From: Macrostomum lignano
Taxonomy: Eukaryota
Direction of reading: 5' to 3'
DNA: 64,000 nucleotides
Assembly (NCBI GenBank): GCA_002269645.1
Contig: NIVC01001884.1
Coordinates: forward strand, 1-64,000
The position numbers were made by a program, and so were the translations under genes. The notes under the pieces are model-generated. The model had not been told where the DNA came from. It saw only the letters and a program-made list of their open reading frames with translations, and made no database searches. Of this stretch, positions 1 through 64,000 are shown one piece after another. Position 1 is the first letter of the stretch; each line of letters starts with the position of its first letter.

Positions 1-1399
1 TGAAGCAATCTGCAGCCACACTCCCCAGCCTCTTTAAGCAGCTGTGCCAAACACCGGGATGCGGAGGCGGCCAGTCATTGGCTCGGGGCAGCTCTGCCTC
101 TTCACCGCTCGCAAGCAGCATTTCTGAATACGCGTTCAGGCAGCTGGAAGGAAGAATTCAGACTTCGGGTGGCTTTCAAAAGCACTTGTGCTTGCAAGCT
201 CTTGATGAGGAAGCTGCAAAGTGGAGTGCTGCGTAGGTATCGGAAAACAGAATCGATGCAGTTGCCATGTTGTGTCTGCTTAGTCGCTTTGCATCTCCGC
301 TCAGGATAATTACTTCTCACGGCTATTCCATTTGATAGAGTTTAAACCTTCTGATAAGCGCTATCGCTTATGCCAAATCCATAAGAAAACTGACAAGATT
401 TTTTTCTCCATTGTCGCTTCATACAATCGTTTCCAGCCTCTGCAAGCCTCAGGCAAGTTGGCATCGCCCCTGCATTTATCCATTCAGACAAACGGCCCGC
501 AGGTCTGCCTTCAGCCTGACAAGGAAAAAACCGTCAGCACCCCACAGGCAGCGGAGGCGAAGAGCAATCCAAAGAGTATACTTGAGCCTGTGCTCATCTT
601 GTCTTCGCGCGCGTTTCCTGGGAGCACAGTGTCACACAGGCTTTCCAGCTTCAAGTGGATGGCGAGGCGAGGAAAGCCGAGAAAAAGATACGTGCAGAAG
701 CAACGGGCCAGAACGTTAAAGATGCTGCGCCCTTCTGGAAGGCGTGCGCTGAAGATTGATGCAGGCGGACTCTCCAGATGGAGACGGACAGGCAAAGCGG
801 CTCCCCTGTCCAATGAGTCGCTGAAAATCGACTGATGGTCAATAACAGCTTGGTGGATCGGAAATCTTTTCACATTTCCAATCCATTAATCTATTGGTCA
901 ATTAGTGGCGCAAGTGAGTGGCAGAGGGGCTCATTCGACTCGATTAGGTGCGAGGCCATGCACATTCATTTGGGGCTTGTGCGCGAAAATTAGTCAGGGT
1001 TTGTCTAGCCAGACAAATAGGCAACGGGTTTACGGCACTTCAGATCACATTGCCACCCCAATGTGATCAATGATGGACATTGATGGACAATGTTTGATAA
1101 GATCCCCTGGGCGAAACGTTGAAAGAATCATTCCTCGGCAAACTTTAACCCCAGGAACTCCGGGTCCTGGTTCGGCTTCTGATATAGGCCAGAGTCACAT
1201 GCATGCCAAACGTTGGCTGCACCATTTTTCATTCATCATCAGTGTAAAAAACTGTCGTCTCCTTCTTCAAACTCGGGATCTCTATCGGGATTCGGATCAA
1301 AATACTCACTTGAGACATAATGACGATGAATATAGTTCACAAAAACTAAAAATGATGCTAAGTACAGTAGAAGCTGGCTAACTTAGAGCCAGAGAAGCT

Positions 1400-1900
1400 A
1401 TACAAATATGCTCGTACAATCCAAAAGTCTGAAAGACTGACAGATGAAATTGTTGATGGCCTGCAGAGCGTGAACTTATCATCGACGGGTTCGATCAATC
1501 CATCAATCAATCTGCTGTACTGCACTGACCTGGACATACTCAGTGAGGACCCAGAAGAGCTGCAGAAATACCATGACAATTTGTGCCATACCTGAATTCT
1601 GTCAGAATCCCAAGCTGGAGATTAACATTAAGAAAGCAGAGGTGACCAGTTGTGACGCAAAAACCCCAAGAAGAAAGCAGGCTCTTCATTCAACGCCAGC
1701 TAGTGGATTCGTGCCTAAGATTTCATCTAATCATGAACTCCATCATCTCGGAGACTACTCAGACTAGTTGTGGACACAGTTTACTGTGAGGCTAACAATC
1801 ACAGATAAAATGAATGCAAAGCTGTAAGCATGGACGTGTATAGCGAAATCAATCAGAACCTACAAAGACACTGAAGACAAAGAGTAGAGAACTCAAAGCC
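1400..1900 (+). pseudogene. Degenerate non-LTR retrotransposon reverse transcriptase fragment
   Basis: 1507-1645 reads INLLYCTDLDILSEDPEELQKYHDNL, then after a frameshift EFCQNPKLEINIKKAEV. This matches the decayed RT motif-5 region (LLYADD...LQ..L..L..FC....L.IN..K.EV). Boundaries approximate. Confidence 0.55.
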
Positions 1901-2989
1901 AAGTGTCACTTTTACCACAGCTCCAAATACTCGTAGTACTATTCAACCGAAATTATGTCCAAAGTGCCATGTGGGGGTAGAAGTTGAAGTTCAGTTCCTG
2001 TTTAAATGTGTGTAGTTGGAACTTTTATAGTGCTTCCGTGATCAATTTGAGCAGAAACTAGAAACAAGAAAGAAACACAATGGGGGTATCTGGAAGCGAG
2101 AATTCATGGTATTGGCCATAGACACGAGCGGACATCGCGGCTATCGTGTCTATGCCATTACATGAATTCTCACTTCCAGATACCTTCATTGGTCAATTGG
2201 TCCATCAGGATCCGAGTGGGAAGGGGGAATGGGGGTGTGGGGGCGAAGCCCCCCACTTACAACCATAGACTATTTTATTTTACGCTCATAGACTCGTTCG
2301 TTTTCTAAAATGATATCCTGGTAAATTGCTTTATTGTCAATTTCAAACAATGACCGGTTATTGCTTGAAGGTCATTGCCTTAACGTAAATTACCATAGAC
2401 ATTTTGAACAATGGGAATTCTAGCAAAATTAATCAAAAGTTATGACGCAATCTAGAATACCATTGTCCTGTGCTTCATCAGGGACAGCTAAAACTGGACA
2501 GAAAAAAACAACTGGTATGCTCGGTTTGCGAATGAGATTTTAAGCCAGTATTCATTTTATTTTTTTCTTTCACTGTATTAACAAGTTCAAATTAATCTAA
2601 TAAAATAATCTAATAAAAAAATCAGCACCCTCTACGTGTGTTAAGTATGGAGGCTAAATCCTTTACTTGTTTAATTTAGATTAATTAAGAATTTAATTTT
2701 TTGCTTTCGCAGAAATTCTTAGTACACTTTAAAAATTACCTGCTTCCTGTGGTGAAAATGCAGATTTTACTCCGATTCTTCTGTTTGAAAAATTCAATTC
2801 AATTTTTTATTTCAATTCGATTGTCTCTGAGAATTGTTTTTTTCAAATAAAATTTAAAGCAGTAGCTCACTCAAAATTATTATGAGAGGTATAAACCAAC
2901 TAGAGCTGGATTTTAAGTTATTAGCACTGGATGCTCGCGTTTCTCTATTGTAAAACCACTGCCTGCGCGTGGGCGGAGGGGTTTTAGAT

Positions 2990-3769
2990 GTGGGTACGGT
3001 CTGGGACGGATAGATTCTGGGATTGGGGTCTGGGGCGGATAGATGCTGGGGGATCGGGGTCTGGGACGGATAGATTCTGTGAGCAGATGGGGTTGGGGGT
3101 GGATGGGGTCGAGGGCGGATGGGGTCGGGGGCGGATGGGGTCGAGGGCGGATGGGGTTGGGGGCGATGGGGTCGGGGGTGGATGGGGTTGGGGGCGGATG
3201 GGGTCTGGGGTGGATGGGGTTGGGGGCGGATGGGGTCTGGGACGGATAGATTCTCTGAGATCGGGATCTGGGGCGGATAGATTCTGGGAGATCGGGGTCT
3301 GGGGCGGATAGATGCTGGGGGATCGGGGTCTGGGGCGGATAGATTCTGGGAGATCGGGATCTGGGGCGGATAGATTCTGGGAGATCGGGGTCTGGGGCGG
3401 ATAGATTCTGGGATATCGGGGTCTGGGGCGGATAGATTCTGGGAGATCGGGATCTGGGGCGGATAGAGTCTGGGGGAGGGGTCGGTGTCTGTGAGCAGAT
3501 GGGTTGGGGGCGGATGGGGTCGGGGACGGATGGGGTCGAGGGCGGATGGGGTCGAGGGCGGATGGGGTTGCGGGCGGATGGGGTCGGCGGCGGATGGGGT
3601 CGAGGGCGGATGGGGTCGAGGGCGGATGGGGTCGAGTGCGGATGGGGTCGAGGGCAGATGGGGTCGAGGGCAGATGGGGTCGAGGGCAGATGGGGTTGCG
3701 GGCGGATGGGGTCGGCGGCGGATGGGGTCGTGGGCGGATGGGGTCGGGGCCGGATGGGTGCGGGGGCGG
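2990..3769. repeat. G-rich compound minisatellite (16-bp GGATGGGGTCGAGGGC units and 31-bp CTGGGGCGGATAGATTCTGGGAGATCGGGRT units)
   Basis: Tandem units read directly; the 31-bp block lies at about 3243-3470, flanked by 16-bp blocks. Confidence 0.95.
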
Positions 3770-5103
3770 TTTAAAAGAGCGGATAAACCAAGGCCATTGT
3801 TGACTCGCGGGGCAGACTGGGCCAACTAAGGACCTTATGTTGTCTTCTCTTGAGCTTCTCTGCCTAATTAGTTTGTTGTTGAATGGCAAGCAAGCAATTC
3901 AATTTCCCTGAAAGTTCCAAGCAGTCTGTCTGCGCATGCCAACTGCACGCCAGTCTACAATTATTTTTTATTCTCATCTGACTAAAAGCAGTAGCCATTT
4001 CATTCAAGATTTCGAGTCTTAATTAGACCCAGCGATTAAAAAAATGAGACTTGGCTTTTTGAAAAAGCCGAAAAGCGTGGGTAGACTGAGGCATGAGGAA
4101 TTCATGCTGCAGCCAATAGCCATGCATGCCACATACATGAAGCCTCCGACTCCACACTCAGACACTATATCTCACAAACATAATAAGCTTTATATCCTTA
4201 CTGGCCTACTTTAAGTACCTCTGTAGGCCAGAGCCTCCATCGCTCCATTTTTCAGAAATGCAGCAACTACTGATTTGCGTTTTCGTGCAAAGACTGCAAG
4301 ACAGTTAGTTAATCTTGAGCTTGTTTGACGTTTTATGCTGGAGTAGAATCAGTGGCCAAAGGTCAATCAAAGGCTTGTTAACCAAATTTCAAGAAGCATT
4401 CGTCTCATTAAGCTTCTGCTGTTGATCAGCTTATCAGCTGGGCCCTGTCATGTAGAAGTTTCTGCTTATACAAGGAATGCGGCAAAAAATGTTTTTAGAC
4501 AAGTTTTTGTAAAAGATATGCTTTTGTAAACTTCTTCGCTTTGCCATTTTGTTTAGTAGGGCTCGGAATTCGGTAGCCAACTGCTCGTGATGTCTGAGGA
4601 TAATTCATATTTAGCTCCGCGACTTCGCGTAGAGTCAGGAGGATTCAAGAGTCAAAGTACATTCCGTTCTCTAACTTCGATTTGGGACAAGCTACAACTA
4701 CTATAGTAAAATCTGCATTGAAGTCTGCACGGCGCTGCTCTCTTGCCCAACCGTCTGATATGATATCAAATAGCAATAATCGGCGCTATTTTGAGGACTC
4801 ATTGCCAACGTCAGCATATCAAAATACTATCAAACATGTACATGTATAAGCACATACGGAGAATTTTTCATGTTTGTTTCTTCCGTAACCAAAGGATATT
4901 GCAAGGAAAAATATGGGTGCACGTGACGTTTCTGATATGTTTGCTGCACCGAAGCCAGAGAAGGAGAGAGACACCAAGATGGCCTGAGAATGTCACTTAG
5001 TGGTGTCAGGTCTGAGATAAGTCCAACTTCTCACCCAGATTTTCTCAGCTCAAATAATCACAGATTGTGTGGCTAAGTAAATGTAAAATAGACTCCAGCT
5101 CAC

Positions 5104-5298
5104 CTGTACCCCGCAATGTACAATGCGCAAACTCTGCGCATTCTTGTCCATATTTAGGCCAATCAGCCCACGGTCCCCCTTGCCAATTTCCCTGTTCACA
5201 ACCTCCCATGCACTCCCATATATAAGTGGCGCTTCTTGTCAAATGTAATGTTGAGTCATCGGAATTCCTCAAATATAAAACAGTCGCTTCGGATTCTA
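5104..5298 (-). CDS. Candidate Cys-containing exon of an unrecognised minus-strand gene
   Basis: Open frame ESEATVLYLRNSDD...WECMGGCEQGNWQGGPWADWPKYGQECAEFAHCTLRGT, bounded by an acceptor (cccag at 5299) and a strong donor (ACAG|GTGAGC at 5103); phase 1-1. Confidence 0.35.
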
Positions 5299-5780
5299 CT
5301 GGGACAGGCAAGGATTTCTCTTATAGCGATATAGCGACTAACAACAGGTAACAATTCAAGCCCATGAGGCACAGATAGTGTTACATGCGTGACGATTCAA
5401 GAAAGTCAGGGCCGCTGTACACCCTGTGTGAGCGTGTGTATGAGTGCTGTGCCTGAGTACAGTATTGGCTCTCTTGTGTGCTCAGGAGCCCGCTGAATGG
5501 GCAGAATAGCCGTCAGCGCTGCATGTGGGACCATGTGGCCGAAGGCGTTGCGCCAGGGTGCCCACAGCCTTCTGCAGTTATTGATTTATTTACCATCTCC
5601 GTACCAACCGACTGCCATCAGCAAGACGCCGGAACAGTCGGCCAGAAACCAGATTTTAGGGAGCACTGCGAAGGTTTCTAGTGGACTGGTCCGACTGGGT
5701 ATCCATGGCAGTCGGTTTTGGTCCATTCCCGGCGCTAAGGCTGACAGTCCCTGTTCTCATTCGCCAGACTCCACAGCCGC

Positions 5781-11794
<6,014 letters not shown>

Positions 11795-13243
11795 AGTCCA
11801 GCTGCTGCCAGGGCTAGCTCCCTGCCAAGTTCTGGGCTTGAACTGACACTGATTCTCGATTGCTTGTCTTCACCAGCCCTGAATGTCCTAAACTCAAAAT
11901 TGATATTGCTTGTGTTAGTTAAGTCGGGAATTTCAAGTCTGTGGTCCCTTCTCTGACGGGTGATTCCGATTGAAATGGTCTGGTTTAGCGACCCGCTATT
12001 TTCTTCAGCCGAGCCATAAGCTATAGGAGACACTCAAAAAAGTTACCAAAAAGCCAATAATGGCCATAGAAACTCTCAGGTAAAAGCTCTTCTCTTTTGG
12101 TAAGCCAAAAGTTTACAGTCTCAATAAAACAATGCCCTGTGGTTGTTGATTCTGACGCAGAAATGCTAGCAGCAGCCTCTCTCTCGTATTAGTGGCCAAT
12201 TATAAACTTAACCAGTTGGTCCATACCATTGCAACACAGATTTTTATGCTTTCTTTTGATCGCTCGAATCCGTTTTTGTCGAATAATTAATTACACATTT
12301 ATTTTTAGTTTATTCTGTTAGAGTGTTGCTCAAGTAAAGCTATGCTATTTTTTTCATTTTTTTGTAAATACGTCCGATTGTATTCGAAACTTCCTAACAG
12401 GCTAAATTAATAATGGAATTAGTTTTTATGTTCCCACATTACTGGGTCGTTACGTGTGTTAGCAACCATGCGCCATCGGTAACTCCAGCTGGCAGGCAAC
12501 ATCAACTACCCTCAGCCGGTACAGAAGGCGCTGACGCTGCAGGCACCCAACCATGTGACGCTGCTGTCTTTAAGAACTCTCTATGACAGCGTATTTTTGT
12601 TACTATTGTTACTGTTGTTACATGCTGAAGAGAACAGTTTGCATTTGCTTAAATACATACATGTTTAAGAAACTAATGTGATTGCCGAAATTAACTTAAT
12701 GACATGTCATGAAGGGGAAACCTGCGTCAAATTTCATGATTCCACGCAGTGCTGCTAAACTTCCCAGCGAAGGCCGTATTGAGGAATGAGTGGTACGAAT
12801 GAGCCGTAACAGGTCCCCGACTCGAGAACGACCTACGCACGAGTGCTTATATGTAGGTACTTGTTGGTCCGCCTCTCACCAAAGTCCCAATTACAAATTG
12901 AGAGAGCATGTTGAAGCTGTCATTGGGCCTGCGCACCTCTTTCGTTTACTTTTTCCTGAGATACTAAATAGTCCAATTGTCCAATGGTCCACGCAATCAT
13001 GCAAGAGACAAAATTATACAACAGTAAGAATCTATGTATAGGTTTTTATTTTTTCAGTATTATTAATATTAGCGTGAGCGAGTTTTACAGGTACTTCTCT
13101 ATACAATGCATACAACAGTAAATAACGCAGGGTCAACTGAAGTCACATGGAATACCGCACCGTGCCCAGCTGTACTTCTATAGTCAGAAGTTTACAGCAG
13201 ATCGCACGCCAGACTGAATATCTCAGAGACAAGCTAGCTGCAC

Positions 13244-13678
13244 CTCATGTGGCAATTCAGGCAACTGAAAATTGCAGCAGTCATCGACGGTATCTCGATA
13301 GTCTAGGATGTCGTCTGCAGCACCTGCTCTGACATCGGCGGTTTCGGCAGCGGCTGTCAGCGAATTCGCCTTGTCCTGCATCTCCGCCAACTGGCATCCC
13401 GTGATCAATGACAGAATTGTCGATTGCAGATAGCGATTGTTAAAATTTCTGCCAACCTACCGCCAGGTCCGAGGCAATCAACACAGCTGCATCAGTCAAC
13501 AGGTTGTTGGTAGTGTGCCCGAACCAAGTGAGCTGAGTGATGTAGCCACAGATTCGAGCACAGTTTCCTGCACGATTGGCCACCAATTTTCAAGCTTGAA
13601 TTTCTCGTCGCTGATAAATAGCTGATAGATAGAAACTGTTGGGCAGAGGGCTGCTGATTTGAAAGCGAGTAGCTTAAT
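13244..13678 (-). CDS. Candidate exons of an unrecognised gene, continuing into the 82-bp array
   Basis: Protein-like frames IKLLAFKSAALCPTVSIYQLFISDEKFKLENWWPIVQETVLESVATSLSSLG and NFNNRYLQSTILSLITGCQLAEMQDKANSL...LPELPHE, with a donor GAG|GTGCAG at 13243. The splice model is not fully resolved. Confidence 0.3.
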
Positions 13679-14403
13679 GGGTAGCGGCTGTCCATGCTGA
13701 TAGATTTGTGTGCTGTCTTTGGTGTTGATGAGCTCGCGCGAATGGATTGGTGAGTGGGACATGGGTAGCGGCTGTCCATGCTGATAGATTTGTGTTGTCT
13801 TTGGTGTTGATGAGCTCGCGCGAATGGATTGGTGAGTGGGACATGGGTAGCGGCTGTCCATGCTGATAGATTTGTGTTGTCTTTGGTGTTGATGAGCTCG
13901 CGCGAATGGATTGGTGAGTGGGACATGGGTAGCGGCTGTCCATGCTGATAGATTTGTGTTGTCTTTGGTGTTGATGAGCTCGCGCGAATGGATTGGTGAG
14001 TGGGACATGGGTAGCGGCTGTCCATGCTGATAGATTTGTGTTGTCTTTGGTGTTGATGAGCTCGCGCGAATGGATTGGTGAGTGGGACATGGGTAGCGGC
14101 TGTCCATGCTGATAGATTTGTGTTGTCTTTGGTGTTGATGAGCTCGCGCGAATGGATTGGTGAGTGGGACATGGGTAGCGGCTGTCCATGCTGATAGATT
14201 TGTGTTGTCTTTGGTGTTGATGAGCTCGCGCGAATGGATTGGTGAGTGGGACATGGGTAGCGGCTGTCCATGCTGATAGATTTGTGTTGTCTTTGGTGTT
14301 GATGAGCTCGCGCGAATGGATTGGTGAGTGGGACATGGGTAGCGGCTGTCCATGCTGATAGATTTGTGTGTTGTCTTTGGTGTTGATGAGCTCGCGCGAA
14401 TGA
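13679..14403. repeat. 82-bp tandem repeat, about 9 near-identical copies
   Basis: Units start at 13679, 13763, 13845, 13927, 14009, 14091, 14173, 14255 and 14337; the two terminal copies carry 2 extra nt. Confidence 0.97.
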
Positions 14404-15474
14404 ACTTCTTTCAACTTCTGTTCCAAGGAGTCCCGAAAGAGAGCGCAGGTCAAAACCAAATTGCGAAAAATCAATAAGTAGAGCCAATAATATTTTATAG
14501 AATAATCGACAGTTCTTGTTTTTCCATACGTTCTATTGCATATTGCTAGTGTTATTTCGTGGGGGTAGGTGATGTACAGCGGTGTCGGAACATATTTCAA
14601 AGTGGGGGGGGGGCTATTGGTGGGAGCTGGGCACATTGCACATACATTTTTGTAATATAAGGGCACCCTAAACTCCTGATGTTATGTCAGGTTGTGACAT
14701 TGTGACAACCAGGCCATTAGTTCAATTTCAATTATGTGTTGGAAGTGGTCAAAAGTCTGAAAACGCTCGAATTTTCAACTGACTCAAACATTGCGCGACT
14801 CGATTAGGCCTAAAGCCCCCAAATCCCAGGATCACAATTGTCTAGGATTCAATAATCCCGGCATTGACCATCGGGATCCCGATCCCGCTTCGCAATAATT
14901 CAATCATTCATTCTCGAATCTCGAGCAGTAGTATCTGCAGCTGAGCTACTGTCAGGTGAAAACCCAGTTGTCCTGCTTTGGTTTATTAATCTTTTAAGCA
15001 TATGGAGATTTCAGGTGTAATTATGTGCGTGCAGCTGTATGCATATGGTACTTGCAGACTAATATAATTATTATTCTAAAGCCCGTACAATACACTCGAA
15101 GTTGCAAGTTTCTTGCAAGTTTCTTACTTACAAAATATTTTATTCTGTTCTTTTATATTTTATTATTGAAAGCCCTTTAAAATCAGGTTAGATGGCTTTC
15201 GTAAGCCAAAATTGCACCAACAAAGATTATAAACTTTTTCAATCCCGGGATCCCAGGATCCCGGCCCAGTTCGTCGGGATATCCCGATCCGGAGAATCCC
15301 GGGATCAAAAAAGACTCGGGATTTTGTACTCGTATTCCCTAGGCAAGACCAATCAGTTAATTTTCTGGATCACTTGGCTGCCTCCTTCAGTTCCTCTTGG
15401 CGCTGTCTCTTTATTCTTTTAGCTGACGGCATTTTAGTGATTTTGGTTGCAGCGCCAGCAGCAGTTTAAGTCTT

Positions 15475-18400
15475 ATTAAGTCTTGAGCCCGGACTCGGAC
15501 CGTCAAACGCCCCCGCTGCCGGCTCCGCTGGCCCGACGACCGCGGCGCCTGGTGTCCAGGATGCCGGTCCTCTCGCACAGCCTGTTCTATGCGTGATGAG
15601 CCTTGGCACGGGGTCGAGCGCGGCGTTATCCAAAAGGCCCGAAGCAAGGCCGGCCCGACACAATACCCCGGCAAAAGCCAGCAGGATGACACTCAACCTG
15701 CAGCACCTGGACCTGCAGCTGTTGTGGAGAAATCATCAACTTCAAGCGGTTTGTGGCGGTGTTCTGCAACGGCTGCTCCGGCTGGCTGCACCTCAGATGC
15801 TCCGGGCTGCGCAGCAGTCGCTGCTGGAGCGCCCTCTACTGCGCCCTGCTGTGCTGATACGGACGCGAGGACCAACGTCCCGACTGGCACTGCGCAGACT
15901 GACCGTCCCGCCTCGCCCGCGGCTCCCCGGCCCACAGCTCAGGAAGCCTACCCGGCGAGCTGCCGCCCCCCGACAGCACGCGGCGGCGTGCTCATTCTCC
16001 TTCGTGAAGACATCGCCTCCAGCAACCCCCGCGGCTCCACCTCGCCACGTGCACGGCCCGTGGGTACGTGGGTAACGTCGGGCTGGCCAGTGTGCATGCC
16101 CCACCCACCAGCAGCCAGCGGCCCGGGGAGACGTGGGCCCCGGACTTCAACGAAATCCCGGTTTCAAGTTTGTATAATTGGCGGGGACTTCAACGCGCAT
16201 GGCAGTTGGGATGCGGACGCGCCCAGCGACGATGGCGGCGCCACCCTGGAGGAATGGGCCGCGGGCTGGCAACTGTCCCTCGCCAACAAACCGGCCGTCG
16301 CCACCCGCATTAACCCTAGCACCGGCGGCAAGTCCGCCCCGGACTCGACCTGGATCCGCGGCCCTCCTACCGTGTCCGTGCGCTCCTCCTGGCACGTCGA
16401 CGAGGACCTCGGCTCCGACCACCTGCCGATCTGCTTTACCGTCAGGAAGCGTCGGAGGACCCCCAGCCCAGCGCCCTCGCTGGTCTTTCAAGAGAGCCGA
16501 CTGGGAGAGTTTCAAATAAATCGCTCCAGAGGACCTGCGAGCAGCACCCACACTGTCGCCGCAGTAGCGACCGCGCCTATAACCTCCTGTGCGCGGACAT
16601 CCTGCGCGCCGCTGACGCCTCCATCCCGAGGGGGTGCAGACCTGGCGCGCAGAAATCCTTCTGGAATGAAGAGTGCGACACCGCTTAAAAGAACTGCCGC
16701 GAAGCCCGCAAGAACGTCGCTAACACCCCTTTGGATAGCAACCTTGAGCTCTTCGGACAAGCACGCGGTACGCTTCGCAAGACAATATACGAAGCTAAGC
16801 GCAGCCAAGGACTACTTAAGAACACTTAAGTAGTCCTTGAGCGCAGGTTCTGGGATCAGACCTGCAATGACCTCGACCTCAACTCCGACATTTTCCGCAT
16901 ATTGCGCAACATCCGTGGCGACGGCCCCGCGGCCCGATCGAGCGCCGCCATCACGTAAATCACCGGCTCTGGACGCACGCGCATCGCCGTCACCGATCGC
17001 GAAAAATCCAACCTCTTCGCGGGCATCTATGCTTCGGAATCCAGACTCGAGCACGGCGAGAACGATGGGCGAGTCCGCGCGGAAGCCAACTGCTACCTCA
17101 AAATTTACCGCAGGGCGGCCCAGGACTCCCCGGTCAAACGCGACTTCTGCACCGGCGAACTTAGGACCGCCCTCCGCCGTCTCAAATCCGGGAAAGCCGC
17201 CGATGGCGTCGCAAATGAAATGCTTAAGCACCTCCCCGCCGCCGCGGAGCAACGTCTCCTAGATCTCTTGAACGATGTCTGGAGAGGCAGCGCGATCCAG
17301 GCCGGGTGGCGGCGCGCCACCATCGTCCCTATCCCTAAGAAGGGCAATGACCATTCGCTACCCACCTCCTTACGTCCGATTGCTTTAAACAGCTGCATTG
17401 CTAAAACCGCGAAACGCCTGGTCCAGCAACGTCTTAGCGCCTGGCTCGAATAGAACAGCATTCTCACGCCCGAACAGGCGGGCTTCAGAGCCGGGCGCAG
17501 CACCGAGGAGGTCCTTGCTCATGTCTGCCAGAGCATCTTCGACGGCCTGGAGAGCCTCCGATCCGCTATGACTCTTCTCGACTTTAAGAGGGCCTATAAC
17601 AGGGTCTGGATTCGCGCTCTCTGTCTTAAGATCCGCAATGCGGGGTCCCCCGCGGTTCACCCTGTGGATCTACCGTTTTCTTCGCGACCGTCGCGCCTCC
17701 GTCAGATGGGTCGGCAGCCTCAGCAGGGAGCGGGTCGTCCAAGACGGCCTTCGCCAAGTCAGCGTCCTGCCCCCCCCCTCTGGTGGCTTCTCTACATTAA
17801 TGACCTCCGGGCGGCAGTTGGCCTCGCCAGTCCTCTGTGCGGGATCAACCTTCACGCCGACGATAACAGCCTCATTGCCACGCATCGAAAACTGTCTGAA
17901 TGTGCCAACATCCTCCAACGGGAAAGCCCGACTTAACCTCAACATTGAAGGCCGGGACCTCAGTTTCAACCCGAACCCGCGGCTACTTGGCGTTACCATG
18001 GACGGTCAGCTGAATTTCGCGCAGTACGGTGCCGAAGTCAGACGCCGCATGGCGGTCCGTCGCGCCGCCTTGGTAGCCATTGCCCACCGGCTCCGGGGCC
18101 GACCAGAGGGTCCTCCGCACCGCCTACATCGCCACGGTCCGCGCCTGCGCCGACTACGGCAGTGCCATCTGGCTCAACGGCGCCGCACCGTCTACCAAGC
18201 GTTCTATCAAGCAACTGCAATCCATTTGCGCTCGCCTCATTACGGGCTGCTGCAACACCACGCCGAATCACATCTCCGTCCGCCTCGCGGGACTGCCGCC
18301 CATCAGCACCGTCACTATCGAGCGCGCGGCTAACCTCGCAGAGCGGATCGCCAGGCTCCGCCCCACTGCCCAGCTTTCAAGACCCTGTCACAAACCTGCT

Positions 18401-19508
18401 GACCCAGGCTAAAAAACCGCATCCACGACGAGCCCCATTTCCGGCCTGCCGAGGCTGCTGCTTATGCCGAGGACGCCGACTTTGTCAGGCTGGACCTCGA
18501 CCGCTCGTGCCAGTTCAGGGGCTACTGGAGAAGAGATGCCTCCGAGCTCTCCATTGCAGTTGACCTCCAACACGTCGCCGCGAGCGCGAACAGCGCCCAG
18601 CCCTTGGGACGTGTACGGCAACCCGGACGTCGCCTTTGATCTGACTGCCCGCACCGTGCGTCGCAACGCCCCCACCACTGATCGGGCCTCTGCCGCGACC
18701 GACGCCATCGCCAGGGCTCTCACCTGCACTGCGGTCGCCTAGACTGACGGCTCGGCGGCTGGAGGGACTCGCAACGGCGGGGGCGCGGCTGTCATCGACC
18801 AGGACGGCATCCGTACCGTCATCCGCCGTCCGGCCGGAGCACACTGCTGCAGCTTCACCGCCGAGCTGGTTGCCATCTCCGCCGCCCTCGATCACTGCCG
18901 CAACGCGGCCCATCGGCCCAGCAGCCTCGCCATCCTCACCGACAGCCTCAGCTAGCACCCTCACCACGCTCGAACGGGGGCCCATTGAGCAGCGCACTAC
19001 GCTGGGCTCCGCCTGTTGGCATGCCATCGCTGACCTCGCCAGGAGCTCTAAGATCCAGTTCGTTTGGGTTCCTGATTGCGCGGGCCTGGAGGGGAACGAG
19101 GCCGCCGACACCGCCGCTGCCGAGGCCGCCTCGCTCCCGCAGCACGACGCCCCGATTAACCTCGCCCCGCTCGCACTGCCATCCGTCGCGACCGCCGTGA
19201 CCTCGATGCCCGCGTTCTGGGCCCGGCGCTGAAGCCGCCCCCTTGCGGTAACCGCGCCGAAGTTGTGGCGCTTAACCAACTCCGTGCTGGGGTCAGCCTG
19301 CTCTGCGGCGCCACCGGTGCCGTCTCGGGCTGACACTGTCGAGCATCTACTCCGGCTCTGTCCACAGGGGGACGGTACGCCGACCCGCTGGACCCTCCGT
19401 CGCCCAAAGTCTTCGCACTTCTCCGTGCCATGGGGCGTTGGCCCCCATCTTTATTCGCGCCGTCGCGCTAGCCCAGACGTGCTGGGAATTGCATGGAAGA
19501 AGAAGAAG
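15475..19508 (+). mobile_element. Non-LTR retrotransposon, APE-RT-RNase H-CCHC, Ingi/I-group-like, frameshifted
   Basis: APE: GGVLILLRED, GGDFNAH, SAPDSTW, SDHLPI. RT: WRRATIVPIPKKG, LRPIALNS, LLDFKRAY, INLHADD. RNase H: TDGS, FTAELVAI, TDSLS, WVPDCAGLEGNEAAD. C-terminal DTVEHLLRLCP and a (GAA)4 tail at 19496-19508. Possible TSD AGTTTAAGTCTT 15463-15474 vs AGTTTAAATCTT 19507-19518. Confidence 0.9.
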
Positions 19509-22500
19509 TTTAAATCTTGGGATTGCGGGAGACTCAGAATGTCGATCAGAGACGCCATAAAGTAAAAGGGCAAACACTAAGAGCTGGGCTTAGGCACATT
19601 AGATAAAAACTGTAGTGGAATGAGATTGATAAATTATATTCCACACCTCATTGATGGTGACAGCGGGGCCTATAAAACCATGCAAGCGTGCGGTGATGGG
19701 GGGTGGGGTAGAAAAAGAAAGGAAGGAAGGCTTGCCGCTTGAGGAAGGGAGCACAGGCTATGTGCATACCCATACCCATTGGCCACTTGTAAATTCTTTA
19801 TTCTTATACATGTACTACATTGATCTCTAGGGTGTGAATAGCAACTGTGCCCTCTCGTCGCTCCAGCTTGAAGCATTAGCTCCCAAGACTCAGAAAAGCC
19901 AAAGTCCAAAACCACAACACTTGTTTAAAATTCTAAAAGGGCACATGCTAAAAGGTGGGGGGCTCCATATACAAGAGTTCTGGAAAATATTGTAGGTTGT
20001 TTTAAAAACTTGACTTATACGGGTGGTCTGTGGTTAAAACAAAAGTACTGTTCAAAAATTAAAGCGGATATTCAGAGAATATATAAATTAATTTCATTAG
20101 TTATAAATATAGTATTTCAAAATAATTACTAGGCTATTTTTAAAAAGATTAACGCTGTGCAAAAAAATTGAATGATAGAAAGCTAACAAATTCCGCGCGG
20201 AGCCGACCGACCGGACCAAAGTCTAATTATTAAATCTGGCTCGTTCTCGATCGAGCTGTTAGTGTTAATGGTGTTAAGTGTGGCTGATCACAAATCTTGT
20301 GCATCAGAGTTGATTCCTTTGTACATTGTTCGTGTGATTTGGTGGCTCATTTGATGTCAGTGTAAATAAGCCTTAAATGGCTGGCTGTGTTGTGTTAATT
20401 AATTTGTTTGTTATCTTAATTTTTTATCTATATATATTTTATAGGGCCACCTAGGCGGCTAGGCCCAGGCCGAGCTAGCCTTTGGACAGCTGTCATGACT
20501 GTTAACTGTCTATAAAGAATTTATTACTTATATCAGTAATCAGCAGTGATGGGCAGCGCTAAATTTATTTTTAGTGCTGCTAATTAGCGCTGTTGCTAAC
20601 TGATAGAAGAAAAAATTAGCAACCGCTAATACTATAGTGGGCGCTATTTTTACATTGAATTTAGCACAATTAGTGCCACTAATTTTGAAATGCACTAATT
20701 AATAAATACATTTGATAAACTGCCATTTCACACATTTATATCATATGTTTTTGCATATTTTTAACTGGCATTCCTTCAGTTTACGATCATTGAAATTAGG
20801 CCTAGTGACAATCCCCATTGGAGAGATAAGGAAGATACACAATTGTTGTTTATTTCATCAAAATGCAAAGAAACAATAGTCAAGCACTCCAATCCTTTTT
20901 ATTTATCCATCATAACAGGAACACTAGCTGTATGTTCAAATGAAAAAAGAAGGTAAAGGGGTTTATAGTGATCCATTTCACAGTTCCAAGAATCCAAAGA
21001 TGATCCTATATATCCAGTTTGGTTTACGATCATTTAAATGGAAGAGATACATGTAAATTATTGACATTGTGAACCAAAGCTAGCATATGTGTGTAACAGC
21101 CAACAGGGTTTTGGTGTTTTACAAGCTCTATCAGAAATCGGTTCTATCTCTATACAACTAGGCCTATAGAACAAGCTCTATCAGACCCTACATTTATATA
21201 TATGCCCATACATGCACAACAGTTGGCTGAGTTGGCCAACTGACCAATTTGGCAGCCAACCAAGGAAGTCGCAAAAATACCCACCCAAAAAATTACCCAA
21301 GTAGTAGTACTAAGTAGCTGATGAGGCATTTTGGCTTAATAAGACAGTAATAGTTACTCCTGCCATTTACCCAAAGTTGCGTCAATTTTGCTTTAGGGTT
21401 TTTTACATGTGATGAACTAAGGTGGCAGCTTACAAAGGGTGTCATTCACTTGTGCATTTGCTCCTTGCACTATTTTAGAAGCAAGTAAGGCACCAAATAG
21501 CCAGATAAGCATACTTAAAATCAAACATTAAAATAAAAAAACATGTTTTTAGAATTTCATCACAGTAATTTTAAAAACACTGGCAACAGATTATATGTTG
21601 TCAATAGTTCTTAAAATATGTATGACATTCATGTTTTACTTTGCTTTGATTGATTGTAAAATTCTGAAAAGGCACGTGGTCCTTCAATGTATATTTTTAT
21701 GCTAATGACTGTATAACCCAAGCCACTTGGTCAACTCCTCTGCTTTATTGGCTTTGGAAAAGACAGTTTTGCCATTGGATCAAATGACTCAGTGTGAGGT
21801 TCAGCTTCTAGGCAATCAGCCTCAGCTTGGTGCTTAGCCTCAGCTTGATGCTCAGCTTCAGCTTGATGCTCAGCTTCAGCTCAAGGCTCAAGGCTCAAGG
21901 CAAATACTTTCACATGCTCAGCTTCAGCTCAAGACTCTGCCTCTAGCCAATCAGCCTCAGCTCGACACTCTGCCTCCAGGCAATCAGCCTCAGCTTAATG
22001 TTTAGTTGCTTCTAGATTTAGGTAAGGAACATCAGCTAATAGCTGACCCAAGAAGCTATCAGATTTGATTGAATGCTATGCATTCGCCATTAATATATTT
22101 TAGTCCTTGTCGCTGGTGGCCATCAACTCTAAATCAAGATATGAGTCAAAGTCACTACTTATACTTTCACAAGTCTAACAATGTGAACTAGTACATCAAA
22201 TAAAGCTAAGCCATTGTTTCCCAAAACTTAAAGATATGGTAGCAGGGAAAACTAAGATAATGGAATGTCAAGCACTTGTATGAGTTCTTGCTTATAGACA
22301 ACAGTCCTTCATAAGAAAATGCAATGTTGTCTTGCAGATAAACTGATAAAAAGAATGAGTGTTGCTTCTGAATGTAAGCAAATACATTAGGTGTAACTTA
22401 ACTTGCATAGGAGGAAAGAGCCTTTAGTAGATTTATAATGGAGCAATTGAAACTATCAAATAAAGTATGCCTGTTCTCTTTGGTCATTGAATCTAAAAGT

Positions 22501-24189
22501 AAAAATCAATTAGCAATGAACTTTCTTATCTCAGAATTTAAAAATGTTTTTATTTAGGCCTAGCACAGAGATCCTGAACCTGCAGCCCGCGGGGCCTTTT
22601 TTGTGCAGCCCGTGGCAATTTCTAGTAGTTTGCATTACATGTGGCTAGCCAAGTCTATTACTAGATTTTACTGCAGCCCTCAAAATGTTGCCTCCAACTC
22701 ATTTGGATTGCTATTTTAGCACTCCTAGTGCACAAATGTATATGCAGTCAAGAGTTGAAGTGAAAAATAGGAAGGAATACTAGCTAATATCAATAAGGTT
22801 CAAGGCAAAGGAGGTGGGGGTTAGGGGGTTAAAAGGGTTGGGGGTAGGGAGAGATGGGAAGAGCATGTAGCCTATATATCCCAAGTTAGTTGTCAATGTG
22901 GCTTGCCGCCAGGGGTCCAAGGCTGGGGACCCCTGGCCTAGCACTTAGGCAAATAGATTATATCAAATAGAATTAAAAAATCCTACCAAAGGGTTTAAAA
23001 GCCCTAGTCATAATCAAAACTTATAATATATATACCTAAAAACAATGGATAATAACCTAGGCATAGTTTAAATCATATTGAATATATATTAGAATGCCCC
23101 AAACTAAATTTACAAATATATTTTGACACTAAGCAGATGTATACCAATGCTAAGCATGTCTATGAAATTTAATATACATTGTTTCCTAGGGGTGACAACA
23201 GTGGTCCTAGCAAGTAGGTCACTGATTTTTTACACCATTCTATTTTTTGCGCTTAGCTCAATGCGGTACACTGTGACAAAAATGTCAGCAAAAATACAAA
23301 CTGTGTTGATGTTTGATGCAACTACAACTACCTGATAGTCAATTTTAGTCTACCACTTATATTGTTTTTAGAAATGATTCCAGCAACCAAGGATTACAAA
23401 CAAAATATCTGTAGCATTTTAGTTTTCTTATTTTATTCTAGTTTATAAATAACAATAAAATTTAAAGGATTACAAAAAACAGCAGGAAGTTAGACAAGAC
23501 CTACTACTAACTTAGCAATAAAACAGAATTAATGTCCAGCCAGTACATGAAATTCAACTTTAATAGCCTACATAGCACAAGACTAAATAATGTAACATTT
23601 TAAGATTGAAAAGAATTAAGTACATAATATGAGTATATTATTTGCATTTCATTTTAAGTAAGTGAAGTAAGTAACAAATAGAATTTAGTAATATAAACTT
23701 TAGATTGCATTCGGTCTAGATCTAGGCAAAGGCTACTTAGCAACAAGTACTACCTTTGCTGAATATTTAAGAAAAAAAGATACAAGAAACTATTTTCGTC
23801 TATAAACTAACAATACATGTAACTTTCAGTCATAGCTGATAACACATCATCAGTACCTTTCTGCTCCTGTTGAATTTATAGACTGTAGCCCATCTTCAGA
23901 ATATGAGATCTAGGTTTGAACAGAGCAATGTGATTTAAGCCATGTTGCAGACAGTTGGCATCATTAAAGAACAGTTCTGCGTGATAATAGATTCATTATA
24001 AATATAGCCAAATAGGTTAAATGTACATGTCGGTGATTCACTATCATTGAAGGCTAATTACTAATGCTTTGGGATTTTAGGCAGCAATTGTACTGGCACT
24101 GTGCCTGCAGCTTCTAAGCTGGCCAGTGCTAGTTCAGATGCCTTTCGCTTGATCACATTTTTGGTCACATGCTCCACTTCTTTCAATCT

Positions 24190-25540
24190 GAGCTACTGAA
24201 TTTTGTGAAGCTCCTTTCTTACTATCTCAATTTCATGCTGCCACTTCTCTTTGGCTCTCTGAACATTTAATAGCAATTGGTGGGTGATCTCCTTCTCCTT
24301 AAGCTTAGCCTCTAACTCCTTTTCTTTTTTGACAATTTTCTCCTGAAAACTTGAAATGACCTTGCTGGCCTGCTTCTCGGCTTGAACTTTGAGAGTGAGC
24401 AATTTGGCTAGCTCTTTGAATGCCATGCCTCCTTAGCAGCTGCCTTGTCATTGAGTCTTTGGCAGTATTATGCGTAGGTGCTATTGCATAAGTTTAGCAG
24501 ACCAGTTATGACTGGTAGAGTAGCAGCAGTCCATTGCTTGAGTTGAAGGCAGGAACGTGTTACAATAAATGCCCTGATTGTTTTGGGTTTTAAAACTGAG
24601 CATTTCTTTGTGACTGTGTCATTCAATGTGCTAAATATGCTTAACCTCCACATTTTTATGAGGAAGGATCAAAATTGCTCGGACAAGTCGGATTAGCAAA
24701 GGATGCTTCTTACCCAGTCAATTCAAAAGTGCCAATAGGGCAAAGAAAAGCAAGCTTTTTGATTCCCTCAAAGTCAGAAATGAGCATTTCAAATTGCCTT
24801 GATCCACATCCCCCAAAAACTCAAAGAAACAGTAAACTTCTCTAACTAGGTTTTCAGTCTCAATACCAAGCTCAAGCAGCACAAGCATGCTTCAAAATGT
24901 TAGTGATGTGATGAAGGGAACAACTGCCAAGGTCAACAATGTTGGAGAAACCTGCATCTGTCTTAAGCCAGACTTCAACACCATTCTTCAATCTACGCAT
25001 TGCATTGCAGTTATTGCTCATAGCAGACAGACAGTTTGCCTTCACCAGGTCTGTGGAATTAATTGCCTTTGAAATTGTCATCGTAAACTGCTCCACCATA
25101 GTTGATTGCAGCTGCAATAGGTCAAGGCAAACAACCTTGACATTGAATGAATTCTTTTTGAAGATACCAAGCAATGATGCCAAGAAATTTCTTTCCTTTG
25201 TTTACCTCATCAACTTGCAGAGAAAAAAAACTGGCTTCACAAATCTCAGTGAGCACAAATTCTCTGATGTATGAAAATAGTGCATCGATCAAAAAGTAGG
25301 TAATTTTAGTGGTACCCAGTTGTATTTGACTTGGAATTTTCGAGTCAGGGCACATCACATGCAAATCATCCACAAAGTTGTCCTCAGAGAGAAAACTATA
25401 CAACTTTAGCACAATTCTGTCAACATAGCAAATCTCCAAACTTCTGGCTGCACTTCCAAGAATAGCTCCAGCTCCTGAAGGTCCTTCAGAGTCACGTGGC
25501 AGAACCTGTATAGGAAAGGGCATGCAATTCATCTGAGCTA
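24190..25540 (-). pseudogene. Degenerate hAT-like DDE transposase
   Basis: MCPDSKIPSQIQLGTTKITY...FFSLQVDE (first catalytic D), then SAMSNNCNAM...DLGSCSLHH (CxxH motif), followed by a coiled-coil C-terminal segment; split by frameshifts. Confidence 0.7.
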
Positions 25541-28364
25541 CAGAAATTCGCTTGGCTTTTCAGAGTCATTATGCCACTGTTGTAAAAAAAATCCATCTTG
25601 CACCATTTGCAGTTGACCTTTTTTATTTTGCATTTGCATCTCTTTCATATCAAATAGCCCATAGGAAGATTTTGTCCCCATTTTTGTTTGTCTCATTCAG
25701 CCAATTGTCACTCCATGTAACATTTTTAGCTTTTTTCATAGATATCATTGATGGGCTTCTTGATAGCTGAAAAAAGCAGTTAAAAAAGTAAAGCATATGC
25801 TACACTTAAACATTTCAGTGACTTTTCTAACATGTAGCTTTGAGCTCTATAATATTGAAACTGGTATCTAAACTTTCACTACAAGTACTTACAGCACCCA
25901 TAATGGAAACTGCATGCCACTGTCAAATTGCAAAGTTAAAATAATTCTTATCTCAATGCTATTTGACTATATAAAATAGGCTTGAAATACAACAGAACAA
26001 AAATAAGGCACAAAAGATTTCTTGTAACAGAAAAAGTAAAAGCTTGATCTAAAGACATCTGCAAGTGTATTTTTAGTTAGACACATAAACACAATTGATC
26101 TTGCATTGCCAAGAAAAGCTAGAAGCATGAACTTTTGAAAATTTTGGGCCACTCAGTGGCAAAAAATTTGCGCCATATAGTGGCAAAAAATTTGCGCCAT
26201 TGCTATAAAATTTGCGCATTCGTGCCTCATTTGTGCCAGGCACAAATTCGTGGCCCACTAGGACCACTGGGTGACAACATCTATTTCAGCTTAAAATAGA
26301 GCTAGATAGTATGATTAGACTGCTTCCCTTGTTGTTGCTAAGAATTTATTATCTATAAAAGATTGGTTATTATTATTGTTACTGATTTTAAAGCAAAAAG
26401 ATGCATCTTGATTAGAATTATCACAATTGAGCACAAAGTCTAGTGAGTGCATAAGCCCTTTTCAGCTTGTTTGTACATATAAGTATTGGCATAAAACAAT
26501 AAACAAATGATAGGCTTGACAAGTGTGCTACAAAAGATCCTTTTTATCATATGTTCTTTTAAAAAAAGAACAAGGTGAACAAATAAATTCAAACTCAAAC
26601 TGACATTGTTATAATCACATTTTTAGATAAACAAAAAAGAATAGAGTTGAAGAATATTATATAAAGTACTAACACAAAAAGCAACAGATAAAGCATAGCT
26701 ACTGAAAATAGATATATTAATAGATATAGACATATTTTAATATATTAATTAATTAAATAATATTTGAATATATATATATAATTAATTGTCACATTTTAAC
26801 TTTCTTTTGTAAAAGAACAATAATGAAGATATAAAAATCATTAGCAATCATGTGTGCCATGCAATACATTGGTATACTATGATATGCCTAGTATATAGCA
26901 ATTGTGCATATTGACAATTATATATTTTTCATTTGCATGCCATGCATATTGAGGTTTTACAATATATGCCAGAAAATTCAGGCATATAATACATTTTCCA
27001 GAGTATAGTTAATACTTTTATATTGATTTATTCTAAGCTTCATTCATATTAGCCTAATCCATAGTCAAAAAGATGTCAAGGCTTATACCAAAATTTTCTA
27101 TAGCATTTTTGTTTTCTTGGGCCATATGCCAAAAATGTTTTGGACTATCAGTTTTTGCTGTGTGTTTGATGATATAATAAAAAAGAAAATTGATTACACC
27201 TGCTTTAATGAGTAGATTATAACCAACAGCTCTGCTACAGCTATTTTGAAGGCTATTTTGTACTTTAATAGTGCTGTAGCTATTTTGTACTTATACTTTA
27301 TTTAAGCCCAGAAATAAAGTATAATATAGTTTTTCTACTAGTTCTTATTTCAACCTAGTTCCTCAAATAAACTAAAGTAAGTATACTTTTTGCATACTAA
27401 TGTATATGAACCAACACAAATACAAACCAAGCATATAGCCAGGGTGTCTATGGAGATTTTATTATGTTTGAAAATTGAGAATATTTTAGTATATAACACA
27501 GGCTTTATATTTAGTCTTTGCAGATCCAATGCTGTTATAAAGTTCAATCTCATTGGAATAGAATTAAAAAACATTCCATGAGAAGCAAGTTTATAAATAT
27601 ATATCCAATAAAATACTCTGATTGAAAAATGGACTTGATAACTTATTAGAAATGCATGGTGACCTAAGAATGAAATTAAAAAATGAGTGATTTTTTCAAA
27701 TTGACCAAATTTTTTTTTCAATATGAATGTATTGAATCATTGTTCCAGTTTTTTTATAAACTCGATGGGTTCAACAAGATTTTATTGATATACACTAATG
27801 CACTAAAATAATTTTTTGGTTGATTAGGTTCAAATAAGCAAAATTTAACTATTTAAGTTTCACTGTATAATCCAATGTGCATGTCAAGAGGCAGAGAAGT
27901 CCAGTAACAATGTCAATTAGTTGGAGTGGTGAGTGCTCTCACTCAGAAGACCCTCAGCATATGGTCTACATCACAGTGTTGCATTTGAGTATTGAAACTG
28001 GGTTTGTGTTTTTATGTACATCAATTTGAATTTCGTCCTTATAAGTAAGTCCAGTATGCGCCTATTAGCATACTAATTTTATTAGATGCCTATCTACAAA
28101 AATACCTCTAATTCAAATTGGGGCCAGACTAGAATGTCAATGGCTTGCTCAACAGTTTCGTTTGGTTTCAAGCTTCAGTTTGGCAATCTATACTGCAGAT
28201 GATGAAATTCTGATGATGGACCACTCCCATAATTAATGTCACTACCTTCATTCAAGCATCTGTTAAGAGTTTTTGCTAAAAAAGTTTTGATTGGCTTCAC
28301 TAGTTGCAATATTTAGAAATAATAATTTTATGTATTGTTTAAAAAAACCTGCTTCACTGCAGCA

Positions 28365-28643
28365 ATGGCCAAGCGCACAAAGAAGGTCGGCATTGTTGGC
28401 AAGTACGCCACCCGCTACGGCGCCTCCCTGCGTAAGACTGTGAAAAAGATTGAAATCCAGCAGCATAGCAAGTACACCTGCTCGTTCTGCGGCAAAGACG
28501 CCCTGCGCCGTCAGGCTGTTGGAATCTGGCACTGCCGCGGCTGCCGCAAAACCCTCGCCGGCGGGGCCTACGTCTGCTCCACCACCGCCGCTGTCACCAC
28601 CAGGGCTGCAATCAGGCGTCTTCGCGAGCTCACCGAGGGTTGA
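28365..28643 (+). CDS. RPL37A: 60S ribosomal protein L37a (eL43), intronless CDS, 92 aa
   Basis: [24 protein letters not shown]...CSFCGK...GIWHCRGC...AGGAY; C4 zinc ribbon intact. An AG acceptor lies 2 nt before the ATG. Confidence 0.97.
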
Positions 28644-29205
28644 AGAATCTTCTGGCTGACTTCAAAGGAACAAGATTGGATCATTGTATCTGAAATGATT
28701 GATTGCAAGCTAGTTGGCTGAGTAAAAGTGGAACCCTCTGCGTTGCTAGTTGCGCTCAAGTTGCAACCAAGTTTTGCCTGGAAACCGTGTGACTTTTTCT
28801 TTTTATTTCATCTTTTTTTCTATAGTCAAATTGAAGAATAAGCAGTTGCAAAAAGGCTGTGTATTTTCAAAAAAGTGTAGCGAATATTACGAGAATAAGC
28901 CGTAGCTTGCGATTTAGTTTTTACAGAAAATACGTATTATTGACATTTTCCATTTCTTTTAAAACTTTTTTGGAAGAATAAAAATAAAAAAACTTCTGTC
29001 GACACTCGAATTCACAAGTAACTTTAACTAGATGGCTCACGCAGGAGCTTGCAAGCCTAATTCAGTTAAGTAGAAAGCTAAATAAGGTATTTTATTGTAT
29101 TTTAGAAGACCCGTTAATATATCCGAACCCCCCCCCCCCGCCGCGCGTTTCCGCACAAAATCTGCCCCGCCCCAATTTTTTATTGCCATTCTTTGCTCCA
29201 GCCTA

Positions 29206-30051
29206 AACTAAACTAAACTAAATAAGTAATTCCGGCGCCTCAGCCATTGAAATAGGCTCTTACGCCACTAGATATATAAGATTCCTGATAGGGAGTGTAC
29301 TAATGTACACTAAAAGCCAAGTTAGACTATAGAGGACTGTACAGGGCAGTATCAAAAAAACCAAACCTCCCCGGGGGACAGTGACAGCGGTTCGACGAAC
29401 CAGTCAGGAAGCCCGTGCCCAAAAACCAGGTTAGATAGACCCAAGCCTATTAGGGATGGCCCGAAGGCCTAGAGCCGTGGCAACCATGCTGGGGCCGACC
29501 GCCCACCACCCCCGGGTACAAATCATAAACCTCCCCGAGGCTAGAGGGAGAAGAGAGAACCATTCAGGGGAGCCCGTGCCTTCTCCTGGGTTAGATAGGC
29601 CAAAACACCGGTCATAAGACCGCCCCCACGGCCGTGGCCACCCGAAGGAGCCTCCCCTCCCAACTAAACCCCGGGTACTCTTGCCAGACAGTCTCTTATC
29701 TTTGAAGCGGCAGGAGGGCTATTCGCCGGGACTATTTCACCCTTTGCTTCGCCAACCCGCCATTTTTATAATGACCGTGCCAACGGTCTCGTCCTGCTCA
29801 GACTCAGTCCTGGTTCTGGCACACTCCAGCTTTAATAGGGTCGCTGGCTGTACGCTCAGAGGGCGCCTGAGGGATACCGTCAGAGCACCTTGGTACAGGT
29901 ATAGGCCTGCCTTCCTATACAGCTACCCACAGCCCTTCCCGATCCACTATTACCCTCCAACCCAGCCTACTCACTCATTACAAGCTTTCAGCCAGGCAGA
30001 GACAAGTTTCACAGGAGTGACTGCGGTTAGGCGTCTCTATGCGAGACAAAA
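29206..30051 (-). mobile_element. About 850-bp non-autonomous retroposon, copy 1
   Basis: Highly similar to 60601-61460. Minus-strand 3' end ...ATTACTTATT(TAGTT)n; flanked by CCAGCCTA at 29198-29205 and 30052-30059; no ORF. Confidence 0.8.
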
Positions 30052-30060
30052 CCAGCCTAG

Positions 30061-30470
30061 AGCTGCTATGTACATTATATAGACTAGTTTATTGGCTCTC
30101 TCACCCTCCCTCAGCTGCGCTTTCCGGCCGCGCATTTCCGCACAAAATCTCTACCCCCCCATTTTTATTGCCTTTCTTGGCTCCAGCCTAAAGCTGCTAT
30201 GTACATTATATAGACTAGTTTATTAACTCTCTCACCCTCCCTCAGCTGCGCTTTCCGGCCGCACATTTCCGCACAAAATCTCTACCCCCACCCCCCATTT
30301 TTATTGCCATTCTTTGCTCCAGCGTAAAGCTGCTGTGTACATTATATAGACTAGTTTATTGGCTCTCTCACCCTCCCTCAGCTGCGCTTTCCGGCCGCGC
30401 ATTTCTGCACAAAATCTCTACCCCCACCCCCATTTTTATTGCCTTCTTCGGTGCTCCAGTCTAAAGCTCC
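30061..30470. repeat. About 131-137 bp tandem satellite (3 copies, plus a partial copy at 29140-29205)
   Basis: Unit AGCTGCTATGTACATTATATAGACTAG...TTTCCGCACAAAATCT...CTCCAGCCTAA starts at 30061, 30192 and 30328. Confidence 0.9.
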
Positions 30471-30969
30471 CCTGCCGTGTACATGTCAGTAGCTCTGGCC
30501 ATGTACATTATGACTGCACCAATAGCGAGTTGTTTACGTCTGCAAGTCACACCAGCCGCCTTTCTTTTTATGAAATAGCTTACGCATTCTTCCTTGCTAC
30601 TGAACTGAAAGTAGAGAAACTGTTGCTTGAGTGGTCCTAGAGTTTATTGTAGCTTTGGGGTCGAAACTAGATAGCAGCTCATAACAATTTTATTCAATTT
30701 AAACATGGGAGTGGGCTTTTTAGCTATATGTGTTAGTACATGGGCGTTAATTACTTCTGTAATATAGATTAAGCTCAGGTACTGGGCTATCTGCTGTTTG
30801 TAGTTTAAAAAATAGCTGTGATTGTAGGACAACAAGGGTTTGGGGAAGAGTTGGTACTCCAGATTCTACCTGTAATTGCCACAGAAGTCCCCTATTTTAT
30901 AATCATTTGTTGCATAACGTTAACGTCATCTGACCTGGATTTCACTTCATGTCTCAAAGCACTAACTAG

Positions 30970-32550
30970 ATGATGTCGCAGCCATGGTACGCTCAGTATC
31001 CCATGCCGCCCGGCTGGGAGATGAAGTACGATTTCACCAATAAGCGCTACTTCTACATTGACCACACCAACAAGGTTACTAGTTGGGACGACCCGCGCCA
31101 GAAATACTACGCTGCCGGCGCGGCCCCTTCTGCTGGCGCCGCCGGTTCATCGACATCTGGAGCCCGATTGTCGCCTCGACCGGTGTCGCCAAGGCCGGTG
31201 CAGCAGCAGCAACAGCAGCAACAGCAGCTGCTGTACCAACAGCAACAGCAGCAGCAGCGTCAGATGCAGCAACAACAGCAGCAGCATCAGCAGCAGCACA
31301 GACAGCAGCAGCGCAGTCGTCGCGAAAGCAGCAGCAGCGAAGATCGGAACAGTTTCACCGCCGAAGTGACCAGCGATGATTATGAGATTACTAGGCTGCA
31401 GCTCAGATTTCCCAATGAGGACGTGGCCAAACTGCGCCAGGCCTTGGCCGCCTGTCACAGCAGCGTGGACGCCGCCACCAAGTGGCTCAACGATGCCAAG
31501 GCCGCCGAGGAGGCCAAAAAGCACGAGGCGCAACTGCTAGTTAAGGCAAAAAATATACATTTTGAGTTTCCAACTTGCAGTCTGGACGTTATTAAGGATC
31601 TGCTAAACCAGTCAAATAGCTCTGTACCCAAAGTGAAAGCTCAGCTGGCTAGTATGGGCTACAGCTCCGGGACTGGAGCCTCGAGCTCGCGGCCGCAGCA
31701 GCCACCAGCCGCTTCGTCGTCATCGAATTCGAGCCACCCACCGCCGAAGGCTGCGCAGCATCACCAGCCTAAGAAGTCCATGCAGATTCAGCACGGCAAC
31801 GAAGAAGAGGAACTCGCCACCAAAATTGAATGCTTGTACGAAGCTTTCCCCAGCGTGAGCAAGGCTCAAATCAAGCGCACTTTGCTGTCCTGCCAGTCGC
31901 GAATGTACGAAACTCGGCAGGAACTAAAAAATCTCGTCTCCAACTCGGCCGCGACAGGTAGCGCCGAAGTTGGCGCCGGAAGCGGCTCCAGCGCTCCTGT
32001 TGGCGATGGCGCCCACGCCTCCAAAGCCTCGGCTGCTGCTTCCGCCGCCGTCGTGGCTAAAGATGCCGAGGAACGCCAGCGGAAGGCTCGCCAATCCGTC
32101 GAGGCGAAGGCGGAGACCCGCCGAGAGACTTTGGTGGACCAGATGATGGCTGAGTTCCCCGGCGTTGCCAGCGTCAGCGGCGTCACTGAGCTGCTTCAAC
32201 GGTACTCTGACGATGCCGACAAAGTGCGTGCCGCTCTTGCCGCCGAGGCCGCCACTCCGGCTGTCTCAGCCGCTGCTGCACCGGCGGCCTCCGCTGCTGA
32301 AGCTTCCACCAGCTCGTCTGCTTCAGCAGCTGCTTCTAAAAAGTACAAGAAGACATCAAAGCAGACGGCTAAGCCGGGAACGGTCGCGGCTGTAGCCGGC
32401 AGCTGCAGCAGCAACCGGGCTGGCCCGGACCCGGCCATGCGCCAGGGCCCCGACCCGGAGCTGCTAAGCGGCCCGGACCCGCAACTGCGACTAGGACCCG
32501 CTGCCAGTCTGGCTAGGGGACCTGACCCCACCCTGCTGCTGGCGCACTAA
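30970..32550 (+). CDS. WW-domain protein with polyQ, four CUE/UBA-like repeats and C-terminal GPDP repeats (526 aa)
   Basis: WW: PPGWEMKYDFTNKRYFYIDHTNKVTSWDDP. Four helical repeats centred on FP (LRFPN, FEFPT, EAFPS, AEFPG), each followed by an amphipathic helix. Single long GC-rich ORF; acceptor-like CTAACTAG sits directly before the ATG. Confidence 0.85.
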   Translation: MMSQPWYAQYPMPPGWEMKYDFTNKRYFYIDHTNKVTSWDDPRQKYYAAGAAPSAGAAGSSTSGARLSPRPVSPRPVQQQQQQQQQLLYQQQQQQQRQMQQQQQQHQQQHRQQQRSRRESSSSEDRNSFTAEVTSDDYEITRLQLRFPNEDVAKLRQALAACHSSVDAATKWLNDAKAAEEAKKHEAQLLVKAKNIHFEFPTCSLDVIKDLLNQSNSSVPKVKAQLASMGYSSGTGASSSRPQQPPAASSSSNSSHPPPKAAQHHQPKKSMQIQHGNEEEELATKIECLYEAFPSVSKAQIKRTLLSCQSRMYETRQELKNLVSNSAATGSAEVGAGSGSSAPVGDGAHASKASAAASAAVVAKDAEERQRKARQSVEAKAETRRETLVDQMMAEFPGVASVSGVTELLQRYSDDADKVRAALAAEAATPAVSAAAAPAASAAEASTSSSASAAASKKYKKTSKQTAKPGTVAAVAGSCSSNRAGPDPAMRQGPDPELLSGPDPQLRLGPAASLARGPDPTLLLAH

Positions 32551-32971
32551 AGCTCCCGGACTGGTCGATCAATTAACAGTTGGATTGGATCTTGCGTTTC
32601 AACATTGTAGATGACACGTTTTTTATAGGAACAAATAATTTAACCTCGCTGTTGTTTTAACTTTCTAGTCAATCTTAAAGCCCCCTTGCTCGCTTCGCCT
32701 CCTATTCATAGTAAGCGACACTGGCCTGTCTTTGTTAATTAGATAATTTGGATAATTTATTCGGTTTTAGAAAGTTGAAGAAAGGAATCGTTCTAGAGTT
32801 AACCGAAAATATGCAACCGAAGTTATACTAAATTGAGAGAAGTGCTCTGCAACTCACCTATCTGCTGTGCGTAAATGAAAGAAATATTTAAGGTTAGACC
32901 AGCATGTATACATTTAGGGTGGTGTAGCCCAGTCTCGCTTCCTGAGGAAGCGAAGCGGACAAAAGGGCTTT

Positions 32972-33298
32972 TTTATTAGAGGCAGGGGGGTTGTGTACAC
33001 CCTGGCGCACTTTAAGCGACATAGGCACACAACCGGCGAGAGGCATTACTATCCATTCCGCCGACTGAGCAGGCACACACTCACACAGGAGTGTACAGCG
33101 GCCCTAACTTTATTTTATCGTGAGGCATGTACACTTCACTGCGCCTTGGGGGTTTGGCTCTTAAGGCCGTTAATTGCACGAGCAGAGCCAAGCCGAGATT
33201 CCAATTCAGCCCCAAATCAATGTGACTGCACTTGGAATCGAGCCTGGGTCGCTGGCACACCAGAGCCTGCGCTAGACCGCTGGGCTACGCCCCCCCTT
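32972..33298 (-). mobile_element. tRNA-derived SINE copy C with 14-bp TSD
   Basis: GACAAAAGGGCTTT at 32958-32971 and 33299-33312 flanks the element. Confidence 0.85.
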
Positions 33299-33417
33299 GA
33301 CAAAAGGGCTTTCTAAATAGATCAAGTTTTGACGCGGCCGCCAAGATTACTAAAATGTCAAGTCCAATTCAATATATTGTGTAGTGAACCAAGATGTGTT
33401 TTATGATTAAAGTCAGG

Positions 33418-33778
33418 AGGGGGCTGTGTGCACCCTGGCGCATTTTAAGCGACATTGTCAACACAACCGGCCAGAGGCATTACTGCCCATTCTGCCGACT
33501 CCCCTGAGCAGGCATACAAGCGCGTGGATACGTACGCAGTCATATGCACAGGCACACACTCACACAGGAGTGTACAGCGGCCCTGACTATTTATCGTTAG
33601 GCATGTACACTTCACTGTGCCTTGGGGGTTGGCCCTCAAGAACGTTAATTCCACGAGCAGAGCCAAGCCGTGATTCCAATTCAGCCCAAATTAATGTGAC
33701 TGTCCTTGGAATCGAGCCTGGGCCGCTGGCACATGACCAGTTGGCTACGGCCATCCTGAACTAATCGGTAGTATAGGA
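33418..33778 (-). mobile_element. tRNA-derived SINE copy D
   Basis: Homologous along its length to copies B and C. Confidence 0.8.
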
Positions 33779-34934
33779 AGATGATAAACTACTGAATTGA
33801 AATTGAATATGCGATAAGTGGCCACTGTGTCGACTGAGGTTTCTGCAAGTTGAGCGCTTATTTTTACTCTTGTCTGTTGTCATTTTATCGATGTTATAGC
33901 AGTTAAAGCAAGCGACGCTGTGAAAATATTTACTGTTTTTACTACCACAGCTATTACAGCTTCAGTCTTTTTCGCTAGTCTAGATTACCTATTTAAATCT
34001 ATCTTCGTGTCTAATCCTTTTTGTTTCAGTTGTTGCAATAAGCGCTTTTGTTAATTTTTATAAGCTTTATTATGACAAATGATTTGCAATCTCAGTGGCA
34101 ATTATGCCAATGCCGACACACGCAAACTTTATTAAGCAATACGTAAGGCTTTTCTCTGTAAGTTTTTATTTCGTGTATTTGTTAATAAATAGTATGATGT
34201 CTCTATATATTATATGCCGATTTATACTAGTCTCTGTCTCGGACCCACGTTTAGCCTATCCTGTTATTTTCTTTTACTGGGTGTATAACCCTCTGCAAAA
34301 CTGTGTTGAATAACAAGATGTTGCGCTTATAATTTTTTTAAAGTTTAAAATTTTCTTTACTATTTGGCGAAATATAGATTATATTTTTAGTATATAGGAT
34401 TAACATTAGGAGCTACGCTAAAGTTGTCAAACATATGATAGGGTTAGCAGTTACCGAATATAAAGTTAATAGTTTTAGTTTAAAGGGTAAAATTTTGCGT
34501 CAAAAATTATTATTTAAATTCAAGATTTGCCATTCATGAATAAGTTCTGGTGTTGTAGATATTTAGATTTTTTAGCAAAGTTCGCTAACAATTTGTGCGT
34601 GGAAAGGTGAGTTCACATTACCGCCAGTAGCTTCGCTACCAACTACATTGATTTGAGTAATCTTTGATCGGCAGAGCTACTGTAGGAAATGTGAACCAGC
34701 CTCCTTAAGTAGGATGAGTACCAGAGCGGTAATGTATCTGACTCTCTGGGTCCCTGGGTTCGATTTCGCGCACGGTGTTTGTGCGCGCCAATTTACTGAA
34801 TGGGTAGATATGGCTCTTCGTCGGCTGCGGGTTTGTTGCAGGTGCCCAAAAGCCCCATCGCGACTTAGTAGCTGAAAGTTTTTTCATTGAAGAACCGTAA
34901 ATTCCGGATTTCCACTTGGATGCATGCCGGCAAA

Positions 34935-35252
34935 ATGGTGAACGTCCCCAAGACCAGGCGTACTTTCTGCAAGTTCACCTGCAAGAAGCACACCCTGCAC
35001 AAGGTGACGCAGTACAAATCCGGCAAGGCGTCTCTATACGCGCAAGGCAAACGGCGCTACGATCGAAAGCAGAGCGGCTACGGAGGCCAGACTAAGCCCA
35101 TCTTCCGAAAGAAGGCCAAGACCACCAAGAAGATCGTGCTGCGCATGGAGTGCTCCGAGTGCAAGCACAGGAAGCAGCTGGCCATCAAGCGGTGCAAGCA
35201 CTTCGAGCTTGGCGGCGACAAGAAAAAGAAGGGCCAGATGATCCAGTTTTAG
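34935..35252 (+). CDS. RPL36A: 60S ribosomal protein L36a/L44 (eL42), intronless CDS, 105 aa
   Basis: [12 protein letters not shown]...HKVTQYK...[36 protein letters not shown]...[13 protein letters not shown]; AATAAA signal near 35325. Confidence 0.98.
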
Positions 35253-37479
35253 GCTGGATGAGTGACGATGAATTTCCCTGCATTGTCTGGGGATCAGTGA
35301 TGCGCTTGACTGGCATAACGGATGAATAAATAAAGTGAAATGCATGGATAGAAAGGCTCTTTCTTTTTCCAGCTTGGATAAGTCGCCTCGTTCTTGTTTG
35401 TGTTTTTTACTTAGGCAAGTAGTTTATTGTTATCCCAATGGATAAGAACTCATCCTCTACAGTCACAAGATGGATTTCACGACTAGCACTATTTTAATTG
35501 CAATTTTGGAAGACTTGCTTTTAATTTTGACAGGCTGTGACAACGCCGGGCGAAATGCAACCTTTTTTGACAAACTCAAAGTTATAAAAATAAATAATTT
35601 TATAAAAAATAGCTTTACACTGGATAGCTAAATTCTATAACCGTTCTTCGGTGTCGTGTTGTACAATGGAATTTACACATTGAACTGACCGTCAGAGTCT
35701 CCAGACATAAACCCTATCGAGCATGTCTGCAACTTTGTAAAGCTAAGAGTTCAACAGGGCACCCCACAGAATGCTGAATAGTTGTGACTGGCGGTTTTGA
35801 ATGCATGGGGCCGATTTCATGAAGCCAGTACAGGCGACAAGTTGACAATTTACAAGTTACAAGTGTAAAATATCACAATTATTGCATTTCAAGAAGAAGG
35901 ATGACAATTTAACAGGTTAAAAGTGATAAGTGAATTTGTCAAGCCGTTTTTGCCGTTCTTTTGGCCATAGACAACACAGGTTTAGCTTGAGCACTACGAC
36001 AAGGCTATAAATTCAGACTGGGGACAATTTTGTCTATGGCTAAACCTCGCTTCCGTAGCAGAATGTTTTGAACTGGGTTTTGTTGCCCCAGTCTGAATTG
36101 TCTGAATTGAATTTCCGCAAGTTTTTTTAGAACTGGACTTTGTTCAAAATTGAACGTGAAAAGGTGTAATAGTTCATCAACCGATCAGGATGCCATAATG
36201 AGTGACAACTTTTGCATGCTCGTGGTACTGTTAGCGAAAGAAAAAATTCAGCTCAAAAAATTCTTGTTCGATAAAATTTCAGAGCAGCATAAAAGCCTTT
36301 CTGTGAGCCATGCCATGAAAAACGAATTTGTACTTCTAGAGGTTTGCGGCCAAACTGTTCTGGTCTGCAAGTCCTGCAAATTTTCTTGCTAATGTCATCA
36401 GTATAATAAGGATCAACAAACTATTGTTTAATTAGAAACTGGGAGCCGTGGCGCACTGTACGCGACATAAATCAACTATTTTATGTGCTGTTCCGCTTGT
36501 TAAGGTAAGATTTATGTGTTGTCTGATTTATTGTTGCTGCTTCGGCAGCGATAATTATATAACCTTTAATGTTTTCAGTTGTACATATTTTTGAAATAGG
36601 TGCGTTTGTACTCGCAAACTCATAAGAAACATTACGCTACATATTTTGACATCAGCAGCAAGCTTTAACGGGCTAAATAGAAAAAAAGTTAAATGGCAGA
36701 GTTGACATATTTTATAGAAAACGCATGACTATCTGAATTTTTTTTTCGGAAAGAAAATACGTTAACAAAATGCGTACTGCATGGTCTATAAAGGGACAGT
36801 TTTAAAAGTCCCCAGTGTCTATCAGACCCTTTTAGAGGTCGTTTTGAAAGGTCCACATAGCAGGATACGGTTTTAAATGTCTGAAGAAAAAAATTATTAA
36901 CCACCTGTGAGTCAGTCAATAAATTATGCAGTTACGTTTATCTTCACCATTTTAAATGTATTGCCCTAGCTGCCAGGTATCCCGGTGGAAAACAGCTGGG
37001 GGCCACTGGCGACACTCGCGAGTGGGCCCCTGCAAATCCCCTTGGCGAGTACTTTAGTCGGCCACCTGGGGGGGGGCAACAGGGGCCCCTGGGGGACAAT
37101 CTCGGAAATGCCGCTTTTCAGTAGCCCAAATTAACCCGCCGTCGTCATATATATCCAATACTGTATTGAGGCGATGATATTTACAAATGCATGTATTGCT
37201 GCTAGTTACTTGCACAGCACCGCAGACTGCATGTATTGAATTAGCTAGGGGAAAATTTAAGTGCCTCGCACAGGAACATGCAATCACATGAAAGATGGGG
37301 AGGAGAGGGGTGGGGAGTGCGAAGGAAAGAGAACAGAAAGGAGAGAAAAGAGAAGAATGATGAAGTGAAGTGAAAGAGAGTTTAAAATCAACTATCGCAA
37401 CACAATACTTACAACTACTGATCTAAATGTCCCAAAACCGAGATTCAAACCTAAACCCTAGAATTTTTTTCTTGTAGCT

Positions 37480-37835
37480 CTTTTGGGTTTTGACCATTGC
37501 ATACAAAATAAGTCATACGCAGCTCACCGCAGATATCACTGCTAAGCTCTTGAAGGATAAATTATGAGTGATAAATTTTCTGCCCTTTCAATTTCTTAAT
37601 TCTTTAGGTGGAGCTTTTTCATAGCTATCAAAATAGTAGTATTTTTTACGGTCAGGATCAATCACCCAACAAACCCAATGAAAACCCGGTTTATCAACGC
37701 TATCAAAGTTAATAATACCGCATTCCTTTTTATGGTGCTGTCTGATTTAGGTAGTGTATCTCTCACTAAGACCCCTCGGAAGTTTGGAATCTCAAACTCA
37801 TTGGCTAAATTTTGAAGAAAAGTGTTCGTCATCAT
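37480..37835 (-). pseudogene. Polinton/Maverick adenain-like cysteine protease relic
   Basis: IPNFRGVLVRDTLP, frameshift, ECGIINFDSVDKPGFHWVC...YYFDSYEKAPP, then SSDICG (His, Asp and Cys motifs of the adenain family). Confidence 0.8.
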
Positions 37836-38049
37836 TTTTTTAGAATTTTTAATTAAAAACCTATTTCTTGCAATATACAATGACCAAATTGCAGACTTTT
37901 AATGTTGTCATCAAAGATGAATCTCTTATTATCCGCACCTGACAGGCCAATCTTCTGTTGTATAGTATAAATGTGGTTCTTAGACTGCAGTTTCGAGAAT
38001 TTATAGATCTCTTATTGTGACACTCAGCATCTCTGTATGCGGCTTCATT

Positions 38050-39090
38050 TTACTCATTCCTAGCTACATGTTCAGGAACACCCTACGATTTTAAAAATGT
38101 AATCTGATGTCTCGCTTTTTACAAAATAAGACTACTCTCAACCCGATAAATTCAGTGATGCCCCGAGTTTTCTCATCCTTTTTTCCCCAATTACTTTCTT
38201 GTTATTAGCGCAAAACATTTTATTACCATTCTGCGCTTTGATGATTCTGGGTATTCAGATAGGTCATACAAGTCCTGTATCAAAAGATCCTGATAAAAGT
38301 AGTGTTTCAAGGTTCAGGATCTAACTGTCTGAGTCTGTATACAGAAGTTTTATTTTGTCCTTGTATTACTGCTTCATGTCATAGAAGAACTTGTACATTA
38401 AACGTTTTCATTCTTCCAGAATAGTTACTCCAGTAAAGATTAGCTTGCTTAATTTTTCTTGGTCTTATAGAATAGGATTGCACCCAAGTGATCATTTTAC
38501 TTGTGAAGTTCCTTGAAAGTAGGTTTTGATATATTCTTCAAAATGGAATCAGACTCTGATGATGTAACAACCTTCAAGTTTGTCCTTTTCCGCTCATTTT
38601 CTAGACTTTTACCATAGACGAAATTATTGGCTAGCTTAAAAAGATCCTTGTCAAAGTTAGAAGTTGATTCTGTTCTAAACTGGGTGTTCTTATCAATGTA
38701 ATGTTTCATCCAGTTTGTAATTGATTTTATACCGTGTCTTGTTTAGATTCTGTGAGTTTCTTTGTATGTTCTTTTTCCCATTCCCTATTTCCCCCCTAAG
38801 GTACCATGTTCCATCGTGAGTTTCAATTATTTTTGGGCATTGAGTATTTACTGGGAAGGGTGGAAATTCAGAAAAGTAGTCATGCAGTTCAAAATTCAAA
38901 TGGAATATCTACATCTACCTCATAAATTGCAGGTGTTGAAAAGTCCTATTTTAGTCTTTCAAGTCACTAGAAATCTCTAGCAGGTAACTCCTGACTTATC
39001 GCCCTTTCATAGAGATTGTTTGCGTCTAGGTAGCTGATATAATTAGGGTTGCTTGCTGTTGTATGATTCCATGCAGGGGTTGTTTTTGCA
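38050..39090 (-). pseudogene. Protein-primed DNA polymerase B relic (Polinton-type), copy 1
   Basis: YLDANNLY, LHDYFSEFPPFP, KDLFKLANNFVYGKSLEN, KKPIFTGVTILE and KLLYTDSDS motifs, with stops and frameshifts. Confidence 0.85.
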
Positions 39091-39199
39091 CCGTTGCATA
39101 TTTTTTATTCAGCCACTGAAGGACCAACTTCAGAAGGAAAATGTTCTTATTTTTTCAGGCTTTCAACTTTATCCGATTTTAGACATAATTGCCACATAA

Positions 39200-39850
39200 A
39201 AATGAATGATGAAAATGAAAACATCTATCCTGTGGTTGAGCTGCATAAAGCAGATTTGAGGGAGCGGGACTATTTCAATCAGAGAAAGGGTGAAATCAAA
39301 GGCGTTATTGAATGCATTACTAAATATCTTACAATTTATAGCAAAAAGGTAAACAAGTACAAACGACAACTTGTCGTAGCAGGATAAATTAGCAGTATAC
39401 GACATGTAGCAGGATAAATTGGATCAACATTGTGACAGGAAATGTAAGTCTCTTGGCTGCTACAGGAATTGGCATAGCAACATCGGTACTGACATTGAAT
39501 CCCTTAGTCATTGGAGTAGTAATCGGGGCAATCAGTGGTTTTGAAGCTGTAAATCCATGTCATTGTTTGCAACTGTGAAAATGCATTGCCAAAAGCAGAA
39601 GGCAAAATACAGTGTTCTCAGAAATCTGGCAAATCAATAGAGATTTTATATTTACTCCCAAAAAGCAGTCAATGATTATAGAATAACCCTTGAAGAGGTT
39701 CAAGCAGCTACTGCAATTTATTCAGAATATAGAGAGAAAAGAGACCAATTGTTAGACGCCTGTGTTGTGCCTAAAGAAGTTAACCATTCTGAAGTCGTTG
39801 ATAAAATCCTCAAAGAGAGTAGTAGACTTGGTCATTCAGCGAAGTAAAAA
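39200..39850 (+). pseudogene. Polinton-type accessory ORF relic
   Basis: NIYPVVEL...KKVNKYK, a Gly-rich hydrophobic middle, and KAKYSVL...KAVNDYRITLEE resemble a recurrent uncharacterised Polinton ORF. Recognition is from memory; the position lies between two pPolB relics. Confidence 0.4.
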
Positions 39851-39969
39851 GTTAAAAAGGAATTGCTGGAGAAAGATCTGAGAGAAAATTGGGTCTAGCT
39901 GATAAGCCAAAAGAGTACTCGGCAAACACTCTATCTTTAATCAAATGCTTCAAGTGCGCCATCTATGCT

Positions 39970-41727
39970 TGAGTCTGTTTATTTTTTTTCTTAAAAATAG
40001 AAAGGTAAATACCAGCGGCCTCTTATGAAATTGATTTCGACTCCGTTGAAGAAATTCGCGGTTTAATCTCCCCAATTCTTTGCAAAAAATTGATGGCTAG
40101 AGATTCAATATAATACAGAATTTCGCTTGTTGCAGAATTTTATAAAGGAACTACCGACAAGTGGATTGAGTTCCATATCATTCAAAGTATCGAGCTTTGT
40201 TAAATCTGCTTCAAGTTGAAGCTAGTATTGAAAGTACAATCAGGGATGTTCTGGATGAATTTGATGAATGGAAGGATAGTTTTAATGAAAGAAGGATCGG
40301 GTTACTATTTTACGAAATTTGTAAAGATAGTGATGACGAAGTGACTAATTACAAAGCGGCAAAACAATGTTTTCTCTGCTCAAGGCCATTTGTAGATAGT
40401 AAAAAAATTCGAGAGCATAATCACTACAATGGTAAATATCGCGGCGCAGCATGTCAATCATGTAATACCAAGGAGGGCAAGGCGAATCAAACAGTACCGT
40501 TGTTTCTCCTGAATGAATCTGGAAAAGACTAACTATTTGATAGTTCCATTAAGACGAATAAAGAATATAGCATAGAAAATTGGATTTCATTTCTAAAACA
40601 TCGGAAGACCATGTTGCAATTAAGTGGGGGAATTATACAAGTAGCATTGTGTTTTTAGATGGATCTAGGTTTTTGGAACCATCATTTACACTCTCTGAAG
40701 AAGAAATAAAATATTTGCCCCCAGTGATACAACAGGTGCAATTAGAAAGATTTACTCATTTGTCAATGCTTTTGAGAAGTTTAGGTCAACATTCTTGAGT
40801 TATTTCAAGTTAGATCCTGCGCATTGCGTTTCCCTTTCTGGATTATCGTGGGCATGTGGGTTGAAATATACTAATGTGAAATTGGAATTACTGGTGATAA
40901 AGAAATGATATCTATGATAGAAAGTGTCATTCGTGGCGGTTTCTCTAGAATTCTTGGAGATCGATGTAAAAAATGAATAACAAGTTTTTTAGAAAACTAT
41001 GACAGCAATTCAGAATCGTCGTACATGCTATACCTAGACAAGAATAATTTATATGGTGAAGCAATGATGAAAAATCTTACTGTTGGAGATTTAAAGTTTG
41101 AAGATGATCTAGACTATCACAACAATATTCCTGATGACAGGGGTTGTTTTCTTGAAGTTGACCTTGAATATACAGAGGAGTGTAAGAAAGCTAGAAGTAA
41201 ATATCCACTTGCTCCTGAGAAACGAACTAGATTTGAGGATTTATCTGACATACAGAAGCAATACCTTGAAGTCAAAAAGAAAAAGTTTGTTCAATCCAAG
41301 TTAATGTTGACACTTTACAATAAGGAGAAATATGTCTTACATCAGACTACTTGAGTTTTATGAGAATTAGGGCATGCGAGTTACGAGAGTGCATGCAATT
41401 ATTTCATTCAAAGAGTCAAATTGGTTGAGTAAATACATCGAATTTAATACTAGGCGGAGAATGGAAGCAAAAAATAAATTTGAGAAAGACTTGTGGAAAC
41501 AACTAAACAATTCATTCAGCGGTAAAGCAATTGAAAATGTAAAGATCTAAAGAATAGATCAAACTTTCACCTTGTAACTGAAGCAAAGGTTGCAAGGCGT
41601 CATTTCTCAAAACCAAATTTCAAAGATTTCATTGTTTTTAGTGAGGATGCAGTTGGTATCCAAATGTACAAAAAGACAATTGCGTGTGACAAGCCAGTGT
41701 ATCTCCCGTTTGCTCGCTTGGTTAGTC
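39970..41727 (+). pseudogene. Protein-primed DNA polymerase B relic (Polinton-type), copy 2
   Basis: Zinc ribbon CFLC...HNHYNGKYRGAACQSCN, then IRGGFS, YLDKNNLYGEAM, FLEVDLEY, YPLAPEK, FEKDLWKQLNNS and DKPVY; cut at 41731 by a MITE. Confidence 0.85.
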
Positions 41728-41902
41728 TATGGGCCGTATGCAGAAAGCTCTGTCTAGGGTAGTCCGGTCTTAAAAAGCTAGTCTGGACTTGGATTTGGTA
41801 TGCAAAACGCAAAGTTAGACCGGTCTACTATAGACAGAACTAGGGTAGCTGGACCATAGACCATAGACTGAACTACCCAAGTCCGGACTAGCTAGTCTGG
41901 AC

Positions 41903-44900
41903 CATAGATAATAAAAACACTAGATGGGTCACTCGCCTATTTCATGAATAAGCTACTTTCAATTGGGCGTCTGTATAGAGTTTTTTTGGATGTATTTGTG
42001 CACCAAGTAAAATTTTAATATTATATTTAGATTATGATGTAGACAAAAAAGTTTTGACATTTCAGACCCTCATTTTTCAATCATTGAAGTTTATTTACAC
42101 CGACGGAAATGAAAAAAAATTGAACAAAAATGTGGGTTTGGTTTAAACTTGTTATAATAGAGGCATGCGCATTGCACTTAGATGTATATATATTTTGATG
42201 CACAGGGTCGTATCAACTTATCATGTATACACAGATTAAAAGAAGATTTCACAAAAATAAACATTATACTCGTACATATAAAGCATTTGGGCAAGACAAA
42301 AGCATTCTGAAAACAAAATTTTACTTTATAGTTTAAGCTAGCTACTTACCCGATAGTTGAAGCAAATGTTCATGAACAAATTGAAGTTAACGAATGTGAC
42401 AAAGAACGAAATACAATTAAATATTTAATACAAACACGAAGGTTAATTCAGTTTACTCATCTTTCTGCTTGCTGAGCATCGCGCTGTCCTATCCTTCAGC
42501 GGCTTGGCCTCACAGCGGCACCAGTGATGCAGTCTGAGACGAGCGAACTTGACGCACAGTTGCTGCCAGACGATCTCCGTGTGCACGGAGCACGAGGGGA
42601 AGGTCACATTTGCGTGTCGGAAGCATCTCAAAACTGAATGGCTCACGTGATTCTGCAGCAATGTAGTCTTTGATAATGAGCCAAATAAAGATTCCAACAG
42701 CATAAAACTTTCCAGAACTGCTTCCGATGGTGCTGTCAATCCAGTGTGAACGGCACTGTACTGCTTGTTGGCCAAGTGAACTCCAGATGGGATTTGAGCG
42801 GTCAGAGTTTCCTTGCGATCCAGGCAATCCAGTACACCACTTTTTGCTAACACGTAGCCAGCAACATATTCCATGGCTTCGATTGATGTGTCAGGAGAAG
42901 CAAACGGCTGCAAACTGCACTGGAGCTCTCATCTGTGCGTGTCGTCGGCACGGTTTCGGCAAAAGATGCGCTTGATCCGGCTGGTAAATTTAGCGGTTTA
43001 GTAATGCATGCTGCTGTGACGCCAGCAGAGCACTGGTCGCTGGAGCAATTTCCAGTTTTTGACTCGGCTTTCATTATGCCACTCGCAGAAATCGATCGTA
43101 GGGCACCAATAAAGGCAGGAAGCTCTGGCTTTTCATTGAACCCATTGCGACCTCTGATGACGCTAAATAGATTCTACGATTGAAAATTTAATTTTTTAAA
43201 AAGTTGTTATTTAATAATCTCTAAGCTACAATAATTAACATGTCTAGTGGTAAAAGGCTGTTTAACGCACCTCAACGTGATCCTGTGTTAGTCTCCTAGT
43301 GCAGATGTATTGAAAATCGCCGTTTTGCAGCAGCGATCTGGCCAGACTTTTGATCGATGAGATAGACAGCAGCCACGCTTCCTTGAACTTCATTGTAGCC
43401 TTTTGCTTCCTTCCGCTTTGAGGTCTAAATTTCCAACTGTGTAAGAAGCTTTCAGCTGCCTCCAATTCTGTAATCTGCTCTTCAAGAATATCTCGAGAAA
43501 GGGGGTGCTTTAGACCCTTATCGAATAAGTGAGCTGAGTTAAGAATGTTAAATATGCCATTAATTCTATCTAAAAACTCTGCTGTTTGCTCTCCATCGGA
43601 TTCTATTATTTTGTGATACACCGAAGTTCGGATTCCACTGGCGACTGAATGGCTGAAAATCTGCGCCGCGAGAAATACTTTCATTTTGTTTCTAACCTGT
43701 AGGTTGAAGTGACTGTCGCTTAACCTTGGTGCCAATTAAGCTTGTTGCAACTGTCGGCCTGATAGAAGTCCGTAATATGCTTCCATTTTGCTGTTTTGCA
43801 ATCGTCGAACACAATGTCGTTCTTGAACAAAGCATTTCGCGCATTTTTCAGGCAGTGAGGGATATCAATGATGACAAAAAACAGGCTCGTTTGTCACTGG
43901 GTGGTGCAGAAACGGCTTGGAAGAGCTGACCAACTTAGATAAGTAGCTCGACTGGCTTGTCTCTTGGTCTGCAACCAAAGCTACAACGATAATTCCTGCA
44001 TGATGACACGCCGTCAGACAACTTTCAATCGCGTTACGAAAACCTTCCTGTCCGAGACTCCGATTGCACAGGGTAATATGCAATCGACTGCTTCCAGTTG
44101 TGCAAAATACCGCGAACTACGCCTACTACCGCTTCGTCTACAACTTATGGTGCATCCGCTTGAGCAGGATTAGTCTCAAAGCCAATTATCTTGTCCTTGT
44201 GACTGGCTGTAACGCACACATCCTGACAAGCTCATTCCATCAAAGCAAAGAGTGGCCATTCGCTCTTTCTCTGTGCAGTCTTGCAACTTTTTTCTCATCA
44301 GCTTCATGGTAACTTCACAAACGCCTTCTTCCTGTAAAAACAATCTGATGCGCCGCTTAATTGACGTCTCTAATGGAAATGGCATCTTCCACTGATCTCG
44401 CAGAAGTCGGTACGCGGCAGGACTTTTGTGATGCACTTTAATAGCAGAGCAGCTAGATGTCTTCGACAGCCCAACGCATGCCACGGTGGCGAGACTTTGT
44501 TTGCTTCATAGAGCTCTGCACTAGACGGTGGAGGGCGCTGCTGCTCGATCGTCTTCTCCTGCAGACACAGCTTTCGTCGTAGGTTTCCAGCTACTTTGCT
44601 GGACGATGCATGCAGTCGTAGAAATGATGCAGAGCAAGACGCAGTTGGTTCTTGTGGAGCAGCGCTAGCTAAATCAACTGCCATTGAAGGAATCTGATCT
44701 GCTTCTGGAACTGCGTCTTCCACGTCAAAGCGCGACAGAACAGGTGGGTACGTATTATCAGCCGCATCGTCACTCCGAATTATTTCTAGTGGCTTCTCCC
44801 TGATTAGTCGTGGCAACACCAGCTCTCTGTCAGGAACAGCATCCCACCGTAGCCTTGTACTTCGGTCATGGCGTAGTCTTGGGCAATTGTATGCCTCGTC

Positions 44901-45462
44901 TGTAAAATGCAAGCTGCATACCTTCCACTTCATTTTCCACAGCTTCTCGAGTGAAATGGCTCGTAACTCCAGCATTGATTGCCACTTCAATGCTATGGAC
45001 TGATTCTTCGGAAACTGGTGCATGCGAATCGGGATGCCATCTTCGTTTACAGAGGTACTAGTGCTGGTACAAGTCGCCGCACAGCAATCTTCGCTTGTGT
45101 ATTTCAACTCTTCGATATTTGCCAGCACTCGGTCTTCATGCGTTCTTCCTCCGGCAGCCATTTAGACAATTGTTTTTTACTTGCTTAAATGAAAACGAAT
45201 TTGCGCTCTAGCAAAGGAGAAAAGTCAAAATATATATACTCCTTACTTTCGTTCGGATATCTAATAGGAAAGCCATGATGAACCCCTACTAGTAAGCTTG
45301 ATTTCGATGCTTGAAACTTTTGTCTATGGCTTAAACCATAGCACTGACGTGGGAGAACAAAAATCTATAGTCTTGCGCGTTCATTTGCCCAGAAGAGAGT
45401 AGGCTATTCAGACATCGAGCGAATTTGCATTAAGTGACCCATCTAGTGTTTTAGTATCTGTG
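41903..45462 (-). mobile_element. P-element superfamily DNA transposon
   Basis: Imperfect TIR of about 31 bp, CA(T/C)AGATA..AAAACACTAGATGGGTCACT; exact 8-bp TSD GTCTGGAC at 41895-41902 and 45463-45470. Confidence 0.92.
42443..45161 (-). pseudogene. THAP-domain P-element (THAP9-like) transposase, frameshifted, with one clear intron 43270-43174
   Basis: THAP CCAATC...HQFP...W...VCSLHF; SPAAYRLLR, LCFDG, VADQ, KMKVFLAAQIFSHSVA, TQDHVE|NLFSVIR, MEYVAGYV. Confidence 0.9.
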
Positions 45463-45870
45463 GTCTGGACTAAGCTTTCTGCATACGGCCCTATGTTTTA
45501 ATGCATTATATTTATCTTGCCCGGGTGATAAACGAGTTTATTTCCCGCTAGCCGGGGGGAGGCAAATAAACAAACTTTATATTTGGTCATAGATAAAATC
45601 GAAATTTACCGCAAATTACACAGATTGAACAAGGAAAAGTAACAAAACAATTACGTAAATTTGTCAATAATAAGTTAATATTAAGTTACTTTTGATTTGA
45701 CGAATGATAGTAAATCCTAATTCTAGGATAATTACTCGAAACTAATAACTACACTGTTGGTCTCACCGTTGACATCAATCCGCATCTTCTTTTTAGTAGG
45801 AATATCCGCATCTCGCTGCACTATAAGTTTCCTAGTTGGCCGCAAACTAAGAACCTTACATATGATTAAT

Positions 45871-46710
45871 AGTAACTCAAACGAGGTAGAATATGCTTGG
45901 ATGTTATTTACCGATCAACCATATAATAATATTTACTACTACATTTTCAACGTTTGTATTAATAAGTAAATAAGCAAATAAGCGAGCTACAAGCAGGGAG
46001 AATAAGTCTGAGACACTACGGTATAACTAAGCTACTCAAATACTCCTATTAATCTATTATAAATATATATATAAATTACGCCTATCTACTTGGTCTGAGA
46101 CCGATACGCTACTATTCATAAATCTATAGTCATGGCAGTGCTCAGTCTTACCCTCAGGTCACAGGTGTCTGCAGAAGCGGTCGTCGTGATTTGCAAACTA
46201 TTAAGCAATCCAAAAGTTAATACAAAGCGTGTAAAAGAGAGCGAAAAGAGAGTGAAAAAAGGGTAAAGTTTTTAGCATTTAACCCCTCGCTTATTTATAG
46301 TAAACTTCCCCGATGAAGTCCCTGTAAAACTGTCTGCGTTATCATTTCCCACGTCTTCCAGCCACCGCGCAATTCCGGCCGATTCTCACGGTTCCCCTTT
46401 CTCGTGCGATTTCTGAAATGTCTCTGTTAAAAATGTAATTGAACCCCGCCCCACATAAAGGCATACAACCCCTCTAAAGTGGAAGCAGACTTTTAGGGCG
46501 GCCTGCACTCGCCCTTTGCAATGCCGTCATCAAGCACTTGTGGCTTTTTGTAAGAGTGCAGCTGTCCACAACTGCTACACTCCACCACGCTCTGATAACA
46601 ATGCAATTCCCTAATTATTGCCTAATTTAGTCCCTAATACTACTTCCTAAAATAGTCCCTAAATAGTCCCTAAGGCCTACATGCATATGAAATTGAATCC
46701 TTATATTACT
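45871..46710 (-). mobile_element. Putative 3' LTR (about 840 bp) of the env-pol Gypsy-type element
   Basis: Follows the polypurine tract GAAAAAGGGGG (46721-46711). Termini AGTAA...TTACT are inverted complements; TATA-like CTATAAATAAG near 46300. Confidence 0.6.
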
Positions 46711-46929
46711 CCCCCTTTTTCAAAATGTGGTCCCCACATTTGCATTTAGTAAAATATGGAGATGAAGAAATCATTGAGACTAGTATGAAAGCAAATAGCT
46801 GTAGGTATGAGCGAATGATTTTAATCTCGTAAAGCTTTTATCATTCTGGATATAGCGATGTAGCTCGTTCAATCTCACCTCAAAACCATCTGCGATCTTC
46901 GATTTATGTTGTCCGACTCAAATTGAGCT

Positions 46930-47304
46930 TCAGTTGTCCTCTGAGCTGTCCTCTTCAGTAGTATTCGCATTACCCTCGTTTCTTAGGAGAGAAAGTAGTT
47001 TGGTGCAGCAGATAACTATCAGCTCCCAAATAATGCGTCCCTCGCGATATTCGTCATCGTACATATCGTCAGCGAGATTGCGGAGCTCCGTCTTGTATAA
47101 ATCAATCGGCCGTGTCGGTGGCGGCTCTCTGAATTCTACTTCAGAAACTCCCGGTTCGTATAGTCTACGTGCTTCCGTTCGGATATCTTCCAAGATGGGT
47201 ATTACTCTTTCCTTATAACCCGGCAGTAGGGGGGAGAACCATTGAAAGAAATTGATCCTATGGTAGATCCATGCTCGGCGCTCAAAGTCGTTCAGGATAT
47301 TCAT
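46930..47304 (-). CDS. Orphan 124-aa ORF between integrase and PPT
   Basis: Intact ATG-to-stop ORF starting 4 nt after the integrase stop; no recognised motif. Confidence 0.5.
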   Translation of the reverse strand: MNILNDFERRAWIYHRINFFQWFSPLLPGYKERVIPILEDIRTEARRLYEPGVSEVEFREPPPTRPIDLYKTELRNLADDMYDDEYREGRIIWELIVICCTKLLSLLRNEGNANTTEEDSSEDN

Positions 47305-47308
47305 GGTT

Positions 47309-50300
47309 CTAGTTCTTGCGTGGACGCAAAGTGAATCTCTTACAAGCTGATTCCTCTGTTACTTCTGTCTGCGTGGCGTTGGATTTGTGCAATCTGATTT
47401 TATGCGCATCATGTGTTGTGTTGCCATTGGTTTCTTCAGAGAATGGTGGAACTGCTATTGGTGGGCCTGACAATAGTCTCTTCAGCCTATTAGCGTTCAC
47501 TAGTCTGGCTTCGTCTTTAAACGTATCGTTTAAATTCTGAATTGCAACAGTTGAATCACCAATTATCTTCTGAACTTTAAATGGTCCTTCATAATTGGTA
47601 TCGAATTTTCCTTCCTTTACCGGCTTTTCTAAGTAGACAATATCTCCTTCCGATAATCTATGATTTCTTCGTCCTTTGTTTGCTTGCGCACTCTGTCGCA
47701 ACCGCTCTTGGAGCAAGAAGTGCCCTGCAATGTCCCAGCTTAGCTTCAGCGAGCTAGCTAATTTTTTGACGTAACTAGGAGATTCATCATATACTGACAC
47801 TTGTTCGTTCAGAACCTTCTCTGTTGGTGTTCTGTATTCATGTCCAAAAATAAGCTGATATGGCGAAGTGCGAAGGTTCTTGTTATAACTGATATTTAAT
47901 GCTAGGACTGCTGTTGGAACATATCTAGCCCACTCGGTCTGAGTGTCATGCACGTATGCAGTTAGGACATTCTTGAGAAGTTTGTTGTAGAGTTCCACCG
48001 GATTCGCGTGAGGTGTGTAATAGCTGGTGTACACTATCTCACATCCTATCATATCCGCCATCTCCTTCATCTGCACACTCGTGAAGTAACTGCCATTATC
48101 CGTCACTATCTTCCTTGGAATACCGAATGTGGCGAAGATATGACTGAACAATTTGTTTACAAGCACTTCCGTTGTTGGTTTTCGAATCGGAATTGCAAAA
48201 GCAAATTTTGAGAAGCAATCCTGCACTGTCAATATGTAATTAAATTCATGTCCTTCAACTTCTGACGTTACGAGCTTTCCAATGATATCCATTGACATCG
48301 TATCCCAAGGCTCCCCTTGGATCTGAGCCTTGAATGGAATTTTATACGTCCCCGACCGCTTTGTACTCAAACACATGTGTGACAACTTCTTACGTACTTC
48401 TGCATGTCCTGCCGCATTGAATTCCAATAGTAATGTCGCGCCATGCGCTCCAAACATTTCTGCCATCCGAGATGTCCTGATAATTTATCCTCATGATAAT
48501 GTCGTAACAGTGCGAGCTGATACACTTTTGGAACAACCAATTGGACTCCAGTAATGCTTTCCCGATACAGCGTGTTTCCTTCCATCCTGTACTGATGAAT
48601 ATTCTTCCTGATAAATCTATCCTCTTTCGATTTCCCATTCGGTAAGTCTCCACCCTCCATCACCTTAATCAATTTGCTCAGAGAGGAGTCTTTCCTCTGT
48701 TCTTGCTGTATCTTCTGTGTCGATGGGACAGGATGTATTAAGTTGATTTCGTCTACATCTGCTGGTGTAAGTCGGCTTAAATAATCAGCAATTGCATGCT
48801 TCGTCGAGCTTCCAGGACAGTAAGTTATCTTCATCTGGTATTCAGAAAGAAACAGAACTGATCTCGTTACTCGTGAGTTTGTTTCCATAATACCTCTATC
48901 TTTTATTATCGTCAGCAACGGCTTGTGATCGACTTGCACCGTAAATCGAGCTCCAAAGAGTAGCCTGTGAAAGAATTTTACTGCTGAAACAACTGCCAGT
49001 AGTTCCCTCTCGGTGACTGAATAGCGAGTTTCTGCCGATTGTAATGTCTTGGAATAATAGGATACAACTCTCTCTCTTCCTTCATCATCCTTTTGCGTCA
49101 AAACTGCTCCCAATGCGACATCTGATGCATCTGTTACTAGTTTATATTCTTTTCTTACGTCTGGAAAAGCTAACACGACGTCTTCTTGTAAACATCTCTT
49201 CAGACGATCAAAAGCCTCTTGACACTTTTCTGTCCAAGTGAATTTCTTTGGCTGTGATTTCTTTCGCAGAAGCTGATATAATGGAGCCGAAATCATGCTA
49301 AAATTTTTCACATGTCTGCGGTAAAATGTCGCAGCTCCCAAGAATCTTTGCAACTGTTTTTCGTTCTTGGGTGTGGGAAAGTCAATTATTTTTGTCCTTA
49401 GGCCCTGCTGCATCGCGATGCCAGATTTACTTAGCACAAAGCCTAAATACGGCACTTTGTCCTTGGCAATTGCAGACTTCTTAGCTGATAGTTTCAGTCC
49501 CAAATTGCGCAGTCGCGTGAACAAATCTTTTCAAGCTTTATGCATCTCGTTGAACGTGCTCCCTGTAAGCAGTAGATCATCAACGTATCCGATAGTATTT
49601 TTGAGACCGGCAACCACCATATTTTTCACCTTTGACATATATATCGGACTAATATTTAATCCTTGTGGTAGGCGCGTAAATTGATATTGCGAACCTGTAT
49701 ACGTCGTGAAGGCGGTTAGATGTCGACTATCCTCATCCAATCCAATATTAAAGAATGCATCCTTAATGTCAAAAACACAAAAATACTTCGTGTTCTGTAG
49801 TCGGCTCATCATGTCCTGGATTTTTGGAAGACTCTGAGCAGGTTGCCTGAGCATGCGATTTACTAGTCAAAAGTCAACTATAAATCTGAAGCGGCCATCT
49901 TTCCTTTTCACAAGAAGCGTTGGCGATGAAAAACAGGAGTCCGACGGTTCGATTACCTTTGCCTTGAGCAATTTAGCGATCTCATCGTCATATGCAGATT
50001 CTAGCTTCATTGGCAAAGGATAGGGTCTCCGATTGATTATTCCTTGGCCTGGTTTAACCTCCAATTTGACGCTTGGTCCTGTCCATTTCCCAATATCCGA
50101 ATCATGTCCGGAAAACACGTCAGAGTATTCCAATATAAGTCTATGCAGTTCTTATGTCTGTTGCTGATTCAAATCTTCGCCTTTTTCTATCAGATTCCAT
50201 TTTTCTTCTGGGGTTAGCCTCTCCTTTTCTTCTGTACAGATATAATCGTGCTGTGCCGCTTGCTCCACCAAGTCCCTTGTTCGACCAAGCTTCGTTCCTC

Positions 50301-50900
50301 TAACCAGCTGAATTTCTTCTTGACGATGATTCATTATAGGAAGAACCATTTGATCATGCTCAAATTTGATCATGGAAGAACCATTGTGGTTCACCAAAAC
50401 TGGCCACATTTCGTATCCATTTCCTTCAGCATTGAATTCATTCGGTTCGATCCATAAAGTTCCTCGATCCACTTGTGCCAAAATTTTGACTGGTACTTTC
50501 ATCACACTATGCGCAGGAATTCTAATATTCTCGAGGAGTGCCACTTCGTGTGATTCCTGTTGTTCGACTGACCCTACCATCGGGTATTCGTATTTATGGA
50601 TCACTATCTTCCTGTTTCCGTAATCTATTTGGACTGGAAGAATATTCTTTAGAAGGTTTACTCCCAGTATTATGTCATAGCTTGGATTCATTTCTTTGAT
50701 GATCTGAACTTCGACCATATGCTGTTTTCCTCCTATCTCTAAGTGAATTGTACCTCTTCCTATGAACTGAAGCTGGGAATTTCCCACTCCTACTGCAATT
50801 ATATCACTCCTGTTCCAATCTTTTACTGATCACAGTCAGCGTCGCTCCTGTATCGATCAAGGTATGTACCCTCTTCGTCCTTGTGGTGTCACAACCGGTA
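47309..50900 (-). pseudogene. Ty3/Gypsy pol (PR-RT-RNase H-IN), several frameshifts
   Basis: PR LIDTGA (50843-50860); RT RRPYPL, DIKDAF, LPQG, YVDD; RNase H TDASD, ERELLAVV, VDHKPL; IN H..GH...CHTC, SMDIIG, TDNG, NPVE, YEGPF. Confidence 0.95.
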
Positions 50901-53900
50901 AAGTTATTATGGATTTCATAACACTCCCCAAGGTGAATATCGAATGCTGTTTCCTTATTTGTTTCTCACTAGGGGGTATCGGAATGGTTGTCTCTGCTTG
51001 TGGTGCTTGAACTCCAGTCAGATTAACAGTAACATAATTTTCTGTTGGCAAGTTCGGAACCACATCTGTGTGCTGCTGTATAGCCGCTTCTTGTTTCTTT
51101 GATAGTGCAATTCTTCCTGTCCTTTGCACATAAAAGAATTTTATTATTCGCAGAATTATATAGATCCACACAATTGCGCATGTTGTCGTAATAAACAGAC
51201 TGTAGAAACTGATATGGAAACCAAAAGTCGCTCGAAAAAGCATTCCGAAAAGTCCGTTAGCTAGCTGCAGTGGCGAAAAATCTGCTAACCAACTCATATC
51301 AGTCCCATTTTCTGGTTCACCTACGACTCCAAATGTGTGTAAAAGTACGTTATTGTTCTCTACGAATATAGCATTTTGCAGTCAAGTTTGAACTGCGGGC
51401 ATTCAAATTAGACAAGAAGGGAAGAGCCAAATTTCAGAATCCGTCCCTAAGTCAAGCAGAACTTTATGTCTGTGGCACAAACTGAAACACACTGACGGGC
51501 ACTCAATTTAGACAACGGGCATTCAAATTAGACAAGCAGCGGAAAGTCTGTGTGCCAGAGAGAAAGACCATGGACAATCCGATTCGTCGCTATGCAAGAA
51601 TTTCCAGAGAGAAGCGTGACCTCATTATTGGGGCATGCCAACGTGGTGACTCTGTGGCTGAAATTGCCAACATGTTGGATGTCAAGAGATCATCAGTGTA
51701 CAACATCTGGAACAAGTTTGTTCAGGATGGCCAGCGATACGCGCTACCAAGGGGAGGAGCCAGGCACCGTCGAATGAATCCTCCAATGAAGGACCATCTG
51801 GCCGCCTTGTTGAATGCCAACCCTCTGATGACACTCGGGCAAATGCGGGAATCGCTTCTGTCTGAGTTTCCCACAATACCAACGATTGACATTTCAACAG
51901 TCTCTCGAGCAGAAATCTGAACTCCTGAAGTTCAGAGAGAATTGGCTGTTCCGCCTCCTGACATGACTGCCGTTCAATGGAGACTGATGGTGCTGCAGAG
52001 GTGCGGGGAAATCGCGATGGATGACGTGACTCCACTGAAGTGCGTTCACTGGTATCAGCACACGCTCCGCTTCATCCCACGCTGTCTGGCAAATGAAGAC
52101 ATCGTTTGAATTCTCTATCAGATGAGACTCTTGTGAGACTCTTGTTCATTGATGTGCTGAGCACCCTGTTTTGTTTGTTCACACATGCTTACTTTGTTAT
52201 AACTTGTTCTTATCTTCATAGTTCAGGGTTCACAGAATGGTTGTCTGACAACAGACGCAACACGATCTTGAATTGCCCAGCCAATGCGCCTGAGAACTTG
52301 TCTAATTTGAATGCCCCTTGTCTAAATTGAGTGCCCACCAGTGTGATTTTGTCTAGGCCATAGATAGCATTTGTGCCAGCAGTGAGATCTGGTCAAGCGT
52401 CTAATTTGAATGCCCGCAGTTCAAACTTGACTGCAAAATGCTATAAATCCAACAAGTCAGCAAGGTGGATTGGCGTTCGAAGGTCACTTATCTGCACATC
52501 TGCGATAGGATGATACACTCCTGTCGTTGTCTTAATAGTTAAAGGCTGAAAGTCACTTCCTAAAGATAAGACATGCACTTCATTTTCCATCCGTGCCACT
52601 GTTCGTTTTTGTCGACTTCGAATGGGTCACCTTCGATTGAGACGTAATATGGAATCACATTTTTACATGCTTCTTTGTGAACATCTGCTGTGATTATTTT
52701 TGTTTTCGTGTTCAAAAATGCCTTTATCGTTTCATTTTTCTCATTAAACTGGACTGGTGGTTGCGCATAACAAGCGTCACGTCGTGCTTCATGAGGCAAG
52801 AATGTTATGTTGAAAATCTTCTTGCACGGGTACACCACAACGAATTCTCGGGTCACTACTGCCTCAATTTCTTCTTTTCCAATTATTCTCCTCATCACCT
52901 TTGTCGGGCTATTAATTAATGACAATCGTAGATTCTTCACTGTGGCCTTGAAATTCTGACAAGCAAGTTTTATCGTATTACGTTCCAATTTTCGTAATCT
53001 CTGCAATTCCTTAATCTCCACAGCTTCAAATTCAGCGGCGATCATTGAAGCCGATTCTAGTTCGAACTCAAGACTTCTTTTCTTCGTTGCCTTTAGATCG
53101 GTCGACTCTAGTGAAGACATCTTATTCCTTTTCAGTTTGCTTTTCATCAACTTCCTGAATAGCTTTGTCTTGCTGGAACTCTGTTTCTTGTGTGCTTGAT
53201 GCGCAATTATTAGGCGTAGTCTCTCTGTATCTGACTCGTCTGATGCCAATTGGATGTAAACGCCTTGCTCAGCTCTAAATAAAGTTATGTTCACTTCACT
53301 GCAATTTAGTGTACGTTCGACAGGTCGTTTAGCGAACTGGAATGCCATCGTTTGATCATCCGACATGAGAAACGTTGAATGTAGAAATCCTTCCTTAGTT
53401 GAAAGGGCAATAATTCACAACTCCGATTTTTCTCCACTTGCCAGACCATCGTGAATGCTCTTTCACCTTCGTAATACAAATAATGAACATCCGATTTTTG
53501 GGCTGATTCTATCTGCATCGATTCCCAAGGAGGGTGCTTATTCATGACTGCCATAGGCAAGGCCATCACTTTGTCAATAGGCATCCGCATCTCACACATT
53601 CCTGACCTGTAAGCGCATTCTTCGATCCGGAATTTCATGCTACTCATTGCTCCATTCCGTAAATAGAATTTTATTCCTGTCATCACGGAATCTACTGTGC
53701 CGACATTCGTCCCTACCGCTCCTGGAAAGCTTATCCATTTTATCTTTGGTGCAGAATCTGTCCTGTATAACGTAGATCCATCATTACTCCATACCTCGTG
53801 TAATTCTCCGATGCTTGATTTCCTTTCTTCATGCCATCGCTTGCAGTTCTCACTTAAAACCTCATGGGGTGTAACCTTGAAGACAATGCTGTGGTGGATA

Positions 53901-54430
53901 TTCATCACTGTTCCCCACCACTTTGCTTCCACACGAATCTCTTCTCGATGACATACAACCATTTTCCCATTGAATGTTTGCGTATTCGGCTTAAATATCG
54001 TAAAGTTAATGTGCTCTGCACTATTCTGGTTCCTGTTTAATTCTGGACAGGTGATTTCTTCTGGAAGTCGGAATACCTGCTGTCCGACCGATCGGTCACA
54101 GACTAGTCCGTAGGTCATTTGATTCGACGCAGAGCCTTGCAACTCGGTCTCGGCCCGAACTCCTCCTAGGCTTAAAAGCATGAAGACGAAAAGGAAAATT
54201 ATCTTCCATGACCATCGCTCCGCTGTCCGAGGTTTCATTTCCATGACGTTAATTTCTGGGAACTCAAGAAGCTGAAGTTCCTCATTACCACCGGTCTGCT
54301 CATACTCATGCGCAGAATCTGTTCCTCCGACTGCACCTTGCGCGTCAACCACATTCACTCCTGCTCCTCTTCCTCTTCCGACAGTTCCTCGGCCTCTATT
54401 GATTGATTCCTCGGCCTCGGCCTCTATAAC
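50900..54430 (-). pseudogene. Env-like class III (gB-like) fusion glycoprotein upstream of pol, interrupted by a Tc1 element
   Basis: Hydrophobic signal KIIFLFVFMLLSLGGVRA|E (about 54205-54152), a Cys-rich ectodomain with N-glycosylation sequons, the segment LACQ...NSPTKVMRRIIG...VVYPC...CYAQPPVQF, and a TM segment at about 51215-51150. One frameshift near 53370. Confidence 0.75.
51369..52443 (+). mobile_element. Tc1/mariner-IS630 element, internally deleted (HTH retained, DDE core lost)
   Basis: 45-bp TIR TAGCATTTTGCAGTCAAGTTTGAACTGCGGGCATTCAAATTAGAC, TA TSD (51367-68 / 52444-45); ORF 51552-51920 has a paired-like HTH and a PRGG linker. Confidence 0.92.
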
Positions 54431-54449
54431 CCTTCGTTTGCTTGAAAAT

Positions 54450-57400
54450 TTAAAGGCGATATTTTATCTCAGCAAACTTATATTTAGTCTTAAACTCCTC
54501 ACTTTTCAGATATAAATTGGCTTTATAAATGTGTTTCTCATGATAAGTGATGTCGGTATCTTTTGTATATTTGCATGGGTAATTAATATTTATAATTCGT
54601 CTTCTTTCTGCATCTCCAATATTTTGTCTAAAATCAGGCCTGTTATTACATTCGACTATTAGGGTTGCGTGTGAAACAACATTACACTGGCTTGAATAAC
54701 CCCACCACCAGTTAGTAATTTTATTGATGCATTGTTCAAGACACCACTTACTTTTTGACTGATAACCAACCTCTTTTATTAATTTGTGCTAGGGCTGGTT
54801 GTGGCTTGTCTATTTTTATTGGTAAATTTAAACACCAGGACTCAGTGGTGCTGCATAATCAGGTCCTAGAGTTCTAAGAAGTAGTTTGTCATCAACCCCC
54901 TTGCCATTTCCCCCAGCGCCATCGAAAATTATAAAATTTTCAACATTCTTACCCATTAGAGCTGTGGCTATAGCTCGTTACGGATGCCCAACTCTTTCTG
55001 TTTTCTAGATTTGGATGAATCTGATTGTGTAGATTAACAATGAAGTTGTAGTCCTCGTCACTCACTTCAAGTACATCCGAGTAATTATATCCAACATACT
55101 TAGTAACATAGTCGTTATATCTATGCTTGCGAAATTCGCCAGTTAGATCATATACTCCATCGCCAAACCCTAGCAAATTCCATTTCATGTCAAATTCAAG
55201 TTCATTGTTAGCAAACCTCTCAAATTGAACAAAGTAGTTACCTGTTTGAGTTTGTTGGCTCCTTGTATTGAATTTATATTCTTCATTGTACTCTGTAGTT
55301 TCTTTTCAAGTGCTTTTAACTTCTCTTTATCATCACCCTTAATTGCAATTTCGAGTCTAGTCTTTCGGTGGTTTAACTCACTGCTAGCAAAGTCTGATAT
55401 TTTAAGAAATATGCCATTTATACTACTTAGTTCTCTCCACCCGTCGTCATCAAAATAGTAAATACCATCGCTATTATAAATGAAGTACTTATGGTTGTCT
55501 CGGGGTTGTCTCGAAGTGGCCTGGTAGGTCTTTGAATCCCACCGCTGCCACCAGTGTTGTACTTGTGCTTCTCCTGCTGTCCAGCACAGTGGTTTGGGCT
55601 CTCCGTCTTCTCACTCGGAAGCATTCTTAACTCTCAGTAGCGTAGGTAGTGCTGCCACCAGTTCATTTAGGTCTCGGCCTTCGATGAGGTGAGCTTCCCG
55701 TTGGAACGAAATAACGAAGTCAACGAACTCAGCACCGTGTGCAGATTTGCAGCTCAACGTAACAGGCGTCTCGTCAGCAGTACCTGCCGGGCTTCGTGGG
55801 TGAAGGGAGGGCTGTGTTAGCCTCTCGTAGGCTCGGGTTTGGCTTTAGTAGGGTCTCAGTCAGACCAATAGCAGAGAACTCAATGTACGCAGACACTTAG
55901 AGAACGGGTGACTCAGGCTCAGACAATAGCGCACACGGGATCTTAACAGATTCTCTGAAGACTAGAAACTCGAGAAACTAGAAGCTCCTTGACGGAAACA
56001 AGGGGAAACGAGTCCTATTTATAGCCAGGATTCTCCCGCGCACAAGACCTCGTTACTTGTTCTATTTTTAGAACTGACGTCACTTGAGGTCTCCGGACAG
56101 AGTGCGCCAGGCTGTGACTCAGTGGCTATTTTTAGCAACATGAGTCACTCCTCTCAGAGAAGGGAAGGGCCTTAGGCACGTGATTCTCCCGGTAAACAGG
56201 ACCAGCGAGTGCAGTAAACATGTTTACTGTACTTTAAGACTCCAAGAACGCAAGATCTGTCATATGACAGAGGAAAACGAAAGGGGAACAAAACAGAGAC
56301 AGCCCCCAGCAGAGAGGCTGAGGGCTGAGAACAGAGGCGCAGTAAACGAGCAGAACAGGAAAAGGGGGCAACAAACAGACAGACAAGGGAGGCGGGAAGC
56401 TGACCAGCGGCAGACAGCAACCCAGGGCGAGGACGAGGGCGAGGGAACTGCTGACAAAAGGGGGATGCCTAACATTTAACTAGCGGCTCACTACATAAAT
56501 GATATTGTTCTTCTTATATGCCTAAACAAATTGGTAATGTTAACGTCAGTGAAATTATCATCAAGATACTCAATCCTACCATAGTTATCATATTTGCTTT
56601 TCCATTCCTTATATTTACCATAGTTTTCTTTACTGCCCGTTTATTTAGTGTACCTATTGTAAGTAATCCTCCTGTGCATCAGCAGAGCTGGCACTGGTGC
56701 TATTCCACACCTTTTTACATGACTCGGAATCAAACACATCATAATTTGCTTTTGACCAATCAGTGAATACTTTGTACATTTCATTGCTACTGTCTATGTT
56801 GCGGAGTATGAGTGCTACCTTGTACCTCGATTGATAATCTTAGGTTTTTGTGCTGCATTATACTTTGAAATATTTGAAATAACAACTTTGAAATTCCGTC
56901 ACAGTTGGGGGTGGAACGGTGCTTTTTAGTGCCTCTTTTTCGGATTCTTGGTTTTCTTTTTTATCCTGTGGCTTAATTAATCTATTTATCTCATCAAGAA
57001 TTTCATCTGGCATGTCTATTAACCCTTTGGGCTTTATATTTTTGTATTCCTTAATTTCACCATCGACATAAAAGAAACCTGGTGGAGCAAATAACAAAGC
57101 TGATTTATCAAAACCCACGCTTTTTTGAAGTGTTACTTTCAGTCGATCTACCTTCTTTAAGTAAAGGTGATGCCCCTTGTTTGTTTCTACAATCCAATCA
57201 CAATGATTCATACATAATTTATTCAACTCAGGGCATAGGTCAGCTTTATCAATATCGATGACAGAAATATTTGAGTTTTTCGTATCTACGAGCTATCCAA
57301 ATCATGTCTTCATCTGGTCGAAGTGGTAGGGAGTTTGAATTCCTTTGTGCTTTAGTTGGCATTCCTTGCGGTATTTCTTCGTCTTACTATTCCATTTTAT

Positions 57401-57510
57401 ACTGCAATTTCCGAATCTAAAATTAAGTTTTCCATAGAGGTTAGTTAGTGTATTATACAACTTTGTTTGTTCTCAATTTCTCAACCTTGGTGGTGGTGCA
57501 TAATGGTTTT
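54450..57510 (-). pseudogene. Viral-type PrimPol + D5/SF3 helicase gene relic, split by an LTR-like insert
   Basis: PrimPol SVIDID...VETNKGHHLY (about 57300-57150); D5_N-like NLLGFGDGVYDL...YVTKYVGYNY (55188-55080); Walker A GAGGNGKG (about 54910); IKLLTGGG, ECNNRPDF, DAERRRI. Confidence 0.8.
55496..56474 (-). mobile_element. Solo-LTR-like insert (about 970 bp)
   Basis: GC-richer block with minus-strand termini TGTTAG...GAGACA and TATA-like CTATAAATAG; the primase-helicase frame resumes on both sides. No TSD found. Confidence 0.55.
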
Positions 57511-57589
57511 GACGCGAATCCTGTACGATCGCAGGAGAGACACTTGAATCGTTTTGATTTTTTCCTTCCATTTTATTTAAAATAAATTT

Positions 57590-59390
57590 AACAATATAAT
57601 CCATCAGTTTCAATGTACTTCTCAAGGGTTATGGGGAGTTTGAAAATGTTCAATTTCAGCATGATGAAAAATTTCAGCATGACGTGGAATTCATCCTTCC
57701 TTATGTGCTGTCTCGACATCTATGCCCATTTATCAACATGTGCAAGATATACTCTGAATGAATACAAATATGCGGGACATTAACATTCGGTGTGTTTCAA
57801 TATTTCTGCTTTATATTCATCGTAAGCTTTATCAATTTCCTCAATTAGTCGAAAATTTCGAGTGGGTGTTTTTATTTGAGATAAATTTATAATAGAATCA
57901 TAGTACTTTAGTGGCAGTGCATTGCGACCATTCGAATTATTGCCTTCCATTTTTTCTAAAAAAATTTGCCGTTACAATCTGGTTTTTGAAGTGAGTCCGT
58001 TACCAGCAACAGCCCCATGAGAAAAAATTCCAGAGCTTTCTTTATCAGACTGCCTACAGACTTTAAAAGAGGGGTCTAACCCATCACCCCCGAAAGGTCG
58101 CATACGAAAACTCGTTCTCAATTGTATTCCTCTCCTCCCTGTTTCAACTCGTGGAGCTCGCGTGGCTTACTTAAGCCGCAAATTTTTGTTTCTATTTTTA
58201 GTAAGTGAATGAGTAACTGTCCAAAGATAACAATGCGCTCGTGGAGCACAATAGTGGCGCGCTTTTTATTCAATGAAATGGTATTAATCTTGGTGCTTTT
58301 TCCTGTGAGTAGTGAGAAAAAAGTGTTGCTTATTTTGTGCAATATTTCTTAGTTTTTATGAAGTCTTCGTAAAAAACTTTGGCTTAAGATGAAAAAAGAA
58401 GAAAATCTTTTCCCTACTACTCACAATAGAATAGCATTAATTCAATCATCAAACAATCAATTAAAATGCGCAGTCTTTGTATAGCGGCGCATTCCTGAGA
58501 AGAATCAGTCCACACTATTTATGAGATCGTCTTCATCGTCTTCATCGTGACCTCCAGTTGCTGTGCTCTAAAGAAAATGTATTTCAGGTAAGTAGTAATG
58601 GCATGAAACTTTATTGTAAAAAGCTGAATCGCTTCTTTCCAGAAGCCGCACAGTTAAAACCGAGAATACATTATCTTCTCCCGGTTGTTTCGTCCGTCCG
58701 TCCAAACGGAAACACTCTTCTCCTTGGTTTTTCCATCGCTACAAATATACTCTACTGTTTCGTGTGAAACTTTCAAACACTCGCTAAACTCTTCATCTTC
58801 GTTACTGAATCTCTCTATCACTTTCTTGTACTTCACAATTGTCGACAGACAATAGTCAGAAAAAATTAGAGCTGGGAATTTTAGACAAATGTCATAAAAA
58901 GTTGTGTGATCACGAACCTTCCGTTTTGTTAGTCCAAAGTCCTCTGCGATCTTTTCCTCGGTGAGAGTTCGTCTTTAAAATGATATCGTTCTGGCCTGTT
59001 CCTGCGTCTTTAAAGATCCTACTACAGCAAAAGCTTCGGAAATGAAACGAAAGTGCTTCTTGACTTCGTCTATATCCTTTGACTCTAGATCGTTTGCCAA
59101 TTCGTCAAAAAGTTTGTCAAACTGTCGACTGTCAATTCGTAAGCCCCTAACATTGAGTTTTACAAGCTAAGATTTCGCAAAAATATGCGCTCTTCACGAT
59201 CGTTACTGGTAGCTCTTTTAGGCTTCTTAGCTTTTGGCTTAACCCCTTCCTCTAAATTGGAGAGCTGGGTTTTGAACTTGCGTACCTCTTGCGCCTCCCA
59301 CTTAGTAAGAGCTTCAGTTAGTTCAATGTCTGTTCTTGTTCGTAATAGTTGCTTTAATTTCTCTATAACTATGTCTATATCACTCATAGT
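57590..59390 (-). other. Cluster of short, intronless, co-oriented decayed ORFs upstream of the primase-helicase
   Basis: Protein-like frames at about 57590-57945, 58118-58342, 58400-58860 and 59160-59387, all minus strand, tightly packed and AT-rich. Confidence 0.45.
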
Positions 59391-60099
59391 AAAATACTTT
59401 TAACAGAGAGATTCAAGGATTCTTAAAACCCAGATGAATCGCTGTGCTGGTATTTATATGAAAAGCTTTTTTTAGTTTAGTTGTTCTGTGTTAGTCATCC
59501 ATTGCGTAGTGGGTCATTGTGTCTTTTGGTAAAAGCGAATAGAGGCCAGTGAATGAAACCTCATGCAACATACTGGGGGTGAAAACGAATAATTGTAACG
59601 CACACAGGTTTAGAAAAGAGTGACTCACTGCGGAAGCTTTAGATTGTGCATCTATACGCAGTTACTAGTTTTTTATTGCTTCATTGAATGGTTTAGAAAA
59701 ACATAATGGTTTACTGAAGGCTCATTTTTAAAATGAAAAAAGTAATTAATCTCAATTGGATGACACTTTCATATTGTTTATTCTTGATTATATTTACCCC
59801 CAAACCACACATTTCTCATAGTGTTACTCACGAAATCTCGAAAATAGCACTTTTCCAAATATTTGAAAATGGCAAAAAATCGCTGTTTTAAGACCATTTT
59901 TACCTGTTTTTAGTCATTTTTCACCTATTTTTTGTGATTTTTAAATGAGTGAGGGCATGATGGCGAGGGCACCCCCTTTTTTAAAAGTGTAAAAAATTCT
60001 GAAAATCTGTTCTACGAAATATACCCACATGCCGATGCCCTCACCCTCAGTGCCCCCACGCCATGTCTATACCCGACCCTTGTAACTCTGAGCTCCTGG

Positions 60100-60199
60100 T
60101 AGTAGTAGTAGTATAATAAAAGGGGATGAGTCATCTCGTGAGTGGCGCGAACTGCGCCCGAACGATCAATTTAGCCCAGACCCTTTTATTATAATACTA
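60100..60199. mobile_element. 100-bp mini inverted-repeat element with 4-bp TSD
   Basis: TIR of about 20 bp (TAGTA(G/T)TATAATAAAAGGG), termini TAGT...ACTA, with CTGG duplicated at 60096-60099 and 60200-60203. Confidence 0.65.
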
Positions 60200-60600
60200 C
60201 TGGACAAGCGTGGTACCTGCAGTCTAGGCTTACTGGTTTTGTCTACTTTAGAACTTAGTGGATTTTCGGGGTATATTGGTACGGTAGATTTCGCTGCCAC
60301 CAGGTTCCTGCTTTCCCTAATTCTGGTATTCAGATTTAAAGAATGGAGTCAGGACACCAACGATATTTCAACAATTAATAAGGTTTTAATAAAAAAAGAA
60401 AAACGTTAACGTACAAAAGATTGGTTACATTAATTCCCCTTAATTCCTATTTTCCGTTTAATTGTGCTTGGGCAAGACTCCCATTAGTTTAGAGGCGTGA
60501 CTCCTCTTGTGCAATTTTACTTTATAATTTACCTTTTATTTCCTTTTCTTACCGAATTCCTTGTTATTCGCAAGACGCGCACGCAGGATGCTTTCCCAAA

Positions 60601-61481
60601 CAGTAACAGTAACAGTAATAAGTAATTCGGCGCCTCAGCCATTGATCAGGCTCTTACGCCACTAGATATAAATGGATTCCAGGTTGGGAGTGTACTTATG
60701 TACACTGAGATCCTAATTGGAGCTAAGAGGACTGTACAAAGGGCAAATGTCAGATCAAAAACCTCCCCGGGGGACAGTGACAGCGGAATGACATACCAGT
60801 CAGGAAGCCCGTGCCCAAAAAACCAGGTTGGATAGACCCTTGCCTAATTGGGGTTGGCCCGAAGGCCGAGAGCCGTGGCTACCATGCTGGGGCCGACCGC
60901 CCACCACCCCGGGTACTCAAGCCAAATGTACATAAACCTCCCCAAGGACAGAGGGGGAAGAGTGAACCATTCAGGGAAGCCCGTGCCTTCTCCTGGGTTA
61001 GATAAGCCAAAAACCGGTCAAATGACCTCCCCCACGGCCGTGGCAGCCCGAAGGAGCCTCCCCCACAACTAAACCCCGGGTACTCTTGCCAGACAGTCTC
61101 TTATCTTTGAAGCGGCAGGAGGGCTAATCGCCGGGACTATTTCACCCTTTGCTTCGCCAACCCGCCATTTCTATAGTGACCTTGCCAACGGTCTCGTCCT
61201 GCTCAGACTCAGTCCTGGTTCTGGCACACTCCAGCTTTAATAGGGTCGCTGGCTGTTCGCTCAGAGGGCACTTAAGGGAGACCGTCAAAGCACCAACTGG
61301 AACAGGTATAGGCCTGCCTTCCTATACAGCTACCCACAGCCCTTCCCGATCCACTATTACCCTCCTACCCAGCCTACTCACTCATTACAAGCTTTCAGCC
61401 AGGTAGAGACAAGTTTCACAGGAGTACTGCGGTTAGGCGCCTCTAAGCGAGACAAAACCACGGCCACCAAAAAACAAAACC
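60601..61481 (-). mobile_element. About 850-bp non-autonomous retroposon, copy 2, with a 50-bp flanking duplication
   Basis: Homologous to 29206-30051; (TTACTG)n tail; 60551-60600 is repeated exactly at 61482-61531. Confidence 0.85.
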
Positions 61482-62230
61482 ACCGAATTCCTTGTTATTC
61501 GCAAGACGCGCACGCAGGATGCTTTCCCAAAAGCTCAACTGCTCTGTAGTTCTAAAGGATCCCGAAAACTAGCGATTTACCCCTGCTCTAATTATTTCCC
61601 CGGGTTAAAACTACTGATAGTAGGCAAAAAGTATATTTCCCCGCAACTAATTCCCGTTCCTAAAATAATGCTCTACTACACCTCCCCCTCGCTACAAAAA
61701 TGTACAAAACCCCCTTTTGTACATTGATAATTATATTTATTTAACAAATTTTAGTTATGTAATAAGTATGATTGCGCTTATCAGCGATAAGTGAATATAA
61801 AACAATGTAGTGAGCAAGGATTATTAGGACTACACGTATGACAAGTGGAAAAGTTAATGGTATGCATAGTCGTAAAACTTTAATGATATTAAGTGTTTGA
61901 ACAAGTTGAAATATGCGTATGATTAATGGCATGCATAATTGTATTATTAAGACCTTGAATAAATGTTGAGTATGATAAGAAGAATTAATGACATGCACAG
62001 TTACACTATTAAACCTTGATGACGCTATATGTTGAGCAAGTTGAACAAAAAAAAGAACACAAATAAATGGCAAGTGGATACAACATCTACAAAAAAATGC
62101 GATGCAAAAAGTGGTAAATAATTGGCAAGTTTTACTCCAAAAGATAGTAAAATAATAAAAAAATATTTGATGGCATCAAGCATGTGTAATTATGTTGCTT
62201 TGGAAGAGTTATTAAGTTCCCTAGTTTTAC

Positions 62231-64000
62231 TTAATTGACTGGCCGGAGATTTAGGGTATTTTGCGTGGACAGGTAAAGTAGTCCGTTTACCGGAATCAGT
62301 TGATGAGCAGGGTCGAATCGACTGGCGATAAACTCAAGCTGCTCGGTGGTCGCCCTCATGCTAGTTGGTCCCCGAGCCCTCCCTTCTGTGTACTGTAGGC
62401 AGTACGAGCAGGCGATTTCAAAACCTGACTGCCTCTTCTGATGTCGCCGTGGCCAGGAAATGGACGCACGCTCCCGGTAGCTGAGCCTCGAAGTGTCCAG
62501 GATAAACCGTTTAAGGGCGCGACGGCACTTGCGGAACTTCCGCGCCTGTGTCCCGGGGCTATCCGGCCGTTCGGTGCTGGTCTCTTCAAGGGCCGGCGTG
62601 TCGCCCAGGTCTACCCTGAGCAGTGAGGCGTAATCAATGAGTGGGTTTGGCGCAGGCTCAGGCTGGCCCCGCTCTGTCTGGCACTGCTCGGGCTGACGTT
62701 GCTCTGGCTGGCACTTTGTTTCGTCTGCGGCCGTCTCCTCCTGCTCGTCTATGGGCTTTACCCCTTCCTCTTGTTGCCGTATCTCCTCCATAACTCCTTG
62801 TACACCTACTAGATTATTTTGATTATTATTTTGATGCTGCACTTGTTGATTTGGCACTAACTGCACAATGTTTTGATTTTGCACTGGCATAAACTGCTCA
62901 TTATTTTGATGTTGCACGTTAATTTGATTTTGCACTGGCATAAACTGCACTGCGTCTTCGTACTCGTCTTCACTTTCTGAGTCATTCACTCGATGTCATT
63001 CATTCACTTTCTGACTATTGGCTAACTGTTCCCTATTGCACTGCTTCTTATGTTCTTTTGGTTTAGTACTAGCTTCTTCTTCCTGATAATCTGCTTGTGG
63101 TACTCTCATTAAATTATCCCTATGCATAATAAGTTCTTCCTTCCTGGCCTTCTTATTTTGTGTAACTGGCCTAATCTTAAAGACTACTTCTGATAGTTGT
63201 TCTTCAATTTCATAAACTGCTCTTTGCTTCCTGTGAAATTTATTAGCCTCTGTATTAGCAATTACTGGATTATTGATAAATACTAAGCTTCCTACAGGCA
63301 ATATTTTCGTCTTAGGCTTATTAGAGTACTCCTGCTCACGGTTTTGTTGCACTAACTTTAATCTTCAGTGTTGCATCAGTGTCTAACACAAAATAAACTT
63401 GGGGGTCTGTATTAAACTCTGGGTAAGCAAGCACTTCTTCGGAACACATCCGTTTCTTCAACAACTCAAAGCATTCATCATAAATCCTGGTCCATTTGTC
63501 CTGGATACATTTGATGTTCTTCTTAGTTAACTCACAGAGTGGTGCTGCTACCTCGACAAAATTTCTAACGAATTTTCTATAGTAAGTACAGAGTCCGAGA
63601 AAGCTTCGAAGCTCTGTCACAGATTTAGGTTTCGGCCAGTTCCTAATTGCTTCTAGTTTCGACGCATCTCTCTTAATTCCTGATTTGCCTATGACGTGTC
63701 CTAGATATTGTAATTCTGATTTGAAAAGGTGACATTTCTTAGCCTTTAGTTTCGTGTTAGCTTTGATTAGTCTCTTGAGCACTTCTTTCAGGTGTTCTAG
63801 ATGGGCTTCGAAATCTGTACTGTAAACTATTACATCATCTAAGTAAGCTATGGCGAACTTCTGTGCAATGTCCTTAAGAACTAAGTTCATGCACCTCTGA
63901 AAAGTTCCTGGGGCTCCTTGCAATCCCATTGGCAATACTTCGTACTCAAACGAGCCTCGATGTAAAGTTGGAAAGCTAGTCTTGCAGTTATCTTCTTCCT
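62231..64000 (-). pseudogene. Second Ty3/Gypsy pol: RT and start of RNase H fused by deletion to the integrase C-terminus, plus a long C-terminal extension
   Basis: LPMGLQGAPGTFQR, YLDDVIVY, YLGH, FLGLCTYYRKF, FVLDTDA, then directly GSLV...YEIEEQLSEVVFKI...HRDNL. The RNase H remainder and the integrase core are absent. Confidence 0.9.

Follow-up and report, generated by a model that had tools for sequence, protein, structure and literature searches.

A decayed Ty3/gypsy element of Macrostomum lignano with a gB-type envelope gene ahead of pol, and its probable expression as a membrane-threading polyprotein

Structure and Decay of the Locus

We analyzed a 64,000-nucleotide stretch of Macrostomum lignano DNA (contig NIVC01001884.1; hereafter the window) and found on its minus strand a Ty3/gypsy retroelement in the order env, protease (PR), reverse transcriptase (RT), RNase H (RH), integrase (IN), small ORF, polypurine tract (PPT), and LTR. 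All the pieces named in an initial annotation of this DNA were recovered in the order it gave, while the end of the element moved from 45871 to 45822, where the LTR ends. The features are listed below with the evidence that delimits them, including comparison with C103, another copy in the same genome (G000).

54344..54403, minus: RG-rich, nucleocapsid-like C-terminal end of Gag (96% identity to the C103 frame from residue 449 on)
54215..54343, minus: acidic linker from Gag to the Env signal (window and C103 in the same frame)
54152..54214, minus: putative internal signal peptide with basic n-region, cleavage predicted after GVRA (hydropathy; other families alike)
52446..54151, minus: first part of the Env ectodomain, a predicted gB/nyamivirus-type class III fusogen, with two frame breaks (PF24664, C103 model, Foldseek)
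51367..52445, unstranded: Tc1/mariner-type DNA transposon inside env, foreign to the element (inverted ends, HTH ORF, absence from C103)
51199..51368, minus: membrane-proximal end of the Env ectodomain (51164-51368 identical to C103)
51136..51198, minus: Env transmembrane (TM) helix, then basic residues (hydropathy)
50947..51135, minus: cytoplasmic tail or linker of ~60-70 residues (TM-to-protease spacing in C103 and relatives)
50155..50946, minus: aspartic protease and spacer, DTG motif in 50843-50875 (PF13975/PF13650 on C103; comparison with C103 and C262)
49237..50151, minus: reverse transcriptase, YVDD at 49576-49590, broken by stops (PF00078; frame listing)
48838..49236, minus: RNase H (PF17919, PF17917; best solved relative Ty3 Gag-Pol, E 7e-46)
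47312..48534, minus: integrase with H2C2 finger, core, and C-terminal part, its frame broken once near 48370-48480 (PF17921, PF00665)
46930..47304, minus: small ORF after the integrase, its 124 codons at 46933-47304 (88-98% identity in all four other family copies tested)
46709..46721, minus: polypurine tract (sequence)
45822..46705, minus: 3' LTR of 884 bp, ends TATAAG...CTTATA (set by the C103 LTR pair and 5-bp target duplication)

The element at this locus is dead and belongs to a low-copy family within Ty3/gypsy (Metaviridae), one of the GAG-ENV-POL kind that encodes a class III fusogen of gB type. Its 5' part is cut at ~54404, the RG-rich end itself occupying 54344-54397, and the copy retains only the PPT and the 3' LTR, which ends in TA..TA and not in TG..CA. 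The env gene is split by an insertion overlooked in the initial annotation, the Tc1/mariner-type transposon (~1.08 kb, 47-nt perfect inverted ends, HTH ORF at 51486-51920 on the plus strand), where C103 has an empty TA site, and is further broken near 53370-53410 and 52605-52625. Similarly, the single -1 shift first described at the junction of Env and protease proved to be one of two frame breaks private to the window copy, near 50877 (the -1 shift) and ~55 nt later near 50820; three stops and a further shift interrupt pol. The claim that neither an LTR nor gag lies between env and protease held, and the 5' part of the family matches the window only at the 3' LTR. The LTR has 41 matches in the genome (40 of 155 candidates scored). 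The window contains no tRNA gene; the PBS of the family may fit tRNA-Arg.

Reading Frame in Other Copies of the Family

C103 carries LTR, PBS, gag, signal, env, TM, and protease in one natural frame of 1,342 codons, with a full LTR pair (3 mismatches in 881 nt), a PBS-like TGG motif, and a 5-bp target duplication. The RG/VNVV stretch had been proposed to be the end of Gag, and C103 bears this out: ~450 residues lie upstream of it in the same frame and cluster with retrotransposon Gag/PNMA proteins in the Atlas (score 0.91, recognition 2922). C103 lacks RT, RNase H, and integrase owing to an internal deletion from the protease to the integrase end, without GT-AG ends by eye. Elsewhere, C262 spans the tail-protease junction and the near-identical twins C1666 and C664 span gag to signal, each in a single frame that contains one stop. 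In the window family, a single reading frame holds gag, env, and protease. The broader claim of a single [Gag]-Env-Pol frame stood as far as the protease in C103 and through the integrase in two other families, but within the window's own family no copy with all ORFs intact was found among the matches to env (at least 4), the junction (at least 5), and pol (at least 8). Copy C1704 lacks both gag and env, and we considered it as a spliced retrocopy; the join is a 2-nt microhomology instead of GT-AG and the protease active site is lost, and this origin was rejected.

On C103, matches to the Pfam protease models open at residue 1268 with model positions 9-15; this places the start of the domain at about 1254-1260, before the shift site. 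The residues earlier assigned to the end of the Env tail, running up to the shift, probably form the opening strands of the protease. As C103 reads gag-env-protease in one natural frame, we regard the -1 shift, on sequence comparison, as private decay of the window copy inside the protease and not part of the design. One of the four other tested copies of the small ORF has a frame break, and the ORF has no match in Pfam, in the Atlas, or to the downstream ORF of family L052.

Envelope Protein

The Env ectodomain matches PF24664 Monjiviricetes_fusion above the cut-off (E 1.2e-11). Using Foldseek, the structure predicted for the natural ectodomain of C103 (pLDDT 80) was matched to herpes gB (E 3e-20) and, as the top viral fold match, to Nyavirus G (E 6e-25), with modest TM-scores of 0.38-0.45 to gB. 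By its predicted fold, Env is a class III fusogen of the herpes gB/nyamivirus type. The ectodomain had been called Cys-rich; with 12 Cys in ~600 residues, it is not especially so. Its first part contains a dibasic cleavage-like site near 53070-53090. The hydropathy of C103 peaks at residues 512-534, a feature seen in other families as well, and it is from hydropathy alone that we judged the signal and its predicted cleavage after GVRA. The distance from signal to TM is 550-850 residues in 12 of 14 frames, those in which both were located, and the TM end lies 92 residues from the protease Asp in C103 and 62-169 in relatives.

Divergent Families and Database Relatives

Families of the same genome with env only 23-29% alike have an identical layout. 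At 19 of 30 places, which represent about three families and not 30 independent cases, env and the protease motif share an open frame; in nine of the remaining 11 the protease motif follows equally far downstream, and two have none. In families L052 and L053, gag-env-PR-RT-RH-IN is read in single frames; two such frames measure 2,538 codons in one case and at least 2,809 in the other. Of 181 matches, 150 were listed, and among these at least 16 places have frames of 2,400 codons or longer. Two of the long frames were inspected: each has env followed by PR-RT-RH-IN, and one has a weak zinc-knuckle match before env. The frame thus continues through RT, RNase H, and integrase in the sister families, whose RT-RH is 35-36% identical to that of the window family, and it is for them, not for the window's own family, that the full-length frame is demonstrated.

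Among the database relatives, we scanned 31 of 71 long hits, a tally biased by only fused forms yielding long proteins. Fifteen had a protease or RT match, in all 15 with such a match downstream of env in the same chain; seven more had gag-type matches before env, and nine were uninformative. In one protein (P0022), protease matches flank env, and another (P0002) resembles a chimeric gene model. Env followed by protease in one chain occurs in proteins named Macrostomum lignano and Globodera rostochiensis. The closest relative, P0001, carries the species name Macrostomum lignano, and in bit scores the best env relative, which bears that name, reaches 146 bits vs. 43 for the Globodera protein. 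A weak env homology search against longer proteins gave 0 matches among 2,214 candidates.

Classification and Published Elements

The pol order PR-RT-RH-IN and the matches to PF17919/PF17917/PF17921 are those of Ty3/gypsy (Metaviridae), and RT/RH is nearest by E-value to Ty3 Gag-Pol (E 7e-46 vs. 8e-23 for the next non-Ty3 RT); no BEL-type Pfam match was found in the window element. Two LTRs, PBS, PPT, and target-site duplication are present when C103 is included. As in the GAG-ENV-POL gB-type errantiviruses, env follows gag (C103) and precedes pol (window and C262), and an HSV/gB-type ectodomain lies between signal and TM. Errantivirus sensu stricto (Drosophila gypsy) differs in having an F-type env as a separate ORF after pol.

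Textbooks place the env of retroviruses and insect errantiviruses downstream of pol, expressed from a spliced message of its own. The initial annotation extended this order to all env-bearing Gypsy elements it considered; this premise is not supported, the reverse order being already published for GAG-ENV-POL elements (PMC13524379). Chary & Hayashi (eLife 2026, PMC13524379) report such gB-type Ty3/gypsy elements, not monophyletic, in nematodes, bryozoans, and flatworms and list 9 flatworm and 10 bryozoan elements, one of them from Macrostomum lignano, for which their table gives 93/51 ENV-POL hits and 0/0 POL-ENV hits. Like the window family, these elements have a Ty3/gypsy pol and a gB-type env between gag and pol. 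Because only intact elements were kept, a sampling rule that would leave out the window family and admit the sister families but not a trait of the kind, and because the PBS of the listed M. lignano element differs, the defective window family is probably absent from the table. The words polyprotein, fused, and frameshift do not occur in the main text of that paper, which speaks of ORFs, so single-frame processing is not discussed there. Our literature searches did not find the phrase gag-env-pro-pol and found gag-env-pol only in the same paper and its preprint; neither in the text of that paper nor in the searches did we find an account of how the chain is cut or how an excess of Gag is obtained. 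BEL/Pao elements with a chuvirus-type glycoprotein (Dezordi et al. 2020, PMC7642597) are likewise LTR elements that captured a class III glycoprotein resembling gB, but their pol is of Belpaoviridae, whereas the pol domains and best solved relative of the window element are Ty3/gypsy.

The window family also invites comparison with the noncanonical nematode ERVs (NERVs): its top viral fold match is Nyavirus G, and the Globodera protein with env and then protease in one chain offers a nematode parallel. NERVs reportedly have a continuous gag-env-pro-pol ORF, a Nyamiviridae-like env, and an extra small ORF, and are said to be limited to chromadorean nematodes. A continuous ORF is found here from gag to PR in C103 and as a whole frame in L052 and L053, but the nearest relative of the window family is a flatworm element. 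NERVs are cited as having ENV and POL in swapped order (Sacco et al. 2022, J Gen Virol, doi 10.1099/jgv.0.001739, as cited in PMC13524379).

A Polyprotein Threading the ER Membrane and Its Alternatives

In the structural polyproteins of flaviviruses/hepaciviruses and alphaviruses, a single chain contains the capsid, an internal signal, a lumenal glycoprotein, and enzymes of the cytosol; signal peptidase and a protease of the virus cleave it, and the fusogen is of class II. The likeness to the window family is in the way of working only, with no homology, a class III fusogen on one side and class II on the other, and no reverse transcription in those viruses. From the order of the domains, we infer a cytosol-lumen-cytosol topology, and we consider it probable that the family made one polyprotein threading these compartments and cut by signal peptidase and its own protease. 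The genomic RNA would be translated into a single chain, with Gag produced in the cytosol and the internal signal, basic on its N side, starting translocation. Signal peptidase would cleave at the small-residue end of the signal and free the Env ectodomain into the ER lumen, where it would be glycosylated and probably cleaved at its dibasic site; transfer would be halted by the TM helix, leaving the tail and PR-RT-RH-IN back in the cytosol. Gag would stay anchored in the membrane by the cleaved signal until the element protease released it, candidate sites being of the V-N-V-V type, and Pol would initially be tethered to the Env tail. Gathered on one membrane, Gag, Env, and Pol could bud as enveloped particles and fuse with neighboring or germ cells.

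A V/I-N-hydrophobic cleavage motif was seen near domain borders at two places in C103 and two of three in L052, and not clearly in L053; we note it as a lead only. The polyprotein model leaves an excess of Gag over Env and Pol unexplained, and a 1:1:1 output of Gag:Env:Pol would be awkward for particle assembly.

The stoichiometry problem would be solved if the one DNA frame gave rise to several messages, splicing or internal starts producing Gag, Gag-Pol without Env, or Env-Pol from a Met just before the signal, with the three-compartment polyprotein as a minor product. We think this rather unlikely. Splicing is used by other LTR elements, such as Cer1; a Met precedes the signal by 10-11 residues in C103, L052, and L028, three of the four in-genome families examined, leaving room for a separate env-pol initiation, and in the window a pyrimidine-rich tract ending in CAG, identified by eye, stands just upstream of it. 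This Met is not conserved across the 14 frames, however, the nearest lying within 11 residues of the signal in four, at 22 in one, and at least 49 away in nine, and an untranslated frame need not stay open across both junctions in families only ~25% alike in env. The microhomology join of C1704, with its lost active site, also argues against splicing, as do, weakly, single contigs from two of four sequencing runs, their RNA origin guessed, that span nearly all of the L052 gag-to-signal region. These four runs, each from a separate study, covered all 30 bins of the L052 family and listed no env-skipping join; since rare forms are lost from contigs and none of the pieces listed linked tail and protease, we did not count this result.

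Two further readings concern the junction itself. A programmed -1 frameshift from Env tail to protease, making Gag-Env abundant and Pol rare, would fit the shift of the window copy, but neither of the two other copies covering the site is shifted, the shift falls inside the protease domain, no X-XXY-YYZ slippery heptamer is visible there by eye, and other families are in frame at 19 of their 30 places; the C103 frame refutes it for the window family, and we consider it highly improbable. The least credible reading is that a one-off deletion, recombination, or misassembly fused the env of one element to the protease of another. The window family is indeed prone to internal deletions (C103, C1704), but comparison with other copies, as the initial annotation had proposed, showed that the junction is not unique to the locus: it recurs in two other family copies at 96% identity, in about three divergent families of the genome, and in the Macrostomum and Globodera proteins, and the order is already in print (PMC13524379). 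These independent copies and relatives refute a fusion or misassembly, and on the sequence comparisons the env-before-pol order is real and old.

We return to the single polyprotein. Extended to flatworm GAG-ENV-POL elements in general, it is a tentative and somewhat doubtful proposal that Gag, a class III fusogen, and Pol may be made as a single chain that passes through the ER membrane two times, the cleaved signal retaining Gag and the Env tail carrying Pol, and with an undescribed control of the Gag:Env:Pol ratio needed. If true, it would represent a flavivirus-like strategy untested in any reverse-transcribing element and a continuous frame unreported outside nematodes. GAG-ENV-POL elements follow an alternative to the textbook plan, with the fusogen placed within the Gag-Pol chain. 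As a fossil, the locus in the window contributes just one more family. The genome nevertheless contains several divergent families that keep long open frames, one of them covered end to end by public contigs, which opens the processing question to observational study.

Window Copy and Its Decay

A retroelement on the minus strand of the window places env ahead of pol, as the initial annotation had proposed, and both the order of the pieces and their Pfam domains bear this out. The env piece matches Monjiviricetes_fusion (E 1.2e-11), and pol matches RVT_1, RT_RNaseH, RT_RNaseH_2, Integrase_H2C2, and rve, with Ty3 Gag-Pol as the best solved relative of the reverse transcriptase–RNase H (RT–RH) piece (E 7e-46). 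Neither an LTR nor gag was found between env and protease in the window sequence, again in agreement with the annotation.

Features of the window element
54403 to 45822, minus strand: RG-rich stretch, acidic linker, signal-like hydrophobic stretch, ectodomain, TM helix, tail, protease, RT, RNase H, integrase, 124-codon ORF, PPT, and 884-bp LTR, in this order
51367-52445: Tc1/mariner-type element inside env
45822-46705: 3' LTR, with termini TATAAG...CTTATA in place of TG...CA

The copy had been described as truncated, but the damage is more extensive: besides the insertion, env contains two frame breaks, the protease contains another two, and pol has three stops and one shift. The single –1 shift across which the env tail was said to meet the protease is present in the window, but it was seen in only one of the three copies covering the site and lies inside the protease, which has a second break.

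Other Copies of the Family

In the genome searched, the family (window included) gave at least 5 junction, 4 env, 8 pol, and 41 LTR matches; the excess of LTR over internal matches (4-8) suggests many solo LTRs. One copy, C103 (G000:C103:772373-785355), is seated in a 21-bp tandem satellite and retains both LTRs (3 mismatches over 881 nt compared), a 5-bp target duplication, and a PBS-like motif; its 5' LTR is split by a mariner whose transposase frame is open over 384 codons. A natural reading frame of 1,342 codons runs unbroken through its gag, env, and protease. Natural copies bear out the single frame that had been proposed.

Landmarks of the C103 frame (residues)
146: first Met
about 458: end of the RG-rich stretch
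512-534: signal
888: furin-type motif
1154-1183: TM helix
about 1254-1260: protease start, implied by the Pfam match
1274: protease Asp

The upstream part of this frame was assigned by the protein-cluster resource Atlas to retrotransposon Gag/PNMA (0.91) and had no Pfam recognition. RT, RNase H, and integrase are lost after the protease. In other copies, the frame runs from tail through protease to RT with one stop (C262) or from gag to signal with one stop (C1666 and C664), while C1704 is without gag and env, joined at a microhomology. Among the matches found in this genome, none has all of its genes open.

Divergent Families and Database Relatives

The env piece had 181 matches in the genome, and the 150 listed, window and C103 excepted, showed 19-39% identity; at least 16 places among them belong to frames that are 2,400 codons long or longer. 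Among 30 distinct places examined, representing about three families, env, TM, and a protease motif shared one open frame in 19; the motif lay downstream across a break in 9 and was not seen in 2. Two long frames were scanned whole. The first (2,538 codons) contains a weak zinc knuckle (codon 276), env (914-1135), protease (1372), RT (1694), RNase H (1918), and integrase (2142-2315), and the second (at least 2,809 codons) has the same order. Since their RT–RH pieces are only 35-36% identical to that of the window, the layout with env inside the frame is, judged by sequence divergence, old. A further divergent env-before-protease element (G000:C1884:74799-78236) lies on the same contig, ~20 kb past the window copy.

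The slot after integrase is occupied by unrelated small genes in different families, as the 157-codon ORF of a sister family, L052 (L052:208-681, minus strand), is unlike that of the window; it has a weak RING-finger match below the cut-off (PF21362, E 0.0018).

A library of 1.84 billion proteins contained 71 env relatives. Among the 31 longest, a sample biased toward fused forms, the env-bearing chain goes on into a protease or RT in 15, gag-type domains stand ahead of env in 7, and 9 are uninformative. Of these database proteins, P0022 has protease matches before env as well as after it, and P0002 resembles a chimera; P0020 and P0029 show two protease-like domains after env. Named sources among 10 relatives examined were Macrostomum lignano (best match, 2,852 aa) and Globodera rostochiensis, which makes a flatworm the probable host.

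Env Fold and Proposed Processing

The natural C103 ectodomain, modeled with a 52-sequence alignment (pLDDT 80, pTM 0.59), is predicted to consist of beta-rich domains and a long central helix. Its structural matches are herpesvirus gB (E 3e-20, TM-score about 0.4) and, with a best E of 6e-25, the glycoproteins of nyamiviruses, chuviruses, and entomopoxviruses. By its predicted fold Env is a class III fusogen, and it would presumably be active in fusion.

We infer that the one-frame element is translated as one polyprotein. Its Gag part would be cytosolic; an internal signal, with basic residues ahead, would be cut by signal peptidase; ~600 residues with N-glycosylation sites would pass into the lumen until transfer is halted by the TM helix; and Pol, with the protease Asp 62-169 residues after the TM, would again be cytosolic. 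Gag and Pol would then be released by the element's own protease. The main rival is separate initiation of env-pol, or splicing, and it keeps that place because three families in the genome carry a Met just before the signal. Such a Met, however, is not conserved, being found within 11 residues of the signal in 4 of 14 frames, which favors an internal signal. Contigs from four studies, covering the L052 family, contained no env-skipping join, though their RNA origin is not on record and contigs cannot show absence. Particles need an excess of Gag, for which the single-polyprotein scheme as proposed gives no account. The remaining interest lies in this putative processing across three compartments.

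Relation to Known Elements

The env-before-pol layout is already in print. Errantiviruses of Nematoda, Bryozoa, and Platyhelminthes are described as having only gB-type ENV, arranged GAG-ENV-POL and forming several nonmonophyletic clades, with 9 flatworm and 10 bryozoan elements tabulated and Sacco et al. 2022 cited for nematodes (Chary & Hayashi, PMC13524379). The terms "polyprotein," "fused," and "frameshift" are absent from the main text of that article (PMC13524379). The window element is of Ty3/gypsy type and of the GAG-ENV-POL gB kind, and differs from classical Drosophila errantiviruses; it represents a new, defective family within this known group. The abstract by Sacco reportedly mentions a continuous gag-env-pro-pol ORF, an env resembling nyamivirus glycoproteins, and one additional small ORF.

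Window Surroundings

Upstream of the truncation point at 54404 is D5-primase-like debris unrelated to the element. This debris and other features of the window are as follows.

54450-57300, minus strand: decayed D5_N primase-like piece (E 3.5e-7) and weak Prim-Pol pieces abutting the truncation, perhaps remnants of a Polinton-like or DNA-virus insertion
43260-45161, minus strand: ORF with a THAP domain (E 3e-12), then broken pieces that we take to resemble a P-element/THAP9-type transposase
7690-11900: long simple repeat with a 4-bp unit
15487-16833: LINE-type endonuclease piece
30970-32550: ORF with a WW match and weak CUE matches

What the first reader, a model, noticed from the sequence alone, without database searches (positions are those of the whole stretch)
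54450..59400. Endogenous DNA-virus-like block: PrimPol-D5 helicase plus tightly packed orphan ORFs
A fused primase-polymerase (DxD and TxxGxHxY motifs), D5_N and SF3 helicase (GxGGNGK) is not a normal animal gene. Such fusions are typical of NCLDVs, Polinton-like viruses, virophages and some phages/plasmids. It follows at least four short, intronless, co-oriented, unrecognised ORFs in AT-rich DNA, as expected for an integrated viral genome segment.
Basis: partly seen in the sequence, partly recalled or inferred. Interest (0 to 1): 0.7.

Follow-up and report, generated by a model that had tools for sequence, protein, structure and literature searches.

The report
Flatworm Maverick virus with extra primase-helicase
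This is a decayed arm of a Maverick, a virus-like jumping element, whose family has gained a primase-helicase gene while its DNA polymerase has lost its proofreading part, a pairing described before in the protist virophage mavirus.

Summary
The primase-helicase is real but is not a giant-virus fragment. It is the broken left arm of a Maverick/Polinton family with at least 40 matches in this animal genome. Other copies are 18-19 kb long, with ~600-bp inverted repeats starting AGTAGT, 6-bp target duplications (4 of 6 checked), pPolB, rve integrase, jelly-roll capsid and A32 ATPase. The window's own pPolB lies at 39.9-41.7 kb, cut off by transposon insertions. The 'orphan ORFs' are mostly pieces of two broken accessory genes.

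The unusual part: the family carries both an 840-aa PrimPol-PriCT2-D5-SF3 gene and a pPolB whose exonuclease motifs I and III are lost. These motifs are kept in 85-87 of 87 long homologs and in the sister family of the same genome, where no helicase was found. Polymerase motifs and the vOTU residues are intact, and helicase and polymerase both show purifying selection.

Best reading (inferred, not assayed): the helicase unwinds DNA for a proofreading-dead, protein-primed polymerase, as proposed for mavirus. Primase-helicases replacing pPolB in group-2 Mavericks are already reported. New variant of a known kind.

The parts
59703..60200 (-). Left terminal inverted repeat of the Maverick; begins AGTAGT and holds a ~100-bp internal hairpin
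   Evidence: 74% to positions 1-549 of the family repeat; shared boundary in other copies; hairpin arms 60104-60124/60181-60201
58657..59399 (-).
   Evidence: Natural 289-aa and 243-aa ORFs align across the pieces; 72 matches in the genome; homologs beside other Maverick genes; no Pfam family at E<0.001; atlas recognition below threshold
57591..57965 (-). 119-codon ORF found directly upstream of the primase-helicase in the family; split by a stop here; function unknown
   Evidence: 81% to the family ORF; no usable Pfam or atlas hit
56496..57628 (-). Primase-helicase, N-terminal part: Prim-Pol (DxD, H, D motifs) and PriCT_2; broken
   Evidence: Pfam; 86% DNA identity to an unbroken natural copy with 7 frame-shifting indels
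55481..56495 (-). Solo-LTR-type insertion (TG...CA, TTTA duplication) splitting the primase-helicase
   Evidence: absent from main-family copies; part of it shared with the duplicate locus on C538
54429..55480 (-). Primase-helicase, D5_N and SF3 helicase part; broken and cut off at about codon 730 of 840
   Evidence: Pfam D5_N; 88% DNA identity, 5 frame-shifting indels
45822..54404 (-). Unrelated Gypsy-type LTR element with a fusion-glycoprotein ORF, itself split by a Tc1/mariner-like insert (51367-52445); it stands where the helicase end and pPolB end are missing
   Evidence: Pfam
39973..41731 (+). pPolB of the same Maverick copy, converging on the helicase; internal deletion, cut at about codon 851; shows the degenerate ExoII and deleted ExoIII state
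   Evidence: 89-91% DNA identity to family copies; tblastn; motifs; Pfam Endonuclease_7
39125..39961 (+). Hydrophobic accessory ORF (about 250 codons) and the last codons of the fibre-like gene; the copy ends here, joined to a remnant of a different Maverick family

Best explanation
SHOWN: the block is the decayed left arm of a Maverick/Polinton (membership about 0.97). The family is young and carries two replication enzymes head to head: a PrimPol-PriCT2-D5_N-SF3 primase-helicase, and a protein-primed family B polymerase that keeps its N-terminal region, vOTU Cys/His and motifs A, B and C but has lost exonuclease motifs I and III and about 100 residues of that domain. INFERRED: integrase inserts the linear genome with a 6-bp duplication. 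pPolB still starts synthesis at the AGT-repeat ends from its terminal protein. Because the exonuclease domain forms part of the tunnel that lets such polymerases displace a strand, the shortened enzyme needs the hexameric SF3 helicase to open the duplex. The primase domain is auxiliary (priming the displaced strand or restarting forks). The helicase gene came from the pool of mobile AEP-SF3 replicases of small eukaryotic DNA viruses. The window copy itself is dead.
For: Ends, target duplications and gene set. Exonuclease loss: ExoI D and E kept in 86 of 87 database homologs of 1000 aa or more, ExoIII Y in 87 and D in 85, and in 4 of 4 sister-family copies, but not in this family; ExoI-ExoIII span 209 residues against a median of 308. 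The same state in all 10 family copies where the script read each motif region, and the ExoIII deletion also in the window. Other inter-motif spans normal, vOTU Cys/His kept. The nearest pPolB clade is the exonuclease-intact sister family (support 99, FastTree), with no primase-helicase hit in the 5 sister loci fetched; an outside query found 57 genomic matches (56 of 64 candidates scored), none on those contigs. Pairwise dN/dS 0.10-0.41 for the SF3 part (14 of 14) and 0.13-0.36 for the polymerase part (13 of 14). Model pLDDT 82, matching ASFV C962R and poxvirus E5/D5 in the PDB and Hokovirus and Bodo saltans virus primase-helicases in BFVD. PMC11161782 (passages) reports exonuclease loss paired with helicase gain in mavirus and PLVs; PMC4974454 (passages) places the exonuclease domain in the phi29 strand-displacement tunnel.
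Against: No activity was measured, and one family against one sister is a single contrast. The primase domain is less constrained (dN/dS 0.69-0.99 in 5 of 15 comparisons) and poorly modelled (pLDDT mostly 50-85), so its role is open. dN/dS pairs share one reference, have small dS and include decay after insertion. The 33 shorter pPolB homologs were dropped before the count; a loose pattern found ExoIII in 25 and ExoI in 7 of them and they were not inspected singly. Their helicase content and that of the 87 long homologs is unknown. The TPR2-sized span is normal, so strand displacement may survive. One copy (C543) joins the helicase to a piece of another family's pPolB. Minor capsid and protease had no Pfam match.
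Confidence: 0.6

Rival explanations
1. Replicase handover in progress: the PrimPol-helicase is already the main replicase, and exonuclease loss is the first step in the decay of pPolB, which is kept only for protein-capped ends or gap filling. The end point would be the helicase-only group-2 Mavericks.
For: pPolB is often replaced by PrimPol-SF3 fusions in group-2 Mavericks (bioRxiv 10.64898/2026.06.19.733378, passages and section 9); PMC11296320 models this turnover (passages). Primase motifs are intact. The pPolB stem branch is longer than the sister's (0.61 against 0.39).
Against: The polymerase part has dN/dS near 0.2 with all catalytic residues, and the N-terminal region and vOTU are kept; the primase is the least constrained part of the fusion.
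Confidence: 0.2
2. The primase-helicase is selfish or neutral cargo in the variable slot next to the inverted repeat, and the exonuclease was lost for unrelated reasons.
For: The slot beside the repeat does change cargo between copies. AEP-SF3 genes are proposed to be mobile by themselves (bioRxiv 10.64898/2026.10.13.758929, section 13). The replication block lies in two orientations.
Against: In this genome the gene was found essentially only in this family, stays linked to pPolB in both orientations, and is under purifying selection.
Confidence: 0.17
3. A fragment of a giant virus (NCLDV), or bacterial or phage contamination or an assembly chimera.
For: Best solved-structure matches are ASFV and poxvirus primase-helicases. 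No listed contig bridges the helicase/Gypsy junction at 54404-54429 (1022 pieces not shown), so that single junction is unconfirmed.
Against: At least 40 dispersed matches, with target duplications at 4 of 6 checked. The same insertion occurs at a duplicate locus on C538 with host flanks. 20 of 24 listed runs from 8 studies, all one organism label, hold the family gene; two runs cover 29 and 30 of 30 bins of 53000-61500 at 97% likeness. Phage matches are weak (best E 3e-11 among the rows listed, 28% cover). The helicase falls outside both the phage and the core NCLDV branches.
Confidence: 0.02

Closest known systems
Maverick/Polinton elements (class Polintoviricetes; adintoviruses), probably group 2
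   Same: Size, AG-starting inverted repeats, 6-bp duplication, pPolB with endonuclease VII insert, rve integrase, double jelly-roll capsid, A32 ATPase, weak phospholipase A2-like domain. Group 2 is reported to swap pPolB for PrimPol-SF3.
   Different: Both replicases are present and kept under selection, and the pPolB lacks exonuclease motifs I and III. PMC3671162 calls pPolB plus primase-helicase uncommon.
Mavirus-like virophages
   Same: rve integrase, pPolB with only a remnant exonuclease, and a separate SF3 helicase gene (PMC11161782).
   Different: Here the pPolB nests among exonuclease-intact polinton polymerases, the capsid matches the PF21738 family, the helicase is fused to a Prim-Pol domain (PMC3671162 reports no other domain on the mavirus helicase), and the host is an animal. 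So a parallel origin.
AEP-SF3 replicases of PLVs and multi-replicase polisuviruses; extra D5-like genes of Bodo saltans virus
   Same: Domain order and fold; single elements with a second replicase have been reported (bioRxiv 10.64898/2026.10.13.758929).
   Different: Those replicases usually go with tyrosine recombinases; here the partner is rve integrase, in a high-copy animal family.
NCLDV core D5 primase-helicase (ASFV C962R, poxvirus D5/E5)
   Same: Overall architecture and fold.
   Different: 13-20% identity; separate branch in the helicase tree; no other NCLDV gene in the element.

Membership tests
Maverick/Polinton | Terminal inverted repeats of several hundred bp starting 5'-AG | tested here: met
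   ~600-bp repeats starting AGTAGT at both ends of C2232, C2696, C67, C1391, C184; the window keeps the left one only
Maverick/Polinton | 6-bp target-site duplication | tested here: met
   Perfect in 4 of 6 two-ended copies checked (C2232, C2696, C1391, C184); not in C67; right end eroded in C620. Not testable for the window copy, which has no right end
Maverick/Polinton | Protein-primed family B polymerase | tested here: met
   Motifs A, B, C intact; 41-57% to the top homologs of 987 found, some named from Mytilus and Pocillopora
Maverick/Polinton | Proofreading exonuclease in pPolB (usual state, not required by the definition) | tested here: not met
   ExoI acidic pair not kept, ExoIII deleted
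Maverick/Polinton | rve integrase | tested here: met
   PF00665, E 5.9e-10 in another copy; absent from the window copy
Maverick/Polinton | [quoted passage not shown] | tested here: met
   PF21738 E 2.1e-13; PF04665 E 6.9e-6; absent from the window copy
Maverick/Polinton | Minor capsid protein and adenovirus-type cysteine protease | tested here: inconclusive
   No Pfam match; ORFs of fitting size and position with homologs in the sister family; the labels are my recalled reading of the sequence
Group 2 Maverick | Capsid/ATPase clustering with group 2; phospholipase domain | tested here: inconclusive
   PLA2-like hit E 0.003, below cut-off; no labelled references for clustering were at hand
Polinton-like viruses (Aquintoviricetes) | Polymerase-helicase in place of pPolB, tyrosine recombinase in place of rve | tested here: not met
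   pPolB and rve both present; no recombinase among 15 ORFs scanned
Mavirus-like virophages | Exonuclease-deficient pPolB plus SF3 helicase plus rve | tested here: met
   (works like it)
Mavirus-like virophages | Virophage capsid and dependence on a giant virus | tested here: inconclusive
   Capsid matched PF21738 and no virophage family in Pfam; no mavirus sequence was compared; helper dependence cannot be tested here
Nucleocytoviricota | Core D5 clade and NCLDV hallmark genes | tested here: not met
   Helicase outside the core-D5 branches; 18-19 kb element bounded by repeats

The most novel reading that the evidence does not exclude
An independent origin, in an animal Maverick, of the mavirus-type replication system: gain of a mobile PrimPol-SF3 helicase coupled to loss of the pPolB exonuclease. 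It is caught as a still-spreading intermediate between pPolB-only and helicase-only Mavericks, with a proofreading, helicase-free sister family in the same genome as a natural control, and with the replication block found in both orientations.
Probability: 0.5. Interest if true: 0.65.

Novelty: new variant of a known kind. Interest (0 to 1): 0.48.

Why it matters
How Polinton-like viruses swap replication modules, and why exonuclease loss goes with helicase gain, has been argued from ancient, highly diverged lineages. This family offers a shallower contrast inside one animal genome: many near-identical copies with both enzymes, and a sister family with a normal polymerase. The compensation idea and its effect on mutation rate become testable with purified natural proteins and by comparing copies. 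The window copy alone is an ordinary dead transposon arm.

Tried and rejected
NCLDV or phage origin: rejected. Scans for close helicase relatives: none confirmed in prokaryote genomes (0 of 118 pattern matches) or in IMG/VR with an alignment (0 of 242); 2 distant IMG/VR loci with the single protein; 11 metagenome loci, the two closest on ~3-kb contigs without useful context. Capsid alignment against IMG/VR: 0 of 205 confirmed. These are pattern-limited searches, not proof of absence. First structure model from 9 sequences was unusable (pLDDT 50). pPolB had no meaningful PDB sequence match. Atlas searches gave no usable function for the two accessory proteins. Expression: no RNA holder listed. 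Two of the four runs laid (X1, X6) covered only 12 and 13 of 30 bins and little of this copy's Maverick part; a hole proves nothing. A single origin of the inverted arrangement is neither shown nor excluded by the primase tree (starred branches force 1 change, bootstrap trees 3-4), while the pPolB tree forces at least 2. Three look-ups in earlier scan findings returned nothing. Paper searches showed no description of this family; 1 of 15 listed holds both the species name and 'polinton' once each and was not read.
Full report
Observation. The window gene is broken by stops, 12 frame-shifting indels, a solo-LTR-type insertion at 55481-56495 and loss of its last ~100 codons. The fusion is real: 4 of 69 genomic matches are unbroken 837-841-aa frames. 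The orphan ORFs reduce to two broken genes and one probably non-coding frame.

What it is. The window lies in a 764-Mb genome, and the region has 42 and 40 matches there (lower bounds, and some may be allelic). A capsid protein identical to the family's is labelled in the database as from the flatworm Macrostomum lignano. Mapping other copies gives an 18-19 kb element with ~600-bp inverted repeats starting AGTAGT and a perfect 6-bp duplication in 4 of 6 two-ended copies checked. Pfam identifies endonuclease VII within pPolB, rve integrase, double jelly-roll capsid, A32 ATPase, an F5/8-domain fibre-like protein, an Eco47II-like nuclease and a weak PLA2-like domain. This is a Maverick/Polinton. 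It is young: 17 full-length capsid genes are 99-100% identical with no stop (92 of 555 candidates scored).

The window copy. It runs from the left repeat (60200) through two accessory genes and the primase-helicase. After a Gypsy element and a THAP-bearing insertion it continues with pPolB (39973-41731) and a hydrophobic ORF, and ends near 39100 against a remnant of another Maverick family. Capsid and integrase genes are gone. It belongs to a branch 9-15% diverged from the main family. Contig C538 holds the same insertion with matching host flank. An LTR element has inserted into the very tip of the repeat. Contamination is excluded by dispersion, target duplications and presence in 20 of 24 listed runs from 8 studies. 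Only the helicase/Gypsy junction lacks a bridging contig among those shown.

The primase-helicase. A model from 71 sequences (pLDDT 82, pTM 0.67) matches ASFV C962R and poxvirus E5 in the PDB, and Hokovirus and Bodo saltans virus primase-helicases in BFVD. The closest sequences are unnamed metagenomic proteins of 39-45% identity on short contigs. In a 66-row tree of the helicase domain the protein sits in a 7-row clade (SH-aLRT 99). That clade lies inside a 51-row group (100) that includes two small A32-bearing viral contigs and excludes core NCLDV D5 proteins and a phage helicase. The tree is loaded with top hits, is midpoint-rooted and left out L095, so no donor is claimed.

The polymerase. 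Aligned with 87 of 120 listed homologs (those of 1000 aa or more), 4 sister-family copies and one copy of a third family, this family's pPolB alone lacks the ExoI acidic pair and ExoIII. The span between them is 209 residues against a median of 308. Motifs A, B, C, the vOTU Cys/His and all other spans are normal. The state is shared by all 10 copies in which each motif region was read. The nearest clade is the exonuclease-intact sister family, in whose 5 fetched loci no primase-helicase was found. Pairwise dN/dS is low for helicase, polymerase and capsid, noisy for the exonuclease remnant (0-0.78) and higher for the primase domain in 5 of 15 pairs.

Mechanism. Shown: gene content, motif states, selection. 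Inferred: protein-primed initiation at the ends by pPolB, unwinding by the SF3 helicase in place of the polymerase's own strand displacement, and an auxiliary primase. The basis is the phi29 structure, where the exonuclease domain helps form the unwinding tunnel (PMC4974454, passages), and the reported pairing of exonuclease loss with helicase gain in mavirus and PLVs (PMC11161782, passages). Rivals are a replicase handover under way (0.2) and unrelated cargo (0.17).

Orientation. Of 37 copies mapped, 14 have the primase-helicase next to the left repeat (window and C538 count as two but are one insertion), 17 have the replication block inverted, and 6 are other or unclear. A 10-bp motif stands twice at each junction of the inverted form in the 2 copies examined, and once in each of 4 non-inverted copies, the window included. 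The two forms are mixed on the pPolB tree, which points to recombination between copies or repeated flipping.

Comparison with print. bioRxiv 10.64898/2026.06.19.733378 (passages and section 9) says group-2 Mavericks often substitute pPolB with PrimPol-SF3. bioRxiv 10.64898/2026.10.13.758929 (passages, sections 11 and 13) reports single elements with a second replicase, and repeats bracketing replication modules. PMC3671162 (passages) calls pPolB plus primase-helicase uncommon. PMC11296320 (passages) models replicon turnover. PMC8502044 (passages and one supplement searched), PMC13215967, PMC12801592 and bioRxiv 10.1101/2025.04.19.649669 (passages or term counts) gave no description of this family; the last notes polinton insertions in flatworms. 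Six searches found no report of an exonuclease-dead pPolB with a primase-helicase in an animal Maverick. Figures, bioRxiv supplements and Repbase could not be seen and may already list it. The labels 'minor capsid', 'protease', 'fibre' and the exonuclease motif names are recalled, not returned by a call.

Verdict. A real element of a known class; the window copy is a dead arm. The family is a new variant for its two-replicase, proofreading-dead design. Interest 0.48; 0.65 if the coupling is confirmed.

Noticed in passing
window 45822-54404 (-); L135:485-4510 (C103): Gypsy-type LTR element whose fusion-glycoprotein gene (Monjiviricetes_fusion, E 1e-11) lies upstream of pol. In C103 it is one 1342-aa frame ending in the aspartic protease, between repeats and without RT or integrase; Pfam found no gag domain. 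Only 4 genomic matches. Env before pol is an unusual order.
   Followed up: partly
L039:3682-3712, L040:2816-2842, L049/L050; window 39180: The replication block occurs in two orientations; TAG(A/G)CATAAT stands twice at each junction of the inverted form.
   Followed up: partly
L034:7705-8148: Eco47II-like restriction endonuclease ORF (E 2.2e-6) next to the integrase, with a 63% homolog in the sister family.
   Followed up: no
window 60104-60201: The first ~100 bp of the terminal repeat is itself an imperfect inverted repeat with AGT/ACT triplets at both ends, in the window and in other copies; a possible origin or integrase site.
   Followed up: no
window 60201 onward, to about C1884:69497: A ~9.3-kb LTR element has inserted within the terminal AGT repeats of the Maverick.
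   Followed up: partly
window 37461-39085 (-); L037:4479-6043: Remnant of a second Maverick family abuts this copy; on C543 the primase-helicase is followed directly by a piece of that family's pPolB, a chimera.
   Followed up: partly
window 32076-41731 and L132/L044 (C538): The locus is duplicated on another contig at 91-98% identity, including host genes and the Maverick insertion.
   Followed up: partly
window 41731-45491: THAP-domain transposon with nested inverted repeats inserted at the cut end of pPolB; absent from the C538 duplicate.
   Followed up: no
L045:7279-9299, L055 (C272, C4009): Copies in which the window's accessory gene lies between the terminal repeat and the fibre-like gene, with no primase-helicase seen in between.
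   Followed up: no
L031:7536-8354: Hydrophobic accessory ORF with a weak SLATT_1 hit (E 0.031), conserved in the sister family.
   Followed up: no
L095: Metagenomic contig with a D5_N helicase, rve-like integrase and A32 ATPase but no pPolB in the 12 kb held: a possible helicase-only polinton-like element.
   Followed up: partly
window 28326-28640 and 34872-35249 (+): Two uninterrupted ribosomal-protein-like frames (L37a-like and L36a-like; names recalled).
   Followed up: no
window 7690-11800: About 4 kb of (CTGT)n-type microsatellite.
   Followed up: no
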